A stretch of 64,000 nucleotides of DNA from Verrucomicrobiota bacterium. GTDB lineage: Bacteria; Verrucomicrobiota; Verrucomicrobiia; Limisphaerales; SIBE01. The stretch is from positions 530 to 64,529 of the forward strand of contig VHCZ01000005.1 of NCBI GenBank assembly GCA_016871535.1, read 5' to 3'. The notes beneath the pieces were generated by a model, which searched no databases, was not told where the DNA came from, and worked only from the letters and a program-made list of their open reading frames with translations. The translations under genes and the position numbers were made by a program. Positions 1 through 64,000 of this stretch are shown here, in pieces; positions within the stretch are counted from its first letter, which is position 1; each line of letters begins with the position of its first letter.

Positions 1-355
1 GCCGCGTCAAGCGCTCCTGAATTCGAGGAGTCAACGGGATGATAAGAGCCGGCTCCTTGTTGGCTGTGGCGCGATTGACAGGGGGCGGCGACGGTCGCGG
101 AGCCGGAGGTTTCGGGCTGGGCGGCGGGGCCTGGGGAGGCGGTGGCAAAGGTTCGGCGAGCGCCGGTTCGTTCTCTTCGATCTGCTCGACGGCTGGATCA
201 GCAACGGGCTCAGGCACAGGCTCCGGAGTTCGGAACATGGACGGCGGCTCGGGGAGGTTTTGCAGCAACGCCTGGGTCCGGGCCTTCTCCTCGGCGAGGA
301 CAGCCTCTCGTAATCCTTTGAGTTCTTTGAGAGAGCTGGAGGCTTTGCTGCTCAT
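1..355 (-). CDS. hypothetical proline-rich protein (N-terminal part; ORF runs off the window edge)
   Basis: My own translation of the - strand from ATG 355..353 is open to position 1 (MSSKASSSLKELKGLREAVLAEEKARTQALLQNLPEPPSMFRTPEPVPEP...PLPPPPQAPPPSPKPPAPRPSPPPVNRATANKEPALIIPL...). The ATG overlaps the TGA of the upstream ParA-like gene (ATGA at 352..355). It is absent from the ORF track because it has no stop in the window. No family recognised. Confidence 0.45.
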   Translation of the reverse strand, partial: MSSKASSSLKELKGLREAVLAEEKARTQALLQNLPEPPSMFRTPEPVPEPVADPAVEQIEENEPALAEPLPPPPQAPPPSPKPPAPRPSPPPVNRATANKEPALIIPLTPRIQERLTR

Positions 356-939
356 TTAAGGATTTCGAGCGCCAGCGAAAATATTTTCTCCCGATTCTTT
401 CCTAAGACGGCGGTAAACCCCTCGATCTGCACGTTCTCATACGACGCCGCCAGGGGTAGAGAGTTCTTCAGGACTGGCAAACCGAGATCTTGCGCCATCT
501 CCAGCTCATCCTGGCGCCCTACCAAGGTGCGGTTCCGGACTTTGTTGAAGAGGATCATGGCTTTGGCTTCGGGCCGCATGTACTTTTTGACCAGTTCAAT
601 CATGGGGATCGACGCCTGAGTGCTAAACAGGCTCTTTTCCGAAACAATGACCAAGCGATCGCTGGATTGAATGATGGTCCGAAAGAAGCCCTCGTGCTCC
701 TCCTGGTTCAGATCGATCCGCCCCGGAGTGTCGCAGATAATCACCTCCGCCGTGGGGCATTCATGAATCATCGGCAGCTTGCCGATCTTATTTGTCCACA
801 TCGTGAGGGAGCCCTGGCTGTCGGTATCTTCAAAGGCCACCTGGTATCCCGCAGCGCTCAGAGCGGCGCCGATCAGAACGGTCGAGGTGGATTTCCCAAC
901 CCCTCCCTTCTGGTTCAAAAATGTTATCTTCAACGGCAT
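352..939 (-). CDS. ParA/Soj-family P-loop ATPase (small, about 195 aa)
   Basis: Deviant Walker A KGGVGKST in MPLKITFLNQKGGVGKSTSTVLIGAALSAAGYQVAFEDTDSQGSL. Start set to ATG 939 (M16 of track ORF 352..984) because AAGGG lies 6-10 nt upstream. Confidence 0.85.
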   Translation of the reverse strand: MPLKITFLNQKGGVGKSTSTVLIGAALSAAGYQVAFEDTDSQGSLTMWTNKIGKLPMIHECPTAEVIICDTPGRIDLNQEEHEGFFRTIIQSSDRLVIVSEKSLFSTQASIPMIELVKKYMRPEAKAMILFNKVRNRTLVGRQDELEMAQDLGLPVLKNSLPLAASYENVQIEGFTAVLGKNREKIFSLALEILK

Positions 940-1101
940 AACAACCCTTGATGAACTACCAAACTCTGGTAAATAATCCAACACAAACTTGCCGACTCAC
1001 TGAGCCGGCTTCATTTATGACTCCGCTATCCTCCACGGCCACGCTCGAACCGGCTTTGCGCGAAACAGCCGTGCCCTCGACGGCCATCTCCCGGTTGCCC
1101 T

Positions 1102-1965
1102 ATGGGTGTTGATATACTCTGTTTGCTTTTGGGACTCGGCGTGGGTTTCGGGACCGGCTGGCTGGCTCATCGGGGCCGGCAAGCTTCGCTCCTGCGGCTT
1201 GCGGAAGAGGAAAAACGCGCCCTGGAGGCAAACCAGAATGCGATCCAGATCGAACTCGCCAAGTTTGCCGAGCGAAACCGAATTCTTGACGACCAGCGCC
1301 AGACGCTTCAGGGTGAGTTGGCGCAAGAGCGGCAATTCAATATCTCCTTGCACGCGGAGCTTTCCAGGGAGCGCGCCAGCCGAAGTCACCTCGAGCAAAA
1401 GCTCGAACACCAGAAGACGGACCTTTCCCAGTTTCAAAACCGGCTCAGCCAGGAGTTCAAAAACGTCGTTCAGCAAGTTCTCGAGGAAAAGTCGCAGACT
1501 TTGAGCGATCTCAACAAGACCAACCTCAACCTGCTGCTCCAGCCGATTTCGGAGAAACTCCAGGATTTCAAACAAAAGATCGAGGAACAGCATTATCGGG
1601 AAACGCGCGAGTTGATCGTGCTGCACAACAAGCTGGCCAACCTGGAATCAGGCCGCTGGCGGCAGAGCAATGGCGCGCCCGTCACCGCCCCGCCCGCGAA
1701 CATTGTCTTTCCTCCGGCGAATGTGCCCGCGGTTGCCGATCAACCTGAGGCTTCCCCGCCGCCATTTGAGAAGGAAGTTGCTGACGCGCCCGCAGACGCG
1801 CCGGAACCGGAAGAAACCCGCAATGTCACGCCGCAGGAAAGGCCGCCAGAGCATCTTCGCGACGATGAAACGTTCCAGGGCTTTTCCCCAAAGCAACAAG
1901 TTGAGATCGACAATTTTCTGAAGCGCACTCTGGGTCGGCTGCAGAAAAAGAAGCCGGGAGAATAG
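1102..1965 (+). CDS. RmuC-like N-terminal membrane anchor and coiled coil, lacking the RmuC C-terminal (nuclease-like) domain; possible gene remnant
   Basis: N-terminal hydrophobic segment followed by a long coiled coil. The block SQEFKNVVQQVLEEKSQTLSDLNKTNLNLLLQPISEKLQDFKQKIEEQHYRETRELIVLHNKL matches my recollection of the conserved central block of RmuC proteins. The last ~100 aa are Pro/Ala/Glu-rich low complexity. No frame downstream encodes the missing domain. Confidence 0.6.
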   Translation: MGVDILCLLLGLGVGFGTGWLAHRGRQASLLRLAEEEKRALEANQNAIQIELAKFAERNRILDDQRQTLQGELAQERQFNISLHAELSRERASRSHLEQKLEHQKTDLSQFQNRLSQEFKNVVQQVLEEKSQTLSDLNKTNLNLLLQPISEKLQDFKQKIEEQHYRETRELIVLHNKLANLESGRWRQSNGAPVTAPPANIVFPPANVPAVADQPEASPPPFEKEVADAPADAPEPEETRNVTPQERPPEHLRDDETFQGFSPKQQVEIDNFLKRTLGRLQKKKPGE

Positions 1966-2208
1966 ACGCCTTGGCCAGCCCTGTTGGCCCCGTATTTCGC
2001 CCCAGGTTCTTTGCACTTGATTTAATCCCTGGTTGCGGCAAGTAATCTCCGCGTAGAGACACAGTCAATAAACCCAGAGTCGCGAAGTTCCGCCCAATAT
2101 CAGCGTTGTCCAGTTGTAATCCGAGACACGTGAAGCCGTCACTCCCGCCTGCAATTCACACGAATCCGTTCGAAGCTCGCGCGCGGCTCCTCCAGCACAC
2201 CAACTCAT

Positions 2209-3609
2209 ATGAAAAGTGATCGACTAGATACCCACCAGAAAGCGTTGCGCGTCAATTTGGACCCAACCAAGTACGGAGTTTTTGCTGAAATCGGGGCTGG
2301 ACAGGAAGTGGCGCGGTGGTTCTTCCGCGTCGGCGGAGCTGCCGGCACCATCGCGAAAACCATGTCCGCATACGACATGACTATCAGCGACGCCATCTAT
2401 GGGCCGAGCAAACGGTACGTGAGCCGTGAGCGGCTGCAAAAGATGCTGGAGCACGAGTACGAGTTGCTTTACGAGCGTTTGAAGGAGAAGCGAGGCAGCA
2501 ATACCAAGTTTTTTGTGTTTGCCGACACCGTGACTGCACGCAGCTTTACACGGCCGGACGAAGGCCAAGGCTGGATGGGAATCCGCATGCAAGTTCAGCC
2601 CGGTGGACCTCCGTCGGACATCATCATCCACGTGCGGATGCTGGACAAGGAAAACGTCCAGCAGCAGGAAACGCTCGGCACTATGGGGGTCAATCTGATT
2701 TATGGGGCGATATTCCTGCATCAAGATCCGGAAGAATTGATCTCGTCGCTAATGGACGGATTGACACCTGAGCGCGTCGAGGTGGACATGATCAAGTTCT
2801 CCGGGCCGGCTTTCGAGAAAGTCGATAACCGTTTGATGAGCCTGCAATTGGTCCAAAAGGGGTTGGCGCTGGCGGCGATGTTCAACGCCGACGGCGAAGT
2901 TGTGCAGGCGGCTGAGGTCCTTTACAAAAAACCGATCTTGGTCGAGCGCGGCAGTTTTCGCCCGGTCACTAAAACCACGCTGCACATGCTTCAATGCTCG
3001 CTCGCCCAGCTTGTTCAAGAGCCGCAAATCCAGGGAGACCAAGTGGTCGTGCTCCTGGAAATGACGCTGAAAAACCTCACTGATGGCGGGGTCATCGACT
3101 ACAAAGATTTCCTCGATCGAGTGGATATCCTGAGCTCGGTCGGCAAAACCGTCTTGATATCGAACTATCTGGAGTATCATCGGCTGGCGACTTACTTCTT
3201 CCGTAACACGAAGCAGTTGATTGGAGTGGCGTTGGGAGTTCCCACGCTGCGGGAGCTTTTTGAAGAGAAATATTACACGGATCTGGATGGGGGCATCCTC
3301 GAATCCTTTGGCCGGCTCTTTCGAAACGGACTGCGGCTCTATGTCTATCCTTACAAGGATCCGACTTCCGGGAGCGTGCTGACCGCAGGGAATCTGCGCG
3401 TGGCTTCGCACTTAAGGCATCTTTACGCCTATCTTATCGAAAACCAGTACATCCTGGGGTTGCGCGACTACGAAGAAAGTTACCTCTCCTATTTCTCCCG
3501 GGACGCGCTGGCCAAGATTCGGTCTGGCGATGCCGCCTGGGAAGAAATGGTTCCCCCGCAGGTTGCGAAGACGATCAAGGAGCGCAAGCTTCTCGGATAC
3601 AAGGGCTGA
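2209..3609 (+). CDS. conserved hypothetical protein (466 aa), family not placed
   Basis: Long ORF with non-repetitive globular-looking sequence, followed by a hairpin/T-run. The N-terminal block YGVFAEIGAGQEVARWFFRVGGAAGTIAKTMSAYDM looks like a conserved motif, but I cannot name the family. Confidence 0.7.
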   Translation: MKSDRLDTHQKALRVNLDPTKYGVFAEIGAGQEVARWFFRVGGAAGTIAKTMSAYDMTISDAIYGPSKRYVSRERLQKMLEHEYELLYERLKEKRGSNTKFFVFADTVTARSFTRPDEGQGWMGIRMQVQPGGPPSDIIIHVRMLDKENVQQQETLGTMGVNLIYGAIFLHQDPEELISSLMDGLTPERVEVDMIKFSGPAFEKVDNRLMSLQLVQKGLALAAMFNADGEVVQAAEVLYKKPILVERGSFRPVTKTTLHMLQCSLAQLVQEPQIQGDQVVVLLEMTLKNLTDGGVIDYKDFLDRVDILSSVGKTVLISNYLEYHRLATYFFRNTKQLIGVALGVPTLRELFEEKYYTDLDGGILESFGRLFRNGLRLYVYPYKDPTSGSVLTAGNLRVASHLRHLYAYLIENQYILGLRDYEESYLSYFSRDALAKIRSGDAAWEEMVPPQVAKTIKERKLLGYKG

Positions 3610-3611
3610 TT

Positions 3612-3627
3612 TGGCATTGACAGTGCT
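3612..3627 (+). promoter_or_regulatory. sigma54-like -24/-12 motif TGGCATTGACAGTGCT
   Basis: GG-N10-GC spacing is exact; TGGCAT (5/6) and GTGC (3/4) versus TGGCAC-N5-TTGC. It lies 3 nt after the stop of the 466-aa gene and ~40 nt before a terminator hairpin, so it may be a chance match. Confidence 0.3.
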
Positions 3628-3664
3628 TTTAGCGCACGCGACACTTTTAGCCGGAAAAAAATGA

Positions 3665-3705
3665 CAGGCACCGTGGCAAAACACCCAGGTGCCTGGGTAT
3701 TTTTT
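3665..3705 (+). terminator. Rho-independent terminator
   Basis: Perfect 8-bp stem CAGGCACC (3665-3672) / GGTGCCTG (3688-3695) with a 15-nt loop, followed by GGTATTTTTT (T6 at 3700-3705). Confidence 0.6.
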
Positions 3706-3794
3706 GTCCGGCGCACGTAATTCCTTGTGCCGCGCGCATGCGCGTTGCAAGTGCTAACGAGTCTAAGGCCCTCTTTGGGCTGCGACACTGTGCT

Positions 3795-4397
3795 ATGAGC
3801 CAAAAGACTTTCACATCACCCGCGACCTGGATTCCAAAGCTTTCGATCACCGTCGTCGTGGCGGCATTCATTCTCGTCTCCAGCCGTTGCCAAGTCTATT
3901 CTCAGGCAAGCAAGACTCAGGCATCTAAGAAATCACCGGCCTCGCCTGCTCCCGCCAGTCCTAAGCCAACCTCAAACCAAGGCTACCTGAGCAAGGCCGC
4001 ACCGTCCGGATTGAGGTTTGCCCCGCCGCCCAAGCCGCCCGTTGCGTACTTGCCACCATTGCCGATCACGTACGACCCGCAGCCTGTGTTTAGCTCCGAC
4101 TTTGCCCCTCCGACGACGGATTTGCCCCTTGGGAAAGGGGCACCATCAGCGCCACCCCCGACCGTGGTAGGTCCATCAGTGACTTCGCTCATCAGTAATT
4201 TCTCCACGAATCGTATCCAGGGCCAGATTCCTGCGGCGCCGGTAGATTTGGGGTCAGTGAGTCCCCAAATGCTCGTCCGATTCTTTTCAACCGGGAAGCC
4301 GAATGAGGTGGAATTGGTTCTGACCAACGCAGTGAGCTTCCGGGTGCCCGTCCGAGAGGATAAACCTTCAAGCTCTGCGAGTTACGAGGTTAAGTAA
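3795..4397 (+). CDS. secreted or membrane-anchored proline-rich hypothetical protein
   Basis: Track ORF 3738..4397. The internal ATG at 3795 gives MSQKTFTSPATWIPKLSITVVVAAFILVSSRCQVYSQ (signal/anchor-like), then a Pro/Ser/Ala-rich region. Only a 16-nt gap to the next gene. Confidence 0.55.
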   Translation: MSQKTFTSPATWIPKLSITVVVAAFILVSSRCQVYSQASKTQASKKSPASPAPASPKPTSNQGYLSKAAPSGLRFAPPPKPPVAYLPPLPITYDPQPVFSSDFAPPTTDLPLGKGAPSAPPPTVVGPSVTSLISNFSTNRIQGQIPAAPVDLGSVSPQMLVRFFSTGKPNEVELVLTNAVSFRVPVREDKPSSSASYEVK

Positions 4398-4413
4398 GAC
4401 CTGGGAACCACCC

Positions 4414-5763
4414 ATGAACACAGCGAAAACTGACCTCAGGTATCTTTGGTGCGTGGCCTGTGGAATCCTGTCGTTTGCCTGGCAACTGAATTCTGCCGAA
4501 CACTCCGCCTCAGGCCACAGCGAACCCGCGGCCACGCCTCCCTCTGCGCATGCTCCTCCAGCCACCAAACCTGCAAAGCCACTGGAATTGCCGAGCGATC
4601 TCACCATCGGAAAGAGCACGAACGACAATCTCTCTTTCAAAGCGATGCCAGAGTATCAATTGAGGCAAAGCGCGGAGGCTGTGGAGAAACTCCAGCGCGT
4701 TCGGGAATTGCGGGGCGAATCGAATGAGTTGTTCGAAGTCACAAAGATGCTTCGGGAAATCCTGAACAGCGGCGCCAGCAAGGATATCAAGATCGATATC
4801 AAGCGTTTGGCCCGGCTGCAACTGGCAGAAATCGCCGAGGCGAAAGTCGATTACGAGAACGCGCTGCAACTGCTTGCCGAATATATCGAAATCTTCCCGA
4901 CCGACACGATTGTCCCGGAGGTTCTGCTTCGCCAAGGATACATTCTGCGCAAGATGGGCGCCAGTGACCTGGCCATCTCGAAATTCTATCTGGTTGGAAC
5001 CGCAGCGACGCGGCTGCCCGTCGAAGACCTTCTCTATAGTCAACGTGTGACGCTCACTGCGAAGTCGGAGATTGCCGATACCACTTACTCACAAGGCAAA
5101 TACAAGGAGGCAGCGAAGTTTTACGAAGTCTTGCTCCAGGATCAAAGCGATGAACTGAATCGCGTTGTCATCAAGACCAAGCTCATTCGAGCCCTGGCAG
5201 ATGCCAAAGACCACAACGCCACTATCAAGCAGGGATTGGATTTCTTGGAACAGTACGGTGCCTCTGAGTATCAAGCAGAAGTTCGCTATCTCCTTGCCTC
5301 GGCCTACCAGATTTCCGGTCAAAAGCAGGAGGCCTTGCGCGAACTGATGCGACTCTTGGAAGCCGTCGAAGTTGCTCCGGAGAACTTGGCCAGCAAGTGG
5401 AAGGGCTGGAAAATGAAGGCTGGAAACGAAATTGGGAACCAGCTCTACCTCGAAGGAGATTTCCCCAATGCCGTCCAGGTGTATCGGGGGTTGGTCGGTC
5501 TGGATACTTCGCCAAGCTGGCAGCTTCCGCTCTACTACCAGGTGGGACTTTGCTGTGAGAAACTTGAGCAGCCTGCGGAAGCCCTGAAAGCCTATAGCGA
5601 AATCGTGGCGCTCGCCCAGAAAGACCCCGCCCAACTCTCCGAGAACCTTCAGTTTCTGGTGAGCATGGCGCGCGTTCGCATCGAAATCCTCTCTTGGGGG
5701 CTGTCGCTTGGAGCAGTGCCGCGCGCGACGGCAGAGACGAAAGTCGCTCAGAAACAAAACTGA
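4414..5763 (+). CDS. TPR-repeat protein with N-terminal signal-like segment
   Basis: N-terminus LRYLWCVACGILSFAWQLNSAEH. Repeated 34-aa-type helical pairs (e.g. YENALQLLAEYIEIFP, YKEAAKFYEVLLQ, FPNAVQVYRGLVGLD, PAEALKAYSEIVALAQ). Confidence 0.75.
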   Translation: MNTAKTDLRYLWCVACGILSFAWQLNSAEHSASGHSEPAATPPSAHAPPATKPAKPLELPSDLTIGKSTNDNLSFKAMPEYQLRQSAEAVEKLQRVRELRGESNELFEVTKMLREILNSGASKDIKIDIKRLARLQLAEIAEAKVDYENALQLLAEYIEIFPTDTIVPEVLLRQGYILRKMGASDLAISKFYLVGTAATRLPVEDLLYSQRVTLTAKSEIADTTYSQGKYKEAAKFYEVLLQDQSDELNRVVIKTKLIRALADAKDHNATIKQGLDFLEQYGASEYQAEVRYLLASAYQISGQKQEALRELMRLLEAVEVAPENLASKWKGWKMKAGNEIGNQLYLEGDFPNAVQVYRGLVGLDTSPSWQLPLYYQVGLCCEKLEQPAEALKAYSEIVALAQKDPAQLSENLQFLVSMARVRIEILSWGLSLGAVPRATAETKVAQKQN

Positions 5764-5787
5764 CGGTTGAGTTCAACCGGAACGACC

Positions 5788-6225
5788 ATGAGTCAGGCAG
5801 CGACGACCGAGCCTTTAGAGACTTTCGTAGATGAATTGCGGCATTACTTCAGGATCTGCGAGGAGATTCATTCGGTCGTTCGGCGCGAGAATCAGTATCT
5901 CAATTCCAAGGAACCTCAAGGAATCCACCAGTTTCAGCAGACCCGAAAAGACATTCTGGAGCGGTTGAGTGACGCCCAGATGCGGCTGTCGATTCACAAG
6001 ACCTCCTGGTTGCGCGTCCCGCCAGGGGCTCGCGCCAAACGGCCTGAGGTCGGCCACCTGATCCGGCAAACCCTCGACCTGATAATGAAGACCATCGTGC
6101 TGGATCGGGAGAATGAACAACTACTCCTGCGGCACCAGATGGTCCCGCCCAATCGCCTCCCTTCGGCGAACCGACAAAACCCGCATTTCGTGGCCCGGCT
6201 TTACACGGGCAAGAGAGCTTCTTGA
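5788..6225 (+). CDS. small helical/coiled-coil protein, FlgN-like by eye
   Basis: The track ORF starts at TTG 5767; the first ATG is 5788. The sequence ETFVDELRHYFRICEEIHSVVRRENQYLNSKEPQGIHQFQQTRKDILERLSDAQMRL resembles FlgN-type chaperone helices. It sits directly upstream of the sigma54 activator. Confidence 0.5.
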   Translation: MSQAATTEPLETFVDELRHYFRICEEIHSVVRRENQYLNSKEPQGIHQFQQTRKDILERLSDAQMRLSIHKTSWLRVPPGARAKRPEVGHLIRQTLDLIMKTIVLDRENEQLLLRHQMVPPNRLPSANRQNPHFVARLYTGKRAS

Positions 6226-6240
6226 CAGAGACTGTATCCG

Positions 6241-7707
6241 ATGCCTATCGAGAAAGTCATCCTGGTGGAAGACGAGGAGTTTCTTCGGAAGAATCTCGCG
6301 CATTACCTGCGGGGTCGGCGGATTGATGTCGCTGCCGTCGAGACGATTGAGGACGCGCAAAGCTATCTTGCCAGGGACAATTTCGATTTGATGTTCCTGG
6401 ATCTCCGTTTGCCGGATGGGGACGGGACGGAGTTTTTGAAGGAACTCAATCTCCGTCCGAGCAAACCGCTGATCGTCATAATGACCGGATTTGGTTCCGT
6501 GGAATCTGCGGTCGAATGTATGCGATGCGGCGCGTTCGACTACTTGATCAAGCCGTTCTCGAACGACCAGATTGATGTTGCGCTCAAGAAGGCCGAGAAA
6601 TTCACCCACATCCTCAAGGTTAACCAGTACTTCAGCCTCAACGAGGACCAGGAAAGTCAGAATGAGTTGCTGGGCAAGAGCAAAGCCATGGATCAACTCC
6701 GGCAACTCATCAGAAAGATCGCCCAGACTCAGGCGACGGTCCTCATCCAAGGGGAGAGTGGAACGGGAAAGGAGCTGGTCGCCAGAGCCTTGCACCGGCT
6801 CAGCCCTCGGTCAGGGGCGCCGTTCATCAAGGTGAATTGCGCCGCGTTGCCGGAAAACCTGGTTGAAAGCGAACTCTTTGGGCATGAGAAGGGCGCGTTC
6901 ACAGGCGCGCTCAACAAGAGGGAAGGCCGATTTGAACTCGCGCACGGTGGCACGATCCTGCTGGATGAGATCAGCGAGATTTCGCTCGCGATGCAGGCGA
7001 AACTGCTTCGCGTCCTTCAGGAAAGAGAATTCGAGCGCGTCGGCGGAACCCGCACGATCAAGGTGGACGTCCGCGTGCTTGCTACCACTAATCGAAAGCT
7101 GGAGGAAAGCGTTGAGAAAGGCGAGTTCAGGCAGGACCTTTATTTCCGCCTGAACGTCGTGCCGATTCATGTCGCCTCTTTGCGTGAGCGACCCGAAGAC
7201 GTCCTTTTCCTCGCGGAGAATTTTGCGCACCGCTTTGTGCGCAAACACGGGGTCAACGTGCGGGGATTAACCCCTGGGGCTCATCAAATCCTGCTGGGCC
7301 ACAAATGGCCGGGCAACGTCCGGGAACTGCAGAACGTAATTGAGCGCGCCGTGATTCTCTGCGAACCCGAAAGCTGCATCGGCTCCGAGCATTTGAACCT
7401 GGACTCGGGCGCCGCCAAGCATCAAGAGGTTCGCGAGGCATCCAACGGGCGGCCAGCCGAGATTGCCCAGGAGGATCAGCCCTTTCTGTCGCTTTACGAG
7501 ATCGAAAAGAAGCACATTCTGAATGCGCTGGATCTTTGCCAGCAGAACCGCACTCAAGCAGCAAAGCTCCTCGACATCAATATCCGGACCCTCCGAAACA
7601 AGCTCAACGAATACAAGCTGGCGTCACCCGAGCCATCCGCCCGCACCAGACCTCCAGGCCGAGAAGCTGCACCAACGGACGGTCCGTCATTCCAAGCGGA
7701 ACGTTAG
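6241..7707 (+). CDS. sigma54-dependent response regulator (NtrC family; FleR/FlrC-like by context)
   Basis: REC domain (ILVEDEEFLRKNL...DLMFLDLRLPDGDG). AAA+ domain with GESGTGKE Walker A and the sigma54-contact GAFTGA motif (EKGAFTGA). C-terminal Fis-type HTH (NRTQAAKLLDINIRTLRNKL). No histidine kinase is adjacent. Confidence 0.93.
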   Translation: MPIEKVILVEDEEFLRKNLAHYLRGRRIDVAAVETIEDAQSYLARDNFDLMFLDLRLPDGDGTEFLKELNLRPSKPLIVIMTGFGSVESAVECMRCGAFDYLIKPFSNDQIDVALKKAEKFTHILKVNQYFSLNEDQESQNELLGKSKAMDQLRQLIRKIAQTQATVLIQGESGTGKELVARALHRLSPRSGAPFIKVNCAALPENLVESELFGHEKGAFTGALNKREGRFELAHGGTILLDEISEISLAMQAKLLRVLQEREFERVGGTRTIKVDVRVLATTNRKLEESVEKGEFRQDLYFRLNVVPIHVASLRERPEDVLFLAENFAHRFVRKHGVNVRGLTPGAHQILLGHKWPGNVRELQNVIERAVILCEPESCIGSEHLNLDSGAAKHQEVREASNGRPAEIAQEDQPFLSLYEIEKKHILNALDLCQQNRTQAAKLLDINIRTLRNKLNEYKLASPEPSARTRPPGREAAPTDGPSFQAER

Positions 7708-7887
7708 TCAAACGGACCGAAAACGGGGATAAATTGGGCGCTGGAGAGTAATGGAGTATTGGGTTCAGGCTTGGCAACCTCCACTTCCCTCCTTTTCTCC
7801 GTTACTCCAATACTCCTCTACTCCCCTGCCCCCGGACTCTCCAAAGGATCGTGTGTATCCAGGTGTCCTCCCCCTCTCCCGCCTTTC

Positions 7888-7903
7888 TGGCTTACAATTT
7901 GCT
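7888..7903 (+). promoter_or_regulatory. sigma54 promoter TGGCTTACAATTTGCT upstream of fliD
   Basis: TGGC..-N-..TTGCT with exact GG-N10-GC spacing, 45 nt upstream of the fliD ATG. A sigma54 activator gene is immediately upstream. Confidence 0.6.
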
Positions 7904-7948
7904 CCGCCTCACACATTTGCTGTCAAAGTTGTGACGTCACTGTAAAGC

Positions 7949-9685
7949 ATGGCAGATCTTTCACTATCCGGTCTGGCATCGGGATTCGACTGGAAACCCG
8001 TTGTCGATCAATTGACCAACCTTGAGCGGGCGCCACAACGGCGCTTGCGGAACGAGCAAGCTACTCTTAACCAGAGGAAAGACGCCATTTCAACGCTCGT
8101 CGGTGAGATCGAGAACCTCAAATCAAAGGCGGAAGCGCTGACCAAGGCGGACTTTTTTACCGGTGCCGGAACTGCCGCATCGACAAACGATAAGTATGCG
8201 ACAGCCAGCGCCACGACTTCGACTCCAATCGGCAGCTACACATTCGTCTTCAATCAACTGGCGACCGCTGCAATCCGGAAGGGAACCACCAACGCCGGAG
8301 GGGCCGTCGATACGAGCGCAGCGTTCAGCAGTTCCGGGAGCGCTGGATTCGCCGTGTCCGTCACCACCGGCGCCTTCACGATCAACGGGAAGCAAATCAC
8401 AGTCGATGCCAACACCAAGCTCGGAACAGATGGTTCGACCGACGCAGACACCATCATTTACAAAATCAACAACTCAGGAGCCGGAGTCACCGCAACCTAC
8501 GACTCCGCCACGGACAAGATCACGTTAACGAGCGGGAGCAATATCACTCTGGGCGCGTCGAGCGACACGAGTAACTTCCTCCAGGCGGCGCGCCTGAGCA
8601 ACGCGCAAGGCGGTTCCAGCACCATCGTCAGCAGCACGGGAATTGGAGGCGTAAATCTCGGCAGCGCCATTGAGACGGTCAATTTTTCCACCGCGCTCAC
8701 TCAGACTTCAGGCAGCTTCAAGATCAACGGAGTTTCAATCAGCTATTCGGCAACGGATACCATCGGGCAAATCCTTCAGAAAATCTCCGATTCCGCCGCC
8801 CGCGTCACGGCGGGATATGATTCTGCGAACGACCAGTTCACGCTGACGAATAAGACCACCGGAGATATCGGCATCGCGCTCGAGGACGAGACCGGCAATT
8901 TCCTGGCAGCAACCCGGTTATCGACCGGCTCGACCACGGCGGGACTCAACGCGAAGTTCACCGTCAATGGCGGCGCAGAACTCGAAAGCCTGAGCAATAC
9001 GGTGACCGAGGTTGGCCACGGGATCACAGGGCTGTCCGTAACGGCCTTGAAAAAATCCGAATCAAGCGGCGCGGATTCTTCTGTCACGATCTCCGTGGGG
9101 AAAGACAACAGCGCGATCAAGAAGGGGTTGACGGACTTTGTGGATCAGTACAACAAGGTCCAATCCGTCATCGACACTCAGACCGCCAGTTCCACGGACT
9201 CGGAAGGCAAGGTCACAGCCGGAATCCTGGCGGCGGATCCAACGGTGGTGGAAGTCGCCAGTAAGCTGCGCGCCAAAATGGTCGGGGATGTCAGCGCGCT
9301 CTCCGGCACGATCAAGCGCCTGGAGTCAATCGGCTTCAAGAGCGACGGCAATTCCAACAAGATCTCGCTTTCGGATTCAGCCGCGCTGGACAAGGCGCTG
9401 GGCGAAAGCAGAAGCGACATCAAGACGATGTTTTCGGACACCACCGATGGCATCGGCACTCGCGTCAAAAGCTATCTGGAAACCGTCAGCGGAGTGGATG
9501 GTTCGCTGGTCGCGCACCGGGATACCTACGCCAAACGATCGACCCAGATCGACACGCAAATTGCTGAAATGGAAAAGCAGGTCCAGTCCTATCGTCAGCG
9601 CATGATCGCTGGCTTCCTGGCGATGGAAAAAGCCCAATCCCAGATTAACCAGCAGATGCAGTTCCTCGCGCAACGGTTCAAATAG
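7949..9685 (+). CDS. fliD: flagellar filament cap protein (hook-associated protein 2)
   Basis: N-terminus LSLSGLASGFDWKPVVDQLTNLERAPQRRLRNEQATLNQRKDAISTLVGEIENLK and C-terminal coiled coil YRQRMIAGFLAMEKAQSQINQQMQFL, both typical of FliD. Thr/Ser/Gly-rich middle. Confidence 0.9.
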   Translation: MADLSLSGLASGFDWKPVVDQLTNLERAPQRRLRNEQATLNQRKDAISTLVGEIENLKSKAEALTKADFFTGAGTAASTNDKYATASATTSTPIGSYTFVFNQLATAAIRKGTTNAGGAVDTSAAFSSSGSAGFAVSVTTGAFTINGKQITVDANTKLGTDGSTDADTIIYKINNSGAGVTATYDSATDKITLTSGSNITLGASSDTSNFLQAARLSNAQGGSSTIVSSTGIGGVNLGSAIETVNFSTALTQTSGSFKINGVSISYSATDTIGQILQKISDSAARVTAGYDSANDQFTLTNKTTGDIGIALEDETGNFLAATRLSTGSTTAGLNAKFTVNGGAELESLSNTVTEVGHGITGLSVTALKKSESSGADSSVTISVGKDNSAIKKGLTDFVDQYNKVQSVIDTQTASSTDSEGKVTAGILAADPTVVEVASKLRAKMVGDVSALSGTIKRLESIGFKSDGNSNKISLSDSAALDKALGESRSDIKTMFSDTTDGIGTRVKSYLETVSGVDGSLVAHRDTYAKRSTQIDTQIAEMEKQVQSYRQRMIAGFLAMEKAQSQINQQMQFLAQRFK

Positions 9686-9712
9686 GCTAAGTCCAATTGT
9701 CCTGCTTCAAGA

Positions 9713-10444
9713 ATGAAACCTACGATGAAATCCCAAACCCGATCAAGCGCCTGGACGCATTGGTCGTTCGCCGCGGGCCTTTTCTTTCTCGCTGGCTGCG
9801 CCACGCAGACGCCCCTGCACCCTGGCTTGACCGGTCCCTTCAATTACCACCTCACAGACCGCAAACTCCCAGAAGGGGTGAGGCGGGTCGCGATGCTGCC
9901 ATTGACCTCATCGGAAGAAGACCAGGCGGCCCGGGCGGGACGCGAGTCTTTGCAAACCATTCTGTATGGTGAACTGATCAAGGCGCGCCTCTTTGAAGTC
10001 GCGCTGGTTCCGCCGGAAAAGCTGGAACAATTGACGGGAAAACCAGCCTGGAATTCGGACGACCAACTGCCGGCGGATTTCCTGGTGAGGATTCGCGAGG
10101 CGACGGCGTGCGACGCGATCCTTTTCAGCCGATTATCCAATTATCGACCCTACCCGCCCTTAGCGATCGGCTGGCATATGCTGCTCGTCAACGCGGAAGA
10201 TGGGCGGACCATCTGGAAAATCGACGAAGTGTTCGATGCGGGAGAGCCCCGCGTTTGGAATAGCGCCCGGCGCTATGCCGTCGAGAACGAACGGACGCAG
10301 GCTGAATTCACCCGGCTCGCCGGGACCAAACACGGAGCGGCATTTCCGACGCGAGTGAGCGGGCTTGAGTGGATCAACTCGCCCCGGCACTTCGCGAAAT
10401 ACGCGGCCAGCGCGGCCATCGAAACGCTCACGCCGCCCAAGTAA
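9713..10444 (+). CDS. lipoprotein of unknown function
   Basis: Lipobox LFFLAGC in MKPTMKSQTRSSAWTHWSFAAGLFFLAGCATQTP. 27 nt after fliD, so probably co-transcribed. The body (VAMLPLTSSEED...CDAILFSRLSNYRPYPP...LLVNAEDGRTIWKIDE) loosely recalls DUF799/GNA1162-type lipoproteins (by eye only). Confidence 0.7.
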   Translation: MKPTMKSQTRSSAWTHWSFAAGLFFLAGCATQTPLHPGLTGPFNYHLTDRKLPEGVRRVAMLPLTSSEEDQAARAGRESLQTILYGELIKARLFEVALVPPEKLEQLTGKPAWNSDDQLPADFLVRIREATACDAILFSRLSNYRPYPPLAIGWHMLLVNAEDGRTIWKIDEVFDAGEPRVWNSARRYAVENERTQAEFTRLAGTKHGAAFPTRVSGLEWINSPRHFAKYAASAAIETLTPPK

Positions 10445-10460
10445 TGGTCGATGTTTTGCC

Positions 10461-10487
10461 TAAAGTTTTGGTTGGAACCGCCGATTT
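10461..10487 (+). promoter_or_regulatory. sigma28 (FliA) promoter TAAAGTTT-N11-GCCGATTT
   Basis: Matches the enteric FliA consensus TAAAGTTT-N11-GCCGATAA at 14 of 16 defined positions with exact spacing. It lies ~140 nt upstream of flgM, a classical sigma28 target. Confidence 0.7.
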
Positions 10488-10628
10488 TAGATGATAAAAG
10501 ATAATGTCGGATTGTCATGAAACCATTGACCTCAAGCTACAACGCGCAAATGCGCGCTTCAAAGGGCTGGACGGCCCGTGCCGGGGTCAACTTGGATTCG
10601 CGTGTAACCTGCGCTTTGGGAGGCAGCC

Positions 10629-10928
10629 ATGAGTGAGATCAATTTGAATGGCGCGAGTGGTTCTACGGGCATCGGGAGGTCCCTCAATGCCGGGCCCAGC
10701 CACAAGAGCGGAAGCGTGACACGAACTTCCGGGGACGATTCGGCTGAGTTTTCTCAGCTTCCCGACTTTTCGGCAATCGAGAGCGCCGTTGAAAAAGAGT
10801 TTGAAAGCCAGCGGTCACGGCTTCAAGCGGCGGCGGATTCCGAGTTATACCCGCCCTTGGAAACGATCGATAAGCTTTCCGCGATGCTGGCCCTTGACGT
10901 CGCTCCCGATCCAGGGAAGTCAGCATAA
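10629..10928 (+). CDS. flgM: anti-sigma-28 factor FlgM-like
   Basis: 99 aa with a Ser/Gly-rich disordered N-terminal half and a C-terminal helical part (SAIESAVEKEFESQRSRLQAAADSELYPPLETIDKLSAMLA). GGGAGG Shine-Dalgarno 6 nt upstream, sigma28 promoter upstream, and fliS next. Confidence 0.6.
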   Translation: MSEINLNGASGSTGIGRSLNAGPSHKSGSVTRTSGDDSAEFSQLPDFSAIESAVEKEFESQRSRLQAAADSELYPPLETIDKLSAMLALDVAPDPGKSA

Positions 10929-10960
10929 AGTCTGAGAACTTCTGTTGGTTGATCTCTTAG

Positions 10961-11410
10961 ATGTACCGGCCAAACAAGTACCAAACCTACCAGGCCAATG
11001 CCGTCTTCACGGCTTCGCCTGCGCAACTGGTTCTGATGCTCTTCGACGGGGCGATCAAATTCTTGCACATCGCGCTGGACGGCTTCAAACATACCGATCC
11101 GCTGGACTTCAACCTCTCCATCCACCAAAACACGCAAAAGGCGCAGGCGATCATCCGGGAACTCAAAGCGTGTCTGGACCCCGAAAAAGGTCCGGAGTTC
11201 TCGGAGAAAATGTCTGCCCTTTACGATTATTTCGACCGCCGCCTCCAGCAGGGCAACCTGAAGAAACAGCGCGAACCGCTGGAAGAAGTCAGCCGCCATC
11301 TCCAGGTGTTGCGGGAGGCCTGGCGGGAGATGATCGACAAACAAAACCTCTCTCAACCAGCAACCGCCCCCCAACCTGAACGCGTGGGCGAATGGTCGGC
11401 GACGGGCTAA
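10961..11410 (+). CDS. fliS: flagellin-specific export chaperone
   Basis: YQTYQANAVFTASPAQLVLMLFDGAIKFLHIA is the typical FliS N-terminal signature. ~150 aa. Confidence 0.9.
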   Translation: MYRPNKYQTYQANAVFTASPAQLVLMLFDGAIKFLHIALDGFKHTDPLDFNLSIHQNTQKAQAIIRELKACLDPEKGPEFSEKMSALYDYFDRRLQQGNLKKQREPLEEVSRHLQVLREAWREMIDKQNLSQPATAPQPERVGEWSATG

Positions 11411-11416
11411 TGCTCC

Positions 11417-11830
11417 ATGGATTCGAGTCGGGAACCTGGCGGCTTGTGCCATGAACTGCACGCGCTGCTCGCGCAGTGGAAAAAGCTCACCCTCGCCGAG
11501 AATGAGCTAATCCGGGCGAACGATTGGAGCGCCTTGGAGCAGCTCCAATCAAAGAAAGCTTCGCTCCAGCAATCCATCGAAAAACTCGAGGAACAGTTTT
11601 CCCAAAGCCCCTTGATACCGGAGGAGAGGAAGCGCCAGGAAAGAAAACACCTCAAGCAAGTCGCAACCGAGTTGCTCGCCCTGGAAAGGAACAACGAGGC
11701 TATTCTTTCGGAGAGGATCGCGGAGGCTGATCGCGAGCTTAAAAGCTCCAACAAGACCATCCAAAGCCTCCGCCACGTCCAAAAAGCCTACGGCAGCGGC
11801 AAGTCGTTCTTCTGGCAAGCTTACTCGTAA
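11417..11830 (+). CDS. small coiled-coil protein (FliT/FlgN-like candidate)
   Basis: Directly follows fliS with a 6-nt gap. LHALLAQWKKLTLAENELIRANDWSALEQLQSKKASLQQSIEKLEEQF is helical and chaperone-like. Assignment rests on position and composition only. Confidence 0.5.
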   Translation: MDSSREPGGLCHELHALLAQWKKLTLAENELIRANDWSALEQLQSKKASLQQSIEKLEEQFSQSPLIPEERKRQERKHLKQVATELLALERNNEAILSERIAEADRELKSSNKTIQSLRHVQKAYGSGKSFFWQAYS

Positions 11831-11937
11831 TAAGACTGAGCTTTTTCTGGGGCCAATCACGCGCGTTGCAAGATATTCACATCGCGGAGACTTCCCCCAT
11901 CTTCCCCCATTTCGGATGGCATTTTTTTCACCGCCTG

Positions 11938-11953
11938 AGGGCACAATCTTGCC
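11938..11953 (+). promoter_or_regulatory. possible sigma54 promoter AGGGCACAATCTTGCC upstream of flgF
   Basis: TTGC -12 element present. GG-N10-GC spacing holds only if the first two Gs of GGG are used; GGCAC is then one nt out of register. ~125 nt upstream of the flgF ATG. Confidence 0.3.
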
Positions 11954-12077
11954 GGGTCCATTCGAGGACGGCCGATCCAGCAGAATCCCCAAAGCTTAAA
12001 GCGCCAGGAAACCGTCGCTAGAGGCCAGGATCGGGCGCCGCAATCCAGTGGCATGCCGTCTGCTCGGATGGCCCCGA

Positions 12078-12836
12078 ATGAATAGCAGTTTGTACGGAGC
12101 CGCTGCTGCCTTGGACGGCAATATCAAGTGGCAGCAGATGATCGCGGAGAACCTGGCGGCGGGATCCACTCCGGCGTTCAAGAAGAGCGAAATCTCGTTT
12201 TCCACCGTCGTATCAGGGATTTTGGGCGCTGGCTCTGACACCGCTTCCGCGGAGCGCAACCCGACCGTCCTGCCCAAGCCGGCGTTCGCGACAAACTTCC
12301 ACCAAGGTTCCCTCGAGGGCACCGGTTCCCCAGCGGATCTGGCGCTTGATGGCAAAGGATTCCTTAGAGTGCGTCTGCCCGGCGAAAGATTTTACTACAC
12401 GCGCGACGGCACGTTCCGCGTCAACCTCCAGGGAGAAATCCGAAACAAGGATGGATACGAATTCGATTCGGAGGCGGGCGTTCCGATCATTGTCAACCCG
12501 CGGAACAAGGAATTCATTTCCGTTTCCCCCGAGGGCGATGTCAGCGAAGGCGGACTCATCCGAGGCAAACTTAGCCTCTACGAGTTTGCGGACGTCTCTC
12601 ATCTCACTCCAATCGGCAGTGGCTATTACTTGCCTAAACCCGGCACGCCTCCACCCGTCCCGGCCACAGAGACCACCGTCCACCAATCGCAACTGGAAGC
12701 TTCCAATACCCTCCCGATGGCCGAAGTCAGCAATTTGTTGCTCGCGCTTCGCCATTATGAGGCCAACCAACGCGTCATCCAGATGCACGACGAACGCATG
12801 GGCCGGGCGGTCCAGGAACTCTCAACGACCACGTAA
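12078..12836 (+). CDS. flgF: flagellar basal-body rod protein FlgF
   Basis: MNSSLYGAAAALDGNIKWQQMIAENLAAGSTPAFKK (rod N-terminal motif) and C-terminal LEASNTLPMAEVSNLLLALRHYEANQRVIQ. Start taken at ATG 12078 (M11 of the track ORF). Confidence 0.85.
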   Translation: MNSSLYGAAAALDGNIKWQQMIAENLAAGSTPAFKKSEISFSTVVSGILGAGSDTASAERNPTVLPKPAFATNFHQGSLEGTGSPADLALDGKGFLRVRLPGERFYYTRDGTFRVNLQGEIRNKDGYEFDSEAGVPIIVNPRNKEFISVSPEGDVSEGGLIRGKLSLYEFADVSHLTPIGSGYYLPKPGTPPPVPATETTVHQSQLEASNTLPMAEVSNLLLALRHYEANQRVIQMHDERMGRAVQELSTTT

Positions 12837-12851
12837 TTCAAGCGCTGCCTT

Positions 12852-13637
12852 ATGATTCGAGCACTCTTCTCCTCCGCGACCGGCATGGAGTCGCAGCAAA
12901 TGAACCTGGACGTCATCGCGAACAACCTCGCGAACGTCAACACCACCGGCTACAAGAAGAGCAAGATCGAGTTCCAAGATTTGCTCTACCAGACAACGCG
13001 GACGGCGGGTTCCGAACAAGGCGCGGGCAACCAGTTGCCGACCGGTATGCAAGTCGGCCACGGCTCGCGCGCGGTGGCTACCTCTCGAATCTTCACCACC
13101 GGCGAGTTGACTCAGACGGGCGAGAAACTCGATATCGCGGTTTCCGGGGACGGTTTCTTTCAAGTTCAAATGCCCGATGGCAGCCAGGCTTACACCCGGG
13201 ACGGCGCATTCAAAATCTCGTCCAATGGCGCCATCGTGACCAGTGACGGGTTGCAGGTCATCGGCGGCTTCCCACCGATCCCGGCCACAACCACCGCAGT
13301 CACCATTGCTCTAAGCGGTGAGATCTCCCTCACGGATTCGACTGGCACGACGCCGGCCGGTCGCGTGACTTTGACCCGATTTGCCAATCCGGCCGGTCTG
13401 GAAGCGATGGGGAAAAACTTGTTCAAAGAGAGCCCGGCTTCCGGCCCCCCGGAAACTGGGAATCCCGGCGAAAACGGCTTCGGTCAATTGCAGCAAGGGT
13501 ACCTCGAATTGTCGAACGTCAAGGTCGTCGAGGAAATGGTCAAACTCATCATGGCGCAGCGCGCTTATGAAGTGAACTCCAGAGCGATCCAGGCCGCGGA
13601 CGAAATGATGCAACAGAGCAACAACCTCCGTCGCTAA
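12852..13637 (+). CDS. flgG: flagellar distal rod protein FlgG
   Basis: MIRALFSSATGMESQQMNLDVIANNLANVNTTGYKKSKIEFQDLLYQT and C-terminal GYLELSNVKVVEEMVKLIMAQRAYEVNSRAIQAADEM, the canonical FlgG ends. Confidence 0.95.
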   Translation: MIRALFSSATGMESQQMNLDVIANNLANVNTTGYKKSKIEFQDLLYQTTRTAGSEQGAGNQLPTGMQVGHGSRAVATSRIFTTGELTQTGEKLDIAVSGDGFFQVQMPDGSQAYTRDGAFKISSNGAIVTSDGLQVIGGFPPIPATTTAVTIALSGEISLTDSTGTTPAGRVTLTRFANPAGLEAMGKNLFKESPASGPPETGNPGENGFGQLQQGYLELSNVKVVEEMVKLIMAQRAYEVNSRAIQAADEMMQQSNNLRR

Positions 13638-14477
13638 GTGATGACTGCTCAACTGGCCCTGAATCTCGGAGCGCTCGCCGTGGCCTCCTGGACGGCCTGG
13701 TCCGTCCAGGCGCAGACCACCGCGGCGGCACCGGCCCAGCCGGAAACCCGGTTTTTGGCTCGCATCGTCCCTCCCGTCGTGACCAACAGCGTGAGTGGGG
13801 TCGATGATTCCTTGCGCCGGCAAAATGACAAATACACGGAAAAGGATCTTCTCTTTTTGCTTTCAGCCAGACTCCAGCCCAAACCGGAGTTGGGTGAACT
13901 GGAAATAGAAGTTCAGCGAGTGGCCCCGCCGTGGAAGCCCATTCCGACTTCCAATGGATCCATCGATGTCCAGATTCTATATCGACCGAGTCTGACTTCA
14001 CAGTTCGGCGTCCAGTTCGAGGTGATCTGCGGCAACAAATCTCTTGGCGCTTATTTCGCGAACGTCAAAGCGCGTCTCTTTCGCGAGGTCTGGGTGGCTC
14101 CGGCGACTTTGAAACGAGGCACCACGCTCGATCAGTCCGGTCTGATAAAGGAACGCCGGGATGTAATCCATCTCCGCGACGCGACCTTTTCTCAAGACAA
14201 GTTCGATCTTTCCGACCTGCACCTGGCGGAAAGCGTGAATGCCGGCGGGATCGTGCTGGCACGCCAAGTTCAACTGCGTCCGGTCATGTTCCGAAACGAC
14301 CATGTCCAGGCCGTGATCGAAGATGACATGATGTCCGTGAGCACCATGGTGGTCGTGTTGTCGGACGGCGCCCCCGGCCAGCTTGTCAAAGCGCGCAACC
14401 TCCGCACTAAGAAGGAAATTCAAGGAAAAGTGATCGACTCGAACACCATCAAAGTTTCGAGGAAAGGCGACCAATGA
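13638..14477 (+). CDS. flgA: flagellar P-ring assembly chaperone FlgA
   Basis: Signal-like N-terminus. SAF-type C-terminus (GAPGQLVKARNLRTKKEIQGKVIDSNTIKV). Positioned between flgG and flgH. GTG 13638 or ATG 13641 as start. Confidence 0.8.
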   Translation: MMTAQLALNLGALAVASWTAWSVQAQTTAAAPAQPETRFLARIVPPVVTNSVSGVDDSLRRQNDKYTEKDLLFLLSARLQPKPELGELEIEVQRVAPPWKPIPTSNGSIDVQILYRPSLTSQFGVQFEVICGNKSLGAYFANVKARLFREVWVAPATLKRGTTLDQSGLIKERRDVIHLRDATFSQDKFDLSDLHLAESVNAGGIVLARQVQLRPVMFRNDHVQAVIEDDMMSVSTMVVVLSDGAPGQLVKARNLRTKKEIQGKVIDSNTIKVSRKGDQ

Positions 14478-15103
14478 GAAAACAGACCAGCATCTATTCC
14501 GGCGTCCTGTTTGCCCTGGGCGCTTTGTGTTTCGCGGGTTCAGCGTCCGCCGACTCGATCTGGACCAAAGATTCTGCGCTTTCGCTTGTCTCAGACAAAA
14601 CGGCCCGGGCCGTGGGCGACATCATCACGGTGATCGTTCAGGAGAGCAATACCACCAAGAAAGACACCAGCACTAAGAGCGACAAGACCTCTTCGCTGGA
14701 CGCGAGCCTTCAATCGTTCCTTTTCAGCCCTGCCGCCAGCAAATTCATGACTCACAATGGAAAACTTCCCGCGATGGGAATGACTTCCAAGAGCGGATTT
14801 GACGGCAAAGGCGCCATCGCCAATTCCGAAACGATCACGCATCGGTTTGGCGTGCGCGTGATCGACGTGCTCCCCAATGGAAACTTCATGGTCGAGGGAC
14901 TTCGCCATACCACCTTTTCCGGGGAATCCCAGATCGTCGTCCTGCGTGGCACGGTTCGGAAATACGACATCAACTCCGACAACACCGTTTTCAGCTACAA
15001 CCTGGCGGATGTTTCGATCCGGTTCGAGGATTCAGGCGCGATCAGCAACGCGCAGAAGAAGGGCTGGTTCAGCCGCGCCTGGGATGTCCTGACCCCGTTC
15101 TAA
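14474..15103 (+). CDS. flgH: flagellar L-ring lipoprotein FlgH
   Basis: SIWTKDSALSLVSDKTARAVGDIITVIVQESNTTKKDTSTKSDKTSSLD and the GESQIVVLRGTVR blocks are typical of FlgH. ATGA overlap with flgA. Confidence 0.92.
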   Translation: MRKQTSIYSGVLFALGALCFAGSASADSIWTKDSALSLVSDKTARAVGDIITVIVQESNTTKKDTSTKSDKTSSLDASLQSFLFSPAASKFMTHNGKLPAMGMTSKSGFDGKGAIANSETITHRFGVRVIDVLPNGNFMVEGLRHTTFSGESQIVVLRGTVRKYDINSDNTVFSYNLADVSIRFEDSGAISNAQKKGWFSRAWDVLTPF

Positions 15104-15108
15104 CCTTT

Positions 15109-16218
15109 ATGAAACGCCTTTACCCGGCCATTCTCCTGGCCTTGATCGCGGCCTCGGCCATTCCTTCTCATGCCGTGACCGTGCGCGTGCGGGACTTGAC
15201 CTTCGTTCATGGCGCGCGGCCCAATCAACTGAGCGGCGTCGGCTTGGTTTACGGCCTGGCCAATGATGGTGACAAAGATCCCGCTTACACAAAGGCGTCG
15301 CTCGCGAATACTCTGCGGCGGTTTGGAATCACTTTGCCTCCCGACGCGCTGACCTCCAAAAACGTCGCCGCCGTCATGGTAACGGCCGAACTCCCGCCCT
15401 ACGCCAAGTCGGGCAACACAATCGACGTGACGATCGCAGCCATGGGTGATGCCAAATCACTCCAAGGCGGCATTCTCGCTCAGACAGCTCTGTGGGGCGC
15501 AAATGGCGAAGTCTATGCCGTTGCCCAAGGCCAGCTCGCCGTGGGCGGTTTCGCCCTGGGCCAGGGCGGTGCCGGCGGCGGAACCGTCCAGAAGAATCAT
15601 CCCACCACCGCTAAAATCCCCAATGGCGCCCTGGTTGAAAAGGAAATCACGGTGACCCTGGTGGAAGGCGACGCAGTTCAGTTTGTATTGCGGGAACCCG
15701 ATTTCACAACCGCCGCGCGCATGGCCGAGGCCATCAATGCCATATTTCCCAGTTCCAGCCACGCCATGAACGGCGCGGCGGTGCGTGTCAAAATCCCCTA
15801 TCAGTTTCAGATCGTCCCAGTGGATTTCATCGCCCGCGTCCAGGCCATCGACGTGATCCCGGATACGCCGGCTCGAGTGATTATCAATGAGCGCACCGGA
15901 ACGGTCGTCGTCACGGCCCGGACAAAGATTTCGAGCTGCGCCGTTTCCCACGGCAACATCATCGTGAAAGTCGCCGAGACGCTGGACGTCTCCCAGCCGA
16001 GTCCCTTCGCCCAGGTGGGGCAGACCGCGGTCACGCCGCGCACCGACACGCAGGCGATCGAACAAGCCGCCAAAATGAAAGCCTTCCCGGAAATGCCTAC
16101 CGTCGAGAAAATCGCCGCTTCCTTGAACGAGTTGGGCGCGACTCCCAGAGATATGATGTCGATTTTTGAAGCGATGAAGGCCGCGGGCGCGTTGCAGGCG
16201 GAATTGGTGATCCAGTAA
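15109..16218 (+). CDS. flgI: flagellar P-ring protein FlgI
   Basis: VRVRDLTFVHGARPNQLSGVGLVYGLANDGDK, SLQGGILAQTAL, NERTGTVVV and ALQAELVIQ are all characteristic of FlgI. Confidence 0.95.
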   Translation: MKRLYPAILLALIAASAIPSHAVTVRVRDLTFVHGARPNQLSGVGLVYGLANDGDKDPAYTKASLANTLRRFGITLPPDALTSKNVAAVMVTAELPPYAKSGNTIDVTIAAMGDAKSLQGGILAQTALWGANGEVYAVAQGQLAVGGFALGQGGAGGGTVQKNHPTTAKIPNGALVEKEITVTLVEGDAVQFVLREPDFTTAARMAEAINAIFPSSSHAMNGAAVRVKIPYQFQIVPVDFIARVQAIDVIPDTPARVIINERTGTVVVTARTKISSCAVSHGNIIVKVAETLDVSQPSPFAQVGQTAVTPRTDTQAIEQAAKMKAFPEMPTVEKIAASLNELGATPRDMMSIFEAMKAAGALQAELVIQ

Positions 16219-16221
16219 TTC

Positions 16222-16578
16222 GTGACTATGGAAAGCAGTCCGGTCGCCCGAAAGCTCAAGCCGGCCGATTTGCCGCTGGAGCGCTTGGCGTCCAACAAGC
16301 AGTTATCGGAAGACGAAAAGCTCTCCGGGATCAGCCATCATTTTGAAGCCATTTTGCTGCGCCAGTTCTTGACGGAAGCGCAGAAGCCGCTTTTGAAGCC
16401 CCAAAGCGCCATGCTGAGCGCCAGCCATGACATTTATCAGGACATGATCGTGAACCAACTCGCTGAAGCCATCAGCAAAACCGGGACGTTTGGCCTGGCC
16501 AACTCTTTCCAGGCCCAGATGACTCACCCGCACAAGAACGATGGCCAGCCGGCGGATCCAGACGCTCCGAAGCCATGA
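16222..16578 (+). CDS. flgJ: rod-binding protein (FlgJ N-terminal domain only; no muramidase domain)
   Basis: ISHHFEAILLRQFLTEAQKP...MIVNQLAEAISKTGTFGLANSF matches the rod-binding domain. Only 118 aa. Positioned after flgI. Confidence 0.75.
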   Translation: MTMESSPVARKLKPADLPLERLASNKQLSEDEKLSGISHHFEAILLRQFLTEAQKPLLKPQSAMLSASHDIYQDMIVNQLAEAISKTGTFGLANSFQAQMTHPHKNDGQPADPDAPKP

Positions 16579-17072
16579 AGGCCGAACTGGAAAAACTGAT
16601 CGAGACCTTGCGGGACGAGCTCACCCAGTACGGTGAGCTTCTGGCCCTTTTAGAGCAGCAACAGGATCTGATCGTGAGCCGGTCTGCTGAAGGGTTGTTG
16701 GAAAACCTCGGCGCCATCAATGCCCAGGTGCCCATCGTCGCAGCGGCTCGCCAGCGCCGAGACCAACTTCGAAAAGAACTCGCCACCGCGCTGGGCCAGC
16801 CCACTACCCTCTCTTTCCGACAGCTCGTCGCGCTTGTCCCCAAGGAATACCAGCCGCTCCTGGAAGCGCTGGTCGAGGAAATCAACGATTTGCTGATGCG
16901 CTCCCAACAGCGGCTGCGCCAGAACCATCTGCTGCTGAGCCGTTCGCTCGATCTGATGCAACAGATGATCTTCAGCCTCTTCCCCTCGAGCGGCGGCCAG
17001 ACGTACACGCCGGCCGGAACGGTCAAGACTGGCGCGCTGCCTCAAAGCTCGCTCTGCGAGATGATCATCTAA
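16575..17072 (+). CDS. flgN: FlgN-family export chaperone
   Basis: LEKLIETLRDELTQYGELLALLEQQQDLIVSRSAEGLLENLGAINAQ is typical FlgN. ATGA overlap with the preceding gene; precedes flgK-flgL. Confidence 0.65.
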   Translation: MKAELEKLIETLRDELTQYGELLALLEQQQDLIVSRSAEGLLENLGAINAQVPIVAAARQRRDQLRKELATALGQPTTLSFRQLVALVPKEYQPLLEALVEEINDLLMRSQQRLRQNHLLLSRSLDLMQQMIFSLFPSSGGQTYTPAGTVKTGALPQSSLCEMII

Positions 17073-17091
17073 AACCGAAACCCGTCGCTCT

Positions 17092-18537
17092 ATGCCACTC
17101 GGCCTCATGGGAACCATGGAAGTCGCCAAGCGCGGGCTGGACGCCAACCGGCAAGGGATCGAACTGATCGGCCACAACCTTTCCAATGTCAGCAATCCGG
17201 CTTACGCGCGTCAGCGCCTCCGGATTCAAACCGCCGATGCGCTGCCCAGCTCCACCGGACCGGTAGGAACCGGGGCGAAAGTCTCGGCGATCGAACAAAT
17301 CCGGGACCGCCTGCTCGACAGCGAGATCGTGAGGGAGACCAGCGTATCCGGTTACCTCGAATCTCGGCAGAAAGCTTTGGAATTTGCGGAAGTGAATTTG
17401 GGCCAGCAGCTCCACCCCCTGCAGGCTTCTACGCCCGAAGGAGCCACGGCCAGCCTCGGAGTCGGCGGCCAGTTCGGCATCATCGAAGGGATCTCGGACT
17501 TTTTCAATGCCTGGCAAGCACTCAGCACCAGCCCGAGCTCGACGGCGGACCGCCAGATTGTTCTACTGAAGGGCGAAAGCCTCACCGAAAAGTTCAACAG
17601 CGTCACCACGCGGCTTTCAAATCTGCGCACCGACTTGAACCTCCGCGTTCAGGACGATGTGACTCTGGCGAACCAACTCCTGGCCGACATCAGCAACCTC
17701 AGCGTCAGCATCAGCGCGTCGGAGATCGGCGACCTCGGCAAATCCAATGACTTGCGGGATCGCCGCCAGGAGAAGCTCGAAGCCCTTTCCAAGCTGGCGA
17801 ACGTGACCTACTCCGAAGACTCTTTCACTCGACAATTGAACCTCTCCATCGGCGGCGCCAGCGTCATCGAGATCGACCGCGTCGTGGATACTTTGCAAGC
17901 AGTGGCGGATTCGAGCACCGGGGTTGAACGCACGCAGGTTCAAACCGCCGGCGGCGCCGCCGTCACGTTGACCAAGGGCGGCATCAAGGGCAGCATCGAC
18001 GCCCGAGATACTGAGATCAAAACGGTTTCCGACGATCTCGACACGCTGGCCGGCGAGTTAATCACGCAGGTCAATACGACCCATTCGGCAGGCATCGCGC
18101 TGGATGGGGTGAGCACGGGAGAGGTTTTCTTTTCCGGTTCGAATGCCTCCGACATCGCGTTGAACACGGGTTTGAGAGCCGACCCAAGCCGAATTCAAGC
18201 CAGTTCCACGGGCGATCCAGGCGACAACGGCGTGGCGCTGACTCTGGCCAGGATGGCGAACAAGCCTCAGGCAGCCCTGGGCAACCTCACGTTTTCCGAA
18301 CACTACAACCAGACGGTCGCTAACCTCGGCCAGGCGCTGAATAATACGAACAACCAGATGCAAGACCAGGATGCGGTGAACCGCATGCTGACTCGCCAGC
18401 GCGACTCCATCGGCGGCGTGTCCGTCGATGAGGAGATGGCCAACATGATCGTCTTTCAACGCGCCTTCCAAGCCTCGGCCCGCATGATCTCGACCCTGGA
18501 CGAACTGCTGCAAACCGTCATTAACCTGGCTCCGTAA
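17092..18537 (+). CDS. flgK: hook-associated protein 1 FlgK
   Basis: VAKRGLDANRQGIELIGHNLSNVSNPAYARQRL at the N-terminus and GVSVDEEMANMIVFQRAFQASARMISTLDELLQTVINL at the C-terminus. Confidence 0.9.
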   Translation: MPLGLMGTMEVAKRGLDANRQGIELIGHNLSNVSNPAYARQRLRIQTADALPSSTGPVGTGAKVSAIEQIRDRLLDSEIVRETSVSGYLESRQKALEFAEVNLGQQLHPLQASTPEGATASLGVGGQFGIIEGISDFFNAWQALSTSPSSTADRQIVLLKGESLTEKFNSVTTRLSNLRTDLNLRVQDDVTLANQLLADISNLSVSISASEIGDLGKSNDLRDRRQEKLEALSKLANVTYSEDSFTRQLNLSIGGASVIEIDRVVDTLQAVADSSTGVERTQVQTAGGAAVTLTKGGIKGSIDARDTEIKTVSDDLDTLAGELITQVNTTHSAGIALDGVSTGEVFFSGSNASDIALNTGLRADPSRIQASSTGDPGDNGVALTLARMANKPQAALGNLTFSEHYNQTVANLGQALNNTNNQMQDQDAVNRMLTRQRDSIGGVSVDEEMANMIVFQRAFQASARMISTLDELLQTVINLAP

Positions 18538-18560
18538 AACAATCCACCTCCCAGACCGAT

Positions 18561-19496
18561 ATGCGAGTCACCGCCAGTACTTTCCCGAACGTGATCCGGG
18601 CCCAACTGGAACGCCTCGCGACGCAGCAAGCGCGGCTCCATATTCAAGCCGGCACCGGCCAGCGGTTCCAAATGGCGAGCGAAGATCCGCGCGCCATGCG
18701 CAAGGTGCTCGACCTCCAAAACGAGATCAAAGCGATCACGCAATATGAGAAGAATATCGGGGCGTTGAAAGACGCACTGACCGCCTCCTTCGCGGCCATC
18801 GACGATTTGAAGAAAGTGTCGGATCGCGCGGGTGAAATCGCGACCCGGGCGGACAACCTTCGCACCCCCCAGGAACTTCAGGCCCTCTCCATCGAGGTGG
18901 ACCAACTGATCGAGCGCGCCCTCCAGTTGTCCAACACGCGCCACCAGGGGAACTACCTTTTCGGAGGGACCAAGAATACATCCTTGCCATTCGACCCGAC
19001 ACGGAACGCCCAGAATCAGATCACGAGCGTGGCCTACAACGGTTCCGAGACCGTCTCGTCCAGCGAAATTGCCGAGAATATCAATATTTCAGTGACCGTG
19101 CCTGGCGCAAACACGTCTGGCTCCGGGGAGCGCGGCTTGCTCCAGGACACTTCCGTTGGGGCCGATCTCTTTGCGCACTTGATTTCGCTGCGCGACAATC
19201 TCCTGAGTAACAAAACCGCGGCCATTCGAACGGGGGATCTCCCGAACCTGCTTAAGGACGAGGAAAACATCCTCTATCATTTCGGCAGCGTCGGCACGGA
19301 ACAGATTCGCCTGGATATGACCTCTTCAATCGCCAACACGCGCAAAATTTCCCTCGACAGCCTGGTTTCGAAGGAATCGGATGCAGACTTGGCCAAAACG
19401 CTCGTCTCCTTGAGCGAAATCCAGAACGCTTACGTGGCCGCGCTGAAAACCGGCGGCACCATCCTCAGCCAATCCCTCCTGGACTACATCAACTAA
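18561..19496 (+). CDS. flgL: hook-associated protein 3 FlgL
   Basis: MRVTASTF...LERLATQQARLHIQAGTGQRFQMASEDPRAMRKVLDLQNE (flagellin_N-like) and C-terminal LSEIQNAYVAALKTGGTILSQSLLDYI. Confidence 0.85.
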   Translation: MRVTASTFPNVIRAQLERLATQQARLHIQAGTGQRFQMASEDPRAMRKVLDLQNEIKAITQYEKNIGALKDALTASFAAIDDLKKVSDRAGEIATRADNLRTPQELQALSIEVDQLIERALQLSNTRHQGNYLFGGTKNTSLPFDPTRNAQNQITSVAYNGSETVSSSEIAENINISVTVPGANTSGSGERGLLQDTSVGADLFAHLISLRDNLLSNKTAAIRTGDLPNLLKDEENILYHFGSVGTEQIRLDMTSSIANTRKISLDSLVSKESDADLAKTLVSLSEIQNAYVAALKTGGTILSQSLLDYIN

Positions 19497-19517
19497 ACCC
19501 AGGCTTTTATTGGGTTC
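19495..19517. terminator. weak hairpin between convergent flgL and the glycan island
   Basis: AACCCA (19496-19501) / TGGGTT (19511-19516), a 6-bp stem with a 9-nt T-rich loop, in the 36-nt gap between convergent stops. Confidence 0.25.
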
Positions 19518-19532
19518 TCCAGAAAGCCGCAG

Positions 19533-22500
19533 CTACGACGGGTCCGCTTCTTGAAGCGCCTGATCGAGCATTGCCGCTGCTCTCGGCAGCACTTTGCGCA
19601 GCGCGGCAATTTGAGAATTGATCTTCTTCAATCCCTCCAGCGAGCGCGCGGCCAAGAGCCGCCGATACCAATTGACGAATTCCACGCTGAGCTGCGCTTC
19701 GTTTTCCGAGGGCGCGAGGGACGGAGTTTGGCCTTCCGCAAACTGGCAGATCAAGACCGCGGCCCGCGCGGAGGGTTCCTGAGCGTGGGCTGAATTCTGA
19801 AAGAACGGCAGGGCTTCGCTGAACCGGCCCCCCTTCAGCAACGCTTCGCCCCGCAACGCCCGGATCCCCGCGTGTTGCGGGAAATGCTTCAAGGCTTCCT
19901 CCGTCCAATCCACCGAGAACTCGGCGAACTCGGGTTTGCTGGCCGAGATGAAACTCCCCAGGTGCCAGAGATGCTCATCGTTGATGCCTTTGGCCATGAT
20001 GCCATGCAAGGTCTGCAGCGCTTCGAGTGAGCGGTCTGTGCGGTGCAGAAAATGGGCGTAATCGTGCAGGACGCCCGGCGTTTCGGGTTCAATGACGAGC
20101 GCCTGCTTGAAATGAGCCTCGGCCCGTTCGTTTTCTCCAATGACCGCGCAGCACTGGGCGAGCAGATGGTGCGGTCCCGCTTTGAACACTTGATGACACG
20201 GAGGCGTCAGCGTCGGCGCGTCGCGCTTGGCCAGACACGCTTCCAGATGCGGAATCGCCTCAGCGGCGCGTTTCATCCGCATCAGCGCGACCGCGGCCAG
20301 GAAGTGCATCGACGCGGTCGGCCCTGCGTCGCCGGCCAGACGCGAGGTCATGACATCCAGCACCTCGCCGAATAATTCCGCCTTGAGCGCGTGCACTCCG
20401 TAAATCGTGAGCAAGCGCTCGCGGACCTCAGGCAAAATGGACCCGGCCGGGTGCGGCGCCATGATGCGGAACGCGTGCCGGTATTTTTCCAGGCCTTCTT
20501 CCAGCCGCCCGTCGTTGACCAGGTCGAGTCCGTAATTCATGAGCAGCGCCGCTTCATTGGGCAGTTCCTGGACGGCTCGTTCCATCAGTCTGAGGTTCCG
20601 CTGGATTTTCTGCTTTCGTTTCACCAGGCCGGGATCGTAGCCATAGTGCATGATAGTCGCCGTGCCCATGGTCGCGTCCATGCCCCATTCGGCTTTGCGC
20701 GCAATCACGCTGGCGTAAATCTGCTCGTGAACCCGGCCGACGAAAAACAGGGCAGGCGCGTTTCGGAACAACCGCGGCACGTACGTCACGGAATCCGCCG
20801 CTTCATGAATGTTGCAGATCGGGATGCGGTAACCGAGCACGTTCGTCGCCGCCATGTCTCGGGACAGCTTTTCATGGCTTTCCTTCGGCAATTCTTCGTC
20901 CGCATCCAGAATCAAAACCCAATCGCCGCGCGCGTGCTCGTGCCCGGCGTTCCGCGCGTCGGCAAAATTGTCGTTCCAGTCAAAACGATAAATCTCCGCC
21001 CCGTGCTGCCGGGCAATCTCCACGGTGCGATCTTTGGATCCGGTGTCCACGACGACGATCTGGCTGGCGATGGGTTCCACCGACGCCAGGCACCGTCCGA
21101 TGTTGTCCTCTTCGTCTTTGGCGATGAGGCAGACGCTGAGGCGAGGTCTGTCGGGCCACTTGGGGAGCGGCGTCCAATTGATCTGGGACCGCTTGCCCTC
21201 GGCAGCGGTTTTGAGCGAAGCAAACACGCGCCGGGCCATTTCCCAGTTCGGTGTCATCCGAATCAAACGTTCCGCGCAAAGGAACGCCTGCCGTTCGTCG
21301 TCTGCCGACAGCGCAATCTCGATCATCTGCAAGTAGGCGTCGGGATGGAAAGGACGGAGTTTGATGGCTTCCAACGCCGCTTTCCACGCTTTCAAATACT
21401 TCTTCTGAGCCGCGAAATCTTGGGCCTTCTTCAACGAACCGATCAAGCCGGCGGCGGGTACTTCGATGGCCGGTTGCGGCGTCGCAGTCTCAGTTTTCGG
21501 GCGTTGAGTTAACCCAGCATCGCCTTCCCCCTCACCCCGGCCCTCTCCCCTGCCAGACTTTTCCGCAGCAGGGATCAGCCTTCCCTCTCCTTGGGGAGAG
21601 GGGCAGGGTGAGGGGAATCGTGCCACCGATTGCTCGCCGCGATTTGGATTCACGGCTGCGCGACCTGAATCCGGCAAAGTGATTGGACGAAGCCTAGTGG
21701 GATTCTCCGTCCGAGCCGCGAGGGCCTGCAAGCGTTTCTCGGCCGCTGCGGCCGCATGGGTCCAGGTCCATTTGCTGCGGACATGGACACTGGCGCGTTG
21801 CCCCAACAAGCGAGCCTCCGCAGGATGGGAGGCGACAAATTTCATCCGGTTGCTCAGAGCCTCCAGGTCAGGTTCCAGCAGCCAGCCTTGGCCCGCCAAT
21901 TCCAAATCTCCGACCTTGGTGCCGATGGATTGGCGCCGGGCGGGGATCCGGTACGCGAACTCTTCCGTCGCGAAATCGTCCGCCGCGCCTCCTGCCGTGA
22001 CGATCACGGGCAAACCGCACGCCATCGCCTCCAGAATCGGCAGCCCAAACCCCTCCCCGCGGTACGGATGAACCAGGCAATCGCAAGCCGTGTAGAGTCC
22101 GGGCATCTGTTCGGGCGCCAGGTCCTGGTTCAAGTAAACGATTTCCGGCGCGTTCGGATGACTCTGAAGCTGCCGGATCTGCGCTTCCAGCGTTTGGCCT
22201 TGGTAAAACGTGTTGGCGCCAAAATCCTTCACCACCAGGCAAACGTTATCCGCGGCCGTGAAGGATTTCAGATAAGCATTCAGCGCCAGGTCCGGTCCCT
22301 TGCGTCGAATCGTGCCGCCCACGAACAGGAACCTGAATTTCCGTGCCGTAGAGCAGGCATCCTGCCTGCCCTTCATTCCGTCTCGAGAGATTGAACCAGG
22401 CAAGCTGGAAGCCTGCCCTGCCTTTGGCAGCAAAAGCGGCGGCGCGTTCGGATGGAAACGATCGGGATTTGTCCCGTTGGGCACCACATAAACCTTCTCA

Positions 22501-23024
22501 GAAGGGATGCCGCTTTGAATGTAGCAATCTCGGACGAACGCACTTGGCACCCAGATTTCATCGACGCGATCTCGCAACACCGCGACCCAATCCTTCGGAA
22601 TGCAGCCAAATTCCCAGGGTTGAATGATCACCCAGTGACCGTCCTGGGGCGGCGTTGGGTTGAACGGCCATTGATGGCGCAAGTGAACGTGCGCCGGCCG
22701 GGCGAGAGGCGCGCGAACGCGACCGGCGATCTGGCCGAAGCGGGGATCAGCCTCCGGGCCGAATTGGTCGGGCTCGAACGGAAGAATGGAGAGGTCGTGG
22801 CCCCCCTCGATCAACTGGAGGCACAACTCGCGATTGATCAACGCCAGCGAATGGTGAACGAACTGCGACCCCTCCCAGATGATCGACAGCTTGCGTTCGG
22901 GGTGGCGCAGAGTTGCACTCTGCTGTATCGCCGATTTGGAATCGGAGGCGCGTGGACTGTTCGGAACGGATTCGAGTTTGCCGGCGCTTTGCAGGCTGCA
23001 ATCCTGCGATACGGCAGATTGCAA
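19533..23024 (-). CDS. multidomain glycosyltransferase: GT4-like, short TPR, GT2, C-terminal TPR array (1163 aa)
   Basis: GT4-type C-terminal half (LVHPYRGEGFGLPILEAMACGLPVIVT). GT2 (LSVCLIAKDEEDNIGRCLASVEPIASQIVVVDTGSKDRTVEIARQHGA...LILDADEEL). Multiple TPR-like helices at the C-terminus. No ATG start: the track uses TTG 23024. Contains in-frame repeat elements at 22348-22421 and 21527-21615. Confidence 0.85.
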   Translation of the reverse strand: MQSAVSQDCSLQSAGKLESVPNSPRASDSKSAIQQSATLRHPERKLSIIWEGSQFVHHSLALINRELCLQLIEGGHDLSILPFEPDQFGPEADPRFGQIAGRVRAPLARPAHVHLRHQWPFNPTPPQDGHWVIIQPWEFGCIPKDWVAVLRDRVDEIWVPSAFVRDCYIQSGIPSEKVYVVPNGTNPDRFHPNAPPLLLPKAGQASSLPGSISRDGMKGRQDACSTARKFRFLFVGGTIRRKGPDLALNAYLKSFTAADNVCLVVKDFGANTFYQGQTLEAQIRQLQSHPNAPEIVYLNQDLAPEQMPGLYTACDCLVHPYRGEGFGLPILEAMACGLPVIVTAGGAADDFATEEFAYRIPARRQSIGTKVGDLELAGQGWLLEPDLEALSNRMKFVASHPAEARLLGQRASVHVRSKWTWTHAAAAAEKRLQALAARTENPTRLRPITLPDSGRAAVNPNRGEQSVARFPSPCPSPQGEGRLIPAAEKSGRGEGRGEGEGDAGLTQRPKTETATPQPAIEVPAAGLIGSLKKAQDFAAQKKYLKAWKAALEAIKLRPFHPDAYLQMIEIALSADDERQAFLCAERLIRMTPNWEMARRVFASLKTAAEGKRSQINWTPLPKWPDRPRLSVCLIAKDEEDNIGRCLASVEPIASQIVVVDTGSKDRTVEIARQHGAEIYRFDWNDNFADARNAGHEHARGDWVLILDADEELPKESHEKLSRDMAATNVLGYRIPICNIHEAADSVTYVPRLFRNAPALFFVGRVHEQIYASVIARKAEWGMDATMGTATIMHYGYDPGLVKRKQKIQRNLRLMERAVQELPNEAALLMNYGLDLVNDGRLEEGLEKYRHAFRIMAPHPAGSILPEVRERLLTIYGVHALKAELFGEVLDVMTSRLAGDAGPTASMHFLAAVALMRMKRAAEAIPHLEACLAKRDAPTLTPPCHQVFKAGPHHLLAQCCAVIGENERAEAHFKQALVIEPETPGVLHDYAHFLHRTDRSLEALQTLHGIMAKGINDEHLWHLGSFISASKPEFAEFSVDWTEEALKHFPQHAGIRALRGEALLKGGRFSEALPFFQNSAHAQEPSARAAVLICQFAEGQTPSLAPSENEAQLSVEFVNWYRRLLAARSLEGLKKINSQIAALRKVLPRAAAMLDQALQEADPS
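21527..21615. repeat. G/C-rich imperfect palindromic element inside the 1163-aa ORF
   Basis: Arms CCCCTCACCCCGGCCCTCTCCCC (21527-21550) and GGGGAGAGGGGCAGGGTGAGGGG (21593-21615) are reverse complements with 2 mismatches. Translated in frame as ...PSPCPSPQGEGRLIPAAEKSGRGEGRGEGEG... Confidence 0.7.
22348..22421. repeat. 74-bp double-hairpin element (copy D), in frame inside the GT4 domain of the 1163-aa ORF
   Basis: gtagagcaggcatcctgcctgcc...caggcaagctggaagcctgccctgc is homologous to the 77-bp copies at 25017, 25734 and 26481. It encodes AGQASSLPGSISRDGMKGRQDACST. Confidence 0.75.
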
Positions 23025-23062
23025 ATCTGCGCTACGCGCAAGTTCGGGGCCGTCCTCAGGCG

Positions 23063-26000
23063 CTACCGTTTTTTTTTTCGCCGGGCAGGCTTGCTGGAGG
23101 AAGGCGGAGGAGAAGACGGCGGTTTAGTGAGCAAATCAAGATTCTCGCGGGCGACCGCATTCTGCGGATCGATCTGGAGAACTCGCTCGAAAACCATTTT
23201 CGCCGATTCCGCGTCGCCGGTTTTGTAGAAGCAAACCGCCAGCGGCAGCATCACTTCGGTGTCGTCCGGAGCCTGGAGAAGGATCTTGTGGTAGGTCTGG
23301 GCGGCGTCCTTGAAACGGTTCTCTCGAAAATTCAGGTCGGCCAACAACCGCAGCGCCGGGCGGTAGGTCGGATCATTTTCGAGCACGCGCCCAAGCACGG
23401 CTTCAAATTCGGGAATCCGTTCCAAACCCAGCAACGCCAGGGCCAGGCGAGTCTGGTAGTCCGAGGAATTGGGGAGCATCTGGGTTGCCCGCTGCAGTTC
23501 CTGGCAACTCGCGCTCAAGTCGCCCTTCTGGTAAAGGACACTGCCGAGGGCCGCGCAAATCTCGTGACTGTCGGGGCTCGCCTTCAGCGCTTCTTGGAGC
23601 GCCGCCGCAACCCCGGCCAGGTCTCCCGCAGACCACAATGCATTTGCCCGGGAAAGTTGCTCATCCAAAGCGCGCGTGCCGGCCTTCTCGATCGCGGAAT
23701 GCGGAGCGCGGAGTGCGGAATGGTCAGACTGCCCACTGACCTCTGACAACTGATCACTGGCCACTGATAACTGTCCACTCCCCTTCGCCACGCGAAGGTT
23801 GTCCAGGAGCACCTTCAGATTCTCCCTGGCCAATGTGTGTTCGGGTTCCAATTCCAGAATCCGCTCAAAAATCATTTTGGCGGTCTCGTAATCGCCTGTC
23901 TTGTAGAAGCAAACTGCCAGGGGCATCAGAACCTCCAGATCGTTCGGAGTCTGCTTGAGCATCTTCCCGAAAGCCTGGGCGGCGCTCTGGATCTTGCCTT
24001 GGTTGAAATCGACCTGCGCGCGGAGTCGAAGGGCGTCGAGGCAGTTCGAGTCCAATTCCATCGCCTTGGCCAACGCGGATTCAAATTCAGCCAATTCGCC
24101 CAACTGATAGTGGCACAACGCGAGTTGCACCCATTTGCCGGGATCGGACGGAGCAATCTGCACCAACCGTTCCAAATGAATGCGCGCCTGCCGCAAGTCG
24201 CCCAGTTGGAAACAAACTGTGCCGATCGCGGATAGAATCTCCGGAGAATCTGGCGCGAACGCCAGCGCCGCCTTGAGCGCGTCGCGCGCTTCGGCGAGGT
24301 TTTGCGACCCCACCGCCGCATCGGCCTTGGTCAACCACTGGTTCAACTGGGCAATTTCAGATTTCTCGGACTGCTGAGCCTCGGCAACCGACAACTGACC
24401 ACTGGCAACTGACAACTGGCCACTGTTCTCGCTCTTCTGGTCGAGCTGATAAAGATTCTCCCGCGCCGTGACATTGTTGGGGTCCATTTCGAGAACCCGG
24501 TTATAGACCATGCGAGCGGACTCGAAATCCGCGCCGCGATAAAAGCAAAGCCCCAGGCTCAGCAAGGTCTCCAGGTCATCCGGCTGGCGTTCCAGCAACT
24601 TGGCGTAGGCGCGGCCCGCGTCGCGCACCCGGTTGTTCTCCAGGTTGGTTTTGGCGAGAAACTTGAGCGCTTCGCGATGGTGCGGATCGATCTCCAGCGC
24701 GAGTCCGAGCGCGGCCTCCATTTCCTCGATGCGATTCACCTTCAGACAGGCCATGGCCAGCCGCGTATAGGCATCGACGTCGCGAGGCTTGATTTCGATC
24801 AATCGGCGGAATTGCTCCCGGGCCGCTTCGTAGTTTCCCTGGGTGAAGTGCAGGCTGCCCAGCGCCGAGCGAATCTGCGGGTCGCGCGGCGCCAATTCGA
24901 CCGCCTGTTCGAGAGTCTCCAGCGCGGCCTGCCGATTGCTGACCTCGCAGAAGAAATTCGCCTGGTCCATCAGTTTCGCCAAAGCCGACTGGTCGGTTGC
25001 CACTTGCGGTGGAGGAGTAGGGCAGGCATCCTGCCTGCCTTTCTTTCCGTCATCAGAGACCGTTGATTGAGGCAGGCTGGAAGCCTGCCCTACGTTCTCG
25101 ATTGCGGATTGAGACGACTGATCACTGACAACTGACAACTGATTACTCTCCCTGCCTTCCGACAGCTTCTGACGAATGGCCACCAGGTTCTCCTTCGCGA
25201 CCGGATCGTCCGGGTGCCGTTCCAAAGCGCGCTCAAAGACCAGTCTGGCCGTCTCCAGGTCGCCATCCTTGAAAAAGCAGACGCCGAGCGGCAACAGCGC
25301 GTCCAGGTCGTCCGGGTGCCGGCTCAAGATTTTCGTGTAGGCCTGAGCAGCATCCTTGAGGCGACCGTTCTGAACATTCAAATCGCCCAAAAGCTTCAGC
25401 GCATCGCGATGGTGGGGATCAATCTCCAGCGCCCGGCCCAGCGCGACTTCAAACTCCTCGATCTGATCGAGCTTCAAGTTAGCCAGCGCAAGCTGCACGA
25501 AGACCGCCGGATCGCGCCGGTTCACTTCGGTGGCCCGCTGTAGATACTGATAGGCCTGCTCGAATTCATTCAAAGCGAAACAAATCGCCCCGGCCGCGGC
25601 GAGCGCCCTCGGCTCATCACGCTCCAACCGCAACGCCTCGACCAACAGTTCTTTCGCTCTGGCGAGGTTCCCCCGCTGGTGTTCGGTCTGCGCCTTTTCC
25701 AGGAGACCATCGATTGCGGAGTGCGGTTGAAGAGCAGGGCAGGCATCCTGCCTGCCTGTCTTGCCCTCTTCCAAGACCGTTGATTCGGGCAGGCTGGAAG
25801 CCTGCCCTACGTTCTCCATCGCGGATTGTGGATTGCGGATTGCGGATTCGGGCGACTGATCACCGCTCACTGACAACGGATCACTGACCACTGATAACTG
25901 CCCCACGGCCATCCTCTGCCGGATCACATCGAGATTCTCCTTCGCCACGGGATTTCCGGGATGCTTCTCCAGCACGCGCTCGAACACCAGCTTCGCCGTC

Positions 26001-29000
26001 TCAAAATCGTTCACCTTGAAGAAGCAGACTCCCAGGGGCAACAACGCATCCAGATCGTCCGGATGGCGGCTGAGGATTTTTGTGTAAGCCTGGGCGGCGT
26101 CCTTGAACTGGTCGTTTCGAAGATTCAAATCGGCCAGCAACTTCAGCGCGTCGCGGTGGTACGGATCGAGGTCCAGGGCGCGTCCCAACGCCTGCTCGAA
26201 TTGATCGATGCGCTCCAGCCGGAGATGAGTCAAGGCGAGTTGAACGAACGCGGAGGGATCCGAAGGCATGATTTCCGTCAGCCGGCCGAAGTGACGCTGC
26301 GCCGTGATGAAATCGTTCAGAGCGAACGCAGCCATTCCGAGTTGTTCGATGACTCGAATGTTGTTCGGCGCTTGCTGCAGCGCTTGCTCCAGGATTTGTC
26401 GCGCGGACGAGTGATTCCCATTCTGGCTCTCCCGTTCTGCGCTCGCCAACAAGCGTTCGATTTCAGAGTTCGGCTGAAGAGTAGGGCAGGCCTCCTGCCT
26501 GCCTTTCTTACTGTCTTCAGAGATCGTTGATTCAGGCAGGCTGGAAGCCTGCCCTACGTTGGCCTGATTCAGTGCGGAGTGCGGAGTGCGGAGTGCGGAT
26601 CCAGGCGACTGATTACTGATTACTGATAACTGATCACTGACCACCCCCGAAGCCCTTTCCTCTATCTTCTTCTTGATCGCCGCCAAATTGTTGGCTGCGA
26701 GCGAATGATTCGGGGAGATTTGCAGAATGCGCTGATAGACTTCCCGGGCCGTTTCCCATTCATTCGCCTTAAAGAAGCAGGCGCCCAATCCGAGCAATGA
26801 GTCCAGGTCCTCCGGATTGCGCGAGATGATCTTCACGTAGGTCTGGCCGGCGTCCTTGTAACTTCCCTGCTTCAAGTTCAAATCCGCCAGGAGTTTGAGT
26901 GCGTCGCGGTAGTTCGGGTCGAGTTCCAGGGCGCGGCCCAGTGCCGCTTCGAAATCCTCGATCTGGTCGAGTTCAAGGTTCGCCAGGGCCAACTGGACGC
27001 GAACGCCAGGATCGTTTGGAGCCAACTCTGCGGCCTTTGCAAAATGCTCTCTGGCTGTGGCGAACTCATTCAAGCTGAACAAAATCGCCCCCAGCGTGGC
27101 GTGGATTCGCGGAGAGTTGGGCAGGTGTTGCAGCGCCTCCAGCAAGACGGAGCGGGCATTGGCGAGGTTGCCTTTGCGGTATTCGGCATCGGCTCGTTCC
27201 AGTAGCCGATTGGCCTCGGGCGATACAGGACCTATCTCTAAGTCCGGTTTCGGGTTGGAGTCGTGCGCGTCGTTCATCGAATGCACCGATTCTCGTTTAT
27301 AGCTGGGAATGCGGCCCTGTCGAGCCAGTTCTTGGCCAATTGCGGAGCCTTCGGGTGCGGAGTGCGGAGTGCGGAGTGCGGATTCTGACAACTGATTACT
27401 CCCCCCTGGCAACTGGCAACTGGCAACTGACAACGGATCACTGACCACTGATTCAGGCGAGAGGCGAGGGGCGTCAGGCGTCTGAGGGCGAACGGATTCT
27501 GACAACTGATCACTGACTACTGATAACTGATTACTGGTTTTGCCTCGCAACTCCTCCGCGATCTCCGCCAAGCGCCCGGCCGCAAGCTCCGCCACGCGAT
27601 CCCATTGCCATTTCTCGACCATGTCCTGCCGTGCGCGCGAGCCAATCCGGGCCATTTCCTCCGGCTGTTCAACCACGCGGGGCAACAGTTGAGCCAGATG
27701 GTCTCTCGAAGGTTCAGCCCAGCGATGCCCTCGGAAATACTCGATTTCGGATTCCGGGCCCACGTCGGCCATCTTGTAATCCAGCAAGATGCTGTTCCGC
27801 TCGGTCATGAACTCGCGCGTGCCACTCCATCCGGTCGCAATCACGGGCAATCCGCATGCCATGGCGTCCATCTGCGGCCTGCCCCAGCCTTCGCCCCGCG
27901 ACGGCGCGACGTAAGCGGTGGCGGCGGCGTAGAGATGCGGCAAGTCTGCTTCGGAGATGGGACAACCCAAAACAATAATCGGAGCCACCTGAGAGCGATT
28001 CAACTTCAAGATGCGGCTCAGAAAGGCATCAATGAACAAATTGATCTCGCGCGAAACATCCGGCGCCTCGGAGGCATTCAATGGATAAGCGCGCAGCACC
28101 AGGCAAACGTCGTCCTGAGGTTTGAAAGCGCGGGCCCACGAATGAAGGAGCACGTCCCAACCTTTGCGATAGCTCCATTCGAAGATCGATAGAAAGACGG
28201 TCTTTCGTCTTCCAGGAATTGGCAGAGGATTCAAACCGGGTCGAAAGCGGTCGGTATCGACTCCCCCCGGAATCTTGACCAATCGTGCCGTCACGCCGGA
28301 GTTCCTGAAGGACTCCAGCGAGTGCTCCGTCGGCACCCAGATTTCATCCATCCGATTGCACTTTTCGACCCACTCCTGCGGCAGCCGATCGGTCTCGAAC
28401 ATGGTTCTGCCAATGCAATAGGCAGCGCCCGGCAGCCGATCCAGGCAACGGCCTGAAACGTGAACCACCGCGGCAAACGGAGAAGGGATGTTCTTCTGCA
28501 GCAGGGCATCGAGTTTGTCGCGATCCGCCGAATCGATCTTGGCACGGCAACCTTCGGAAGCCGGGGCGAAGGAACGAATCGCCAGATTGATATTGTTGCT
28601 CTCCAGATTCAGGACAAAGTGCCGGGCTTCCTCAGCATAGCCACTGAAGCTGTAAAACAGGCCGTGCCACAGAACAGGCATCGCCGAAGCGGCGGACGAA
28701 GTCAGGTTTTCTCCTGCGCCACTTCCGCGCGCCGGCGAATCGACGGGCCGCACGAGGGGCTCGAAGGGAGGCGAGGCGTAAAGTGAACTCTGCTTCGTGT
28801 CCCCGCCAAACGCCAGCAGCATCTTGCTCCACAACTCCCTCGCGGCTGGATGCATGGGATCGAGCCTCAGGCACATCCGGACGTAATCCGCGCATTCCGC
28901 GTAGCGCTGAACTCGCGCGGTCTCGACCGCTTTCGCGAGCAACGCGTTCGGAGGCGCATTCTGCAATTCCGGGTCTTCCCAGGGGAACTTGAATTCGGCC

Positions 29001-32000
29001 TTGCGAGCCAAGATCACCCTTCCCACCTGGGTGTAACGCCGGTCATTATGGGTCACGGTACTGAATGGGCAGCACCGAATGGAAAAGCCTGCCGTCTTCA
29101 GGCGCTCGGAAAAATCGACATCCTCCAGTTGGTAGAATCCGCGTTGACCATCCCACTGCACGAGATCGGAAACGGCAGCCTTCATAATACAGAGGCCGCC
29201 GGTGACGTAAACGCGTGAATCGTATTCCGTGTATTCCAACAAGCGTTGCTCCGCTGCCGAGCCCGCCTTGGCCCAGTCCCAGAACCGCGTGCCGTCCGTA
29301 TTCAGAAGTCGAACACAGAGCACGTCGTAATTCTCCCCAAAATTGAGCAGCCCTTCGTAGAAATCCGCATGGAAAATCATGTCGTCGTCCGCGACGACGA
29401 GGCGGTCGTACTGGGCTCGCCGGCAAAGTTGATTCCGCATTTCCCCAAGCCGTCCGGCATGAGCCACCTCGGCCATCGGCACCGCGATGACATCGTCGAA
29501 ACCGGCTGGCACATCGCCGCCCACGAGGATTTCGCATTGAGGAATCTTGAGCGCCCGTATGCTTTGAATTTCCTCGCGCAGCTTGGCGGGGCGCTTGCCG
29601 TTCGTGATGATGCAGAAACTAAAACCCGGCGCGCGTTGTTTGGCGCACTGAGGCGCTGACGAATCGACTCGTTGGACGTTCACGGACGAAGCGTCGGCCA
29701 GCTTTTGCGCCGCGTCCGGTTCGTCCAAGAGGCTCTTCTCTGCCTTCTGCGTGCGCGGCGGCGTGGGCGGATGGAAGCGAGCCTTGGCATCGAACTGCAT
29801 GCTCCAGCGCTGGCCGAACAACTGCACGTTTTCAGGCACATGCTGCAAGCGCCCGGCGCTTTTGGCCTCGTGGTGGTACACGACCGTGCGCGGCTCATAA
29901 ACGACCTTCCAGCCCGCCGCGCGAACCCGCAGGCACAAATCGACATCCTCGCCGCCATTCTTGAAGCTTTCGTCAAACCCGTTCAACTCGAAGAACAGCG
30001 TTCGCGGAATCATCAGGCAAGCGCCGGTGACGATGTCCAGCTCGCGAAACACGTTGACTTCGGGCGCGGAAGCCGGGGCGAAACGATGCACGTGATCCAG
30101 CATCTGCCCGACCAACCCAAACCCCGCGTGCTGCACCCGTCCATCCGGATACAGCAGTTTCACGCCGACCACTCCGACTCGCGGCAAGCGCGCCGCCCAG
30201 ATCATCGAGTCGCACCAACCGGGCGTGACCCGCGTGTCGTTGTTCAGGAACAGCAACAAATGTCCGCGAGCCTCCAGCGCGCCTTGATTGCAGCCGCGGG
30301 CGAAGCCCACGTTTTGTGAATTCAGGAACGCGCGCAGCCGTCCGGCCTGTTGCTCGCGGCGCAAATAATCAGCCGTTCCGTCCGTTGACGCGTTGTCCAC
30401 CACGATAATCTCGCCCTTGGCGGGATCGATCGTTTCGTAAAGGGAAGCGAGGCACTCGCGGTTCAATTCGAGATTGTCGAAAGTCAGGACGATGATGGAG
30501 ACGAGCGGCAAGGATTGGATGGCTCCCTCTCTTCCACTCGAAGAGAGGAGCGGGCTGAGGAGAGGAGGACTATCGTGCTGACTTTTCCACTCTCCTCGAT
30601 CCTCTCCCCACTCATGCTTCGCGGGGAGAGGAGGAAGACCTACGGTCTCCGCACTCCGCACTCCGCATTCCGCAATGGTTGCCGGTTCCCCTCCGGGGAG
30701 GGGTGAAGCCGTGGGTTCACTGTTCGGCAACGAAGCAGATTCTTGTGAAGCAGCTTGAGCCTCGGCGGCCTGACGGCTTGCCAGCACTTCTCGTTTCATT
30801 CCTTCCAGGTACGCTTTTCGAGCCGCTTGCAGTTCCGGCCGCCCCGACACCAGATGTTCCGACTTCTCATAGACGCGCGTGGCGGTTCGCAGCATATCCG
30901 CCCGTTTGCCGCTGTTCATGCTCGTGCCGTCGAATCGCCAGCGAAACTCGCACGTGACTTTGGGAATATGGAAGAACTGGAAATGGCGCGACATGCGGAT
31001 CCACAAATCCCAATCCTCATGGCTGGTCAGCGATTCGTCGAATCCCCCGGCGGTTTCCCAGCACGCCTTTTCGTGCATGAAGCACAGCACGGGCACGAAA
31101 TTGCCCACCAGGATTTCATCCCGATCAAAGTCGCGTGAATACGGAACATCCCGGCGAACGATTTCATAACTGCCGCCCTTCTTCATTTGGTGGGCGCGCC
31201 AGGCATCTGTGTAGGCGACTTTCGCTCCGCTTTTTTGCAGAAACTCGTGCAGCGTTTGGAGATGGTCGGGAAGAAAAAGGTCGTCGTCGTCCAGATACGT
31301 GATGTATTTGCCGCGCGCCTGGTTGACGCCCGTATTTCTGGCCGCGGCCAGGCCGCGGTTCTGGAAGTGTTGGAAGTAACGGATCTTTCGCGAAGCGTTA
31401 AGGCCTTCGATCTGCTTGGAGACATCCTGCCCGGCGTCGTTGACGACCAGGATTTCAAAATCCTGGAACGTCTGGCTCAAGATGCTCTGGAGCGTTTCCG
31501 CGAGCATCTCTGGCCGGTTATAGGTCGGCACGATGACGGAAATGGCCGGCCCCTGGCTCTGGGCCTTCGGGTTCCCTTCTCCGCGCAAGAACCTCCGGGC
31601 AATCTCCACAATGTCCTTCGGATAGAGGTCAGGATGATTGGCGATAATGTTGATGCGGAGGATCGTGTCGCGTTTCAGCGCATCCTGAAAAAGCCCATCC
31701 GCTTTCTCGCGGTAGTGGAATAAGGGTTTGGCAATTCGCTTGCCCACGAATCCTTTTTCTCCGCAGCCAATCCAGAAATCCCAATCTTCGTATCCTTTGA
31801 CATTGGTCTTGTATCCGCCCACCGTTTCCCACGCCTGGCGGCGAAAGAGGGAACAATAACAAAGATGGTTCGCGTGGATCAGAACTTTGAAGTCGTACTC
31901 GGCGGTCGGTTGAATCCACGAACGCTCCCGGTTGAAAAAGATGGCATCCGTGTAAGCAATCGCTACGTCCGGGTTGGACTCTAGAATTTGCACGCACTCC

Positions 32001-35000
32001 GCCAGGAGGGTCGGCGCGATGCGGTCGTCAGCGTCCAATGGCAGGATGAATTCGCCTTGTGCTTCGGCAATTCCTCGGTTGCGGGAGATCGCCGGCTGGC
32101 CGGAGTTCGGCTGGTTGATGAGCTTGATTCGGTGCGTGGAATACCGGGCGCGAAGGCTTTCCGCGACCTGCGCGCTGTCATCAGTGCTCCCGTCGTTAAC
32201 GATGATAATCTCAAAATCCTGATAGGTCTGCTTGATGACGCTATCGACCGCCTCCGGCAGGTAGCGCTCGTAATTGTAGCAAGGGATGACCACGGACACT
32301 CGGGGCGGCGATTTCATGGGTTGCACCGCCGCTTCGCCCGATACGGCGCTCGGCAAAGCAATGGACCTTGTCGCTCGCGCCTGGTTCGCTTGGCGTTGAA
32401 ATTCACCGCGAAGCTCCGCCATTCGCGCGGACACACCGGCAGGCATCTCGAAATTCGCCTTGATGGGTTCGCCTTGGATCACTGACGTCCACGCTCGAAT
32501 AACGACGTTCCAACTGAAGCACGCCCCCCAGTGATCGTAGCCGCACTGGCCCAGCGCCTTTCTCAACTCCGTCTCTCGCAGCAACGTCGCAATAGCATTT
32601 GGAAACTCCGCCAGCGGCACGATGACGCCGCCGGCATTGTCGTGGACCGCGCCGCAGTTCGGTGTCGCCACCCATGCCTTCGCGTGGCTCATCGCTTCCA
32701 GAATGACGACGGGCGACGCTTCGGCGCGCGAGGGGAGCAGGATCAAATCCGCCGCTTCCATCGCTGCCGAAACCTTCTCCGGCGGCAAACCCGGAATCCA
32801 GATGACTTTGGGATCGCGTTCGACTGCCTCGCGAACAGCCTTGCCGTAATTCTGTTCCATCGTTGTGCCGCCGATGATGGCCAGGCGCCATTCTCCCGGA
32901 AGATTCTGCAGCGTCTCGAACAACCCCAGGTGATTCTTCACGCGGAACAGGTTCGCCACGTGCAGCAGCAAGGGCATGTCCTTAGGGATGCCGTGTTCGC
33001 GCCGGAAATCTCCCGCTGGCGCAACGACGTCAACCGCATTGGGGATGTAAGCGGGATCGATCTTCTCTTCCTGGAAGTAGCGATCCCCCGCCCCATGCCG
33101 TGTGATGGACACGACCGCGTGCGCTGATTGGAGAACAGAGCGGAGCGATTCACGAAACTCGCGATCGCCTCGCCAGTTGTGGAAGGCCGCATCGTTGATC
33201 ACCGGCTGGAGGATCAGCCGAAAACGGCGCGGAAGAGTCAGCCCATGAAACGCCCAAAACAAAAGGTTGGAAGGATCGGAAATCGCAATGCACGCGTCGT
33301 AGCGCCCGGAACAAACGAGTTCGCCCAATTGCACCGTGGCGCGCGGAAGGGTCGTTCCCGAAATCTTTTCACGATCCAATGAGATCACGCGCATTCCCAG
33401 ATGGTCGTCCGTTTGCCGCGCCTCATTGGAGTAGGCGGCAACTTCCACATCGAAATCCAGGAAGGACAAACGCCGGCCCAGGTTTTCGACGATGCTCTCG
33501 ACTCCGCCGACCGAAGGGTAGAAATGGGGACAAGCCAGGAGAACGCGCGGACGAGAAGTCCGGTTCGCCGTTTTTCGAGCCTCGACAATCCGGCTCGAAG
33601 CGCTTTGCACGCGCGGCCAATCGTAGAGCCTGAAATGGTTGACCGTGATTTGGGCCTTGAGAAGTTCGCGATTGCGATTCGCTCGATCGAGCAAGCCCGA
33701 GCCGTGTTTCCGATAGAAAAAGAGCGGCTCAGGGATGAGCCGCCCCTCCCAGCCTTTCTCCGCGAGGCTGATCCAAAAGTCCCAGTCTTCGTAGCCTTTG
33801 ACATTGAGTTTATATCCGCCAACCTCGGCCCAGAGCCGCTTTCGATAGAGCGCGCAATAAGGGACGCAATTGTCCTGGAGCAGATTTTGGAGCGTGAACT
33901 CGCCGCACCGCCAAATGTCCTGGCGATCGCCGAAATGCTGCAATTGAGAATAGACCACGCCGACCTTGCCGTCGGATTCGATGAGGTTTACGGCCTTTTC
34001 CAGGAAGGTGGGCGCAATTTTGTCGTCGGGATCCAGGGGAAGGACATATTCGCCTCGGGCCGCGTCGATGCCGGAGTTCCGCGCGCTCGCGGGCTGGCCG
34101 GAGTTGCTTTGCCGGATCAACGTGATGGGAAGGTCCTGATAGGTGTCGATAAGCTGCCGGGCTACGCTGGCCGTATTGTCCGTGCTGCCGTCATCGACAA
34201 TGATGATCTCGAAATCGCGGCATGTTTGCCGAGCAACGCTTTCGACTGCCTCCGGCAGAAAGTGCGCGTAGTTGTAGCAGGGGATGACGACGCTGACCTT
34301 CGGGGGCGGGATACTTTCCGCGTCAGCTTCAGGCCGGCGGGGCATTCGAGACTCTTGCGTCTGGAACAGATCGGAGCGGGCTTCATCCATCGAAGGCGCA
34401 TCGGCTTTGTGCAGGCTTTGCGGATCGCTACCCCCGCCGGTCAACCACGTCACTACAGCGTGTTTCGTTGCGCCGCAGACCGGCTCAAAAAACTCGCGCG
34501 ACTTCTGCTCTGACCAAGGCCTCGGTTGGATGGATTGACGGTTCGCCGCGAGCTTCTGAACGACGGCTCTCAACTCCGAAGCGGTTCGACATGTGAAGTC
34601 ATACTCTGCAAAGGGCATGACATTTTGATCGACAAAAAATTCTGAGAGCAACCCAATCGTGGTCCGGCCCGCATGAGCCGCCTCAAACTCGACCGAGGAT
34701 CCGTTGCAGATGACAACTTCGCTATCGACGAGCGCTTCGCTCGCGGACCGTTGCCCCACGATCATCTCCTCCGGCAGAGACGAAAGCTGCGCAATCCGGA
34801 GCGCCGTCTGGAGAAGTTCCGATTCGCGCCCCATCCGGGGATGAAACCGAATTTCCAGGCGGACATTGCGGATGGCATGGAGCGCTTCGATCGTCCGCGT
34901 GAGCATTTCCAGAGACGGCCCCGCTTCAATCACGAGGCACAACAAGACGCGCAAATGCGGGCCGGAAGATTGAGGAAGCGCGGCCGCCTTCGCGCCCGCC

Positions 35001-36355
35001 GGTTGGGTTAAGGCTTCAAAACGAAAAGCTGGCCAGACCGACGTTCTGCTTTCAGAGAAACCGTATTCGCGGAACATCCGCTGCCAATACTCTCCGTGAG
35101 TGGCCAGGCAGTCCGGAATCTGATTGGCCGTGAAGTCGCTTCGGGAAGGGAAATAGCTGAACCAAAACGGCGGCACCGGGCAATGTTGATAAGCGGTCAG
35201 TTTCGTTGCCGGCAGGAATTCGCGAACTCCTAACCTCAGTCCTTTCTCCCAGGGCTGGTTTTCATACGGATAAATCAAGTTCCCGACGGTGCTGCCCTGG
35301 CCGGCCAGGAATCTGCCGACGTGATAGAACTGCTGGGCAAAAAGCGGGCGCGCGATGCTCTGGTCGTGATGAAACGCCTCGAAGAGAAGCGGAGTCACAT
35401 CGACTCCCTCCAGAATCCACCGGCCTCTGAGTTTGAGCGTGAACTCGAGAAGACGTTGAGCCGTGCTTTCAAAAGCATCCAGATCAACACAATCTTCAAT
35501 AAAGAGACAGGGACCCGTGCCGCGAAAGACACCTTCGTAAATCTTTTCGATCGGATAAACCCAATCGAGTGGATTGACCAGGAAGACGACGCTCCCGCCG
35601 GCCTCCTCCAGCCAAAAAGGCAGAGGCCCGAAAAAGTCGTCTCGGCCAGCGCGGGCGTGCCTGGCGAAACTCTCAGGTTGAATCCAGGACACGAGGAGGT
35701 GATCAATCTGTTTCGGCAGCGCGCCTAAGGGGCGTCCAGCTTTTTGGCGAAGGTTCGCGACCAGTTCCTTCCGAGATCGGAGTCGGCCAATGAAATGCGA
35801 TGCGTGGGCCGCAAATTTGGATTTTTGATTCCTGCGATGCTGTCTGAGGGTTTTGAACAGAGCGCCTGCCTCTTCCTGATTGAAGGAACCCCAAAGCTGG
35901 ACCTCGCACTTTCCAGTCCTGGACGCGACTCTAGACAAGAAAGCTGCCAGGTATGCGTCGTCCACCACGATCAACAACTCACCGTCGATGTCTTCGAGGA
36001 TGCGCGGCAGAGAAAGAGCGGCGCAGAGATGGTAAAAGAGCATGGAAGAGAGCGGGCTTCGTTCGGCCACCGAGGTTGTCGCCCAGCGCAGGTCTGCGAC
36101 ATCCACTTCCACCACTTGATCTAAATTCAGGAACTCGCGCCAGATTCTGGAAGCCGTGGCATTGATATACTGGCCGCTGCAGACGTAAGTCGCGAATCGA
36201 TTTAGCCCCTCCTGTATGGAATAAAAAAAAGCCGCCTGATTCCCCAAATAGGTCCAACTGAATTGTCCGGAGGAGCGGAACCGCTCCAATGCCCGCGCCA
36301 ATTCGCTGGCTTGACTGAACACCACGGTCTTCTTTTTCATCGGATTTATGCCCAT
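23063..36355 (-). CDS. giant multidomain glycosyltransferase (4430 aa): unknown N-terminal domain, 4 GT2, 1 GT-A-like, 2 GT4 domains, six tandem TPR modules
   Basis: Uninterrupted 13,293-nt ORF. GT2 signatures: VSVVIPCYNYAHFLPEAVESV..DPDD (~34300), VSVVIPCYNYERYLPEAVDSV..DADD (~32310), ISVIVPTYNRPEMLAETLQS..DDDD (~31555), VSIIVLTFDNLELNRECL..NNDT (~30510). GT-A-like FSFCIITNGKR..ADDDM (~29625). GT4 signatures near 33550-32480 and 28680-27560 (SRGEGWGRPQMDAMACGLPVIAT). Six paralogous ~190-aa TPR modules span 27240-23110. Confidence 0.8.
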   Translation of the reverse strand: MGINPMKKKTVVFSQASELARALERFRSSGQFSWTYLGNQAAFFYSIQEGLNRFATYVCSGQYINATASRIWREFLNLDQVVEVDVADLRWATTSVAERSPLSSMLFYHLCAALSLPRILEDIDGELLIVVDDAYLAAFLSRVASRTGKCEVQLWGSFNQEEAGALFKTLRQHRRNQKSKFAAHASHFIGRLRSRKELVANLRQKAGRPLGALPKQIDHLLVSWIQPESFARHARAGRDDFFGPLPFWLEEAGGSVVFLVNPLDWVYPIEKIYEGVFRGTGPCLFIEDCVDLDAFESTAQRLLEFTLKLRGRWILEGVDVTPLLFEAFHHDQSIARPLFAQQFYHVGRFLAGQGSTVGNLIYPYENQPWEKGLRLGVREFLPATKLTAYQHCPVPPFWFSYFPSRSDFTANQIPDCLATHGEYWQRMFREYGFSESRTSVWPAFRFEALTQPAGAKAAALPQSSGPHLRVLLCLVIEAGPSLEMLTRTIEALHAIRNVRLEIRFHPRMGRESELLQTALRIAQLSSLPEEMIVGQRSASEALVDSEVVICNGSSVEFEAAHAGRTTIGLLSEFFVDQNVMPFAEYDFTCRTASELRAVVQKLAANRQSIQPRPWSEQKSREFFEPVCGATKHAVVTWLTGGGSDPQSLHKADAPSMDEARSDLFQTQESRMPRRPEADAESIPPPKVSVVIPCYNYAHFLPEAVESVARQTCRDFEIIIVDDGSTDNTASVARQLIDTYQDLPITLIRQSNSGQPASARNSGIDAARGEYVLPLDPDDKIAPTFLEKAVNLIESDGKVGVVYSQLQHFGDRQDIWRCGEFTLQNLLQDNCVPYCALYRKRLWAEVGGYKLNVKGYEDWDFWISLAEKGWEGRLIPEPLFFYRKHGSGLLDRANRNRELLKAQITVNHFRLYDWPRVQSASSRIVEARKTANRTSRPRVLLACPHFYPSVGGVESIVENLGRRLSFLDFDVEVAAYSNEARQTDDHLGMRVISLDREKISGTTLPRATVQLGELVCSGRYDACIAISDPSNLLFWAFHGLTLPRRFRLILQPVINDAAFHNWRGDREFRESLRSVLQSAHAVVSITRHGAGDRYFQEEKIDPAYIPNAVDVVAPAGDFRREHGIPKDMPLLLHVANLFRVKNHLGLFETLQNLPGEWRLAIIGGTTMEQNYGKAVREAVERDPKVIWIPGLPPEKVSAAMEAADLILLPSRAEASPVVILEAMSHAKAWVATPNCGAVHDNAGGVIVPLAEFPNAIATLLRETELRKALGQCGYDHWGACFSWNVVIRAWTSVIQGEPIKANFEMPAGVSARMAELRGEFQRQANQARATRSIALPSAVSGEAAVQPMKSPPRVSVVIPCYNYERYLPEAVDSVIKQTYQDFEIIIVNDGSTDDSAQVAESLRARYSTHRIKLINQPNSGQPAISRNRGIAEAQGEFILPLDADDRIAPTLLAECVQILESNPDVAIAYTDAIFFNRERSWIQPTAEYDFKVLIHANHLCYCSLFRRQAWETVGGYKTNVKGYEDWDFWIGCGEKGFVGKRIAKPLFHYREKADGLFQDALKRDTILRINIIANHPDLYPKDIVEIARRFLRGEGNPKAQSQGPAISVIVPTYNRPEMLAETLQSILSQTFQDFEILVVNDAGQDVSKQIEGLNASRKIRYFQHFQNRGLAAARNTGVNQARGKYITYLDDDDLFLPDHLQTLHEFLQKSGAKVAYTDAWRAHQMKKGGSYEIVRRDVPYSRDFDRDEILVGNFVPVLCFMHEKACWETAGGFDESLTSHEDWDLWIRMSRHFQFFHIPKVTCEFRWRFDGTSMNSGKRADMLRTATRVYEKSEHLVSGRPELQAARKAYLEGMKREVLASRQAAEAQAASQESASLPNSEPTASPLPGGEPATIAECGVRSAETVGLPPLPAKHEWGEDRGEWKSQHDSPPLLSPLLSSSGREGAIQSLPLVSIIVLTFDNLELNRECLASLYETIDPAKGEIIVVDNASTDGTADYLRREQQAGRLRAFLNSQNVGFARGCNQGALEARGHLLLFLNNDTRVTPGWCDSMIWAARLPRVGVVGVKLLYPDGRVQHAGFGLVGQMLDHVHRFAPASAPEVNVFRELDIVTGACLMIPRTLFFELNGFDESFKNGGEDVDLCLRVRAAGWKVVYEPRTVVYHHEAKSAGRLQHVPENVQLFGQRWSMQFDAKARFHPPTPPRTQKAEKSLLDEPDAAQKLADASSVNVQRVDSSAPQCAKQRAPGFSFCIITNGKRPAKLREEIQSIRALKIPQCEILVGGDVPAGFDDVIAVPMAEVAHAGRLGEMRNQLCRRAQYDRLVVADDDMIFHADFYEGLLNFGENYDVLCVRLLNTDGTRFWDWAKAGSAAEQRLLEYTEYDSRVYVTGGLCIMKAAVSDLVQWDGQRGFYQLEDVDFSERLKTAGFSIRCCPFSTVTHNDRRYTQVGRVILARKAEFKFPWEDPELQNAPPNALLAKAVETARVQRYAECADYVRMCLRLDPMHPAARELWSKMLLAFGGDTKQSSLYASPPFEPLVRPVDSPARGSGAGENLTSSAASAMPVLWHGLFYSFSGYAEEARHFVLNLESNNINLAIRSFAPASEGCRAKIDSADRDKLDALLQKNIPSPFAAVVHVSGRCLDRLPGAAYCIGRTMFETDRLPQEWVEKCNRMDEIWVPTEHSLESFRNSGVTARLVKIPGGVDTDRFRPGLNPLPIPGRRKTVFLSIFEWSYRKGWDVLLHSWARAFKPQDDVCLVLRAYPLNASEAPDVSREINLFIDAFLSRILKLNRSQVAPIIVLGCPISEADLPHLYAAATAYVAPSRGEGWGRPQMDAMACGLPVIATGWSGTREFMTERNSILLDYKMADVGPESEIEYFRGHRWAEPSRDHLAQLLPRVVEQPEEMARIGSRARQDMVEKWQWDRVAELAAGRLAEIAEELRGKTSNQLSVVSDQLSESVRPQTPDAPRLSPESVVSDPLSVASCQLPGGSNQLSESALRTPHSAPEGSAIGQELARQGRIPSYKRESVHSMNDAHDSNPKPDLEIGPVSPEANRLLERADAEYRKGNLANARSVLLEALQHLPNSPRIHATLGAILFSLNEFATAREHFAKAAELAPNDPGVRVQLALANLELDQIEDFEAALGRALELDPNYRDALKLLADLNLKQGSYKDAGQTYVKIISRNPEDLDSLLGLGACFFKANEWETAREVYQRILQISPNHSLAANNLAAIKKKIEERASGVVSDQLSVISNQSPGSALRTPHSALNQANVGQASSLPESTISEDSKKGRQEACPTLQPNSEIERLLASAERESQNGNHSSARQILEQALQQAPNNIRVIEQLGMAAFALNDFITAQRHFGRLTEIMPSDPSAFVQLALTHLRLERIDQFEQALGRALDLDPYHRDALKLLADLNLRNDQFKDAAQAYTKILSRHPDDLDALLPLGVCFFKVNDFETAKLVFERVLEKHPGNPVAKENLDVIRQRMAVGQLSVVSDPLSVSGDQSPESAIRNPQSAMENVGQASSLPESTVLEEGKTGRQDACPALQPHSAIDGLLEKAQTEHQRGNLARAKELLVEALRLERDEPRALAAAGAICFALNEFEQAYQYLQRATEVNRRDPAVFVQLALANLKLDQIEEFEVALGRALEIDPHHRDALKLLGDLNVQNGRLKDAAQAYTKILSRHPDDLDALLPLGVCFFKDGDLETARLVFERALERHPDDPVAKENLVAIRQKLSEGRESNQLSVVSDQSSQSAIENVGQASSLPQSTVSDDGKKGRQDACPTPPPQVATDQSALAKLMDQANFFCEVSNRQAALETLEQAVELAPRDPQIRSALGSLHFTQGNYEAAREQFRRLIEIKPRDVDAYTRLAMACLKVNRIEEMEAALGLALEIDPHHREALKFLAKTNLENNRVRDAGRAYAKLLERQPDDLETLLSLGLCFYRGADFESARMVYNRVLEMDPNNVTARENLYQLDQKSENSGQLSVASGQLSVAEAQQSEKSEIAQLNQWLTKADAAVGSQNLAEARDALKAALAFAPDSPEILSAIGTVCFQLGDLRQARIHLERLVQIAPSDPGKWVQLALCHYQLGELAEFESALAKAMELDSNCLDALRLRAQVDFNQGKIQSAAQAFGKMLKQTPNDLEVLMPLAVCFYKTGDYETAKMIFERILELEPEHTLARENLKVLLDNLRVAKGSGQLSVASDQLSEVSGQSDHSALRAPHSAIEKAGTRALDEQLSRANALWSAGDLAGVAAALQEALKASPDSHEICAALGSVLYQKGDLSASCQELQRATQMLPNSSDYQTRLALALLGLERIPEFEAVLGRVLENDPTYRPALRLLADLNFRENRFKDAAQTYHKILLQAPDDTEVMLPLAVCFYKTGDAESAKMVFERVLQIDPQNAVARENLDLLTKPPSSPPPSSSKPARRKKKR
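23069..23078. repeat. homopolymer T10 (A10 on the coding strand) in the last codons of the giant ORF
   Basis: Coding strand reads CGA AAA AAA AAA CGG TAG (R K K K R stop). This is the longest homopolymer I found in the window. Confidence 0.95.
25017..25093. repeat. 77-bp double-hairpin element (copy A) with terminal inverted repeats GTAGGGCAGGC / GCCTGCCCTAC
   Basis: gtagggcaggcatcctgcctgcctttctttccgtcatcagagaccgttgattgaggcaggctggaagcctgccctac. Hairpins GGCAGG-cat-CCTGCC and GGCAGGC-tggaa-GCCTGCC. In frame: VGQASSLPQSTVSDDGKKGRQDACPT. Confidence 0.8.
25734..25810. repeat. 77-bp double-hairpin element (copy B)
   Basis: gcagggcaggcatcctgcctgcctgtcttgccctcttccaagaccgttgattcgggcaggctggaagcctgccctac. 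In frame: VGQASSLPESTVLEEGKTGRQDACPA. Confidence 0.8.
26481..26557. repeat. 77-bp double-hairpin element (copy C)
   Basis: gtagggcaggcctcctgcctgcctttcttactgtcttcagagatcgttgattcaggcaggctggaagcctgccctac. In frame: VGQASSLPESTISEDSKKGRQEACPT. Confidence 0.8.
26572..26599. repeat. perfect tandem heptanucleotide array (GTGCGGA)x4
   Basis: Counted directly. In frame it reads SALRTPHSAL. Degenerate versions occur at ~23693-23722, 25100-25113 and 25818-25850, and in inverse orientation at ~30647-30685. Confidence 0.9.
27355..27382. repeat. perfect tandem heptanucleotide array (GTGCGGA)x4
   Basis: Counted directly. In frame it reads SALRTPHSA. Confidence 0.9.
27406..27454. repeat. heptanucleotide-periodic array (CTGGCAA)x3 then CTGACAA CGGATCA CTGACCA CTGATTC
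   Basis: Counted directly. The same ACTGAYN-type 7-nt periodicity occurs at ~23735-23779, 24384-24427, 25115-25152, 25855-25900, 26606-26645 and 27495-27540. It translates as QLSVVSDQLSV-type linkers. Confidence 0.85.
30601..30631. repeat. G/C-rich hairpin CCTCTCCCC-N13-GGGGAGAGG within an in-frame palindromic linker (about 30520-30690)
   Basis: Perfect 9-bp stem. The neighbouring hairpin CTCTCTT-N7-AAGAGAG lies at ~30526-30548, and an inverted (ACTCCGC)n tract at ~30647-30685. Translated as ...AIAECGVRSAETVGLPPLPAKHEWGEDRGEWKSQHDSPPLLSPLLSSSGREGAIQS... Confidence 0.7.
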
Positions 36356-36474
36356 GACCGCTTAAGGCCAGTTTCAAAAGTGGCAGCCGAGAGTTTTGAT
36401 CCGTCAAGGCCTCGAAACCAGGAGGAAGAATTGGCGGAGAGAATGAAAGAAGCGAGAAGAAGAATCCGACCTGT

Positions 36475-37242
36475 CTACAAGGGTGGCGTCGATTCAACGT
36501 CGTCGGTATAGCCGTGCCGTTTGAGCCAGAATTCTGCCTGGGGAATTTGCCATTCGTAGTCCACGTCCAGCCCGCCCCAATTGTGAACCGGAAAGATCTT
36601 CTTTCCCATCCAGCGCTGAGGCAGGAGCCCCTCATGCAGGTTCTCTAAACAGCGAGGCCGGACCACCGACACCCCCATGTCCGCGTAATAAACATTGCCT
36701 TGGGAGTCGCGGTCGCAGGACAATTTCGATGGGTCGCCAAAAGCGTCGAAAGGCACGAACGGCTGCAAGCACCCGTCTTCATCCGCACGCCGGGCGCGCA
36801 ACGGACTCCACATGTTGTAACAGGAGACCGTGACGGCGCTGTCCAGCGCTCCGTTTCTCCGCAAGGTCTTGACCCCCTCTTCAATCAAGCGACTGGTCAC
36901 GGTTGGGGAATTCGCGAACAGCAGCACCATCAACTCGATTTCTTTACCCTCCTGCCGCCAGAGCTCGCGGATGTGCCGATACCCATGCGCAAAAGCATCC
37001 TCGCCCAGGGCCGTGGCCGTGCAAAGCTCCGGGGGGCGGACGATGATTCTCGCGCCGTGTTGCCGTCCGACCGCCATGATTTCTGGAGAATCGGTGGAAA
37101 CAAAAACTTCGTTGACAAATTTGCAGCCCCGCGCCGCCAGAATGGGGTAAGCCATCATGGGCCGGCCCAACAGAGGATACAGATTCTTGTTCGGCATGGT
37201 CACGCTGCCGCCGCGACCCAGTAAAAGCGCAGGAATAGCCAT
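36475..37242 (-). CDS. acylneuraminate (nonulosonate) cytidylyltransferase family protein (NeuA/PseF/LegF-like)
   Basis: MAIPALLLGRGGSVTMPNKNLYPLLGRPMMAYPILAARGCKFVNEVFVSTDSPEI matches the CMP-NulO synthetase N-terminal signature (IPAR.GS...KN...L.G.P). Confidence 0.85.
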   Translation of the reverse strand: MAIPALLLGRGGSVTMPNKNLYPLLGRPMMAYPILAARGCKFVNEVFVSTDSPEIMAVGRQHGARIIVRPPELCTATALGEDAFAHGYRHIRELWRQEGKEIELMVLLFANSPTVTSRLIEEGVKTLRRNGALDSAVTVSCYNMWSPLRARRADEDGCLQPFVPFDAFGDPSKLSCDRDSQGNVYYADMGVSVVRPRCLENLHEGLLPQRWMGKKIFPVHNWGGLDVDYEWQIPQAEFWLKRHGYTDDVESTPPL

Positions 37243-37268
37243 AATTGTTTAATCTGTTCGCAACCTTT

Positions 37269-37541
37269 TTACTGCAGTGATATCTCCGCCCGTGCCACAG
37301 AGAGGGATTGTTCAGCCTGGGTTCCGAATTCGATCGAGGCTTCTATCATCTTTCTGACATCCATGAGTCCGCGTCGGGACGAAGCGTAAGGACCGCCGGC
37401 AAGATGCTTCAGCATGTCGCGCTCTGAATCCCCCAGATCAACGCTTCGCGTGGCGGCCTCCGGATCGTCTAAGAGCAGCAACCTGAAGGGCTCATTTTCC
37501 ACGGCCTTGTTCACGATATCCCAGAGATTTTGCAGAGACAT
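37269..37541 (-). CDS. 90-aa ORF with NHLP/Nif11-leader-like N-terminal half and a double-glycine motif (candidate RiPP precursor; alternatively a divergent carrier protein)
   Basis: MSLQNLWDIVNKAVENEPFRLLLLDDPEAATRSVDLGDSERDMLKHLAGG-PYASSRRGLMDVRKMIEASIEFGTQAEQSLSVARAEISLQ. Gaps to its neighbours are 21 nt and 26 nt in the same orientation. The family call is by eye only. Confidence 0.55.
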   Translation of the reverse strand: MSLQNLWDIVNKAVENEPFRLLLLDDPEAATRSVDLGDSERDMLKHLAGGPYASSRRGLMDVRKMIEASIEFGTQAEQSLSVARAEISLQ

Positions 37542-37562
37542 ACTCGCACCCGGTTTCCACTT

Positions 37563-39134
37563 CTAATAACACTCCAAAGCCGTGCGTTTGGCGTCGTAAA
37601 CGCCATCCAGATACTCTTTCCTTAATTGAGCGAACATGCGGTTTCCTTCGCCATCAAACCGCTCGGCGATGCGAATCCTCGAAAACTCAGACCGGGGCAG
37701 CTTGGCGTACAGAACGAATGTCCTTTGCAGCCCAAGCAACTCGGTCTTTGAGATGGTCGGCATGTTGAGAATGGTTTTGAAATACGGATAATCACCGCTC
37801 AACGAGATATCGATGACCTGGTCGTCCTCAGCTTTTGGCAGATACCCCTTTCGCTCGCAGACCTTGTAGAGTTCAGTCCCTTTGTACGGATTGAACAGAT
37901 AAGCGTTGATCGTCGCGGACTGGATGTGCCGATTGAGTGCGATGGTGTCGAAAACCAACTCCCGGGTTTCATCCGGGAACCCCATGATGTTATTAACCGT
38001 CGTGGGGATTCCGGCATTGTGCAGGAGTTGAAGCCCATTGATGATGAGTTCATTCCTCATCGAACGCTTCAGCACTTCGCGTCGAAACGTTTCATTGCCG
38101 TGTTCCAGGCCAATGTTGATGTGGGCCACCCCCATCTCTTTCAGCAGGTCAATGCGAGGCTGAGTAATCGTCTCGGGCCGGGTCTGCAGCCAGAATGGCA
38201 GCCGTATTTCTTTCGCGTAGGACTCGCCCATCGCAACAAAATCGTCATTGGGCATGGCGAAGAACGTTTCGGCGTTGAAATAAATGAATTCGGCGCCGTG
38301 TCGCTCGACGAGGGACTTGATTTCGTCGATCAAACGTCCTGGGCTCTTGGCGCGGTGGTAACGCTGGTTGACCCGTTTGTAGAGGACATTCAGCATGGGA
38401 TCTTCACAAAACGCGCACTGGTAAGGGCACCCTCGGTGCATTTCGACCGGAAGTATCCGCATCACGCGCCCCTGCATGGAACGGTAAAAGCGCGCCGGCT
38501 CAAAGATGTCGTAGTCGGAGAACGGCAAGCTATCGACATTCACCGTCGGTCCGATCTCATTCTTAATGATCGTGCCGTCCGGCTTTTTGATCCAAAGGTT
38601 CGGGATGGTATCCAGACTCTTGCCCTCGGCCATTCGGCGCACCAGCTCTAAAAGCGCGTTCTCTCCCTCTCCCACACAAACGAGGTCAACGGATTCTTCC
38701 TGCGCGACAACTTCCGGCGCAAAAGTCGCCATAATGCCGCCGGCAACCACCGGAATCCCTCGACGATGAGCTTCACGCATCAACGGGATTCCAATGGGAA
38801 ACGTATCTTCCAGCAAAGACACTCCTAGGAGATCTGGATCGTACTCGTCGAGGAGTTGGCGGAAGTCCTCCACGATGTCGGACTCTTTATAGAGTACCCC
38901 GCTGTCCTCCAGTTTGAATCGTTTGAGTTGCAGCAACTCGAGGCGAATGTCATCGAAGCTTTTATCCTGAGGCCGATACAGCGTGGTGTCGAACAAGCGG
39001 GTCTCAAACCCTGCGCGTTTCAAGACGGCGGATAGAATCGATATGCCCGCGGGAAGGAGCAGGTGTGCCATCTGAAAGTTGGGGTACAAGAAAAGAATCC
39101 GGCCCCGAAATTGTTTCGATGGAAATCTTGTCAT
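37563..39134 (-). CDS. B12-binding domain radical SAM protein (class B rSAM)
   Basis: N-terminal Rossmann-like B12-binding region (RILFLYPNFQMAHLLLPAGISILSAVLKRAGFE...VVAGG) and the rSAM cluster motif HRGCPYQCAFCEDP (CX3CX2C). Paralog of the next gene. Confidence 0.9.
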   Translation of the reverse strand: MTRFPSKQFRGRILFLYPNFQMAHLLLPAGISILSAVLKRAGFETRLFDTTLYRPQDKSFDDIRLELLQLKRFKLEDSGVLYKESDIVEDFRQLLDEYDPDLLGVSLLEDTFPIGIPLMREAHRRGIPVVAGGIMATFAPEVVAQEESVDLVCVGEGENALLELVRRMAEGKSLDTIPNLWIKKPDGTIIKNEIGPTVNVDSLPFSDYDIFEPARFYRSMQGRVMRILPVEMHRGCPYQCAFCEDPMLNVLYKRVNQRYHRAKSPGRLIDEIKSLVERHGAEFIYFNAETFFAMPNDDFVAMGESYAKEIRLPFWLQTRPETITQPRIDLLKEMGVAHINIGLEHGNETFRREVLKRSMRNELIINGLQLLHNAGIPTTVNNIMGFPDETRELVFDTIALNRHIQSATINAYLFNPYKGTELYKVCERKGYLPKAEDDQVIDISLSGDYPYFKTILNMPTISKTELLGLQRTFVLYAKLPRSEFSRIRIAERFDGEGNRMFAQLRKEYLDGVYDAKRTALECY

Positions 39135-39145
39135 GTGAGCGCTCT

Positions 39146-40819
39146 TTAGTTGCTCGTCGCCATGGAAGGTTCTGCAACCGACTCGCGACCGGGCCCTGTC
39201 CCAAGCATGGCCTTGTAACGCGAATCAACCATCCCGAGAATCGAAGCTTCGGCGGCGTCGTTGATCTTGAAATCATCTTTCTCCAACTCGATCTTGCCGG
39301 CATCGTCATTCTCGTTTCGGTCGCCCCAGTGCATGAAGTTTTCGAGGACTTCCTGCCGCAACTCGTCCCAAACGCGGTCTCCTTCCGGAGTCAATTCCTC
39401 AGCCTTCCGAACTTCTGACCATCTGGATTTCGGAAGTTTCACGTAAATCACGAAACATCGCCGCAGCCCTTCGATCTCTTCTTTTGACCAATGCGGCATG
39501 CGGAGCATCGTGGGCTTCATGATGGAGCGAGTGATCTCGCCCGGTTTCACGTAGCCGAGCAGTTCCGCCATGGTCCTCAAAGGGGTGCCGTGGAAAGGCG
39601 TGAAGGAATAGGCATTCATGCCGTCCGATCGGATGCGCCGGTTGAGATCGATCGTGTCGAAGGCCAGTTCTCTGTTCTCCCGAGGGAAGCCCATGATGTT
39701 GTTCACGCTGAAGGGCACTCCCAGCTCGTGGAGGATATTCAAATTGTTGACGATGGTTTCGTTGTCGATCCGGCGCAACAGCACTTTCTCGCGAAACCGT
39801 TCGTTCCCGTGCTCGACACCGAAAGCGACGCGCAGGATCCCCGCCTCTTTCAATCGTTTGAATTTATGCCGCGTCACGGTCTCCGGCCGCGTTTGGATCC
39901 AGAACGGCAGCTTGAATTCGGAGTACATGTCGCAGAACTCCTCAAACTCCGCATCCGTGACGGCCAGGAATGTGTCGGCCCAGAAATAAAAGGAATCCGG
40001 TTTGTAGCGCTCCCGCAGATAGACGAGTTGGTCTTTGATTCTCTGCACCCTCGTCTTCCGGAAGAATTTCTGTTTGGCCTCCTGGTGAATGATGATTTGC
40101 GAAGGCGAGTTGCAGTAGGCGCACGTATAGGGGCAGCCTCGGATCGTCTCGACCGGAAACATGCGCCAAACTTTTCCCTGCATCGGCCGATAAAACCGGC
40201 TTTCCTCGAAGAAATTGTAATTCGGGAGCGGCACATCATTGGGATCCAGCACCACCGGAAGCGGGTTTCGATGAAATGACCCGTCCTTCTTCAGAAAACA
40301 GATGCTGGGTATGCTGGCCACTTCGCGGCCCGACTCCAAACGCCGGCAAAGCTCCGGCAGAGTCGTTTCCCCCTCTCCGGTCAGGAGGTAATCGATCATG
40401 CCGTCGGCCTTCCGCAAGGCCAGCTCCGGGGCGAAAGTCGGGAAGACCCCGCCCGCCACGACTTTGGGCCGGTCCCGTTTGTCCAACGCCCGGAGCAACT
40501 CCAGGGCATTCGGGTACATGTCTTCTGTGACCGAGAAAGCGAGAAGATCGGGAGAGAATTCCCTGATCTTCCACCGGAAATCTTCTGTCGGCGAACCATG
40601 TTTCTCGTTCTGCCGCAGCAACCGGTCGTCAAAAGGTCGCGCGTTCAGTCGCTCTTCTTTGAGCTTATCGCTGTCGAGGCTCCCCCAGTCGGAGTAAGTG
40701 GTGGTGTCGAACAAGGCAGTCTGATGCCCTTCCCGCAGCAAGCAGCTATTCAGAATGCCAATTGCCGGAGGCAGCATGTTCATCCCGAAAAGATTCGGAT
40801 AGACCAGGAGAATCTTCAT
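39146..40819 (-). CDS. B12-binding domain radical SAM protein (class B rSAM), tandem paralog
   Basis: MKILLVYPNLFGMNMLPPAIGILNSCLLREGHQ...VVAGG, and IRGCPYTCAYCNSP (CX3CX2C). Long blocks shared with 37563..39134, e.g. FW(I/L)QTRPET(V/I)T...G(V/L)EHGNE(R/T)FR.....VNNIMGFP.E(N/T)REL.FDTI.LNR.I. Confidence 0.9.
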   Translation of the reverse strand: MKILLVYPNLFGMNMLPPAIGILNSCLLREGHQTALFDTTTYSDWGSLDSDKLKEERLNARPFDDRLLRQNEKHGSPTEDFRWKIREFSPDLLAFSVTEDMYPNALELLRALDKRDRPKVVAGGVFPTFAPELALRKADGMIDYLLTGEGETTLPELCRRLESGREVASIPSICFLKKDGSFHRNPLPVVLDPNDVPLPNYNFFEESRFYRPMQGKVWRMFPVETIRGCPYTCAYCNSPSQIIIHQEAKQKFFRKTRVQRIKDQLVYLRERYKPDSFYFWADTFLAVTDAEFEEFCDMYSEFKLPFWIQTRPETVTRHKFKRLKEAGILRVAFGVEHGNERFREKVLLRRIDNETIVNNLNILHELGVPFSVNNIMGFPRENRELAFDTIDLNRRIRSDGMNAYSFTPFHGTPLRTMAELLGYVKPGEITRSIMKPTMLRMPHWSKEEIEGLRRCFVIYVKLPKSRWSEVRKAEELTPEGDRVWDELRQEVLENFMHWGDRNENDDAGKIELEKDDFKINDAAEASILGMVDSRYKAMLGTGPGRESVAEPSMATSN

Positions 40820-40856
40820 CGCGCTGATGGCTTTCGCATCAAATCCTCTTCAGCCG

Positions 40857-40872
40857 AGCAAGTTGCGCGCCA
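40857..40872 (-). promoter_or_regulatory. sigma54 promoter TGGCGCGCAACTTGCT (read on the - strand)
   Basis: One mismatch to TGGCACG-N4-TTGCW with exact GG-N10-GC spacing. It lies in the 198-nt gap upstream of the first B12-rSAM gene (ATG at 40819), ~38 nt upstream of the ATG. Confidence 0.6.
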
Positions 40873-41017
40873 CGGAATTGAAGCCCCATTTCTACTTCCG
40901 AAACCCAAGAATGCACCATGTTGGGCGTCTTGGGTCGCCCGCCCTGGGAATAATATTCCGCCCTGCGGACGAAATTGTCCCGGGGCCAGTCGGATGGGAA
41001 GCCGGCCTGCTGAAAAG

Positions 41018-41800
41018 TTAGCGCCTCACAAATACCGTGTTCAGGCTGTCCTCATACGGACTCCCCGCTAGTTGCCGGCTCGAATGGTCGGTGAAGTCCG
41101 TGATTCTTACAAATCCGAGGCGCAGCAGCAGATTCGCGATCGGATCCGAGTCTCCCTTCTTCTTGGAGACTTCGACCAGGACAGAGCGGAGGCGCGGGTC
41201 GAACAGAGTGGAAAGCGCGCCCTGGAATACCTTTTCCTCCAGGCCGTCCACATCCACTTTGAGATGATTCGGGAATTTGAACCCCCATTGCTTCCAGAGA
41301 AAATCCAAATCGACGCCCACAGTGCCCTGGCAATGGACCGGCTGGAATTCATGACCGCAGCAATCCTGCGTAGTCCCAAAGCTGTGCAGCGCGGCGCCGC
41401 TGAGCAGTTGCGCGCCCTTTCCTTCTGTAAAACTGAACTGCTGGGGATGGATGTTCAGTCGGTCAAAACAGAGCCTGTCTGCGATCGCCACGTTGCAGGG
41501 GAGGATGCAGTTCGAGAGCCCGTTCAGGTAGATGTTCTTGCTTAACTGCGCGTAATTCAGCGCCTCAGGTTCAAACGCGTAAATCGAGCAGTTCCCGTTC
41601 AGGACTCGAGCCGCGTAAAGGGAATATTGACCAATGTTCGCCCCGACGTCGTACATCGTGTCGCCGGGCCGAAAAAGGCGTTCAATCCACTCCAGAGTTT
41701 CCGGTTCCTTCGTCCCGAACGTGTTGGCTCGAAAATCCTCGATCGGTGAATCGACACAAAGCCGGATGGAGTGGCCTTTGACAATACAGGTTTTGATCAT
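41018..41800 (-). CDS. FkbM-family SAM-dependent methyltransferase
   Basis: PGDTMYDVGANIGQYSLYAARVLNGNCSIYAFEPEALNYAQLSKNI is the typical FkbM motif (DVGANiG.ys...v.aFEP). Confidence 0.85.
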   Translation of the reverse strand: MIKTCIVKGHSIRLCVDSPIEDFRANTFGTKEPETLEWIERLFRPGDTMYDVGANIGQYSLYAARVLNGNCSIYAFEPEALNYAQLSKNIYLNGLSNCILPCNVAIADRLCFDRLNIHPQQFSFTEGKGAQLLSGAALHSFGTTQDCCGHEFQPVHCQGTVGVDLDFLWKQWGFKFPNHLKVDVDGLEEKVFQGALSTLFDPRLRSVLVEVSKKKGDSDPIANLLLRLGFVRITDFTDHSSRQLAGSPYEDSLNTVFVRR

Positions 41801-41806
41801 AGCAAT

Positions 41807-42907
41807 TTAGCTGGCTTCCAGCTCGCACAGCAGGTGCTGAAGACACTCGGCGAACTCGATCATCAAGCCGGGCGGACCCAGGGTGACCCGAATGCAACCG
41901 GAGATACAGGCTGAATCGAAAGGTCCTTTCACCAGGTAACCTTGCTCCTTCAGACGAAGGACCAGTTGCTTCGGGCTTACGAGGTGGGCCACACGGATCA
42001 ACATGAAGTTCGTGCTGGTCGGGAGAGGAATCAACCCCATCTCAGTCAGGCGCTTCGCCAATAGACGCGCCGCGGAGTGAACTTCATTCTTATAGGCTTC
42101 GACTATTTCCGGATGATCCAGAATCAGTCTTGCACAAAGCATCGCCATACTGTTCACGTCGTGGGCTGATCGCACCTTGAACAGGCTTTCGGTGATTTCG
42201 GATGCCGCCGCCACCCAACCAATCCTCAGCCCGGCTAACCCGCACGCCTTCGAAAACGTTCGAAGGATGAGCAGATGTGGGTGCTCGCGGACAGACGGAA
42301 GATTGGTCACATCGGAAAATGGGTAATAGGCCTCGTCAACCGCCACCAGAGCCCCCGCGCGAATCGCTCGGTCGAGCACGCCGAGAACGGTGTCCGGCTT
42401 GAGAATTGTGCCGGTAGGCTGATTTGGATTGGCGAGCACCACCAGTCGAACGCCCGAACCTGCCGCGTCCATGAGCGCCTGCTCGTCCAGGCTGAGATCC
42501 AGATTGAAACCAATCTGAATCGGTAAAGCCTCGAACATTCGGGCATAAATGGGATACATCGCGTAGCTTGGATCAAGCATGAGCACTCGGTCACCCGGGC
42601 TGACGTACGCCTGGAACAACGCCTTGATCGCCGCATCTGATCCGGCCGTTAACAACAGCATCTCTTCCGGCAGGCCCGTCTGGCGGGCCAACTGCGGAAG
42701 CAATTCGTCCTGAAACGGGTAACGCGTGAGCAACTCGCTTGAAACCATCGATCGTATCTTTTCGATGAACCAGCCCGGCAATGGCGAAAGCCGCTCATTT
42801 CGGTCCAAGCAAACGTACCGATGGTGGTCGCTGCCCGGATCGCGAACTCGGCGCAATCCTGCGATAGGGGGCCGGGCGGATAGATCAAAAGCATGCATGC
42901 GCTGCAC
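41807..42907 (-). CDS. class I/II PLP-dependent aminotransferase (HisC-like)
   Basis: LDRNERLSPLP, LANPNQPTGT and RTFSKACGLAGLRIGW (PLP lysine in SK) fit the histidinol-phosphate aminotransferase family pattern. Confidence 0.85.
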   Translation of the reverse strand: MQRMHAFDLSARPPIAGLRRVRDPGSDHHRYVCLDRNERLSPLPGWFIEKIRSMVSSELLTRYPFQDELLPQLARQTGLPEEMLLLTAGSDAAIKALFQAYVSPGDRVLMLDPSYAMYPIYARMFEALPIQIGFNLDLSLDEQALMDAAGSGVRLVVLANPNQPTGTILKPDTVLGVLDRAIRAGALVAVDEAYYPFSDVTNLPSVREHPHLLILRTFSKACGLAGLRIGWVAAASEITESLFKVRSAHDVNSMAMLCARLILDHPEIVEAYKNEVHSAARLLAKRLTEMGLIPLPTSTNFMLIRVAHLVSPKQLVLRLKEQGYLVKGPFDSACISGCIRVTLGPPGLMIEFAECLQHLLCELEAS

Positions 42908-42910
42908 GGG

Positions 42911-44044
42911 TTAAATGACGGTACACCTCTGGCAAGGAGAAAGACTGTTTCGTCGATGCGCCAGGTGAGCTTCGCGATAGGCGCTGTATTTTGGCCCGGT
43001 CCAGAGTGCGGACAAACCTTCGTTCCGGGCGTTCCCTACCTTTAGTGTGGAGAGGTAGTCCACGTCACATGGATTCACCGTTCCGTCGAACCACACGAAC
43101 ATACGCCGCCAAAGATCGGAGCACGGAGTCGAAACATTGTTGACGGGGCGTTGATAGGTGTTCTCCCAGGGATTGTAATCCACAAAAGCGACCTGATCGA
43201 CCAGTTCGCCCCAAAATTTCTCCATTTGATCGAGGTTCTGCGCGGAGTTGTATCGGACCCCTGAAACACGCGTGATCAAGTTCGAAGCAGAGTAGTCACG
43301 CCGCCGTATCTCGAGGAACCGTTCGACGTTGGCCTGAACCCGCTCCAGCTTTCCATTGACCCGCAATTGGCTGTACAGAGGCTCGGCCGCCGCATCCGCC
43401 GAAAACACCAGGGTGTTCGCGCCCGATTGCAGAATGGCGTGCGCCTTTTCCTCGTCCAGGAGTGAGGCGTTCGTGTTGATTTTCAGGCCGAGGAATTTCC
43501 CGCGGACGTAAGCCAGCATTTTGACGATGTCCCGGCAGACCAGAGGTTCTCCCCGCGAGGCCAGCGTGATGGCCTCGCATTTGCCTTCGGCTTCGTCGAT
43601 AATCTTCCGAAACAAATCATAGCTCATCATCCCCATGTGTCCGCCTCGGGCGTCCGTCAAGTGCGAGTCAGTTTGGTAGCAAAATACGCAGCGATAATTG
43701 CAGATCGAAGTCGGTTCGATTTGCAGGCAGGGAGGAAAATCATCCACGGTCCGGCTTTTCGGAAAGACGTCGTACCGGTAACGATAGAACAGATACCGGG
43801 GAAGGTCAGCCTGGGAAACTCGACTCAGTTCCTCCACGACGTGAGGTCGCAAAGAAAAACGATCTGGAGAACTCTCCTCGGAGAGCAGATCACTACAAGC
43901 CTTCTGGACAATGGTGCGACGGTAGTCAGGAAGCTTCAGTTCGCTCCGATCAATCGCCGCGATGCGCTGAAGGATCGCCTGCGGATCGTGGCCTCTCTGG
44001 CGCAGCTCGCGAAGGCTGTCCGCCTTCAAATAAAGTTTGTCCAT
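42911..44044 (-). CDS. radical SAM enzyme with truncated SPASM/twitch-type C-terminal Cys motif
   Basis: EPTSICNYRCVFCYQT (CX3CX2C). C-terminal CX12GX4C (PCSDLWRRMFVWFDGTVNPC) then CQRC at the very end. Start taken at ATG 44044 (M41); the track start 44164 would overlap the upstream gene by 35 nt. Confidence 0.85.
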   Translation of the reverse strand: MDKLYLKADSLRELRQRGHDPQAILQRIAAIDRSELKLPDYRRTIVQKACSDLLSEESSPDRFSLRPHVVEELSRVSQADLPRYLFYRYRYDVFPKSRTVDDFPPCLQIEPTSICNYRCVFCYQTDSHLTDARGGHMGMMSYDLFRKIIDEAEGKCEAITLASRGEPLVCRDIVKMLAYVRGKFLGLKINTNASLLDEEKAHAILQSGANTLVFSADAAAEPLYSQLRVNGKLERVQANVERFLEIRRRDYSASNLITRVSGVRYNSAQNLDQMEKFWGELVDQVAFVDYNPWENTYQRPVNNVSTPCSDLWRRMFVWFDGTVNPCDVDYLSTLKVGNARNEGLSALWTGPKYSAYREAHLAHRRNSLSPCQRCTVI

Positions 44045-44129
44045 GATGACTCTTGTTTGCCTGGAAACACAGTCGCGTACTCCGCTCCAACGCCGACGTG
44101 CATGCGTGATTTGTCGGATGCTTGATTTC

Positions 44130-46112
44130 TTACTGAAGTCTCTGATTGAGTCGCGACAAGACATCGCTAAGTGTGTGGACCCCTGGACTAGTCGCGCTGT
44201 TCATAGGTTCCCTTTGCTTGAGGGAGCGTCCATCCCGACAAACGTTTTTCAGGAACGAAATCACGCGCCGGGCACAGGGCTCACCACCACGATGGAGCAT
44301 GTATTTATTCATGAAAGTCGTCGTGTCGATCCGCCGCAACTCCTCAACAAACGGATGCGGGTCCTTTGCCAGGCGACGCACGGCGTTGATCAGCGCGTCG
44401 TCCGTCTTGCACCACAGGCAAGCGCGCTCCAAGTCTTCGATGAAATGGGGCAAAAGCAGGATTTGCGTGGGATCTAGATAGAGGATTGTTGGCTTGTTCA
44501 GAGCCACGCCTTCGTTGAACGCGTTGCAGCTTGTCGAGTCGCAGATGATGAGGTCGCTTGCGAGCATCAAATTGGCCAGCGATTGATTCGGTTCCACGCT
44601 GATCGAAGGCAATCTGGCCAACTCCAGCCAGCGCGGCGTCGCTTGGGCTGCGAGCTCTCCGGGGAAAGGCCTGTAAATCACACGGAGTTTCGCGGCCTGG
44701 CCCAGGATCTCGAGGCATTTCCTCTGCATGAGGTAACGCTTCGTGTCTTCAAGCGGGCCGTTCGTGTTCTTCAAGGAGACTTCACCAATCCAGAGCGCCG
44801 TTAGAAACGGCAGCGGACCGCGCGAGCTCGAATGCAACCGCAACGCTTCCAATCGAGCCGAGCCAACGGGCACATATTTGGCGCGCGTTGGCAAACATGG
44901 ATTGGGGGGGGGCACGATACCATCCCCGTAACTCAAGAAGTAGTCCGCATGGGCCATCTCAGTAAGGGCATGAGACGGAACGTCGTGCGTGCCATAGCAA
45001 GCTCCGTGCTGATAGCACACCGACGGGATTCCACGTTGGCGTGCGTGAAAGGCCAAGCGTTTTGTGGGAAGCCATGGCATTGCGAAAAAGCACACGGCAT
45101 CTGGCTGGCAAACCTCCAACGCCCGCAGGGCCACGGCGTCTGTATGCCGAACCAGCGTCGGCATCTGCACGACCATGGATTTCAGGTAATTCCGTAGGGC
45201 CGGATAAAGGTCCAGTCCCAACACCTTCAACGTCGGAGGCTCCGGCCGGCTGCGCTCCCAATCATCGAATAACACAGCCAAGTCTGCTAATTCCTTTGCG
45301 GTCACTTTTGGAGGCCCAATCCCCAAGTCGCGACCGCCGTCTTGCCCCACATCGTGGAGAAACGGCTTGTAGTAATACAGCCAGTCCCGCAAGCCGGCGA
45401 AACTCCCTTCGATGGCGAAACACTGGACTTCTGCATCGGCGAGCAGATCGGGCAAAACGGCGGCCCAATCATAGACTCGACTGTGGGCCAGCAAAAGCCT
45501 CAGTTTGGAGGGATTGTAGTGATTTTTTGAATTACCCGGAAGCTCAGAGTCTCTGCGAGCCAAGGAAGGGAGCACGCTCGCAGGATTGGAGGAGCATTGA
45601 AAGGCGCCTTTGAAACCGGACGGGAGGCCCGAACCAGGGTTGGCGCGCCTTCCCTGGAGCACGTCCAACCATGGGTTCTGGGTATATCCGTCATCTTGGA
45701 ACCACGTATTCAACTGCCCCGAAAGAATCGTTACCTGAGAAGGTGAACACGCTCGAATAACTTCACGCATCAAATGCGAACGCGCAGCCACGACCAACAT
45801 TGCGCACCGCAAGTAATAGGCGTTTTCGCTTACGAAGCCCGGCCCGTCAAACCGCGCTAGATCGCAACGTGCCCCGATAAATGTCTCGATCTCCTTTCCA
45901 AGTTCGACGACCTCGTGGCAAAACTGCCGCTCAGCCAGGAGAATCGGTCTGAATTCAGCGTAGGCTGATATTGGCTCGTGCGGCAGGTTCCGCTCCTCGA
46001 GAGCCTGGAGCGCCTCGGCCGTAATCGCGATCAGCCTTGCCGATACATAAGATTTGTCATCCTCCATCCAATTGAGAACCTGCTCGCGATCTTCAAAAAA
46101 GACTAAGTGCAT
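44130..46112 (-). CDS. 660-aa protein of unknown function, possible GT-B-like surface-carbohydrate transferase
   Basis: Long ORF. The C-terminal half pattern (..VCYQHGACYG..., ...LRVIYRPFPGE..., ...LMLASDLIICDSTSCNAFNEGVALNKPTI) resembles capsule/teichoic-type GT-B enzymes and, loosely, the N-terminal domain of the giant ORF. Contains a C9 tract. Confidence 0.6.
   Translation of the reverse strand: MHLVFFEDREQVLNWMEDDKSYVSARLIAITAEALQALEERNLPHEPISAYAEFRPILLAERQFCHEVVELGKEIETFIGARCDLARFDGPGFVSENAYYLRCAMLVVAARSHLMREVIRACSPSQVTILSGQLNTWFQDDGYTQNPWLDVLQGRRANPGSGLPSGFKGAFQCSSNPASVLPSLARRDSELPGNSKNHYNPSKLRLLLAHSRVYDWAAVLPDLLADAEVQCFAIEGSFAGLRDWLYYYKPFLHDVGQDGGRDLGIGPPKVTAKELADLAVLFDDWERSRPEPPTLKVLGLDLYPALRNYLKSMVVQMPTLVRHTDAVALRALEVCQPDAVCFFAMPWLPTKRLAFHARQRGIPSVCYQHGACYGTHDVPSHALTEMAHADYFLSYGDGIVPPPNPCLPTRAKYVPVGSARLEALRLHSSSRGPLPFLTALWIGEVSLKNTNGPLEDTKRYLMQRKCLEILGQAAKLRVIYRPFPGELAAQATPRWLELARLPSISVEPNQSLANLMLASDLIICDSTSCNAFNEGVALNKPTILYLDPTQILLLPHFIEDLERACLWCKTDDALINAVRRLAKDPHPFVEELRRIDTTTFMNKYMLHRGGEPCARRVISFLKNVCRDGRSLKQREPMNSATSPGVHTLSDVLSRLNQRLQ
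44904..44912. repeat. homopolymer G9 (C9 on the coding strand) inside the 660-aa ORF
   Basis: Coding strand reads GTG CCC CCC CCC AAT (V P P P N), at roughly codon 400 of 660. This is the only G/C run longer than 7 nt that I found. Confidence 0.95.
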
Positions 46113-46291
46113 CGTATGGGTGTGTAACTGTCTTGCGCATGCACAGGCGTCCGCTTAACGCTGCGTCTGTTCGCGAAGAATTTAGCAACCCCAGGTTGAA
46201 AGAACAAGTCCGGTTCAACAAGGTTGTTTCTAGTGGCGCATTTCCTTAATGCAACAAGAAGCATACGCCGACTTGGGAAGCACTCGGTGGC

Positions 46292-47398
46292 CTAGCAGCA
46301 GGATTTGCTGCTTTGGTTCGAGCAGCGTGCTGGCGAACTGGAGGCTTGAATAGCGGCAAGCTGGTACCGGGCCCTCAGAGTGTCCAACGCGTCATCAATG
46401 TCTGACTGCTCAGGAAGGCCGAGCATGAACTGGCAGTTGCGGCACGCATCAATGTCGTGTCGTTTGCCAGTGAGGTGTTTCAGGCGAAAATTGAGAAGGT
46501 GTTCTCCTTGCCAGATATCCACAACGGATTCCTTGGAGGCGTTACCGACGACCGTGCCATGGCTCCAGTCAACGCAGCAGACCGAAACGCTCCCATCAAA
46601 ATTGATGGCGATTCCTTTGAACGGTTCTGGACAGGCAATCCGGTTCTTCTTGAGCGGACTTGCGCCACACATCCCGGTTTTGGGCTCTTGACCCAGCGTA
46701 AAGTCTTTGACGTTCGATTTGCTCCATCCCATCATCTCCTCGATGTTGATTTCATCGCAATACTCGGAAAAGTCGTTTAGAAACTTCTGCTTTTCCTCCT
46801 GCGACAACCCAATGTCCAGAATCTTAACGTAAACTCGTAGCTTCACCGACTTTCGAATCTTCTCCAAGTAAAGAGATCTCACGTTTTGCAGAATCGACTC
46901 ATACTTCGTAGCAGTTTGCGTAACTTCCTTGTACCCTGTGTCACTCACGTGTTCGATGGAGATCTTGATATAGTCCAGGCCTGCTTCAATGACTTCGACC
47001 GCCCGATCCGTAGTAAGTAATGATCCGTTTGTGACGGTGCGGATGGATTCGGCGATGCCTTTGTCTTTCGCGTAGGCAATCATTTTGCCGAGTGATTTGT
47101 TCAAAAATGGCTCGCCATCTTTGTGAAGCCACAAAACCTTGACCTTGTCATCGAAACCTGAAACATCGTCGATGATCTTGCAGAAGAGATCCCAACTCAT
47201 CACGCCCTTCGGTCTTTGCACTGAACGCAACAAATCGAAGTCCCCCGTTGGGCAAAAACTGCAACGGAAATTGCACGCATTAGCTGGATCAATCATAATA
47301 CTGAAGGGCGTGCGGAGTGGAAGAACGTCGCTCAGCTTGACCAGGTGAGCACTTACGTTAGCGCGGTACGATTCGACTCGCTCTATTGGATCGGTCAT
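46292..47398 (-). CDS. radical SAM enzyme with truncated SPASM/twitch-type motif (paralog of 42911..44044)
   Basis: DPANACNFRCSFCPTG (CX3CX2C). CX12GX4C (CPEPFKGIAINFDGSVSVC) then CRNC. AGGAGG Shine-Dalgarno 5 nt upstream. The gene and its flanks are visibly more AT-rich than the rest of the island. Confidence 0.88.
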   Translation of the reverse strand: MTDPIERVESYRANVSAHLVKLSDVLPLRTPFSIMIDPANACNFRCSFCPTGDFDLLRSVQRPKGVMSWDLFCKIIDDVSGFDDKVKVLWLHKDGEPFLNKSLGKMIAYAKDKGIAESIRTVTNGSLLTTDRAVEVIEAGLDYIKISIEHVSDTGYKEVTQTATKYESILQNVRSLYLEKIRKSVKLRVYVKILDIGLSQEEKQKFLNDFSEYCDEINIEEMMGWSKSNVKDFTLGQEPKTGMCGASPLKKNRIACPEPFKGIAINFDGSVSVCCVDWSHGTVVGNASKESVVDIWQGEHLLNFRLKHLTGKRHDIDACRNCQFMLGLPEQSDIDDALDTLRARYQLAAIQASSSPARCSNQSSKSCC

Positions 47399-47671
47399 TG
47401 GAAACCTCCTATGGGGGCGGGCTGTTGGCCATACTTAGGTGATTGATAACTTCAAAGTGCGGTAACCAGTTCCTGAATAGACCAGTTGGCTGCCTCGCGG
47501 GTCGTGTGTCCAAGGAATTCAGCAGCAAAACTTGTGAACTTTGTGACACCAGCTCTGCTAAGCGATTTTTGGCCGCAATCACACCGTTTTCTTGGCTTTT
47601 ACGAAATCAAAGCCGCATTTTTGAGGTTCAATGTCTTCCTCAGATTCTAGAGAAGACTTTACTGCGGCGAC

Positions 47672-48376
47672 CTAGACTAGCCCGGACTGTCTTGTCTGCA
47701 AGCGCTCCAGAGTCTGGGTCATAAGTCGCAATTCGGAACAGTCCTCACCCCGTCTCCCCACAATTGTCGCCGGGACGCCAAGAAGCATGGAGTTGTAGGG
47801 GAATTCGCCGCAGACCACCGAGTTGGGACCCACGACCACGCCATCTCCCAGCACTGAACTCATCAAGACATTCACATTGCTGGCCAACCAGACATCCGCG
47901 CCGATGATCACGGGTTCATGATGGTAACCTTGCGCCAGAATGGTTCTTCCCGGTGCGACTCGATGCGTGCCGGCGTTGATGTGGATATAGCTGGAGAATA
48001 AGCAATTCGGGCCAATGAAAACATCGGCACCAGCGTTGATCACCAGATCCTTTCCCACGGCGGTTCGGGTTCCAACTCGGATCGTGGCCTCGCGCGCGGC
48101 TACGATCCGTGCGTCGTTGTCAAAAAGACAATCATCCTCGACCTGGATGGCTCCGTTCTCGCGGTTGCGGAGATCGACCAGGCCCGCGAAGGTCACGTTG
48201 TTTCCGATTCGTATTCGCTTCGGATCACCCTGGAACTTCCACCGAACCTGACCGCCGAACCGCACATTCCGTCCCACGTCAACGCCGAATGACCGCAGGA
48301 CGGTGGACCAAAAGATGGACCTTGCAATCGTGCGTCCGTTCCGAGCCCCATTGAAGACGCGCAGCAAGACGCTCAT
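47672..48376 (-). CDS. left-handed beta-helix (hexapeptide-repeat) acyl/acetyltransferase
   Basis: Hexapeptide-type repeats (IGNNVTFAG, VGKDLVINAGADVFIGPNCLF, IGADVWLASNVNVL, LGDGVVVGPNSVV). Paralogous to the N-terminal domain of the next gene. 4-nt overlap with it. Confidence 0.85.
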   Translation of the reverse strand: MSVLLRVFNGARNGRTIARSIFWSTVLRSFGVDVGRNVRFGGQVRWKFQGDPKRIRIGNNVTFAGLVDLRNRENGAIQVEDDCLFDNDARIVAAREATIRVGTRTAVGKDLVINAGADVFIGPNCLFSSYIHINAGTHRVAPGRTILAQGYHHEPVIIGADVWLASNVNVLMSSVLGDGVVVGPNSVVCGEFPYNSMLLGVPATIVGRRGEDCSELRLMTQTLERLQTRQSGLV

Positions 48377-51018
48377 GCCGCCTCCGCGCCTGGATGCTCG
48401 CTGAGATATTTAGATCGGCATTCATTGCGGCTTATTTTCCCGCTGCTTGTCTTCATCACCCAGCCGGGTTCTTTCAAGACGAAATGGTTCACGACGCATT
48501 CCAGTTTCTGAAAAACTGCCTGTTTGACCTCGGCCTCTACGGCCTCGGACAACACGGAACCGTCGCTATCGCGCTCGGCCACGACGACCAGATCTTCAGT
48601 CCCGGTTCTGGAGTTCTCACTGCCGAAAGCCACAACCCGTCCGGATTTTACTTCTGCCAGTGCGCCGACGATTTCCTCGATGTCCTGCGGATAGAAATTC
48701 CGCCCGGCGATGATGATCAGGTCCTTCTTGCGCCCCGTGACGTACAATTCCTCTTCCCACAAAAAACCCAAATCGCCGGTCAAGTACCAGCCGTCCCTGA
48801 AGGCGGTCCGCGTTGCTTCCGGATTGCGACAGTACTCCTTGAGCAGGCAATCGCTCTGGATGCTGATCTCGCCGACAACGCCTTCGGGCCGTTCCCTGCC
48901 CGCCTCATCCATAATGCGAATTCTTGTCTGTGCGATCGGCTTGCCTTGGGACACGATTCCGCGTCCGGCTTTCGCGAGTTTGACCCGGCCCTCCTGCGCG
49001 AGGAAAGCGGCATCAATGTGGATGACTCTATGGTAGGCAGCCTGGGTCGCAGCGAACACATTCTCCGCCATCGCGTAACAGCTCCACAGTTTGTCCAGAG
49101 TCAAACCCAGTTCCCGGAATGCTTGATGAAATCGTTCCCAGGTGCTGGCAGAGACGGGCTCGGAACAACTGACCAAGGCGCGAATCGAGGTCAGGTCTAT
49201 CTCTGTGAACTGACTTGGCCGGACTCTCTCGGCGAGCAATTCGAAAGCGAAGTTGGGCATCCACGCGAGGGTCCCCCGGTAGCGGCTGCACAACTCGAAG
49301 AGGAGTTTCGGATTCGTGATCCACTCGAAGGGAGAAACCATCACGACCGGCACACCCACCAGCAACGGCATGAGAAAGCACGCGATGAATCCCATGTCAT
49401 GATAGAGCGGCAACCAGCTCACAATCAAATCGTCTGTCCGCAATTCGAGCGCGCGGCCATACTGGCTCACCTGGTGGCAGATCGCGCGATGGCTCATGGC
49501 TACACCCTTCTGAATGCCGGTCGTGCCGGAAGAATGTTGGACGACCACTGTTTCATCCAATGACACCGGAACAAACTCCTCCAACCGCGATTGGCTGCGC
49601 CATCCATCGCCGCTGAGAATGCTTGTGGCCGGCGGCACCATCGGTCCGAGGTGGACCGCGAGATCCTTGGAGCAAAAGATTCCCTTGAATCCAACACGCG
49701 AGAAAATATCGGCGTGGTTGCGGGCATAAATCTCGAAGGGAACTTTGGCGCTCGGATAAGAGAGAATGGAGGGAACAACTCCCGCCTGGAGACAACCCGC
49801 GAAGGCGACAAACAAGTCTTCGGAGAGCGGAAGCACCAGACCGAGCCTGTCACCGGCTTCCAGCCGGTTTGCTCGAAGATAGGCGGCGAATCTTTGAGCC
49901 CGCTGCAGGAGATCGCCATAGGTCAGCGCCAAGAACTCGCCCTGCTCAGGTTTGAAGCGAAGGATTACTTTGTCGGGTTCCGCGCTCCCTCTCCTGCGGA
50001 GCCTCTCGAACAAATGGGCTGGCTCCTCTTCGATGCGCAGCGGAGTTCCACCACCTGTCTTGTGAACTTCGTCGTGGCCCACCAGATGGCCGGCAATATC
50101 GAGGATGCTGTCGAACTCCGGTGAAAGAAAAGCGCTCTCCGCAATGACCGGACCAAAGCGCCTGGAAATTTCTTCGGCAAGCAAAGCCCAATTCAAACTG
50201 TCGATCAATCCGTCGCGCCGCAGCCGCGCCGTCGGCGTCGGCGTTTCACGGACGATCTTCAGGTCCAGCAGTAGCGCCTGGATTTCGGCGACGGCAGCTT
50301 GAAGGCTCGAAAATTGACGCCTCTGAACAGGCGATTTCGCGGGTGCAGCTTTCTGCGGCGCGAGCGCCCGGTTGCGCCTCGGATCCTTGTAGAGTCTTTG
50401 ACCGACGACCCGGCCCGGATTCCCCATCACGATGGAATACGCAGGAAAGTGCCCGGAAATAACTGAATTAGCCCCGACAATCACACCCTCTTCAATCGTC
50501 GTACCCATCAAGACATTGACGCTATTGGCCAGCCAGACGTCGCGCCCGATCACGACCGGCTCTTGCACGTAGCCCTGTTCACAAATCGGTTGATCCCGAA
50601 ATGTCGGGTGTCCCGAGCCATTGATGTGAACATGGCTGGAGATCAGACAATTCTCACTGAGAGTGACATTGGCCCCGGCGTTGATCACCAGGTCGAGGCC
50701 AACCTGGGTCTTGCGGCCAATCCGGATCGTCGATTCCCGCGCCGCTACGAGCCTCAGATCCTGGTCGAAATAGCAGCCGCGCTCGATGACGATCGACCCG
50801 TTCTCGCGGTTACGCAGATCAATATCCCCCGTGAAGGTGACCTCATCTTCGATGCAGATTCGTCTCGGATCGCCGTTGAATTTCCAGCGAACTCGCCCAC
50901 CAAAGACCACTCGCTTTCCAACTTTCACTCCCAGCAGCCGCAAAAAAATTCCCCACCGCATCGAATTCAGACGCAGTGGCGCTCGCTTGAGAAACTTGAA
51001 GAAAGTCAGGGCAGCCAT
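48373..51018 (-). CDS. tri-domain fusion: LbH acyltransferase, carrier-protein-like domain, fatty-acyl-AMP ligase/adenylation domain
   Basis: The N-terminal LbH domain is colinear with 47672..48376 (RVRWKFNGDPRRICIEDEVTFTG...). The linker has a carrier-like DGLIDSLNWALLAEEISRRFG. AMP-binding motifs are HSSGTTGIQKGV, YLTGDLGF and GRKKDLIIIAGRNFYPQDIEE. Start taken at ATG 51018 (M74); the track start 51237 would overlap the upstream gene by ~200 nt. Confidence 0.85.
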   Translation of the reverse strand: MAALTFFKFLKRAPLRLNSMRWGIFLRLLGVKVGKRVVFGGRVRWKFNGDPRRICIEDEVTFTGDIDLRNRENGSIVIERGCYFDQDLRLVAARESTIRIGRKTQVGLDLVINAGANVTLSENCLISSHVHINGSGHPTFRDQPICEQGYVQEPVVIGRDVWLANSVNVLMGTTIEEGVIVGANSVISGHFPAYSIVMGNPGRVVGQRLYKDPRRNRALAPQKAAPAKSPVQRRQFSSLQAAVAEIQALLLDLKIVRETPTPTARLRRDGLIDSLNWALLAEEISRRFGPVIAESAFLSPEFDSILDIAGHLVGHDEVHKTGGGTPLRIEEEPAHLFERLRRRGSAEPDKVILRFKPEQGEFLALTYGDLLQRAQRFAAYLRANRLEAGDRLGLVLPLSEDLFVAFAGCLQAGVVPSILSYPSAKVPFEIYARNHADIFSRVGFKGIFCSKDLAVHLGPMVPPATSILSGDGWRSQSRLEEFVPVSLDETVVVQHSSGTTGIQKGVAMSHRAICHQVSQYGRALELRTDDLIVSWLPLYHDMGFIACFLMPLLVGVPVVMVSPFEWITNPKLLFELCSRYRGTLAWMPNFAFELLAERVRPSQFTEIDLTSIRALVSCSEPVSASTWERFHQAFRELGLTLDKLWSCYAMAENVFAATQAAYHRVIHIDAAFLAQEGRVKLAKAGRGIVSQGKPIAQTRIRIMDEAGRERPEGVVGEISIQSDCLLKEYCRNPEATRTAFRDGWYLTGDLGFLWEEELYVTGRKKDLIIIAGRNFYPQDIEEIVGALAEVKSGRVVAFGSENSRTGTEDLVVVAERDSDGSVLSEAVEAEVKQAVFQKLECVVNHFVLKEPGWVMKTSSGKISRNECRSKYLSEHPGAEAA

Positions 51019-51035
51019 GCGCACGGGAACAGCCT

Positions 51036-52883
51036 TCAAGGAGCAGTCTCGATCCATTGCTGAAACCACAGCTCGAGGTTCAGGATTTGCCAAATGAGCA
51101 TGCCATGCTGGACCTCGCCAGCCAAGTGCTCGCGCAGAACTCTGTCCGCTGCCTGCGCCCGAAGGACACCTCGCTCCCGAAACCGCCGCGATCCAACCGT
51201 ATCCTGGACCAAGTCGCCCAGGCCCGATCGGAGCCATTGATCAAACGGCAGGTTGAAACCCGTCTTGGCAACCCGCAGCCGAATGTGGTCCGGGACAATG
51301 CTGTCTGTAATTCTCCGGATCAGATACTTGTTGACGCCGTCGCGGATTTTGTAGCGGTGCGGAATGCACCAGGTGTACTCGAACAGGTCCAAATCCCAAA
51401 ATGGATCGCACCCGGTGATCCCGTACCGCCATCCCATGATGTCTTCGGCCCAAATCGCGGGTGGCAAGGCATCCTTCGTGATTTCCTGAACGGTGTAGCT
51501 TCTCACATAATCGCCATACGACTCGACCGGCGGCGGAAGCCGGTATGCTGCCGCATATTCATCGGATAGCATTTCCAGCGACGGGCATAACCTGGCTTCG
51601 CCCTGAACAAGAACGCCAGCCCGTCGGATATCGACGGAATTGCGGAAGAAATTCTCGACGGTCTGGTACGACTTGGGCCACCGCGGCACGGAATGATGCT
51701 CAATCCACTTTCGAACTTCGTGCCGAAGCAACTCTTCCTGACCGGAGTTCTTCAGATACGCAAAGAAGTGGAGAAAATTCGGGTACGCTCCGGCCATGTG
51801 GTGGTCTCCTCCCGATCCGCTGATCAGACACTGGAGTCCTGCTTCAGCCGCCCCGCGATTGAGCCGCTCTTGCGCGTACACGGTGGCCGTCGTCCACGGT
51901 TGGTCATAGTGAGCGTAGAGGTTGGCGATCTCGTTCTTGAACTTTTCAACCGTAGGCTGAATGTTGTGCCATTCCCTGAGATACCGTCTTGCCACCGGCT
52001 CGATCAGGTCGAGTTCGTTCGCCCGGTCATCCATCGGATAGGTGACGGAGACGCCAACCTGTTTTTCTCCTGTCAGCTTGCAAACGTAGCCCAGGACCGT
52101 GTTCGAATCCATTCCGCCACTGAGCGAAAAGCCCTTTTTCGAAGGCATGGGAGCGACCCGCTGAGTAATCGCCTTTTCTAACAACGCGGCCATTTCCTGA
52201 TGAAGCTGCCGCTCGGACTTGTCCTCGAAAAACGGCTGGCTCGCATCAAACCGCCAATAGACGCGCTCACTGAGCTGGCCGTCGTGCCAACTCAGAGCTG
52301 CTGCCGGTAAGATCTGAGACACATTTCTAAAAAAGGTGTTCTTTCGCCCATAGACCGTCGAGTAATGGCTCGTGGCATAGAGCGCAATGATTTCGGGATT
52401 TGGCTCGCGTTTGCCCGACGGTATGTCTGCCAGCAAACTGGCGTAGGACGAAAAATAAAAGACGCCGTCATGTAGCAAATAGAACATCGGCTTGAGCCCC
52501 CAACGGTCCCTGAACATCTTCACGAGGTTCTTGGCCGCATCAAGCGCGAGGATGCAGAACGCTCCCTGCAATTGATTCACGAAATCGTCGCCGCTAACGC
52601 GGTGCAATTCCGCCACGTCCAGTGCGCCAAGGAGTTTGTCTCCAAAGTGGACCGTTCCTTCGACCAAGAAGAGCGGGCCATCGTCCCTCTGGAAGGCTCG
52701 ATACGGGCTCCTTGCAGAGGCGACGTAAAGAACCGCGGCAGTCCCCGAACTGGATTCCCATTTCCCTCGTTCCAGAGCGAGGCAATTCGCGCTCAGGGCC
52801 TCGAGTCGCTCCAGCCAGGGCTTGTGCCGAACCACGAGGTCGGGACGCGCATGTGACGCCAGGTAACCGAACAATCGAGCCAT
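51036..52883 (-). CDS. asparagine synthetase-family protein lacking the N-terminal Cys nucleophile
   Basis: Starts MARLFGYL (no MCG). The synthetase-domain PP-loop FSLSGGMDSNTVLGY is present. Overall colinear with the AsnB paralogs downstream. Confidence 0.85.
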   Translation of the reverse strand: MARLFGYLASHARPDLVVRHKPWLERLEALSANCLALERGKWESSSGTAAVLYVASARSPYRAFQRDDGPLFLVEGTVHFGDKLLGALDVAELHRVSGDDFVNQLQGAFCILALDAAKNLVKMFRDRWGLKPMFYLLHDGVFYFSSYASLLADIPSGKREPNPEIIALYATSHYSTVYGRKNTFFRNVSQILPAAALSWHDGQLSERVYWRFDASQPFFEDKSERQLHQEMAALLEKAITQRVAPMPSKKGFSLSGGMDSNTVLGYVCKLTGEKQVGVSVTYPMDDRANELDLIEPVARRYLREWHNIQPTVEKFKNEIANLYAHYDQPWTTATVYAQERLNRGAAEAGLQCLISGSGGDHHMAGAYPNFLHFFAYLKNSGQEELLRHEVRKWIEHHSVPRWPKSYQTVENFFRNSVDIRRAGVLVQGEARLCPSLEMLSDEYAAAYRLPPPVESYGDYVRSYTVQEITKDALPPAIWAEDIMGWRYGITGCDPFWDLDLFEYTWCIPHRYKIRDGVNKYLIRRITDSIVPDHIRLRVAKTGFNLPFDQWLRSGLGDLVQDTVGSRRFRERGVLRAQAADRVLREHLAGEVQHGMLIWQILNLELWFQQWIETAP

Positions 52884-52889
52884 ACGCGA

Positions 52890-54635
52890 TTATGTCTCCA
52901 CTTCGAAGGTGGACATCCAAACCTCAACGCAAAGCACCTGCCAAAGGATCCGCCAGAGCGCGGTGTTCCCTCGCTCGAATTGTGTCATCAGTCCCTCGAT
53001 TCCGCGGAGGTCGAACAGCGTCGCAATCCGAGCGTTCGGGCTTACACTGTCCTTGAAGAAAGTATTGAACTCTCCGCGAGCGAGCGACTCGGCAATCGGG
53101 GTATCGAAAGCCTGTTTGGGACGGTGAACCAGTTCGTGAGGCAGATAACGCTCGGCAAGTCTCTTCAAAATGAATTTGCCTTCCGTGGGGTGAATCTTCA
53201 ACTCCGGCGCCAGCCGATTGGCATATTCGACCAGCGGCCAATCCAGGAATGGGACACGCACTTCGATCCCGCAAGCCATCCCCATTCGATCCTGCCGCTG
53301 CAAAAGATGCGGGAGGTAAGTGGATTGGTCATAGAGGAGCAACTGATTGCCGTCAGCTTCTCCCTTGAGATCTGTCGCGAGGCGTTCTCGAAAGTCGAAC
53401 CGCCGCTGACGATTGGGCCAGAAGCGTTCGATCCGGGGAAACGCAACCTCATTGCGCCCGTAAACGACCACGTCTTCCTTGCCGCTCCGGTAAGCGCGCA
53501 ACGATTCCCGATATCGATCGTAGCCTCCAAAGGTTTCGTCCGCTCCTTCACCTGACAGAAGCACCTTGACGCCGAACCGTGAGATCTCACGACACAGCTT
53601 GTAGAGACCGATGGTGTTGGTCTGGATGATTGGTTCATCGTAGAACCACGTCACTTTGCGGAGCAGTTCGAGCGCGTCGGCACTGTCGATGTCGATAGTA
53701 TGAAGCGGAATCCCATTTGCTTCCGACACCATCGTCGCGTATTGGGTTTCATCATAACCCTCGCTCGGATGGCGCAACGTGAACGCCTGGATTCCGGGTT
53801 GCTCCTGGTTAGCGAATAACGTCATGAGACTGGAGTCTACGCCGCCGCTCAGGAGCGCCGCCAGTGGAACATCCGAGATCAATTGATAGCGCACCGCGCG
53901 CCGAATCTTGGCCTCCAGACAGTCCAATGCCTCGCCGGTTTCTTGGATCAGATCGGCGTGTCCCTTTGCTTTCCAGAATCGGCCGATCGTGAATTCGCGG
54001 TCCAGGATTGTGAACCAATGGGCCGGTTCAAGCTGATAGATCCCTTCGTAAAGCGTGTTCGGGCCAGCCACAAACCCAAAAACGAGATACTCGAACAGGG
54101 TGTCCTGACGAAGCTTTCGCGGAACGCGGGCATCGCAAAACAGCCCCTTGATTTCAGAAGCGCAAATGAACTGCTGCTCGTCCCGATAGTAATAGAGCGG
54201 TTTGACGCCGAGATGATCGCGCGCCCCAAACACGAGGTGCCTTTTCTCGTCGTAGATGACGAAAGCAAAAATCCCGTTCAAGTGCTGGAGCACATCCATG
54301 CCAAATTCGATGTAACCGCGCAGCAAAGCCTCGGCATCGCAGTTCGTGCGGAAGACGTGGCCGCACCCGATGAGCCGCTGGCGGATCTCTCTGTAATTGT
54401 AGATTTCGCCGTTAAATGTCAGCGCCACGCCTGCCGACTTGTCCACGACTGGCTCTTGTCCGTCTTCCGGACTGATAATGGCAAGACGGCAGTGTCCGAT
54501 CTCAATCCGGTTTTTCGACCAAGTCCCCGTGCCATCCGGACCGCGATGCCGAAGCGAGGCCATCGCCCGTGCCAGTACGCCGTCATCGCTTGGCACCGAG
54601 CGATTGAACAGGTAGCGACAGACAATGGCGCACAT
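52890..54635 (-). CDS. asparagine synthetase (glutamine-hydrolysing) family amidotransferase
   Basis: Starts MCAIV (Cys2 present), with GPDG, ALLSGGVDSS PP-loop and MACGIEVRVPFLD. Confidence 0.9.
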   Translation of the reverse strand: MCAIVCRYLFNRSVPSDDGVLARAMASLRHRGPDGTGTWSKNRIEIGHCRLAIISPEDGQEPVVDKSAGVALTFNGEIYNYREIRQRLIGCGHVFRTNCDAEALLRGYIEFGMDVLQHLNGIFAFVIYDEKRHLVFGARDHLGVKPLYYYRDEQQFICASEIKGLFCDARVPRKLRQDTLFEYLVFGFVAGPNTLYEGIYQLEPAHWFTILDREFTIGRFWKAKGHADLIQETGEALDCLEAKIRRAVRYQLISDVPLAALLSGGVDSSLMTLFANQEQPGIQAFTLRHPSEGYDETQYATMVSEANGIPLHTIDIDSADALELLRKVTWFYDEPIIQTNTIGLYKLCREISRFGVKVLLSGEGADETFGGYDRYRESLRAYRSGKEDVVVYGRNEVAFPRIERFWPNRQRRFDFRERLATDLKGEADGNQLLLYDQSTYLPHLLQRQDRMGMACGIEVRVPFLDWPLVEYANRLAPELKIHPTEGKFILKRLAERYLPHELVHRPKQAFDTPIAESLARGEFNTFFKDSVSPNARIATLFDLRGIEGLMTQFERGNTALWRILWQVLCVEVWMSTFEVET

Positions 54636-54754
54636 ATCGGAGGTTCTTTTTATTCGAGAGATCGTGGAAGGATCACGAACGGTCTTGCACGCATTCGATG
54701 CAACCAGCTTCGATTTGAGTTGCGATTGTCATTCTCTCGGCGGTCGGCTCTTGC

Positions 54755-54781
54755 GTATCGGCCACGGCTCTTCAGGTTTTA
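54755..54781 (-). promoter_or_regulatory. sigma28-type promoter TAAAACCT-N11-GCCGATAC (read on the - strand)
   Basis: TAAA (54781-54778), 15-nt spacer, GCCGATAC (54762-54755), versus the consensus TAAA-N15-GCCGATAA. The -35 overlaps the TAA stop of the 115-aa ORF. ~120 nt upstream of the AsnB-family ATG at 54635. Confidence 0.55.
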
Positions 54782-55126
54782 GGTTGGGAGGCGAAATCTC
54801 TGGTCGAGCCACTCGATCACCTGTCCTTGCTCCTGGCGGAGATAAGCCTCGAACTCGTCCATTCGCTCTGGATCGACTATCACCACAAACATCTTGTCTT
54901 GAGGGTTGTTCACGAGGGCAGTCTTGAAACCTTGTTTCACCAAGCGCGCATTGACCGATGGCGTCGCGTAGAAACCCCAGCTCTTAGCGGTGAAATCGTG
55001 CTCCTTGCCCGAAGAAGTCACAAACGTGACCTGTTCATCCGGTTCGAGACGAATGGTCGCGCAGTCTGAAATCTGAACCCGTCCCACTTGATAGCGGCGC
55101 GGCGGCTCTTTGCGGTCGATCTTCAT
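54779..55126 (-). CDS. hypothetical protein (115 aa)
   Basis: ATG 55126 forms an ATGA overlap with the stop of the upstream amidotransferase gene. MKIDRKEPPRRYQVGRVQISDCATIRLEPDEQVTFVTSSGKEHDFTAKSWGFYATP... No family recognised. Confidence 0.55.
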   Translation of the reverse strand: MKIDRKEPPRRYQVGRVQISDCATIRLEPDEQVTFVTSSGKEHDFTAKSWGFYATPSVNARLVKQGFKTALVNNPQDKMFVVIVDPERMDEFEAYLRQEQGQVIEWLDQRFRLPT

Positions 55127-56241
55127 TTCCAGTTCCAATTCTCCACCAGGAAACCCGGGATGATCCACTTGGCGTTTCGCTTCACCCAGATGTCCGGATT
55201 GCGGAATCTCTCCGCGATTTCAAAGAACCGTTCCCGAGTGATCCCGACGAAGGCGCAAAACTTCTCGATGTCCGCTTCGGGTGTTTGGTCCCCTTTCTCA
55301 AGCACGATTTCAACCGCCTGCTCGCGAGTCAATCGGCCGTTCCGAATCTCGAGCGACAAGTTGTCGAAGAGACGCGTGAATCCAAACTTGTACCACTTCA
55401 AATGATGGTGGATGGAGATGAAATCGTCGTCGATGTCCGCGAAATCGTAAAAGCCCGTCTTTGGACCGCTGGGGCTGGCCCGAAAACCATGCGCCTGGGC
55501 AACAGCCAGGCTGGTGGCGGCATCCCAGGCAAAATAGTACCCTAGGAAAACCGCTCGCACTCCGGCTTGTTCGACTTCTTCATCTTCGGGACCGAAATAA
55601 GGTGTGAGCTCCCTGACGGTCAAATCCACGGCTGCCCAGTCTGCAGCGGTCGTTCCATGCGTGACGCCATAGGTGCGGAGCCAGCGCCGATCCAGGCGAA
55701 AGCCAGTGAGCGCTTCGTCTGTGGTGCCGTATTCAAAGGCGGAGTTCTCTCCCCACACCACCAGGGGAATCTCCAGGCGAATGGCGAGCTTGAGGGGAAT
55801 ATTGAAGATCGCCAGGTGCATCGGGATGGCCGTCGAACCGTACCGCTCGAACGTCCGCAGCATGAATTTGCGTTCCACCCTGGGATTGACTTGATAGTCC
55901 ACGTGATCGACGCCAAGGCTCACGAGGTTGGCCAGATTCTGCGCTCCGATCTTAGTTCGGGCGGGCGTCTTCCAAGTCACGGCCAGGGGATTCAGTCCGC
56001 ACTCCAGACACCGGATGACCTGCCAGGTGCTGTCTTTCCCTCCGCTTACAGGGATGAGGCAGTCATATCCCTTGCTGCGGCTCTTCGCGAATTCCACGAC
56101 GCCGCGAAACGCGTGTTCGCGCTCGGCACAATCGATGTCGCGCTTGCGGGCATGCGCACGGCAGGCGTTACAGACACCGTCGGCATCAAGGACGATGTTC
56201 GGACGCGTGTCTGGGATGATGCATTTGACGCAATATTTCAC
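55123..56241 (-). CDS. N-acetyl sugar amidotransferase (WbuX/PseA family PP-loop enzyme)
   Basis: MKYCVKCIIPDTRPNIVLDADGVCNACRAH (Zn-ribbon-like start) and CLIPVSGGKDSTWQV PP-loop are typical of the acetamidino-forming sugar amidotransferases. Confidence 0.88.
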   Translation of the reverse strand: MKYCVKCIIPDTRPNIVLDADGVCNACRAHARKRDIDCAEREHAFRGVVEFAKSRSKGYDCLIPVSGGKDSTWQVIRCLECGLNPLAVTWKTPARTKIGAQNLANLVSLGVDHVDYQVNPRVERKFMLRTFERYGSTAIPMHLAIFNIPLKLAIRLEIPLVVWGENSAFEYGTTDEALTGFRLDRRWLRTYGVTHGTTAADWAAVDLTVRELTPYFGPEDEEVEQAGVRAVFLGYYFAWDAATSLAVAQAHGFRASPSGPKTGFYDFADIDDDFISIHHHLKWYKFGFTRLFDNLSLEIRNGRLTREQAVEIVLEKGDQTPEADIEKFCAFVGITRERFFEIAERFRNPDIWVKRNAKWIIPGFLVENWNWK

Positions 56242-58070
56242 GCGGCGAATTCCTCCAAAAAGATTTTACTGTTGAGAAAATAGAAAAGGAATTTGCTTTC
56301 GCTGTTCGGGAGATGCTCTTTGCGGAGCAATTGCTCGATGCGCTCGCGCTTAACCAAATCAAAGACCGGGCTTCGGTCGAGCAGACTTTCACGCACGTCT
56401 GAACTCCGCACGTTCAAGCAGGAGAGAATCGGAGCGTTGAAGCCGACTTTTCGGCGGTTGTCCAACACCCCATCCGGGGCAATGCCTCTCATCGCATCCC
56501 GCAGCACCGCCTTGGCCCGCCCCTCTCGAACCAGATGTCGTGTTGGAACGCTCTGACAAAACTCGAAAAGTTCGCGGTCCAAAAACGGCGATCGGTTTTC
56601 GATGGAGTAATACATCGCATTCAGGTCGTCCTCGTGCAGGATAACAGGCACGGCTTCGTGAAAAAGTTCGTTGAGCATCCGATTCCGGAGCAGACTCCCC
56701 GTGAACGTTTCCTCGAAAAACGGTTCGGACCAGTCCCGCGTCAGGTACTCCGCAAACTCATCGGCATTAAGGAAGATGTGCTCGCGGAAATCCGGCCTCT
56801 CGACAAACAAGTCAGGGTTTCCCAAAAACGGATTCCGAACGACGGGTTTCACGTGCTCTAACCAGGCCTGCCTTGCGGCCCGGCAAAGCCCGGTATCGTT
56901 TCGGACTTCGTAGAGATAGGCCAGATGGTGGTCATAGTAGCCGGAGAATAGCTCATCCGCGGCGGTTCCACTGATTGAAATGTGGTAACCATGCCGGGCC
57001 ACATTCTCCATCAACTGCCAGTGAGCGAAGTAAGTGATCGTGTAAACCGGCGCGTCATGATGCCGCACCAGCGTCCGCAGTTTGGGAAGAAATTCAGCCG
57101 TGCTGATCGGGACATACGTGTGTCGGATACCGAGTTCGCGGACGGCGAGGTCCACCATGTCCTTCTCCTCGTACCGGGCGTCCGTGTTCAAGATCGTGAA
57201 CCCATGCACGTCGTATCCGAAGACTTTTTTTGCGGTCGCGACCAAGGCGTTCGAATCGATTCCGCCGCTCAGACAAAAAGCGAGCGGCACGTCCGCGCGC
57301 AGACGCAATTTGACGGCGCGAAAGAGTTTGTCCCGCGCTCCGGCGGTCGCTTCGGCTGCCGACATTCTGCCGTCCGGACGATAGACCGGCTGCCAGTAGC
57401 GTTTCTGGCGTATCGTCCCATCAGCGTCGATATGCAAAGCCGTGGACGGGGATAATTCGCTCAGTCCTTTGAAAAACGTCGCCTTCTTCTTGTACAATGC
57501 CTTGTAGCCATTAACTAGGTAACGGCAAATCTGGTCCAGATTTAATTCCAGTTTCGTGCCGAGCAAGGCCTGGATAAACTTCGCCTCGGAGCCAAAGAAC
57601 AGCCCCGATTCATCCTGGTACAAGTAGAGGGGTTTTTCTCCGAAGCGATCCCGGCAAAGGAGCAGCGAACCATTTTGTTCATCGTAAACGGCGAACGCCC
57701 ACATGCCTTCACAGCGGTCCAGCGCTTCCCAACCGCAATAATCGATCGCTCGCAGGAGCACCTCGGTGTCCGATTCCGTGGCGAATTGGATCCCTTCCTT
57801 CTTCAGTTCCTCCCGAAGCTCCAGATAATTGTAAAGTTCGCCATTGTACACCATCCACCTGAATCCGACGCGGAACGGTTGATGGGCGCGCTCGTCCAGA
57901 TCGATGATGCTCAGACGTGTGAACAACAAATACGCCCTGCGGCCGGAGGAAGTTGTCCAGCAGCGCCAGGCGGCATGATCCGGGCCGCGACGGTGCATCC
58001 GCTCCAGGCAAGTCTCGATGCGGTTTGGCTCCAACTCTCGAGTGCCAAAATATCCTGCAATCCCGCACAT
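56238..58070 (-). CDS. asparagine synthetase (glutamine-hydrolysing) family amidotransferase
   Basis: Canonical MCGIAGYFG start, RGPD, FNGELYNY-like YNGELYNY and the FCLSGGIDSNALV PP-loop. Confidence 0.92.
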   Translation of the reverse strand: MCGIAGYFGTRELEPNRIETCLERMHRRGPDHAAWRCWTTSSGRRAYLLFTRLSIIDLDERAHQPFRVGFRWMVYNGELYNYLELREELKKEGIQFATESDTEVLLRAIDYCGWEALDRCEGMWAFAVYDEQNGSLLLCRDRFGEKPLYLYQDESGLFFGSEAKFIQALLGTKLELNLDQICRYLVNGYKALYKKKATFFKGLSELSPSTALHIDADGTIRQKRYWQPVYRPDGRMSAAEATAGARDKLFRAVKLRLRADVPLAFCLSGGIDSNALVATAKKVFGYDVHGFTILNTDARYEEKDMVDLAVRELGIRHTYVPISTAEFLPKLRTLVRHHDAPVYTITYFAHWQLMENVARHGYHISISGTAADELFSGYYDHHLAYLYEVRNDTGLCRAARQAWLEHVKPVVRNPFLGNPDLFVERPDFREHIFLNADEFAEYLTRDWSEPFFEETFTGSLLRNRMLNELFHEAVPVILHEDDLNAMYYSIENRSPFLDRELFEFCQSVPTRHLVREGRAKAVLRDAMRGIAPDGVLDNRRKVGFNAPILSCLNVRSSDVRESLLDRSPVFDLVKRERIEQLLRKEHLPNSESKFLFYFLNSKIFLEEFAA

Positions 58071-58090
58071 CGGATTAGCGTTCTTGCGTT

Positions 58091-59104
58091 CTACTCAAAA
58101 TGGCTCTCCAGAATGACCTCGTGGGCCTTCAACGGCACGCGGAGCCTGCGGCCAACTAACCGCTGAGCTGCCGAAGGCGGCAATCCGCCCATCGGTCGAA
58201 CGTATTCCAGGTCGGCCAGCGCCAATCGATCTCCCAGAGCCAGATCTCGCGCCGCGACGATACAGCGTCGCATCGTTGCCGCGGATTCCAACTCCGCCGG
58301 CGATGGACGTTTTTCGCCGTTTCCCAAGATCGCGTCCGCGTTGCGAGTGATCGCAGCCAGTCGACGCAGGTCCTCTGGATCGGCGGATAAGGCATGATCT
58401 CTAAACGAATCCCGCTTCTTATCGAGTGTGAAGTGCTTTTCAATGATGCGAGACCCCAAGGCCAAGGCGAGCAGTGCCGCCTCAATCCCCAACGTGTGAT
58501 CGGAGTAGCCGACTGTTAACCCAAACTCCGCCCGCAGGGTTTGGATGGCCCGAAGATTCGCTTCCTGGAGGGGGGTCGGATACATGCTCACGCAATGAAG
58601 CAAGGCAAGTCTGGAAGACAGCGATTGCTCACGGGGAAGATGTCTCGCAATCTCGTTTACGGCCACGTTGATTTCCGGCAGGCTCCACGTCCCGGTCGAG
58701 AGGAAGATAGGCTTCCCCAGCCTCGCCGCTCTCGCAAGAAGCGGCCAGAAATCCAAATCACCTGACGCGATCTTGACTGCGGCAACGAGGTCGCTGATCT
58801 CGTCCAGAGACTGTTCATCGAAGGCTGAGGCCATGAACAAAACACCTTTGGCGTTGGCCGCAGCCGCCAAATCAGCGAAGACTGAATGCGGAAGCCGGAA
58901 TCGCGACAACTGCTTGATCCGCGCCGCCTGCGACCGATTGACCAATCGGTCCGGCCTGATGACCTGGACTTTGACCGCGCCGGCTCCGGATTCAGCGGCG
59001 GCCTGGACGAGTTCCAATGCCAGCCGGGGGTCTCCTTCATGATTGTTGCCGATTTCGGCAACCAGCAGAACTTCGCGTTCCAGATCAACTGAGCCAACTT
59101 TCAT
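58091..59104 (-). CDS. nonulosonic acid synthase (NeuB/PseI/LegI family) with C-terminal SAF domain
   Basis: LLVAEIGNNHEGDPRLALELVQAAAESGAGAVKVQ, YSDHTLG, and C-terminal RRCIVAARDLALGDRLALADLEYVRP. Start at ATG 59104 (ATGA overlap with the GNAT gene) gives 337 aa, the usual family size. I discard the track's 66-aa N-terminal extension. Confidence 0.88.
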   Translation of the reverse strand: MKVGSVDLEREVLLVAEIGNNHEGDPRLALELVQAAAESGAGAVKVQVIRPDRLVNRSQAARIKQLSRFRLPHSVFADLAAAANAKGVLFMASAFDEQSLDEISDLVAAVKIASGDLDFWPLLARAARLGKPIFLSTGTWSLPEINVAVNEIARHLPREQSLSSRLALLHCVSMYPTPLQEANLRAIQTLRAEFGLTVGYSDHTLGIEAALLALALGSRIIEKHFTLDKKRDSFRDHALSADPEDLRRLAAITRNADAILGNGEKRPSPAELESAATMRRCIVAARDLALGDRLALADLEYVRPMGGLPPSAAQRLVGRRLRVPLKAHEVILESHFE

Positions 59105-59862
59105 GGTCCAACCGATCCTTTCTCCACGTGGGCATGCAACACGTAGGTCGTCTCGCTCGTGCGGAATCCGCAGCGTTCGTACAGGCGGATCGACGGGACA
59201 TTCGCAGCCTGCGTGCCCACTCTTAATGATGCGGCTCGGCCGGCCGACTGCGCGATGAAGGTCTGCACCAGCCTTCGCCCTACGCCGCGGCCTTGACAGC
59301 ACTTCGCGACTCCCACGAGATCAATAACGCGCTCTCGTCCTTTGTGCCCGGTCCTGCTCAGGATGGCCAGGAAGCCGACAAGTGCTCCCTCTTCTTCTGC
59401 CACCAGCAGCCGATCCCCGCGAGTGCCCTGGAAGTAGCTGTCTGCCCAGGCGCGTTTGACCGAATCAGCGAGAGCACGTGGAATTCGTGGATCGAGATGA
59501 AAGCGAGAATACGCAAAGCAACTTGCTGCGATTCCCAGCACGGCTTCTCGGTCACGCAGTTCAAAATCCCGAACCAGTGGATCGATTGATCCTGGAACTG
59601 AAGCCGGACCCGGCTCGCGTTCGAGTGAGACGTTGACGTCCACGACTCTGAATCCCACCTGAGTCAAAGCATTCACTTGATCGATCCGTCGCGTAGGAAC
59701 CCTGGCAAAATAGAAAGCCGGGCGTCCCTGGGAAGTCTCGCGAAGAAATGCTTCTAAACGAGCCCTTGCATCCGGTTCGCCCTCGGATTCGTCGAGGGTC
59801 ACCTTGAAGACGGGATAACCAAATACCTGGCTAAGCCACGCATCAGGCTCGAACTTCATCAA
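59101..59862 (-). CDS. GNAT-family N-acetyltransferase (PseH/WecD-like)
   Basis: Acetyl-CoA motif VGVAKCCQGRGVGRRLVQTF and ANVPSIRLYERCGFR. Positioned between sugar aminotransferase/dehydratase genes and the NulO synthase. Confidence 0.8.
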   Translation of the reverse strand: MMKFEPDAWLSQVFGYPVFKVTLDESEGEPDARARLEAFLRETSQGRPAFYFARVPTRRIDQVNALTQVGFRVVDVNVSLEREPGPASVPGSIDPLVRDFELRDREAVLGIAASCFAYSRFHLDPRIPRALADSVKRAWADSYFQGTRGDRLLVAEEEGALVGFLAILSRTGHKGRERVIDLVGVAKCCQGRGVGRRLVQTFIAQSAGRAASLRVGTQAANVPSIRLYERCGFRTSETTYVLHAHVEKGSVGP

Positions 59863-59933
59863 GTGCGTTGCAAGGCTTACGACGACCTATGGACGCCGGC
59901 GGGGGCGTCAAGGAATCGATTTGGAGAAGCGCC

Positions 59934-60980
59934 TCAGGCCGCCATCCGGTCTTCCCGCCAATAGTGGTAATCCTTTTGAAGCTTCTTGTACCAGTGAATG
60001 TAGTTGGTAAACCCTACTTCAATCGGGTACTGCGGCTCATATCCGAGTAGTTCCCGAGCTTTGCGGATGCTCAAAGTGCCCCGATACGGCATCAGTTTGT
60101 CGCGTTCCACGTACTGGACTGGGGATTCGGGAAATGCCTCCCGAATGATCGCCACCAACTCGTTCACGGATCGGGATTGGCCAAACGTTAAATTGAAGAT
60201 TTGGTTCCTCGCGTTGGGATTCGTAATGGCCAGTTCAATCCCGGCGGCGAGGTCGCCAATGAAAGTGAAGTCCAGTTTCTCCGATCCGTCACCGTCCACC
60301 CGCAATGCTCCGCCGCTCATCGCGCTTTCGATGAAGATTTGCCCAACCCGTCGGCTGACACAGCGTGGACCATACAGTGCGGAGGGCCGGATGATCGTGT
60401 AAGGCAAGTCAAACACCTGCTGGTATGCGATCACCATCTTTTCCCCGGCCACCTTCAACGCACCGTAGATTCCAATGGGCTCCAGAGGATGCTCTTCGCT
60501 GACTTCCTCCGTGAGAAAATTGCCATACACCATGCTCGAAGAAAAATAAATGAACTGCTCGACCTGCCCGCGAGCGTTGTCGAGGGCGTTTTCCAGTGTC
60601 CGCAAGCTGTGGTCAAACGTGCTGTATGGGTCTTTGTTCGAGCGCCCGGCGTGCGAAACCGCGGCTAGGTGGACGATCACATGCGGGCGAACCTTGGCCA
60701 GCACATGACTCAACCCGTGATAATCACGCGCATCCTGAATGTGGAGCTGGATGCCCGCTTCACGGAGCAAATCCAATCGCTGGTTGATGATCTGAAGATA
60801 AAGATCGCGGTTATGAAAGTCGGTGTTGCCGGACACGAACGTCAGGAGATTATTTACCTGGAGCCCGTCAATTATTTCCACGTGCGCCCCTTGCCGGGCC
60901 AGGCTGAGCGCCAGATTATGACCAATAAACCCGGCGCCGCCAATCAACGCGATCCGCCGCTTCTTCAGCTCGATCTTCAT
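59934..60980 (-). CDS. NAD-dependent sugar epimerase/dehydratase (extended SDR)
   Basis: IALIGGAGFIGHNL (GxxGxxG), YGALKVAGE (YxxxK), ~348 aa. Confidence 0.9.
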   Translation of the reverse strand: MKIELKKRRIALIGGAGFIGHNLALSLARQGAHVEIIDGLQVNNLLTFVSGNTDFHNRDLYLQIINQRLDLLREAGIQLHIQDARDYHGLSHVLAKVRPHVIVHLAAVSHAGRSNKDPYSTFDHSLRTLENALDNARGQVEQFIYFSSSMVYGNFLTEEVSEEHPLEPIGIYGALKVAGEKMVIAYQQVFDLPYTIIRPSALYGPRCVSRRVGQIFIESAMSGGALRVDGDGSEKLDFTFIGDLAAGIELAITNPNARNQIFNLTFGQSRSVNELVAIIREAFPESPVQYVERDKLMPYRGTLSIRKARELLGYEPQYPIEVGFTNYIHWYKKLQKDYHYWREDRMAA

Positions 60981-62140
60981 ACGTTAGTCTCTTCTTTCAC
61001 GATGCTTACAAACGCCTGGGCGACGTAGTCGATATCCGCTGTCGTCAGATGTGGACCGACAGGCAGAGCGATCGATTGGTCGCTGATCGCCTCTGCGGAG
61101 CAACAAGCTTGCCGGTTGTAGCCATACTTCGCCCGGTAATACGTCATTCGGGGCACCGGTTGGGGGTAGTACACGCTGGTTCCCACGCCAACCGTGTTCA
61201 GCCGGGCAATCACGCGATTCCTGAACTCGACCGAGGCCTTCTCCAGAACCACGCTCAGGCAGTAATGACTGTTGGCCATTTGCTGATCCTGGGAATCCAA
61301 AACTCGGACCTCACGCAAAGAGGACAAGCCACTTCTCAGCCGTTCAAAGTTTTCCTTACGGATCGCCAGGTTTTGCCTCATCCGCCGCAACTGGGACCGG
61401 CCCAATGCTGCCTGCATTTCGCTCATTCGGTAATTCAATCCCAGGGTCGGCACGTCGTACATCCCCGGAATCGCACGCTCAGAATGCTTGCGGTCCACCC
61501 CAAAGGCCCTCAGCTTGCTCACCGCCTCTGCGACTGACGGGTGCCGGCTGACAAACATTCCGCCTTCTCCGGTGGTAAGATGCTTGACGGGATAGAACGA
61601 AAAACAACCCGCATCACCCCATAGGCCGACATGCTTGCCTCGGCAGTGCGAGCCCAAGGCGATAGCGCAGTCTTCAATGATTCGCAGCCCGTGCAGTTCG
61701 GCCAGGGAAACGATCCCGGCCATCTCACAGGGGATCCCAACGAAATGCACCATCGAGACCGCCTTTGTCCGTCGAGTGATGGCTTTGGCGATGGCGTCTG
61801 CTGTCACGTTGCCGGTTCGCGGATCGCAATCCACAAAAACCGGTCTGGCACCGACCCACTCGACCGCATGCGCAGTGGCGGTGTGGGTTTGGGCTGGCAC
61901 GATGACTTCATCCCCGGGACCGATGCCGAAGTGGAGATAAGCCAGGTGCAGCGCCGCCATGCACGAACTGACCGAAACACAATGAGCGCCTTCGCCCAGA
62001 AACGCTCCGAATTCTTCCTCGAACGCCTTGCAATGCGGTCCGTGGGTTAGAATGTGGCCGTTCAGAACTTCAAGCACCGCCTGGCGGTCGTCCTCCGTGA
62101 TCCAGGGGCGGGCGAACGGAATCTGCCGCGCGTCACTCAT
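60977..62140 (-). CDS. DegT/DnrJ/EryC1/StrS-family sugar aminotransferase
   Basis: IPFARPWITEDDRQAVLEVLNGHILTHGPHCKAFEEEF and SFYPVKHLTTGEGG (PLP lysine). Confidence 0.92.
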   Translation of the reverse strand: MSDARQIPFARPWITEDDRQAVLEVLNGHILTHGPHCKAFEEEFGAFLGEGAHCVSVSSCMAALHLAYLHFGIGPGDEVIVPAQTHTATAHAVEWVGARPVFVDCDPRTGNVTADAIAKAITRRTKAVSMVHFVGIPCEMAGIVSLAELHGLRIIEDCAIALGSHCRGKHVGLWGDAGCFSFYPVKHLTTGEGGMFVSRHPSVAEAVSKLRAFGVDRKHSERAIPGMYDVPTLGLNYRMSEMQAALGRSQLRRMRQNLAIRKENFERLRSGLSSLREVRVLDSQDQQMANSHYCLSVVLEKASVEFRNRVIARLNTVGVGTSVYYPQPVPRMTYYRAKYGYNRQACCSAEAISDQSIALPVGPHLTTADIDYVAQAFVSIVKEETNV

Positions 62141-63168
62141 ACGTATTGAATTTCGATCTTTTGATCTTTCGCCATCGCGTCATCAGCCCCAACGCAGGCG
62201 CTGATGACGTCAAATTCGCGCTGGGCCTCGGCCTCGGTCTTGTCCGGATCGAGAATTCCTCGAATGAATCCGGGAATGAGGTCGCCCTTGGAAGCGGGGA
62301 GCGGCGGCAAATCGATCTTCCTCGCCGCCACGCCGGGCTCACGCGCGTCGTGAATCCGGGGGCCTTGATCGTCATAAACGAATGTCTTCTTGGTGCCGAA
62401 AATACGGACGATATGATGATGCCGGTGCACGCAGCCAAAATTCGCTGTGATCCGCCCAACCATTCCGGACGAGAACTGGAAAGTGGCTGCGTGGAAATCC
62501 GGGTAGCAAAAGGCCGTCCCGGTCGTGCAGATCCTGTTGCCCGAGGCCGTAACAGAATCGGGTTTTTGTCCGGTGATCCACAGCATGAGATCGACCAGAT
62601 GCACCCCGCCTCCCAGCATCACCGAGTAATTCGAAACGTCCTTTCGCCAGCCCTGCGTGATCTTGCCGAGCCGTCCGTAGAGGTAATCTCCGTCAAACGC
62701 GTAAATCTCGCCGAACTCGCCCTGTTGAATCACCGCTTTCAACCAGAGGCAGAGCGGCGCGGCTCGCAGAACCAGATTCGAGACCAGCCGCCGTCCGCCG
62801 CTCTCGATCCACGTTTGCTTGAGCGCGCGCACTTCATCGAGCGTGCGGCACAGCGGTTTTTCGACAAAAACATGCTTGGCCGCCCGCAGCGCTTGCACCG
62901 CCTGGCCAAAGTGAGCGTCGTCAAACGAGGCGATGGAAATGATCTGGACTTCCGGATCGGACACGATCGTTTCAAAATCCGGCGCCGCGGCTCCCACGCC
63001 CAGTTTTTCGGCAAGCGTTCGGGCGCGGGCAGGCTCCAGATCATAGAGCCATCGAATCTGGCACGTGGGAAGACTGCGAAAAGCGACCGCGTGTTGTTCG
63101 CCGACGCCCAACCCGCAAACCGCGACCGTCAAGGGCTTTCTCACAGAGTGGATTGGGCTGCTGACCAT
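62137..63168 (-). CDS. Gfo/Idh/MocA-family oxidoreductase
   Basis: N-terminal Rossmann LTVAVCGLGVGEQHAVAFRSL...AAKHVFVEKPL is the family signature. Confidence 0.85.
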   Translation of the reverse strand: MVSSPIHSVRKPLTVAVCGLGVGEQHAVAFRSLPTCQIRWLYDLEPARARTLAEKLGVGAAAPDFETIVSDPEVQIISIASFDDAHFGQAVQALRAAKHVFVEKPLCRTLDEVRALKQTWIESGGRRLVSNLVLRAAPLCLWLKAVIQQGEFGEIYAFDGDYLYGRLGKITQGWRKDVSNYSVMLGGGVHLVDLMLWITGQKPDSVTASGNRICTTGTAFCYPDFHAATFQFSSGMVGRITANFGCVHRHHHIVRIFGTKKTFVYDDQGPRIHDAREPGVAARKIDLPPLPASKGDLIPGFIRGILDPDKTEAEAQREFDVISACVGADDAMAKDQKIEIQYV

Positions 63169-63803
63169 TGTTCCAGCCGGCGCAGATCCTCGATCGTATC
63201 CACAGCGAGGCTTTGCTCCGCCAGTTTTGGATTGGCCGATACGATGTTGACGATGCGATATCGCTCCGGGTGGGTGTAGAAGACTTTCGTCGCGTGCTCC
63301 TGCTCCTCTTCCGACAGCGTTCCCGGGTCGATCTCAGCGAAGGTCGCGGAATTGACCAATTCCAGGCTTTGACCCCGCGGAAACGTCCGGCGCTGGATGT
63401 TGGTCACCAGATCGACATCACGAGCCCGTTCGGACAGCATCCGGTTGACTAAACTCGGGTCCAACAGCGGACTATCGGCGCACACGCGGAAAAACCATCC
63501 GCACGGGAAACTGCTTAAAGATTCTCGAAAGCGCAAGAACACGTTTTCCAACGGCCCGCGGAAGACGGCGACGCCCAGGCCTGTTGCATAGGCGGCCAAA
63601 GGATCATCTGAGGCATCCGTGGAAGTTGCGACCACGATGCGATCTCGCGGCACAGCTTGCGAAAGCCTCTCCACCACGTGACGAATAATTGGGCGCCCGA
63701 GAAACGGAGCCAGGACCTTCCCCGGAAACCGGCTGGAACTGGTTCTGGCCTGGACGAAGACACGCGTGTCATCCATGGCTGCTCGTCGGTTCGCCGGAAT
63801 CAT
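63141..63803 (-). CDS. SpsF/FlmC-type cytidylyltransferase-like protein
   Basis: VFVQARTSSSRFPGKVLAPFLGRPIIRHVVERL matches the SpsF-type signature (QAR..SsR.PgK). Start chosen at ATG 63803 (ATGA overlap with the upstream partial ORF); alternatives are 63824 and 63776. Confidence 0.8.
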   Translation of the reverse strand: MIPANRRAAMDDTRVFVQARTSSSRFPGKVLAPFLGRPIIRHVVERLSQAVPRDRIVVATSTDASDDPLAAYATGLGVAVFRGPLENVFLRFRESLSSFPCGWFFRVCADSPLLDPSLVNRMLSERARDVDLVTNIQRRTFPRGQSLELVNSATFAEIDPGTLSEEEQEHATKVFYTHPERYRIVNIVSANPKLAEQSLAVDTIEDLRRLEQWSAAQSTL

Positions 63804-64000
63804 GCCGCGAGTTCCGGGGCGCAAGGGGAGTTCCTGGCGCCCGTGCCGGCCGCGAATTCCAACTCAGCCTCGGCGGCCGGGTGCGACGGATGCAACCTGC
63901 GCAGAGCATCGATCGCAAACTCGTGGGTTTGCGGATCTTTGCAGACACGGGCGAGGTGCGCCAGCGCGAGTAACCCGCGCCCAACAATTCTTGAATCCGC
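63800..64000 (-). CDS. C-terminal end of an upstream gene (helical, TPR-like tail)
   Basis: My translation of the - strand frame entering at 64000 is ADSRIVGRGLLALAHLARVCKDPQTHEFAIDALRRLHPSHPAAEAELEFAAGTGARNSPCAPELAA-stop (TGA at 63802..63800). It is open-ended, so it is not in the ORF track. Confidence 0.35.
   Translation of the reverse strand, partial: ADSRIVGRGLLALAHLARVCKDPQTHEFAIDALRRLHPSHPAAEAELEFAAGTGARNSPCAPELAA

What the first reader, a model, noticed from the sequence alone, without database searches (positions are those of the whole stretch)
37269..40872. RiPP-like module inside a glycosylation island: NHLP/Nif11-leader-like 90-aa ORF with a GG site behind two tandem B12-radical SAM genes and a sigma54 promoter
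- **The ORF.** The 90-aa ORF reads MSLQNLWDIVNKAVENEPFRLLLLDDPEAATRSVDLGDSERDMLKHLAGG|PYASSRRGLMDVRKMIEASIEFGTQAEQSLSVARAEISLQ. It sits 21 nt after the second B12-rSAM gene and 26 nt before the cytidylyltransferase gene, so it is packed like a genuine cistron.
- **Leader resemblance (by eye).** Residues 1-50 reproduce the two hallmark blocks of NHLP/Nif11-type RiPP leaders as I remember them. One is KA.E(D/N)E.F(K/R)..LL.(D/N)P.AA. The other is an acidic stretch ending L..(V/L)AGG, the double-glycine processing site. That leaves a 40-aa Cys-free core.
- **Precedent.** Cobalamin-dependent rSAM C-methyltransferases acting on NHLP-leader precursors are established for proteusins (PoyA with PoyB/PoyC).
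- **Neighbours.** Two further rSAM enzymes with SPASM/twitch-type motifs, an FkbM methyltransferase and a PLP aminotransferase lie just upstream. A near-consensus sigma54 promoter (TGGCGCGCAACTTGCT) precedes the first rSAM gene.
- **Why it matters.** A ribosomal-peptide tailoring module co-transcribed with giant glycosyltransferases next to flagellar genes would be new.
- **Alternative I cannot exclude.** The ORF may be a divergent acyl/peptidyl carrier protein. DLGDSE around Ser39 loosely recalls the DLGxDSL phosphopantetheine site, and helix spacing is compatible. In that case all rSAMs act on the sugar or on a carrier-tethered acyl group.
Basis: partly seen in the sequence, partly recalled or inferred. 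Interest (0 to 1): 0.75.

Follow-up and report, generated by a model that had tools for sequence, protein, structure and literature searches.

The report
Leader-like small protein paired with B12 enzyme
The 90-residue gene is real and does belong to the protein clan that supplies leaders for ribosomal natural-product peptides. Its cleavage site is not conserved, and across about eight lineages it always follows one particular vitamin-B12 radical enzyme inside sugar-decoration gene clusters, so it looks more like that enzyme's dedicated partner, or its substrate, than a classical secreted peptide precursor.

Summary
**Observation: confirmed.**
- The ORF at 37269..37541(-), its 21/26-nt spacings, its neighbours and the sigma54 motif are all as described.
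- The ORF is a real gene: dN/dS is 0.31, the AF2 model has pLDDT 85, and it recurs in about 8 lineages.

**Interpretation: partly supported.**
- Homology to the NHLP clan is real. hhalign gives 99.4% against Os1348/PosA-like precursors, and 22 of the 22 first-found relatives hit NF038399. ORF90 itself stays below every curated cut-off.
- The ACP alternative is rejected.
- The classical RiPP anatomy fails. GG occurs in only 3 of 23 members. Residues 51-72 are the most conserved part and are helical. The tails are unconstrained. No protease or exporter is present.
- Relatives of both B12-rSAMs lie mostly beside sugar-pathway genes (59 of 80 species loci), and 79 of the 80 lack the ORF.

**New finding.**
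- The ORF always follows a B12-rSAM. Wherever that enzyme's sequence could be read outside the Verrucomicrobia lineage, it belongs to one distinct subfamily ("B12a-L"), which in the window is the first rSAM, 39146..40819.
- All 11 distinct B12a-L sequences have the ORF downstream; none of 62 sister enzymes do.
- B12a-L carries its own derived signature residues, confirmed on a hold-out sequence.

**Best reading (0.45):** a non-exported adaptor or subunit of B12a-L in a CMP-sugar tailoring cassette.
**Main rival (0.30):** it is B12a-L's methylation substrate.

The parts
37269..37541 (-). ORF90: a 90-aa small protein of the NHLP clan and a member of a new, rare subfamily (about 30 sequence clusters). 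Residues 1-50 (37392..37541) form the NHLP-homologous helical bundle. Residues 51-75 (37317..37391) form the family-specific conserved loop and amphipathic helix, PYxSxxRGLxDxxKMxxAxxEY. Residues 76-90 (37272..37316) are an unconstrained tail.
39146..40819 (-). B12a-L: a cobalamin-binding radical SAM enzyme of 557 aa. It belongs to the subfamily that co-occurs strictly with the small protein and is therefore its inferred cognate partner. Signature residues are L23, W45, P77, N104, L176, R271, T416, W444, L462 and W498, plus a C-terminal insert around 497-514.
37563..39134 (-). B12b: the second cobalamin-binding radical SAM enzyme (523 aa), lying between B12a-L and ORF90. Its 67-73% identical orthologues (L003, L007, L008) sit in sugar clusters without the small ORF, so it was probably inserted into an older B12a-L/ORF pair.
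36475..37242 (-). Cassette cytidylyltransferase (CTP_transf_3). It is PseF-like but below the cut-off (78 bits against 205). It follows the small ORF directly in the window lineage (window, L006, L001/L002) and in 3 other lineages (L078, P0126, P0128), with overlapping stop and start codons in those three.
40857..40872 (-). Sigma54-type -24/-12 motif TGGCGCGCAACTTGCT, 37 nt before the B12a-L ATG. It is conserved in position in L006.
40957..40969 (-). Terminator-like hairpin between the FkbM gene and the sigma54 motif. It probably marks the start of the transcription unit B12a-L, B12b, ORF90, cytidylyltransferase and glycosyltransferases.
41018..44164 (-). The rest of the conserved cassette: FkbM methyltransferase (41018..41800), HisC-like aminotransferase (41807..42907) and rSAM-SPASM 'SPASM1' (42911..44164). 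In many phyla these are found together with B12a-type enzymes and the cassette cytidylyltransferase, without the small ORF.
23063..36355 (-). A 4430-aa multi-domain glycosyltransferase (several GT2 and GT4 domains plus long TPR arrays), downstream in the same orientation. It is the presumed user of the activated sugar.

Best explanation
ORF90 is a genuine small protein of the NHLP (nitrile-hydratase-leader-like) clan. It founds a rare subfamily that has kept the folded 'leader' bundle and added a conserved amphipathic helix. The subfamily has lost the hallmarks of an exported RiPP precursor: it has no conserved Gly-Gly, no hypervariable core and no protease or exporter.

ORF90 forms a fixed two-gene unit with one distinct subfamily of cobalamin-dependent radical SAM enzymes (B12a-L, here 39146..40819). 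That unit sits inside a cassette that tailors a cytidylyl-activated sugar or acid for glycan, here probably flagellar, decoration. The cassette consists of a cytidylyltransferase, an rSAM-SPASM enzyme, a HisC-like aminotransferase, an FkbM methyltransferase and the B12-rSAM.

My preferred mechanism is that the small protein is made at a level coupled to the enzyme and binds B12a-L as a non-catalytic adaptor or subunit, effectively a leader domain acting in trans. It would dock on the enzyme's derived Trp-rich surface and C-terminal insert and be needed for the enzyme's C-methylation step on the sugar intermediate.

**Shown:** the homology, the fold prediction, the strict co-occurrence, the enzyme signature and the sugar-cluster context.
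**Inferred:** physical binding, the adaptor role and the sugar substrate.
For: **1. Real gene in the NHLP clan.**
- dN/dS is 0.31 and the AF2 model has pLDDT 84.7.
- hhalign gives 99.4% to Os1348-like proteins. 22 of 22 relatives hit NF038399.
- The best fold matches are Os1348 6lk7 (prob 0.72, TM 0.60), a proteusin precursor and NHase alpha.

**2. Strict pairing with a B12-rSAM.**
- In every lineage where the upstream DNA is visible, a B12-rSAM lies immediately upstream.
- All 11 distinct B12a-L sequences have the ORF downstream, against 0 of 62 other B12a-clade enzymes. Only 1 of 80 species-level loci has it.

**3. B12a-L has its own derived signature.**
- The residues W45, N104, L176 (Lys in every other clade), T416, W444 and W498, plus indels, are absent from sister and outgroup enzymes.
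- The hold-out enzyme L107 is 75% identical to the window's B12a. It carries 10 of 12 signature residues and all 10 indel states.

**4. B12a-L keeps the role of ordinary B12a.**
- It occupies the same cluster slot as ordinary B12a enzymes: FkbM is adjacent, and the cassette cytidylyltransferase, SPASM1 and aminotransferase are present. It is about 60% identical to them.
- It appears to replace them rather than add to them, which implies the same substrate class.

**5. Gene layout fits a subunit.**
- The ORF lies downstream of the enzyme, with abutting or overlapping stop and start codons on both sides in L078, P0126 and P0128, and a 9-nt gap in L107.
- No flanking terminator is present.

**6. 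The post-GG segment looks structural.**
- It has an a/d-type hydrophobic periodicity and is the most constrained part of the protein.
- The tails are unconstrained and almost absent in some members.
Against: - Every characterised NHLP-clan small protein I know of is a RiPP precursor, for example Os1348/PosA (PMC7726476, PMC12636437).
- B12-rSAM C-methyltransferases are established NHLP-precursor tailoring enzymes in proteusins (own knowledge).
- B12a-L has lost a Lys (K176) that is conserved in all related clades. This could mean a change of substrate rather than a new interface.
- The invariant G58-L59, preceded by a basic residue, could be a modification site.
- No physical interaction, and no requirement of the enzyme for the small protein, has been shown.
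- NJ bootstrap does not resolve whether all B12a-L enzymes form one clade (51 of 200).
- The small protein evolves much faster than the enzyme: 36% against 75% identity for L107.
Confidence: 0.45

Rival explanations
1. ORF90 is the substrate of B12a-L. It would be a RiPP-like small protein whose conserved 51-72 segment is C-methylated, for example at or near the invariant R/K-G-L motif. It would then either stay in the cell as a modified protein or be processed by enzymes encoded elsewhere. The sugar cluster would be its constant genomic home, or would supply a further glycosyl decoration.
For: - ORF90 belongs to the NHLP clan.
- Its closest named relative, Os1348/PosA, is a validated precursor. 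That family also lacks a GG site, is largely folded, and persists full-length in cells (PMC7726476; PMC12636437).
- The ORF is strictly adjacent to one B12-rSAM subfamily.
- B12a-L differs from its sugar-cluster sisters at otherwise conserved positions, including K176L, as expected for a change of substrate.
- Proteusin PoyB/PoyC provide a precedent (own knowledge).
Against: - B12a-L is about 60% identical to enzymes that work without any such peptide. It sits in the same cassette position and appears to replace them rather than add to them.
- No protease, exporter or RRE-type protein lies in the window or in the ORF-bearing loci.
- The gene is a single copy, lies downstream of the enzyme and is translationally coupled to its neighbours.
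- The candidate target segment is predicted as a packed amphipathic helix.
Confidence: 0.3
2. ORF90 would be a classical double-glycine NHLP/Nif11 precursor, cleaved after G49-G50 by a PCAT exporter encoded elsewhere, releasing a 40-aa core methylated by the two B12-rSAMs.
For: - A GG follows an L..LAGG-like motif in ORF90 and its two closest relatives.
- The N-terminal half is NHLP-like.
Against: - GG is present in only 3 of 23 family members. Elsewhere the positions read ND, HG, QG, HS, MS, IG, SA, SS and SD.
- Conservation continues for about 22 residues past the site and is strongest there.
- No C39 peptidase or ABC transporter lies in the 64-kb window or in the related loci.
- B12b orthologues lack the ORF.
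- TIGR03793 scores 12.4 bits against a 50.9 cut-off. TIGR03798 gives no hit at E<=1.
Confidence: 0.05
3. ORF90 has a role unrelated to B12a-L catalysis. It could be a small regulator or assembly factor for the downstream cytidylyltransferase or glycosyltransferases, or a selfish or neutral passenger that happens to travel with the enzyme gene.
For: - The cytidylyltransferase follows directly in the window lineage and in 3 other lineages, with overlapping codons in those three.
- The small protein evolves fast.
Against: - The downstream gene varies between lineages: cytidylyltransferase, class I methyltransferase, 2-hydroxyacid dehydrogenase or a convergent GT47. The upstream B12-rSAM never varies.
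- The enzyme carries subfamily-specific derived residues that track the ORF.
- The ORF is under purifying selection.
Confidence: 0.15
4. ORF90 is a divergent acyl or peptidyl carrier protein, phosphopantetheinylated at Ser39.
For: An AMP-binding enzyme does exist 11 kb upstream (48373..51237).
Against: - No PF00550 or ACP model hit at E<=1.
- Ser39 is replaced by A, D, G, N, H or P in family members.
- Foldseek finds no ACP among its matches.
- The AMP-binding gene is absent from the other ORF-bearing loci.
Confidence: 0.02

Closest known systems
Os1348/PosA family (NF038399), NHLP-clan RiPP precursors of Pseudomonas sp. Os17 and relatives (PDB 6lk7; PMC7726476; PMC12636437)
   Same: - Both are small (about 70-90 aa), all-helical, largely folded proteins.
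- They are homologous over residues 1-59 (hhalign 99.4%).
- Os1348 is the best fold match (prob 0.72, TMt 0.60).
- The Os1348/PosA family also shows no typical double-Gly site (PMC12636437).
   Different: - ORF90 scores 26 bits against a 40-bit cut-off.
- After residue 59 the two families are unrelated.
- PosA has a defined C-terminal core (poly-Gln plus ARMD) modified by HEXXH and MNIO enzymes, next to efflux genes. ORF90's family has unconserved tails, a B12-rSAM partner and a glycan-cluster home.
Proteusin precursors (PoyA-type NHLP leaders) with the cobalamin-rSAM C-methyltransferases PoyB/PoyC (own knowledge; NMR structure 8tb1, PMC10858898)
   Same: - An NHLP-type folded leader is encoded beside B12-dependent radical SAM enzymes.
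- There is a local fold match to 8tb1 (39 columns).
   Different: - Proteusin leaders are about twice as long and are followed by long cores bearing many modification sites, together with epimerase, N-methyltransferase and protease genes.
- Here the NHLP-homologous part is about 50 residues and there is no obvious core.
- The enzymes' closest relatives work in sugar clusters without any peptide.
- TIGR03975 scores are far below the cut-off: 78 and 67 bits against 282.
B12-rSAM methyltransferases acting on nucleotide-linked or sugar substrates: Fom3 on cytidylyl-2-hydroxyethylphosphonate, GenK/GenD1 on gentamicin sugars (own knowledge)
   Same: A cobalamin-rSAM is encoded with a cytidylyltransferase and sugar-modifying enzymes. 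This gives a plausible model for what B12a and B12b do in the cassette.
   Different: - None of those enzymes is known to need or to pair with a small NHLP-like protein.
- Sequence similarity is only at superfamily level (PDB matches at E>=1e-6).
Small dedicated partner proteins of radical SAM enzymes, such as PqqD/RRE domains (own knowledge)
   Same: A protein of roughly 90 aa is encoded next to, and co-inherited with, a radical SAM enzyme. This is the functional analogy for the adaptor reading.
   Different: - PqqD/RRE is a winged-helix fold that binds the leader peptide.
- Here the small protein is itself leader-like, so the polarity would be reversed. No homology was detected.

Membership tests
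NHLP clan (homology level) | Significant profile similarity to NHLP-clan leader models or families | tested here: met
   - ORF90 against NF038399: E=6.6e-6.
- 22 of 22 relatives hit NF038399 (best 5e-18) and 10 of 22 hit TIGR03793.
- hhalign of the family against Os1348-like proteins: 99.4%, E=2e-21.
NF038399 Os1348-family NHLP clan protein | Score at or above the curated cut-off (40 bits) | tested here: not met
   The score is 26.1 bits and only residues 8-47 align. Beyond residue 59 there is no similarity to Os1348-like sequences.
TIGR03793 NHLP leader / TIGR03798 Nif11 leader | Score at or above the curated cut-off | tested here: not met
   TIGR03793 scores 12.4 bits against 50.9 (E=0.11). 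TIGR03798 is not reported at E<=1.
NHLP/N11P RiPP precursors as defined by Haft et al. 2010 (PMC2887384) | [quoted passage not shown] | tested here: not met
   GG occurs in 3 of 23 members. Conservation continues to about residue 72, with G58 and L59 invariant.
NHLP/N11P RiPP precursors as defined by Haft et al. 2010 (PMC2887384) | A hypervariable core peptide rich in modifiable residues after the leader | tested here: not met
   Residues 51-72 are conserved, helical and Cys-free. Only short unconserved tails of about 1-25 aa follow, and these diverge even between the window and L006.
NHLP/N11P RiPP precursors as defined by Haft et al. 2010 (PMC2887384) | Co-occurrence or clustering with a peptidase-domain ABC exporter (PCAT) | tested here: not met
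   None is present in the 64-kb window or in the ORF-bearing loci L006, L078, P0126, P0128 and L092. The rest of the genome could not be searched.
RiPP biosynthetic unit (general) | The precursor is modified by the adjacent tailoring enzyme | not testable with these tools
   Only adjacency and co-inheritance with B12a-L are shown. Testing modification needs co-expression and mass spectrometry.
Proteusin-type system | Tailoring enzymes are specific to peptide-bearing clusters | tested here: inconclusive
   This is met for B12a-L (11 of 11 against 0 of 62). It is not met for B12b, SPASM1, the aminotransferase or FkbM, which occur widely without the ORF.
Acyl/peptidyl carrier protein (PF00550) | PP-binding profile hit, a conserved Ser at the start of helix II, and an ACP four-helix fold | tested here: not met
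   There is no hit at E<=1. Ser39 is variable. No ACP appears among the Foldseek matches.

The most novel reading that the evidence does not exclude
A leader-like ribosomal protein has been recruited into sugar biosynthesis. The NHLP-fold protein would be either the methylation target of a B12-rSAM that evolved from sugar-modifying ancestors, or a carrier or adaptor on which a step of activated-sugar tailoring depends. Either way it would be the first functional link between RiPP-type recognition and glycan, here probably flagellar, decoration pathways. It would define a new two-component B12-rSAM system found in Verrucomicrobia, Elusimicrobiota and several uncultured metagenomic lineages, including marine ones.
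Probability: 0.3. Interest if true: 0.8.

Novelty: new variant of a known kind. Interest (0 to 1): 0.55.

Why it matters
- **For genome mining.** NHLP-type proteins are currently read as automatic markers of RiPP natural-product clusters. This subfamily has the fold but none of the processing or export anatomy, and it lives only in glycan clusters bound to one B12-rSAM subfamily. If it is an adaptor, leader-like domains can act in trans on enzymes of small-molecule or sugar metabolism, which would be a caution for RiPP mining.
- **For enzyme evolution.** If it is a substrate, it documents a sugar-pathway B12-rSAM switching to a protein substrate.
- **For cassette biology.** The work also delineates an uncharacterised cassette (cytidylyltransferase, rSAM-SPASM, HisC-like aminotransferase, B12-rSAM, FkbM). 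It is spread across SAR11, Nitrospinota, Elusimicrobia, Gallionella, a MAG labelled Helicobacter cetorum and others.
- **For experiments.** The strict pairing and the enzyme's signature residues give a directly testable hypothesis by co-expression and mass spectrometry.

Tried and rejected
- **ACP hypothesis.** Rejected: no profile hit, Ser39 variable, no fold match.
- **Word-indexed homologue search.** With ORF90 alone it found only itself and one relative. The exhaustive HMMER search was needed.
- **The search for related loci with the whole family alignment.** Failed because no stretch was conserved enough. The marine-subgroup scan returned only short contigs.
- **Foldseek against PDB.** No match reached E<1 for either model. 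The Os1348, proteusin and NHase matches are supportive only alongside the sequence evidence.
- **P0135.** This 452-aa hit with five matching stretches is a beta-propeller repeat protein and a false positive.
- **NJ tree and bootstrap.** Monophyly of all ORF-linked B12 enzymes is unresolved (51 of 200). Only the clade of window, L006, L078 and L107 is solid (194 of 200).
- **Mapping signature residues onto a solved structure.** Not possible, because the nearest PDB relatives are too remote (AprD4 at E=1e-6).
- **Literature.** Searches for B12-rSAMs in nonulosonic or flagellin pathways, and for PDB entry 6LK7, found nothing relevant.
- **Rfam.** No RNA family, and so no cobalamin riboswitch, was found in the window.
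- **Two contexts without DNA.** P0126 and P0128 came back with gene tables only, so their B12 subfamily could not be typed.

Full report
**1. The observation**

It starts 21 nt after the stop of a B12-binding/radical SAM gene (37563..39134, 'B12b'). It ends 26 nt before a CTP_transf_3 cytidylyltransferase gene (36475..37242).

The genes upstream on the same strand are:
- a second B12-rSAM (39146..40819, 'B12a');
- an FkbM methyltransferase, a HisC-like aminotransferase, two rSAM-SPASM enzymes and a LIC12162-like protein;
- hexapeptide acyltransferases and an AMP-binding enzyme;
- three AsnB-like amidotransferases and a WbuX amidotransferase;
- NeuB, a DegT aminotransferase, an epimerase and a second cytidylyltransferase.

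Downstream lie a 4430-aa and an 1163-aa multi-domain glycosyltransferase with TPR arrays. The opposite strand, at 1-19.5 kb, carries flagellar genes and a sigma54 activator. A source names the identical protein as hypothetical protein FJ398_01560 of a Verrucomicrobia MAG.

The sigma54-type motif is at 40857..40872(-). On its own it is not significant, with 3 matches in the window against 1.4 expected. However, it keeps its position and its GG/GC elements in a related contig while the spacer differs. A terminator-like hairpin precedes it. The likely transcription unit is therefore B12a, B12b, ORF90, cytidylyltransferase and glycosyltransferases.

**2. Is it a gene?**

Yes.
- Against the orthologue in contig L006, dN/dS is 0.31.
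- AlphaFold2 with a 21-sequence alignment gives pLDDT 84.7 and pTM 0.69. The predicted helices are 2-15, 17-25, 27-30, 38-49 and 56-88, and only the last 20 residues or so are of low confidence.
- An exhaustive HMMER search of 1.84 billion cluster representatives found 22 proteins at E<=1e-3. One of these, P0135, proved to be a beta-propeller false positive. The rest are 66-96 aa.
- A profile search of the 5.8-billion-protein collection added a few more. The family is real but rare.

**3. What family?**

ORF90 alone gives sub-threshold hits: NF038399 (Os1348-family NHLP clan) at E=6.6e-6, 26 bits against a 40-bit cut-off; PF14407 at 3e-3; and TIGR03793 at 0.11.

Homology to the clan is nevertheless secure:
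- all 22 relatives scanned individually hit NF038399 and 10 hit TIGR03793;
- the family profile aligns to Os1348-like sequences with 99.4% probability over columns 1-59;
- the best fold matches, none individually significant, are Os1348 itself (6lk7, prob 0.72, TMt 0.60), a proteusin precursor NMR structure and the N-terminal helices of nitrile hydratase alpha.

Os1348/PosA is an experimentally supported RiPP precursor. It is largely folded, dimeric, lacks a double-Gly site and persists full-length in cells (PMC7726476; PMC12636437).

The carrier-protein alternative is rejected. There is no PP-binding hit at E<=1, Ser39 is replaced by A, D, G, N, H or P in relatives, and there is no ACP fold match.

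**4. Where the RiPP anatomy fails**

In the 23-sequence alignment the G49-G50 pair occurs only in the three Verrucomicrobia-type sequences. Elsewhere these positions read ND, HG, QG, HS, MS, IG, SA, SS or SD.

Conservation does not stop there:
- Residues 51-72 ([PST]-[YF]-x-[ST]-x-x-[RK]-G-L-x-[DE]-x-x-[KR]-[ML]-x-x-A-x-x-[YF]) hold two of the three invariant positions, G58 and L59.
- They show the lowest dN/dS (0.13, against 0.55 for residues 1-50).
- They have an a/d hydrophobic periodicity and are predicted as a confident helix.

What follows is a tail of about 1-25 unconserved residues, which differs even between the window and L006.

No peptidase or ABC exporter is present in the window or in any ORF-bearing locus. 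Three of the defining features of NHLP/N11P precursors as set out by Haft et al. (PMC2887384) were therefore tested and not met.

**5. Genomic context across lineages**

| Lineage | Gene order around the small ORF |
|---|---|
| Window and L006 (Verrucomicrobia) | B12a, B12b, ORF, cytidylyltransferase |
| L001/L002 (short contigs of the same type) | B12b fragment, ORF, cytidylyltransferase |
| L009-L011 (P0123) | B12b-like fragment, ORF, transposase |
| L078 (Elusimicrobiota MAG) | B12, ORF, cytidylyltransferase, epimerase; overlapping stop and start codons |
| P0128 and P0126 (metagenomes, 36-39% identical to ORF90) | SPASM, aminotransferase, B12, ORF, cytidylyltransferase, epimerase; abutting or overlapping |
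| P0127 (L107) | B12, 9-nt gap, ORF, class I methyltransferase |
| Two groups from marine and other aquatic metagenomes (L092-L106) | B12, about 42 nt, ORF with its own Shine-Dalgarno sequence, then a convergent GT47-like transferase or a 2-hydroxyacid dehydrogenase |

The only constant neighbour is the upstream B12-rSAM.

**6. The enzymes without the ORF**

A scan of one genome per species with the B12b alignment returned 80 loci at 35-73% identity. The phyla include SAR11, Nitrospinota, Elusimicrobia, Planctomycetes, Gallionella and a MAG labelled Helicobacter cetorum.
- A family HMM run over all stop-to-stop ORFs found the small gene in only one of these loci, L078.
- 59 of the 80 loci have sugar-pathway neighbours.
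- 32 carry a close homologue of this window's cassette cytidylyltransferase, and 24 a close homologue of its SPASM1. The HisC-like aminotransferase and FkbM are often present too.
- Orthologues of B12b at 67-73% identity (L003, L007, L008) sit in such clusters with no ORF.

The rSAM enzymes, the aminotransferase and the cytidylyltransferase therefore form a widespread sugar-type cassette that normally works without any peptide.

**7. The cognate enzyme is B12a, as a distinct subfamily**

Outside the Verrucomicrobia lineage, every B12 gene directly upstream of the ORF that could be typed is of the B12a type, not the B12b type.

Comparing 10 ORF-linked B12a sequences with 62 unlinked ones showed residues exclusive to the linked set. 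In window numbering these are L23, W45, P77, N104, L176, R271, T416, W444, L462 and W498, plus several indels including an insert around 497-514.

Outgroups do not share these states. For example, position 176 is Lys in every other clade, and W444 and W498 are unique to the linked set. The states are therefore derived.

A sequence not used to define the signature (L107) is 75% identical to the window's B12a. It has 10 of the 12 residues and all 10 indel states.

Neighbour-joining strongly supports the clade of window, L006, L078 and L107 (194 of 200). It does not resolve whether the marine groups join that clade (51 of 200).

In summary, all 11 distinct 'B12a-L' enzymes have the small gene downstream and none of the 62 others do. 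In the Verrucomicrobia lineage, B12b appears to have been inserted between the pair.

**8. Interpretation**

The pairing plus the enzyme signature argue for a direct functional relation between B12a-L and the small protein. Two mechanisms fit.

*(a) Adaptor or subunit.*
- B12a-L keeps the cassette position of ordinary B12a (FkbM adjacent; cytidylyltransferase, SPASM1 and aminotransferase present).
- It is about 60% identical to ordinary B12a and seems to replace it rather than add to it. The substrate class is therefore probably unchanged.
- The small gene lies downstream of the enzyme, is translationally coupled and is a single copy.
- It lacks a core, a cleavage site and an exporter.
- The three newly gained Trp residues and the C-terminal insert look like an interface.

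*(b) Substrate.*
- All characterised clan members are precursors.
- B12-rSAMs methylate NHLP precursors in proteusins (own knowledge).
- Loss of the otherwise universal K176 may signal a change of substrate.
- The invariant [RK]-G-L could be a target.

I favour (a) at 0.45 over (b) at 0.30. The classical double-glycine reading gets 0.05, the ACP reading 0.02 and an unrelated role 0.15. Nothing here shows binding, methylation or the identity of the sugar; those steps are inference.

**9. Novelty and score**

The ORF is not a member of any curated NHLP family by score. It fails the anatomical definition of an NHLP precursor, yet it is a clear clan homologue. That makes it a new variant of a known kind.

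I found no description of NHLP-like proteins tied to B12-rSAMs in glycan clusters in the searchable literature.

Interest is moderate (0.55). The strict two-gene coupling and the sugar context would surprise a RiPP or rSAM specialist and are directly testable. The mechanism remains open, and the family is rare.

Noticed in passing
window 36475..37242, 41018..44164 and 39146..40819; loci L012-L091: A conserved, apparently uncharacterised cassette is spread across many phyla. Its genes are a CTP_transf_3 cytidylyltransferase, rSAM-SPASM, HisC-like aminotransferase, B12-rSAM and FkbM methyltransferase. The phyla include SAR11/Pelagibacteraceae, Nitrospinota, Elusimicrobia, Gallionella, Rhodospirillales and a MAG labelled Helicobacter cetorum. 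It often lies near NeuB, DegT or epimerase genes. None of its proteins reaches an NCBIfam equivalog cut-off, so its product is unknown.
   Followed up: partly
window 63141..63824 (-): A second CTP_transf_3 cytidylyltransferase sits beside the GFO oxidoreductase, DegT aminotransferase and epimerase genes, with the GNAT acetyltransferase and NeuB genes just beyond. The island therefore encodes two cytidylyltransferases, presumably for two different activated acids or sugars.
   Followed up: no
window 23063..36355 (-) and 19533..23024 (-): A single 4430-aa ORF combines at least four GT2 domains, two GT4 domains and long TPR arrays, and is followed by an 1163-aa GT4+GT2+TPR protein. In the related contig L006 the equivalent region is called as an 1873-aa gene plus further genes, so the giant ORF may be a lineage-specific fusion.
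   Followed up: no
window 7888..7903 (+): A second perfect TGGC-N7-TTGCT sigma54-type motif lies 46 nt upstream of fliD (7949..9685) and just downstream of the sigma54 activator gene (6241..7707). This suggests that the flagellar genes and the glycosylation operon share sigma54 control.
   Followed up: no
L009 240..3733; L010: The 58%-identical homologue P0123 is followed directly by a DDE_3 transposase and a group II intron reverse transcriptase instead of the cytidylyltransferase. In that lineage the operon seems to be interrupted by mobile elements.
   Followed up: no
L092 1..3893: In one lineage from marine metagenomes the B12a-L/small-ORF pair lies downstream of a HemN-like rSAM and a FAD-dependent tryptophan-halogenase-like enzyme. 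A stretch of about 1 kb (2881..3893) has no called gene and no ORF of at least 70 aa.
   Followed up: no
window 48373..58070 (-): Three AsnB-like amidotransferase paralogues, a WbuX N-acetyl-sugar amidotransferase and a 954-aa hexapeptide-acyltransferase/AMP-binding fusion lie between the NeuB block and the rSAM cassette. The ORFs 48373..51237 and 51036..52883 overlap by about 200 nt as listed, so one start codon is probably downstream of the listed one.
   Followed up: no
L004/L015 10001..11635 (Nitrospinae MAG): A 60%-identical B12b-type rSAM stands alone among housekeeping genes (arginyl-tRNA synthetase, UDG, MoxR, Lon-like), with no sugar genes within 10 kb. Not all members of the B12b clade are cluster-bound.
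   Followed up: no
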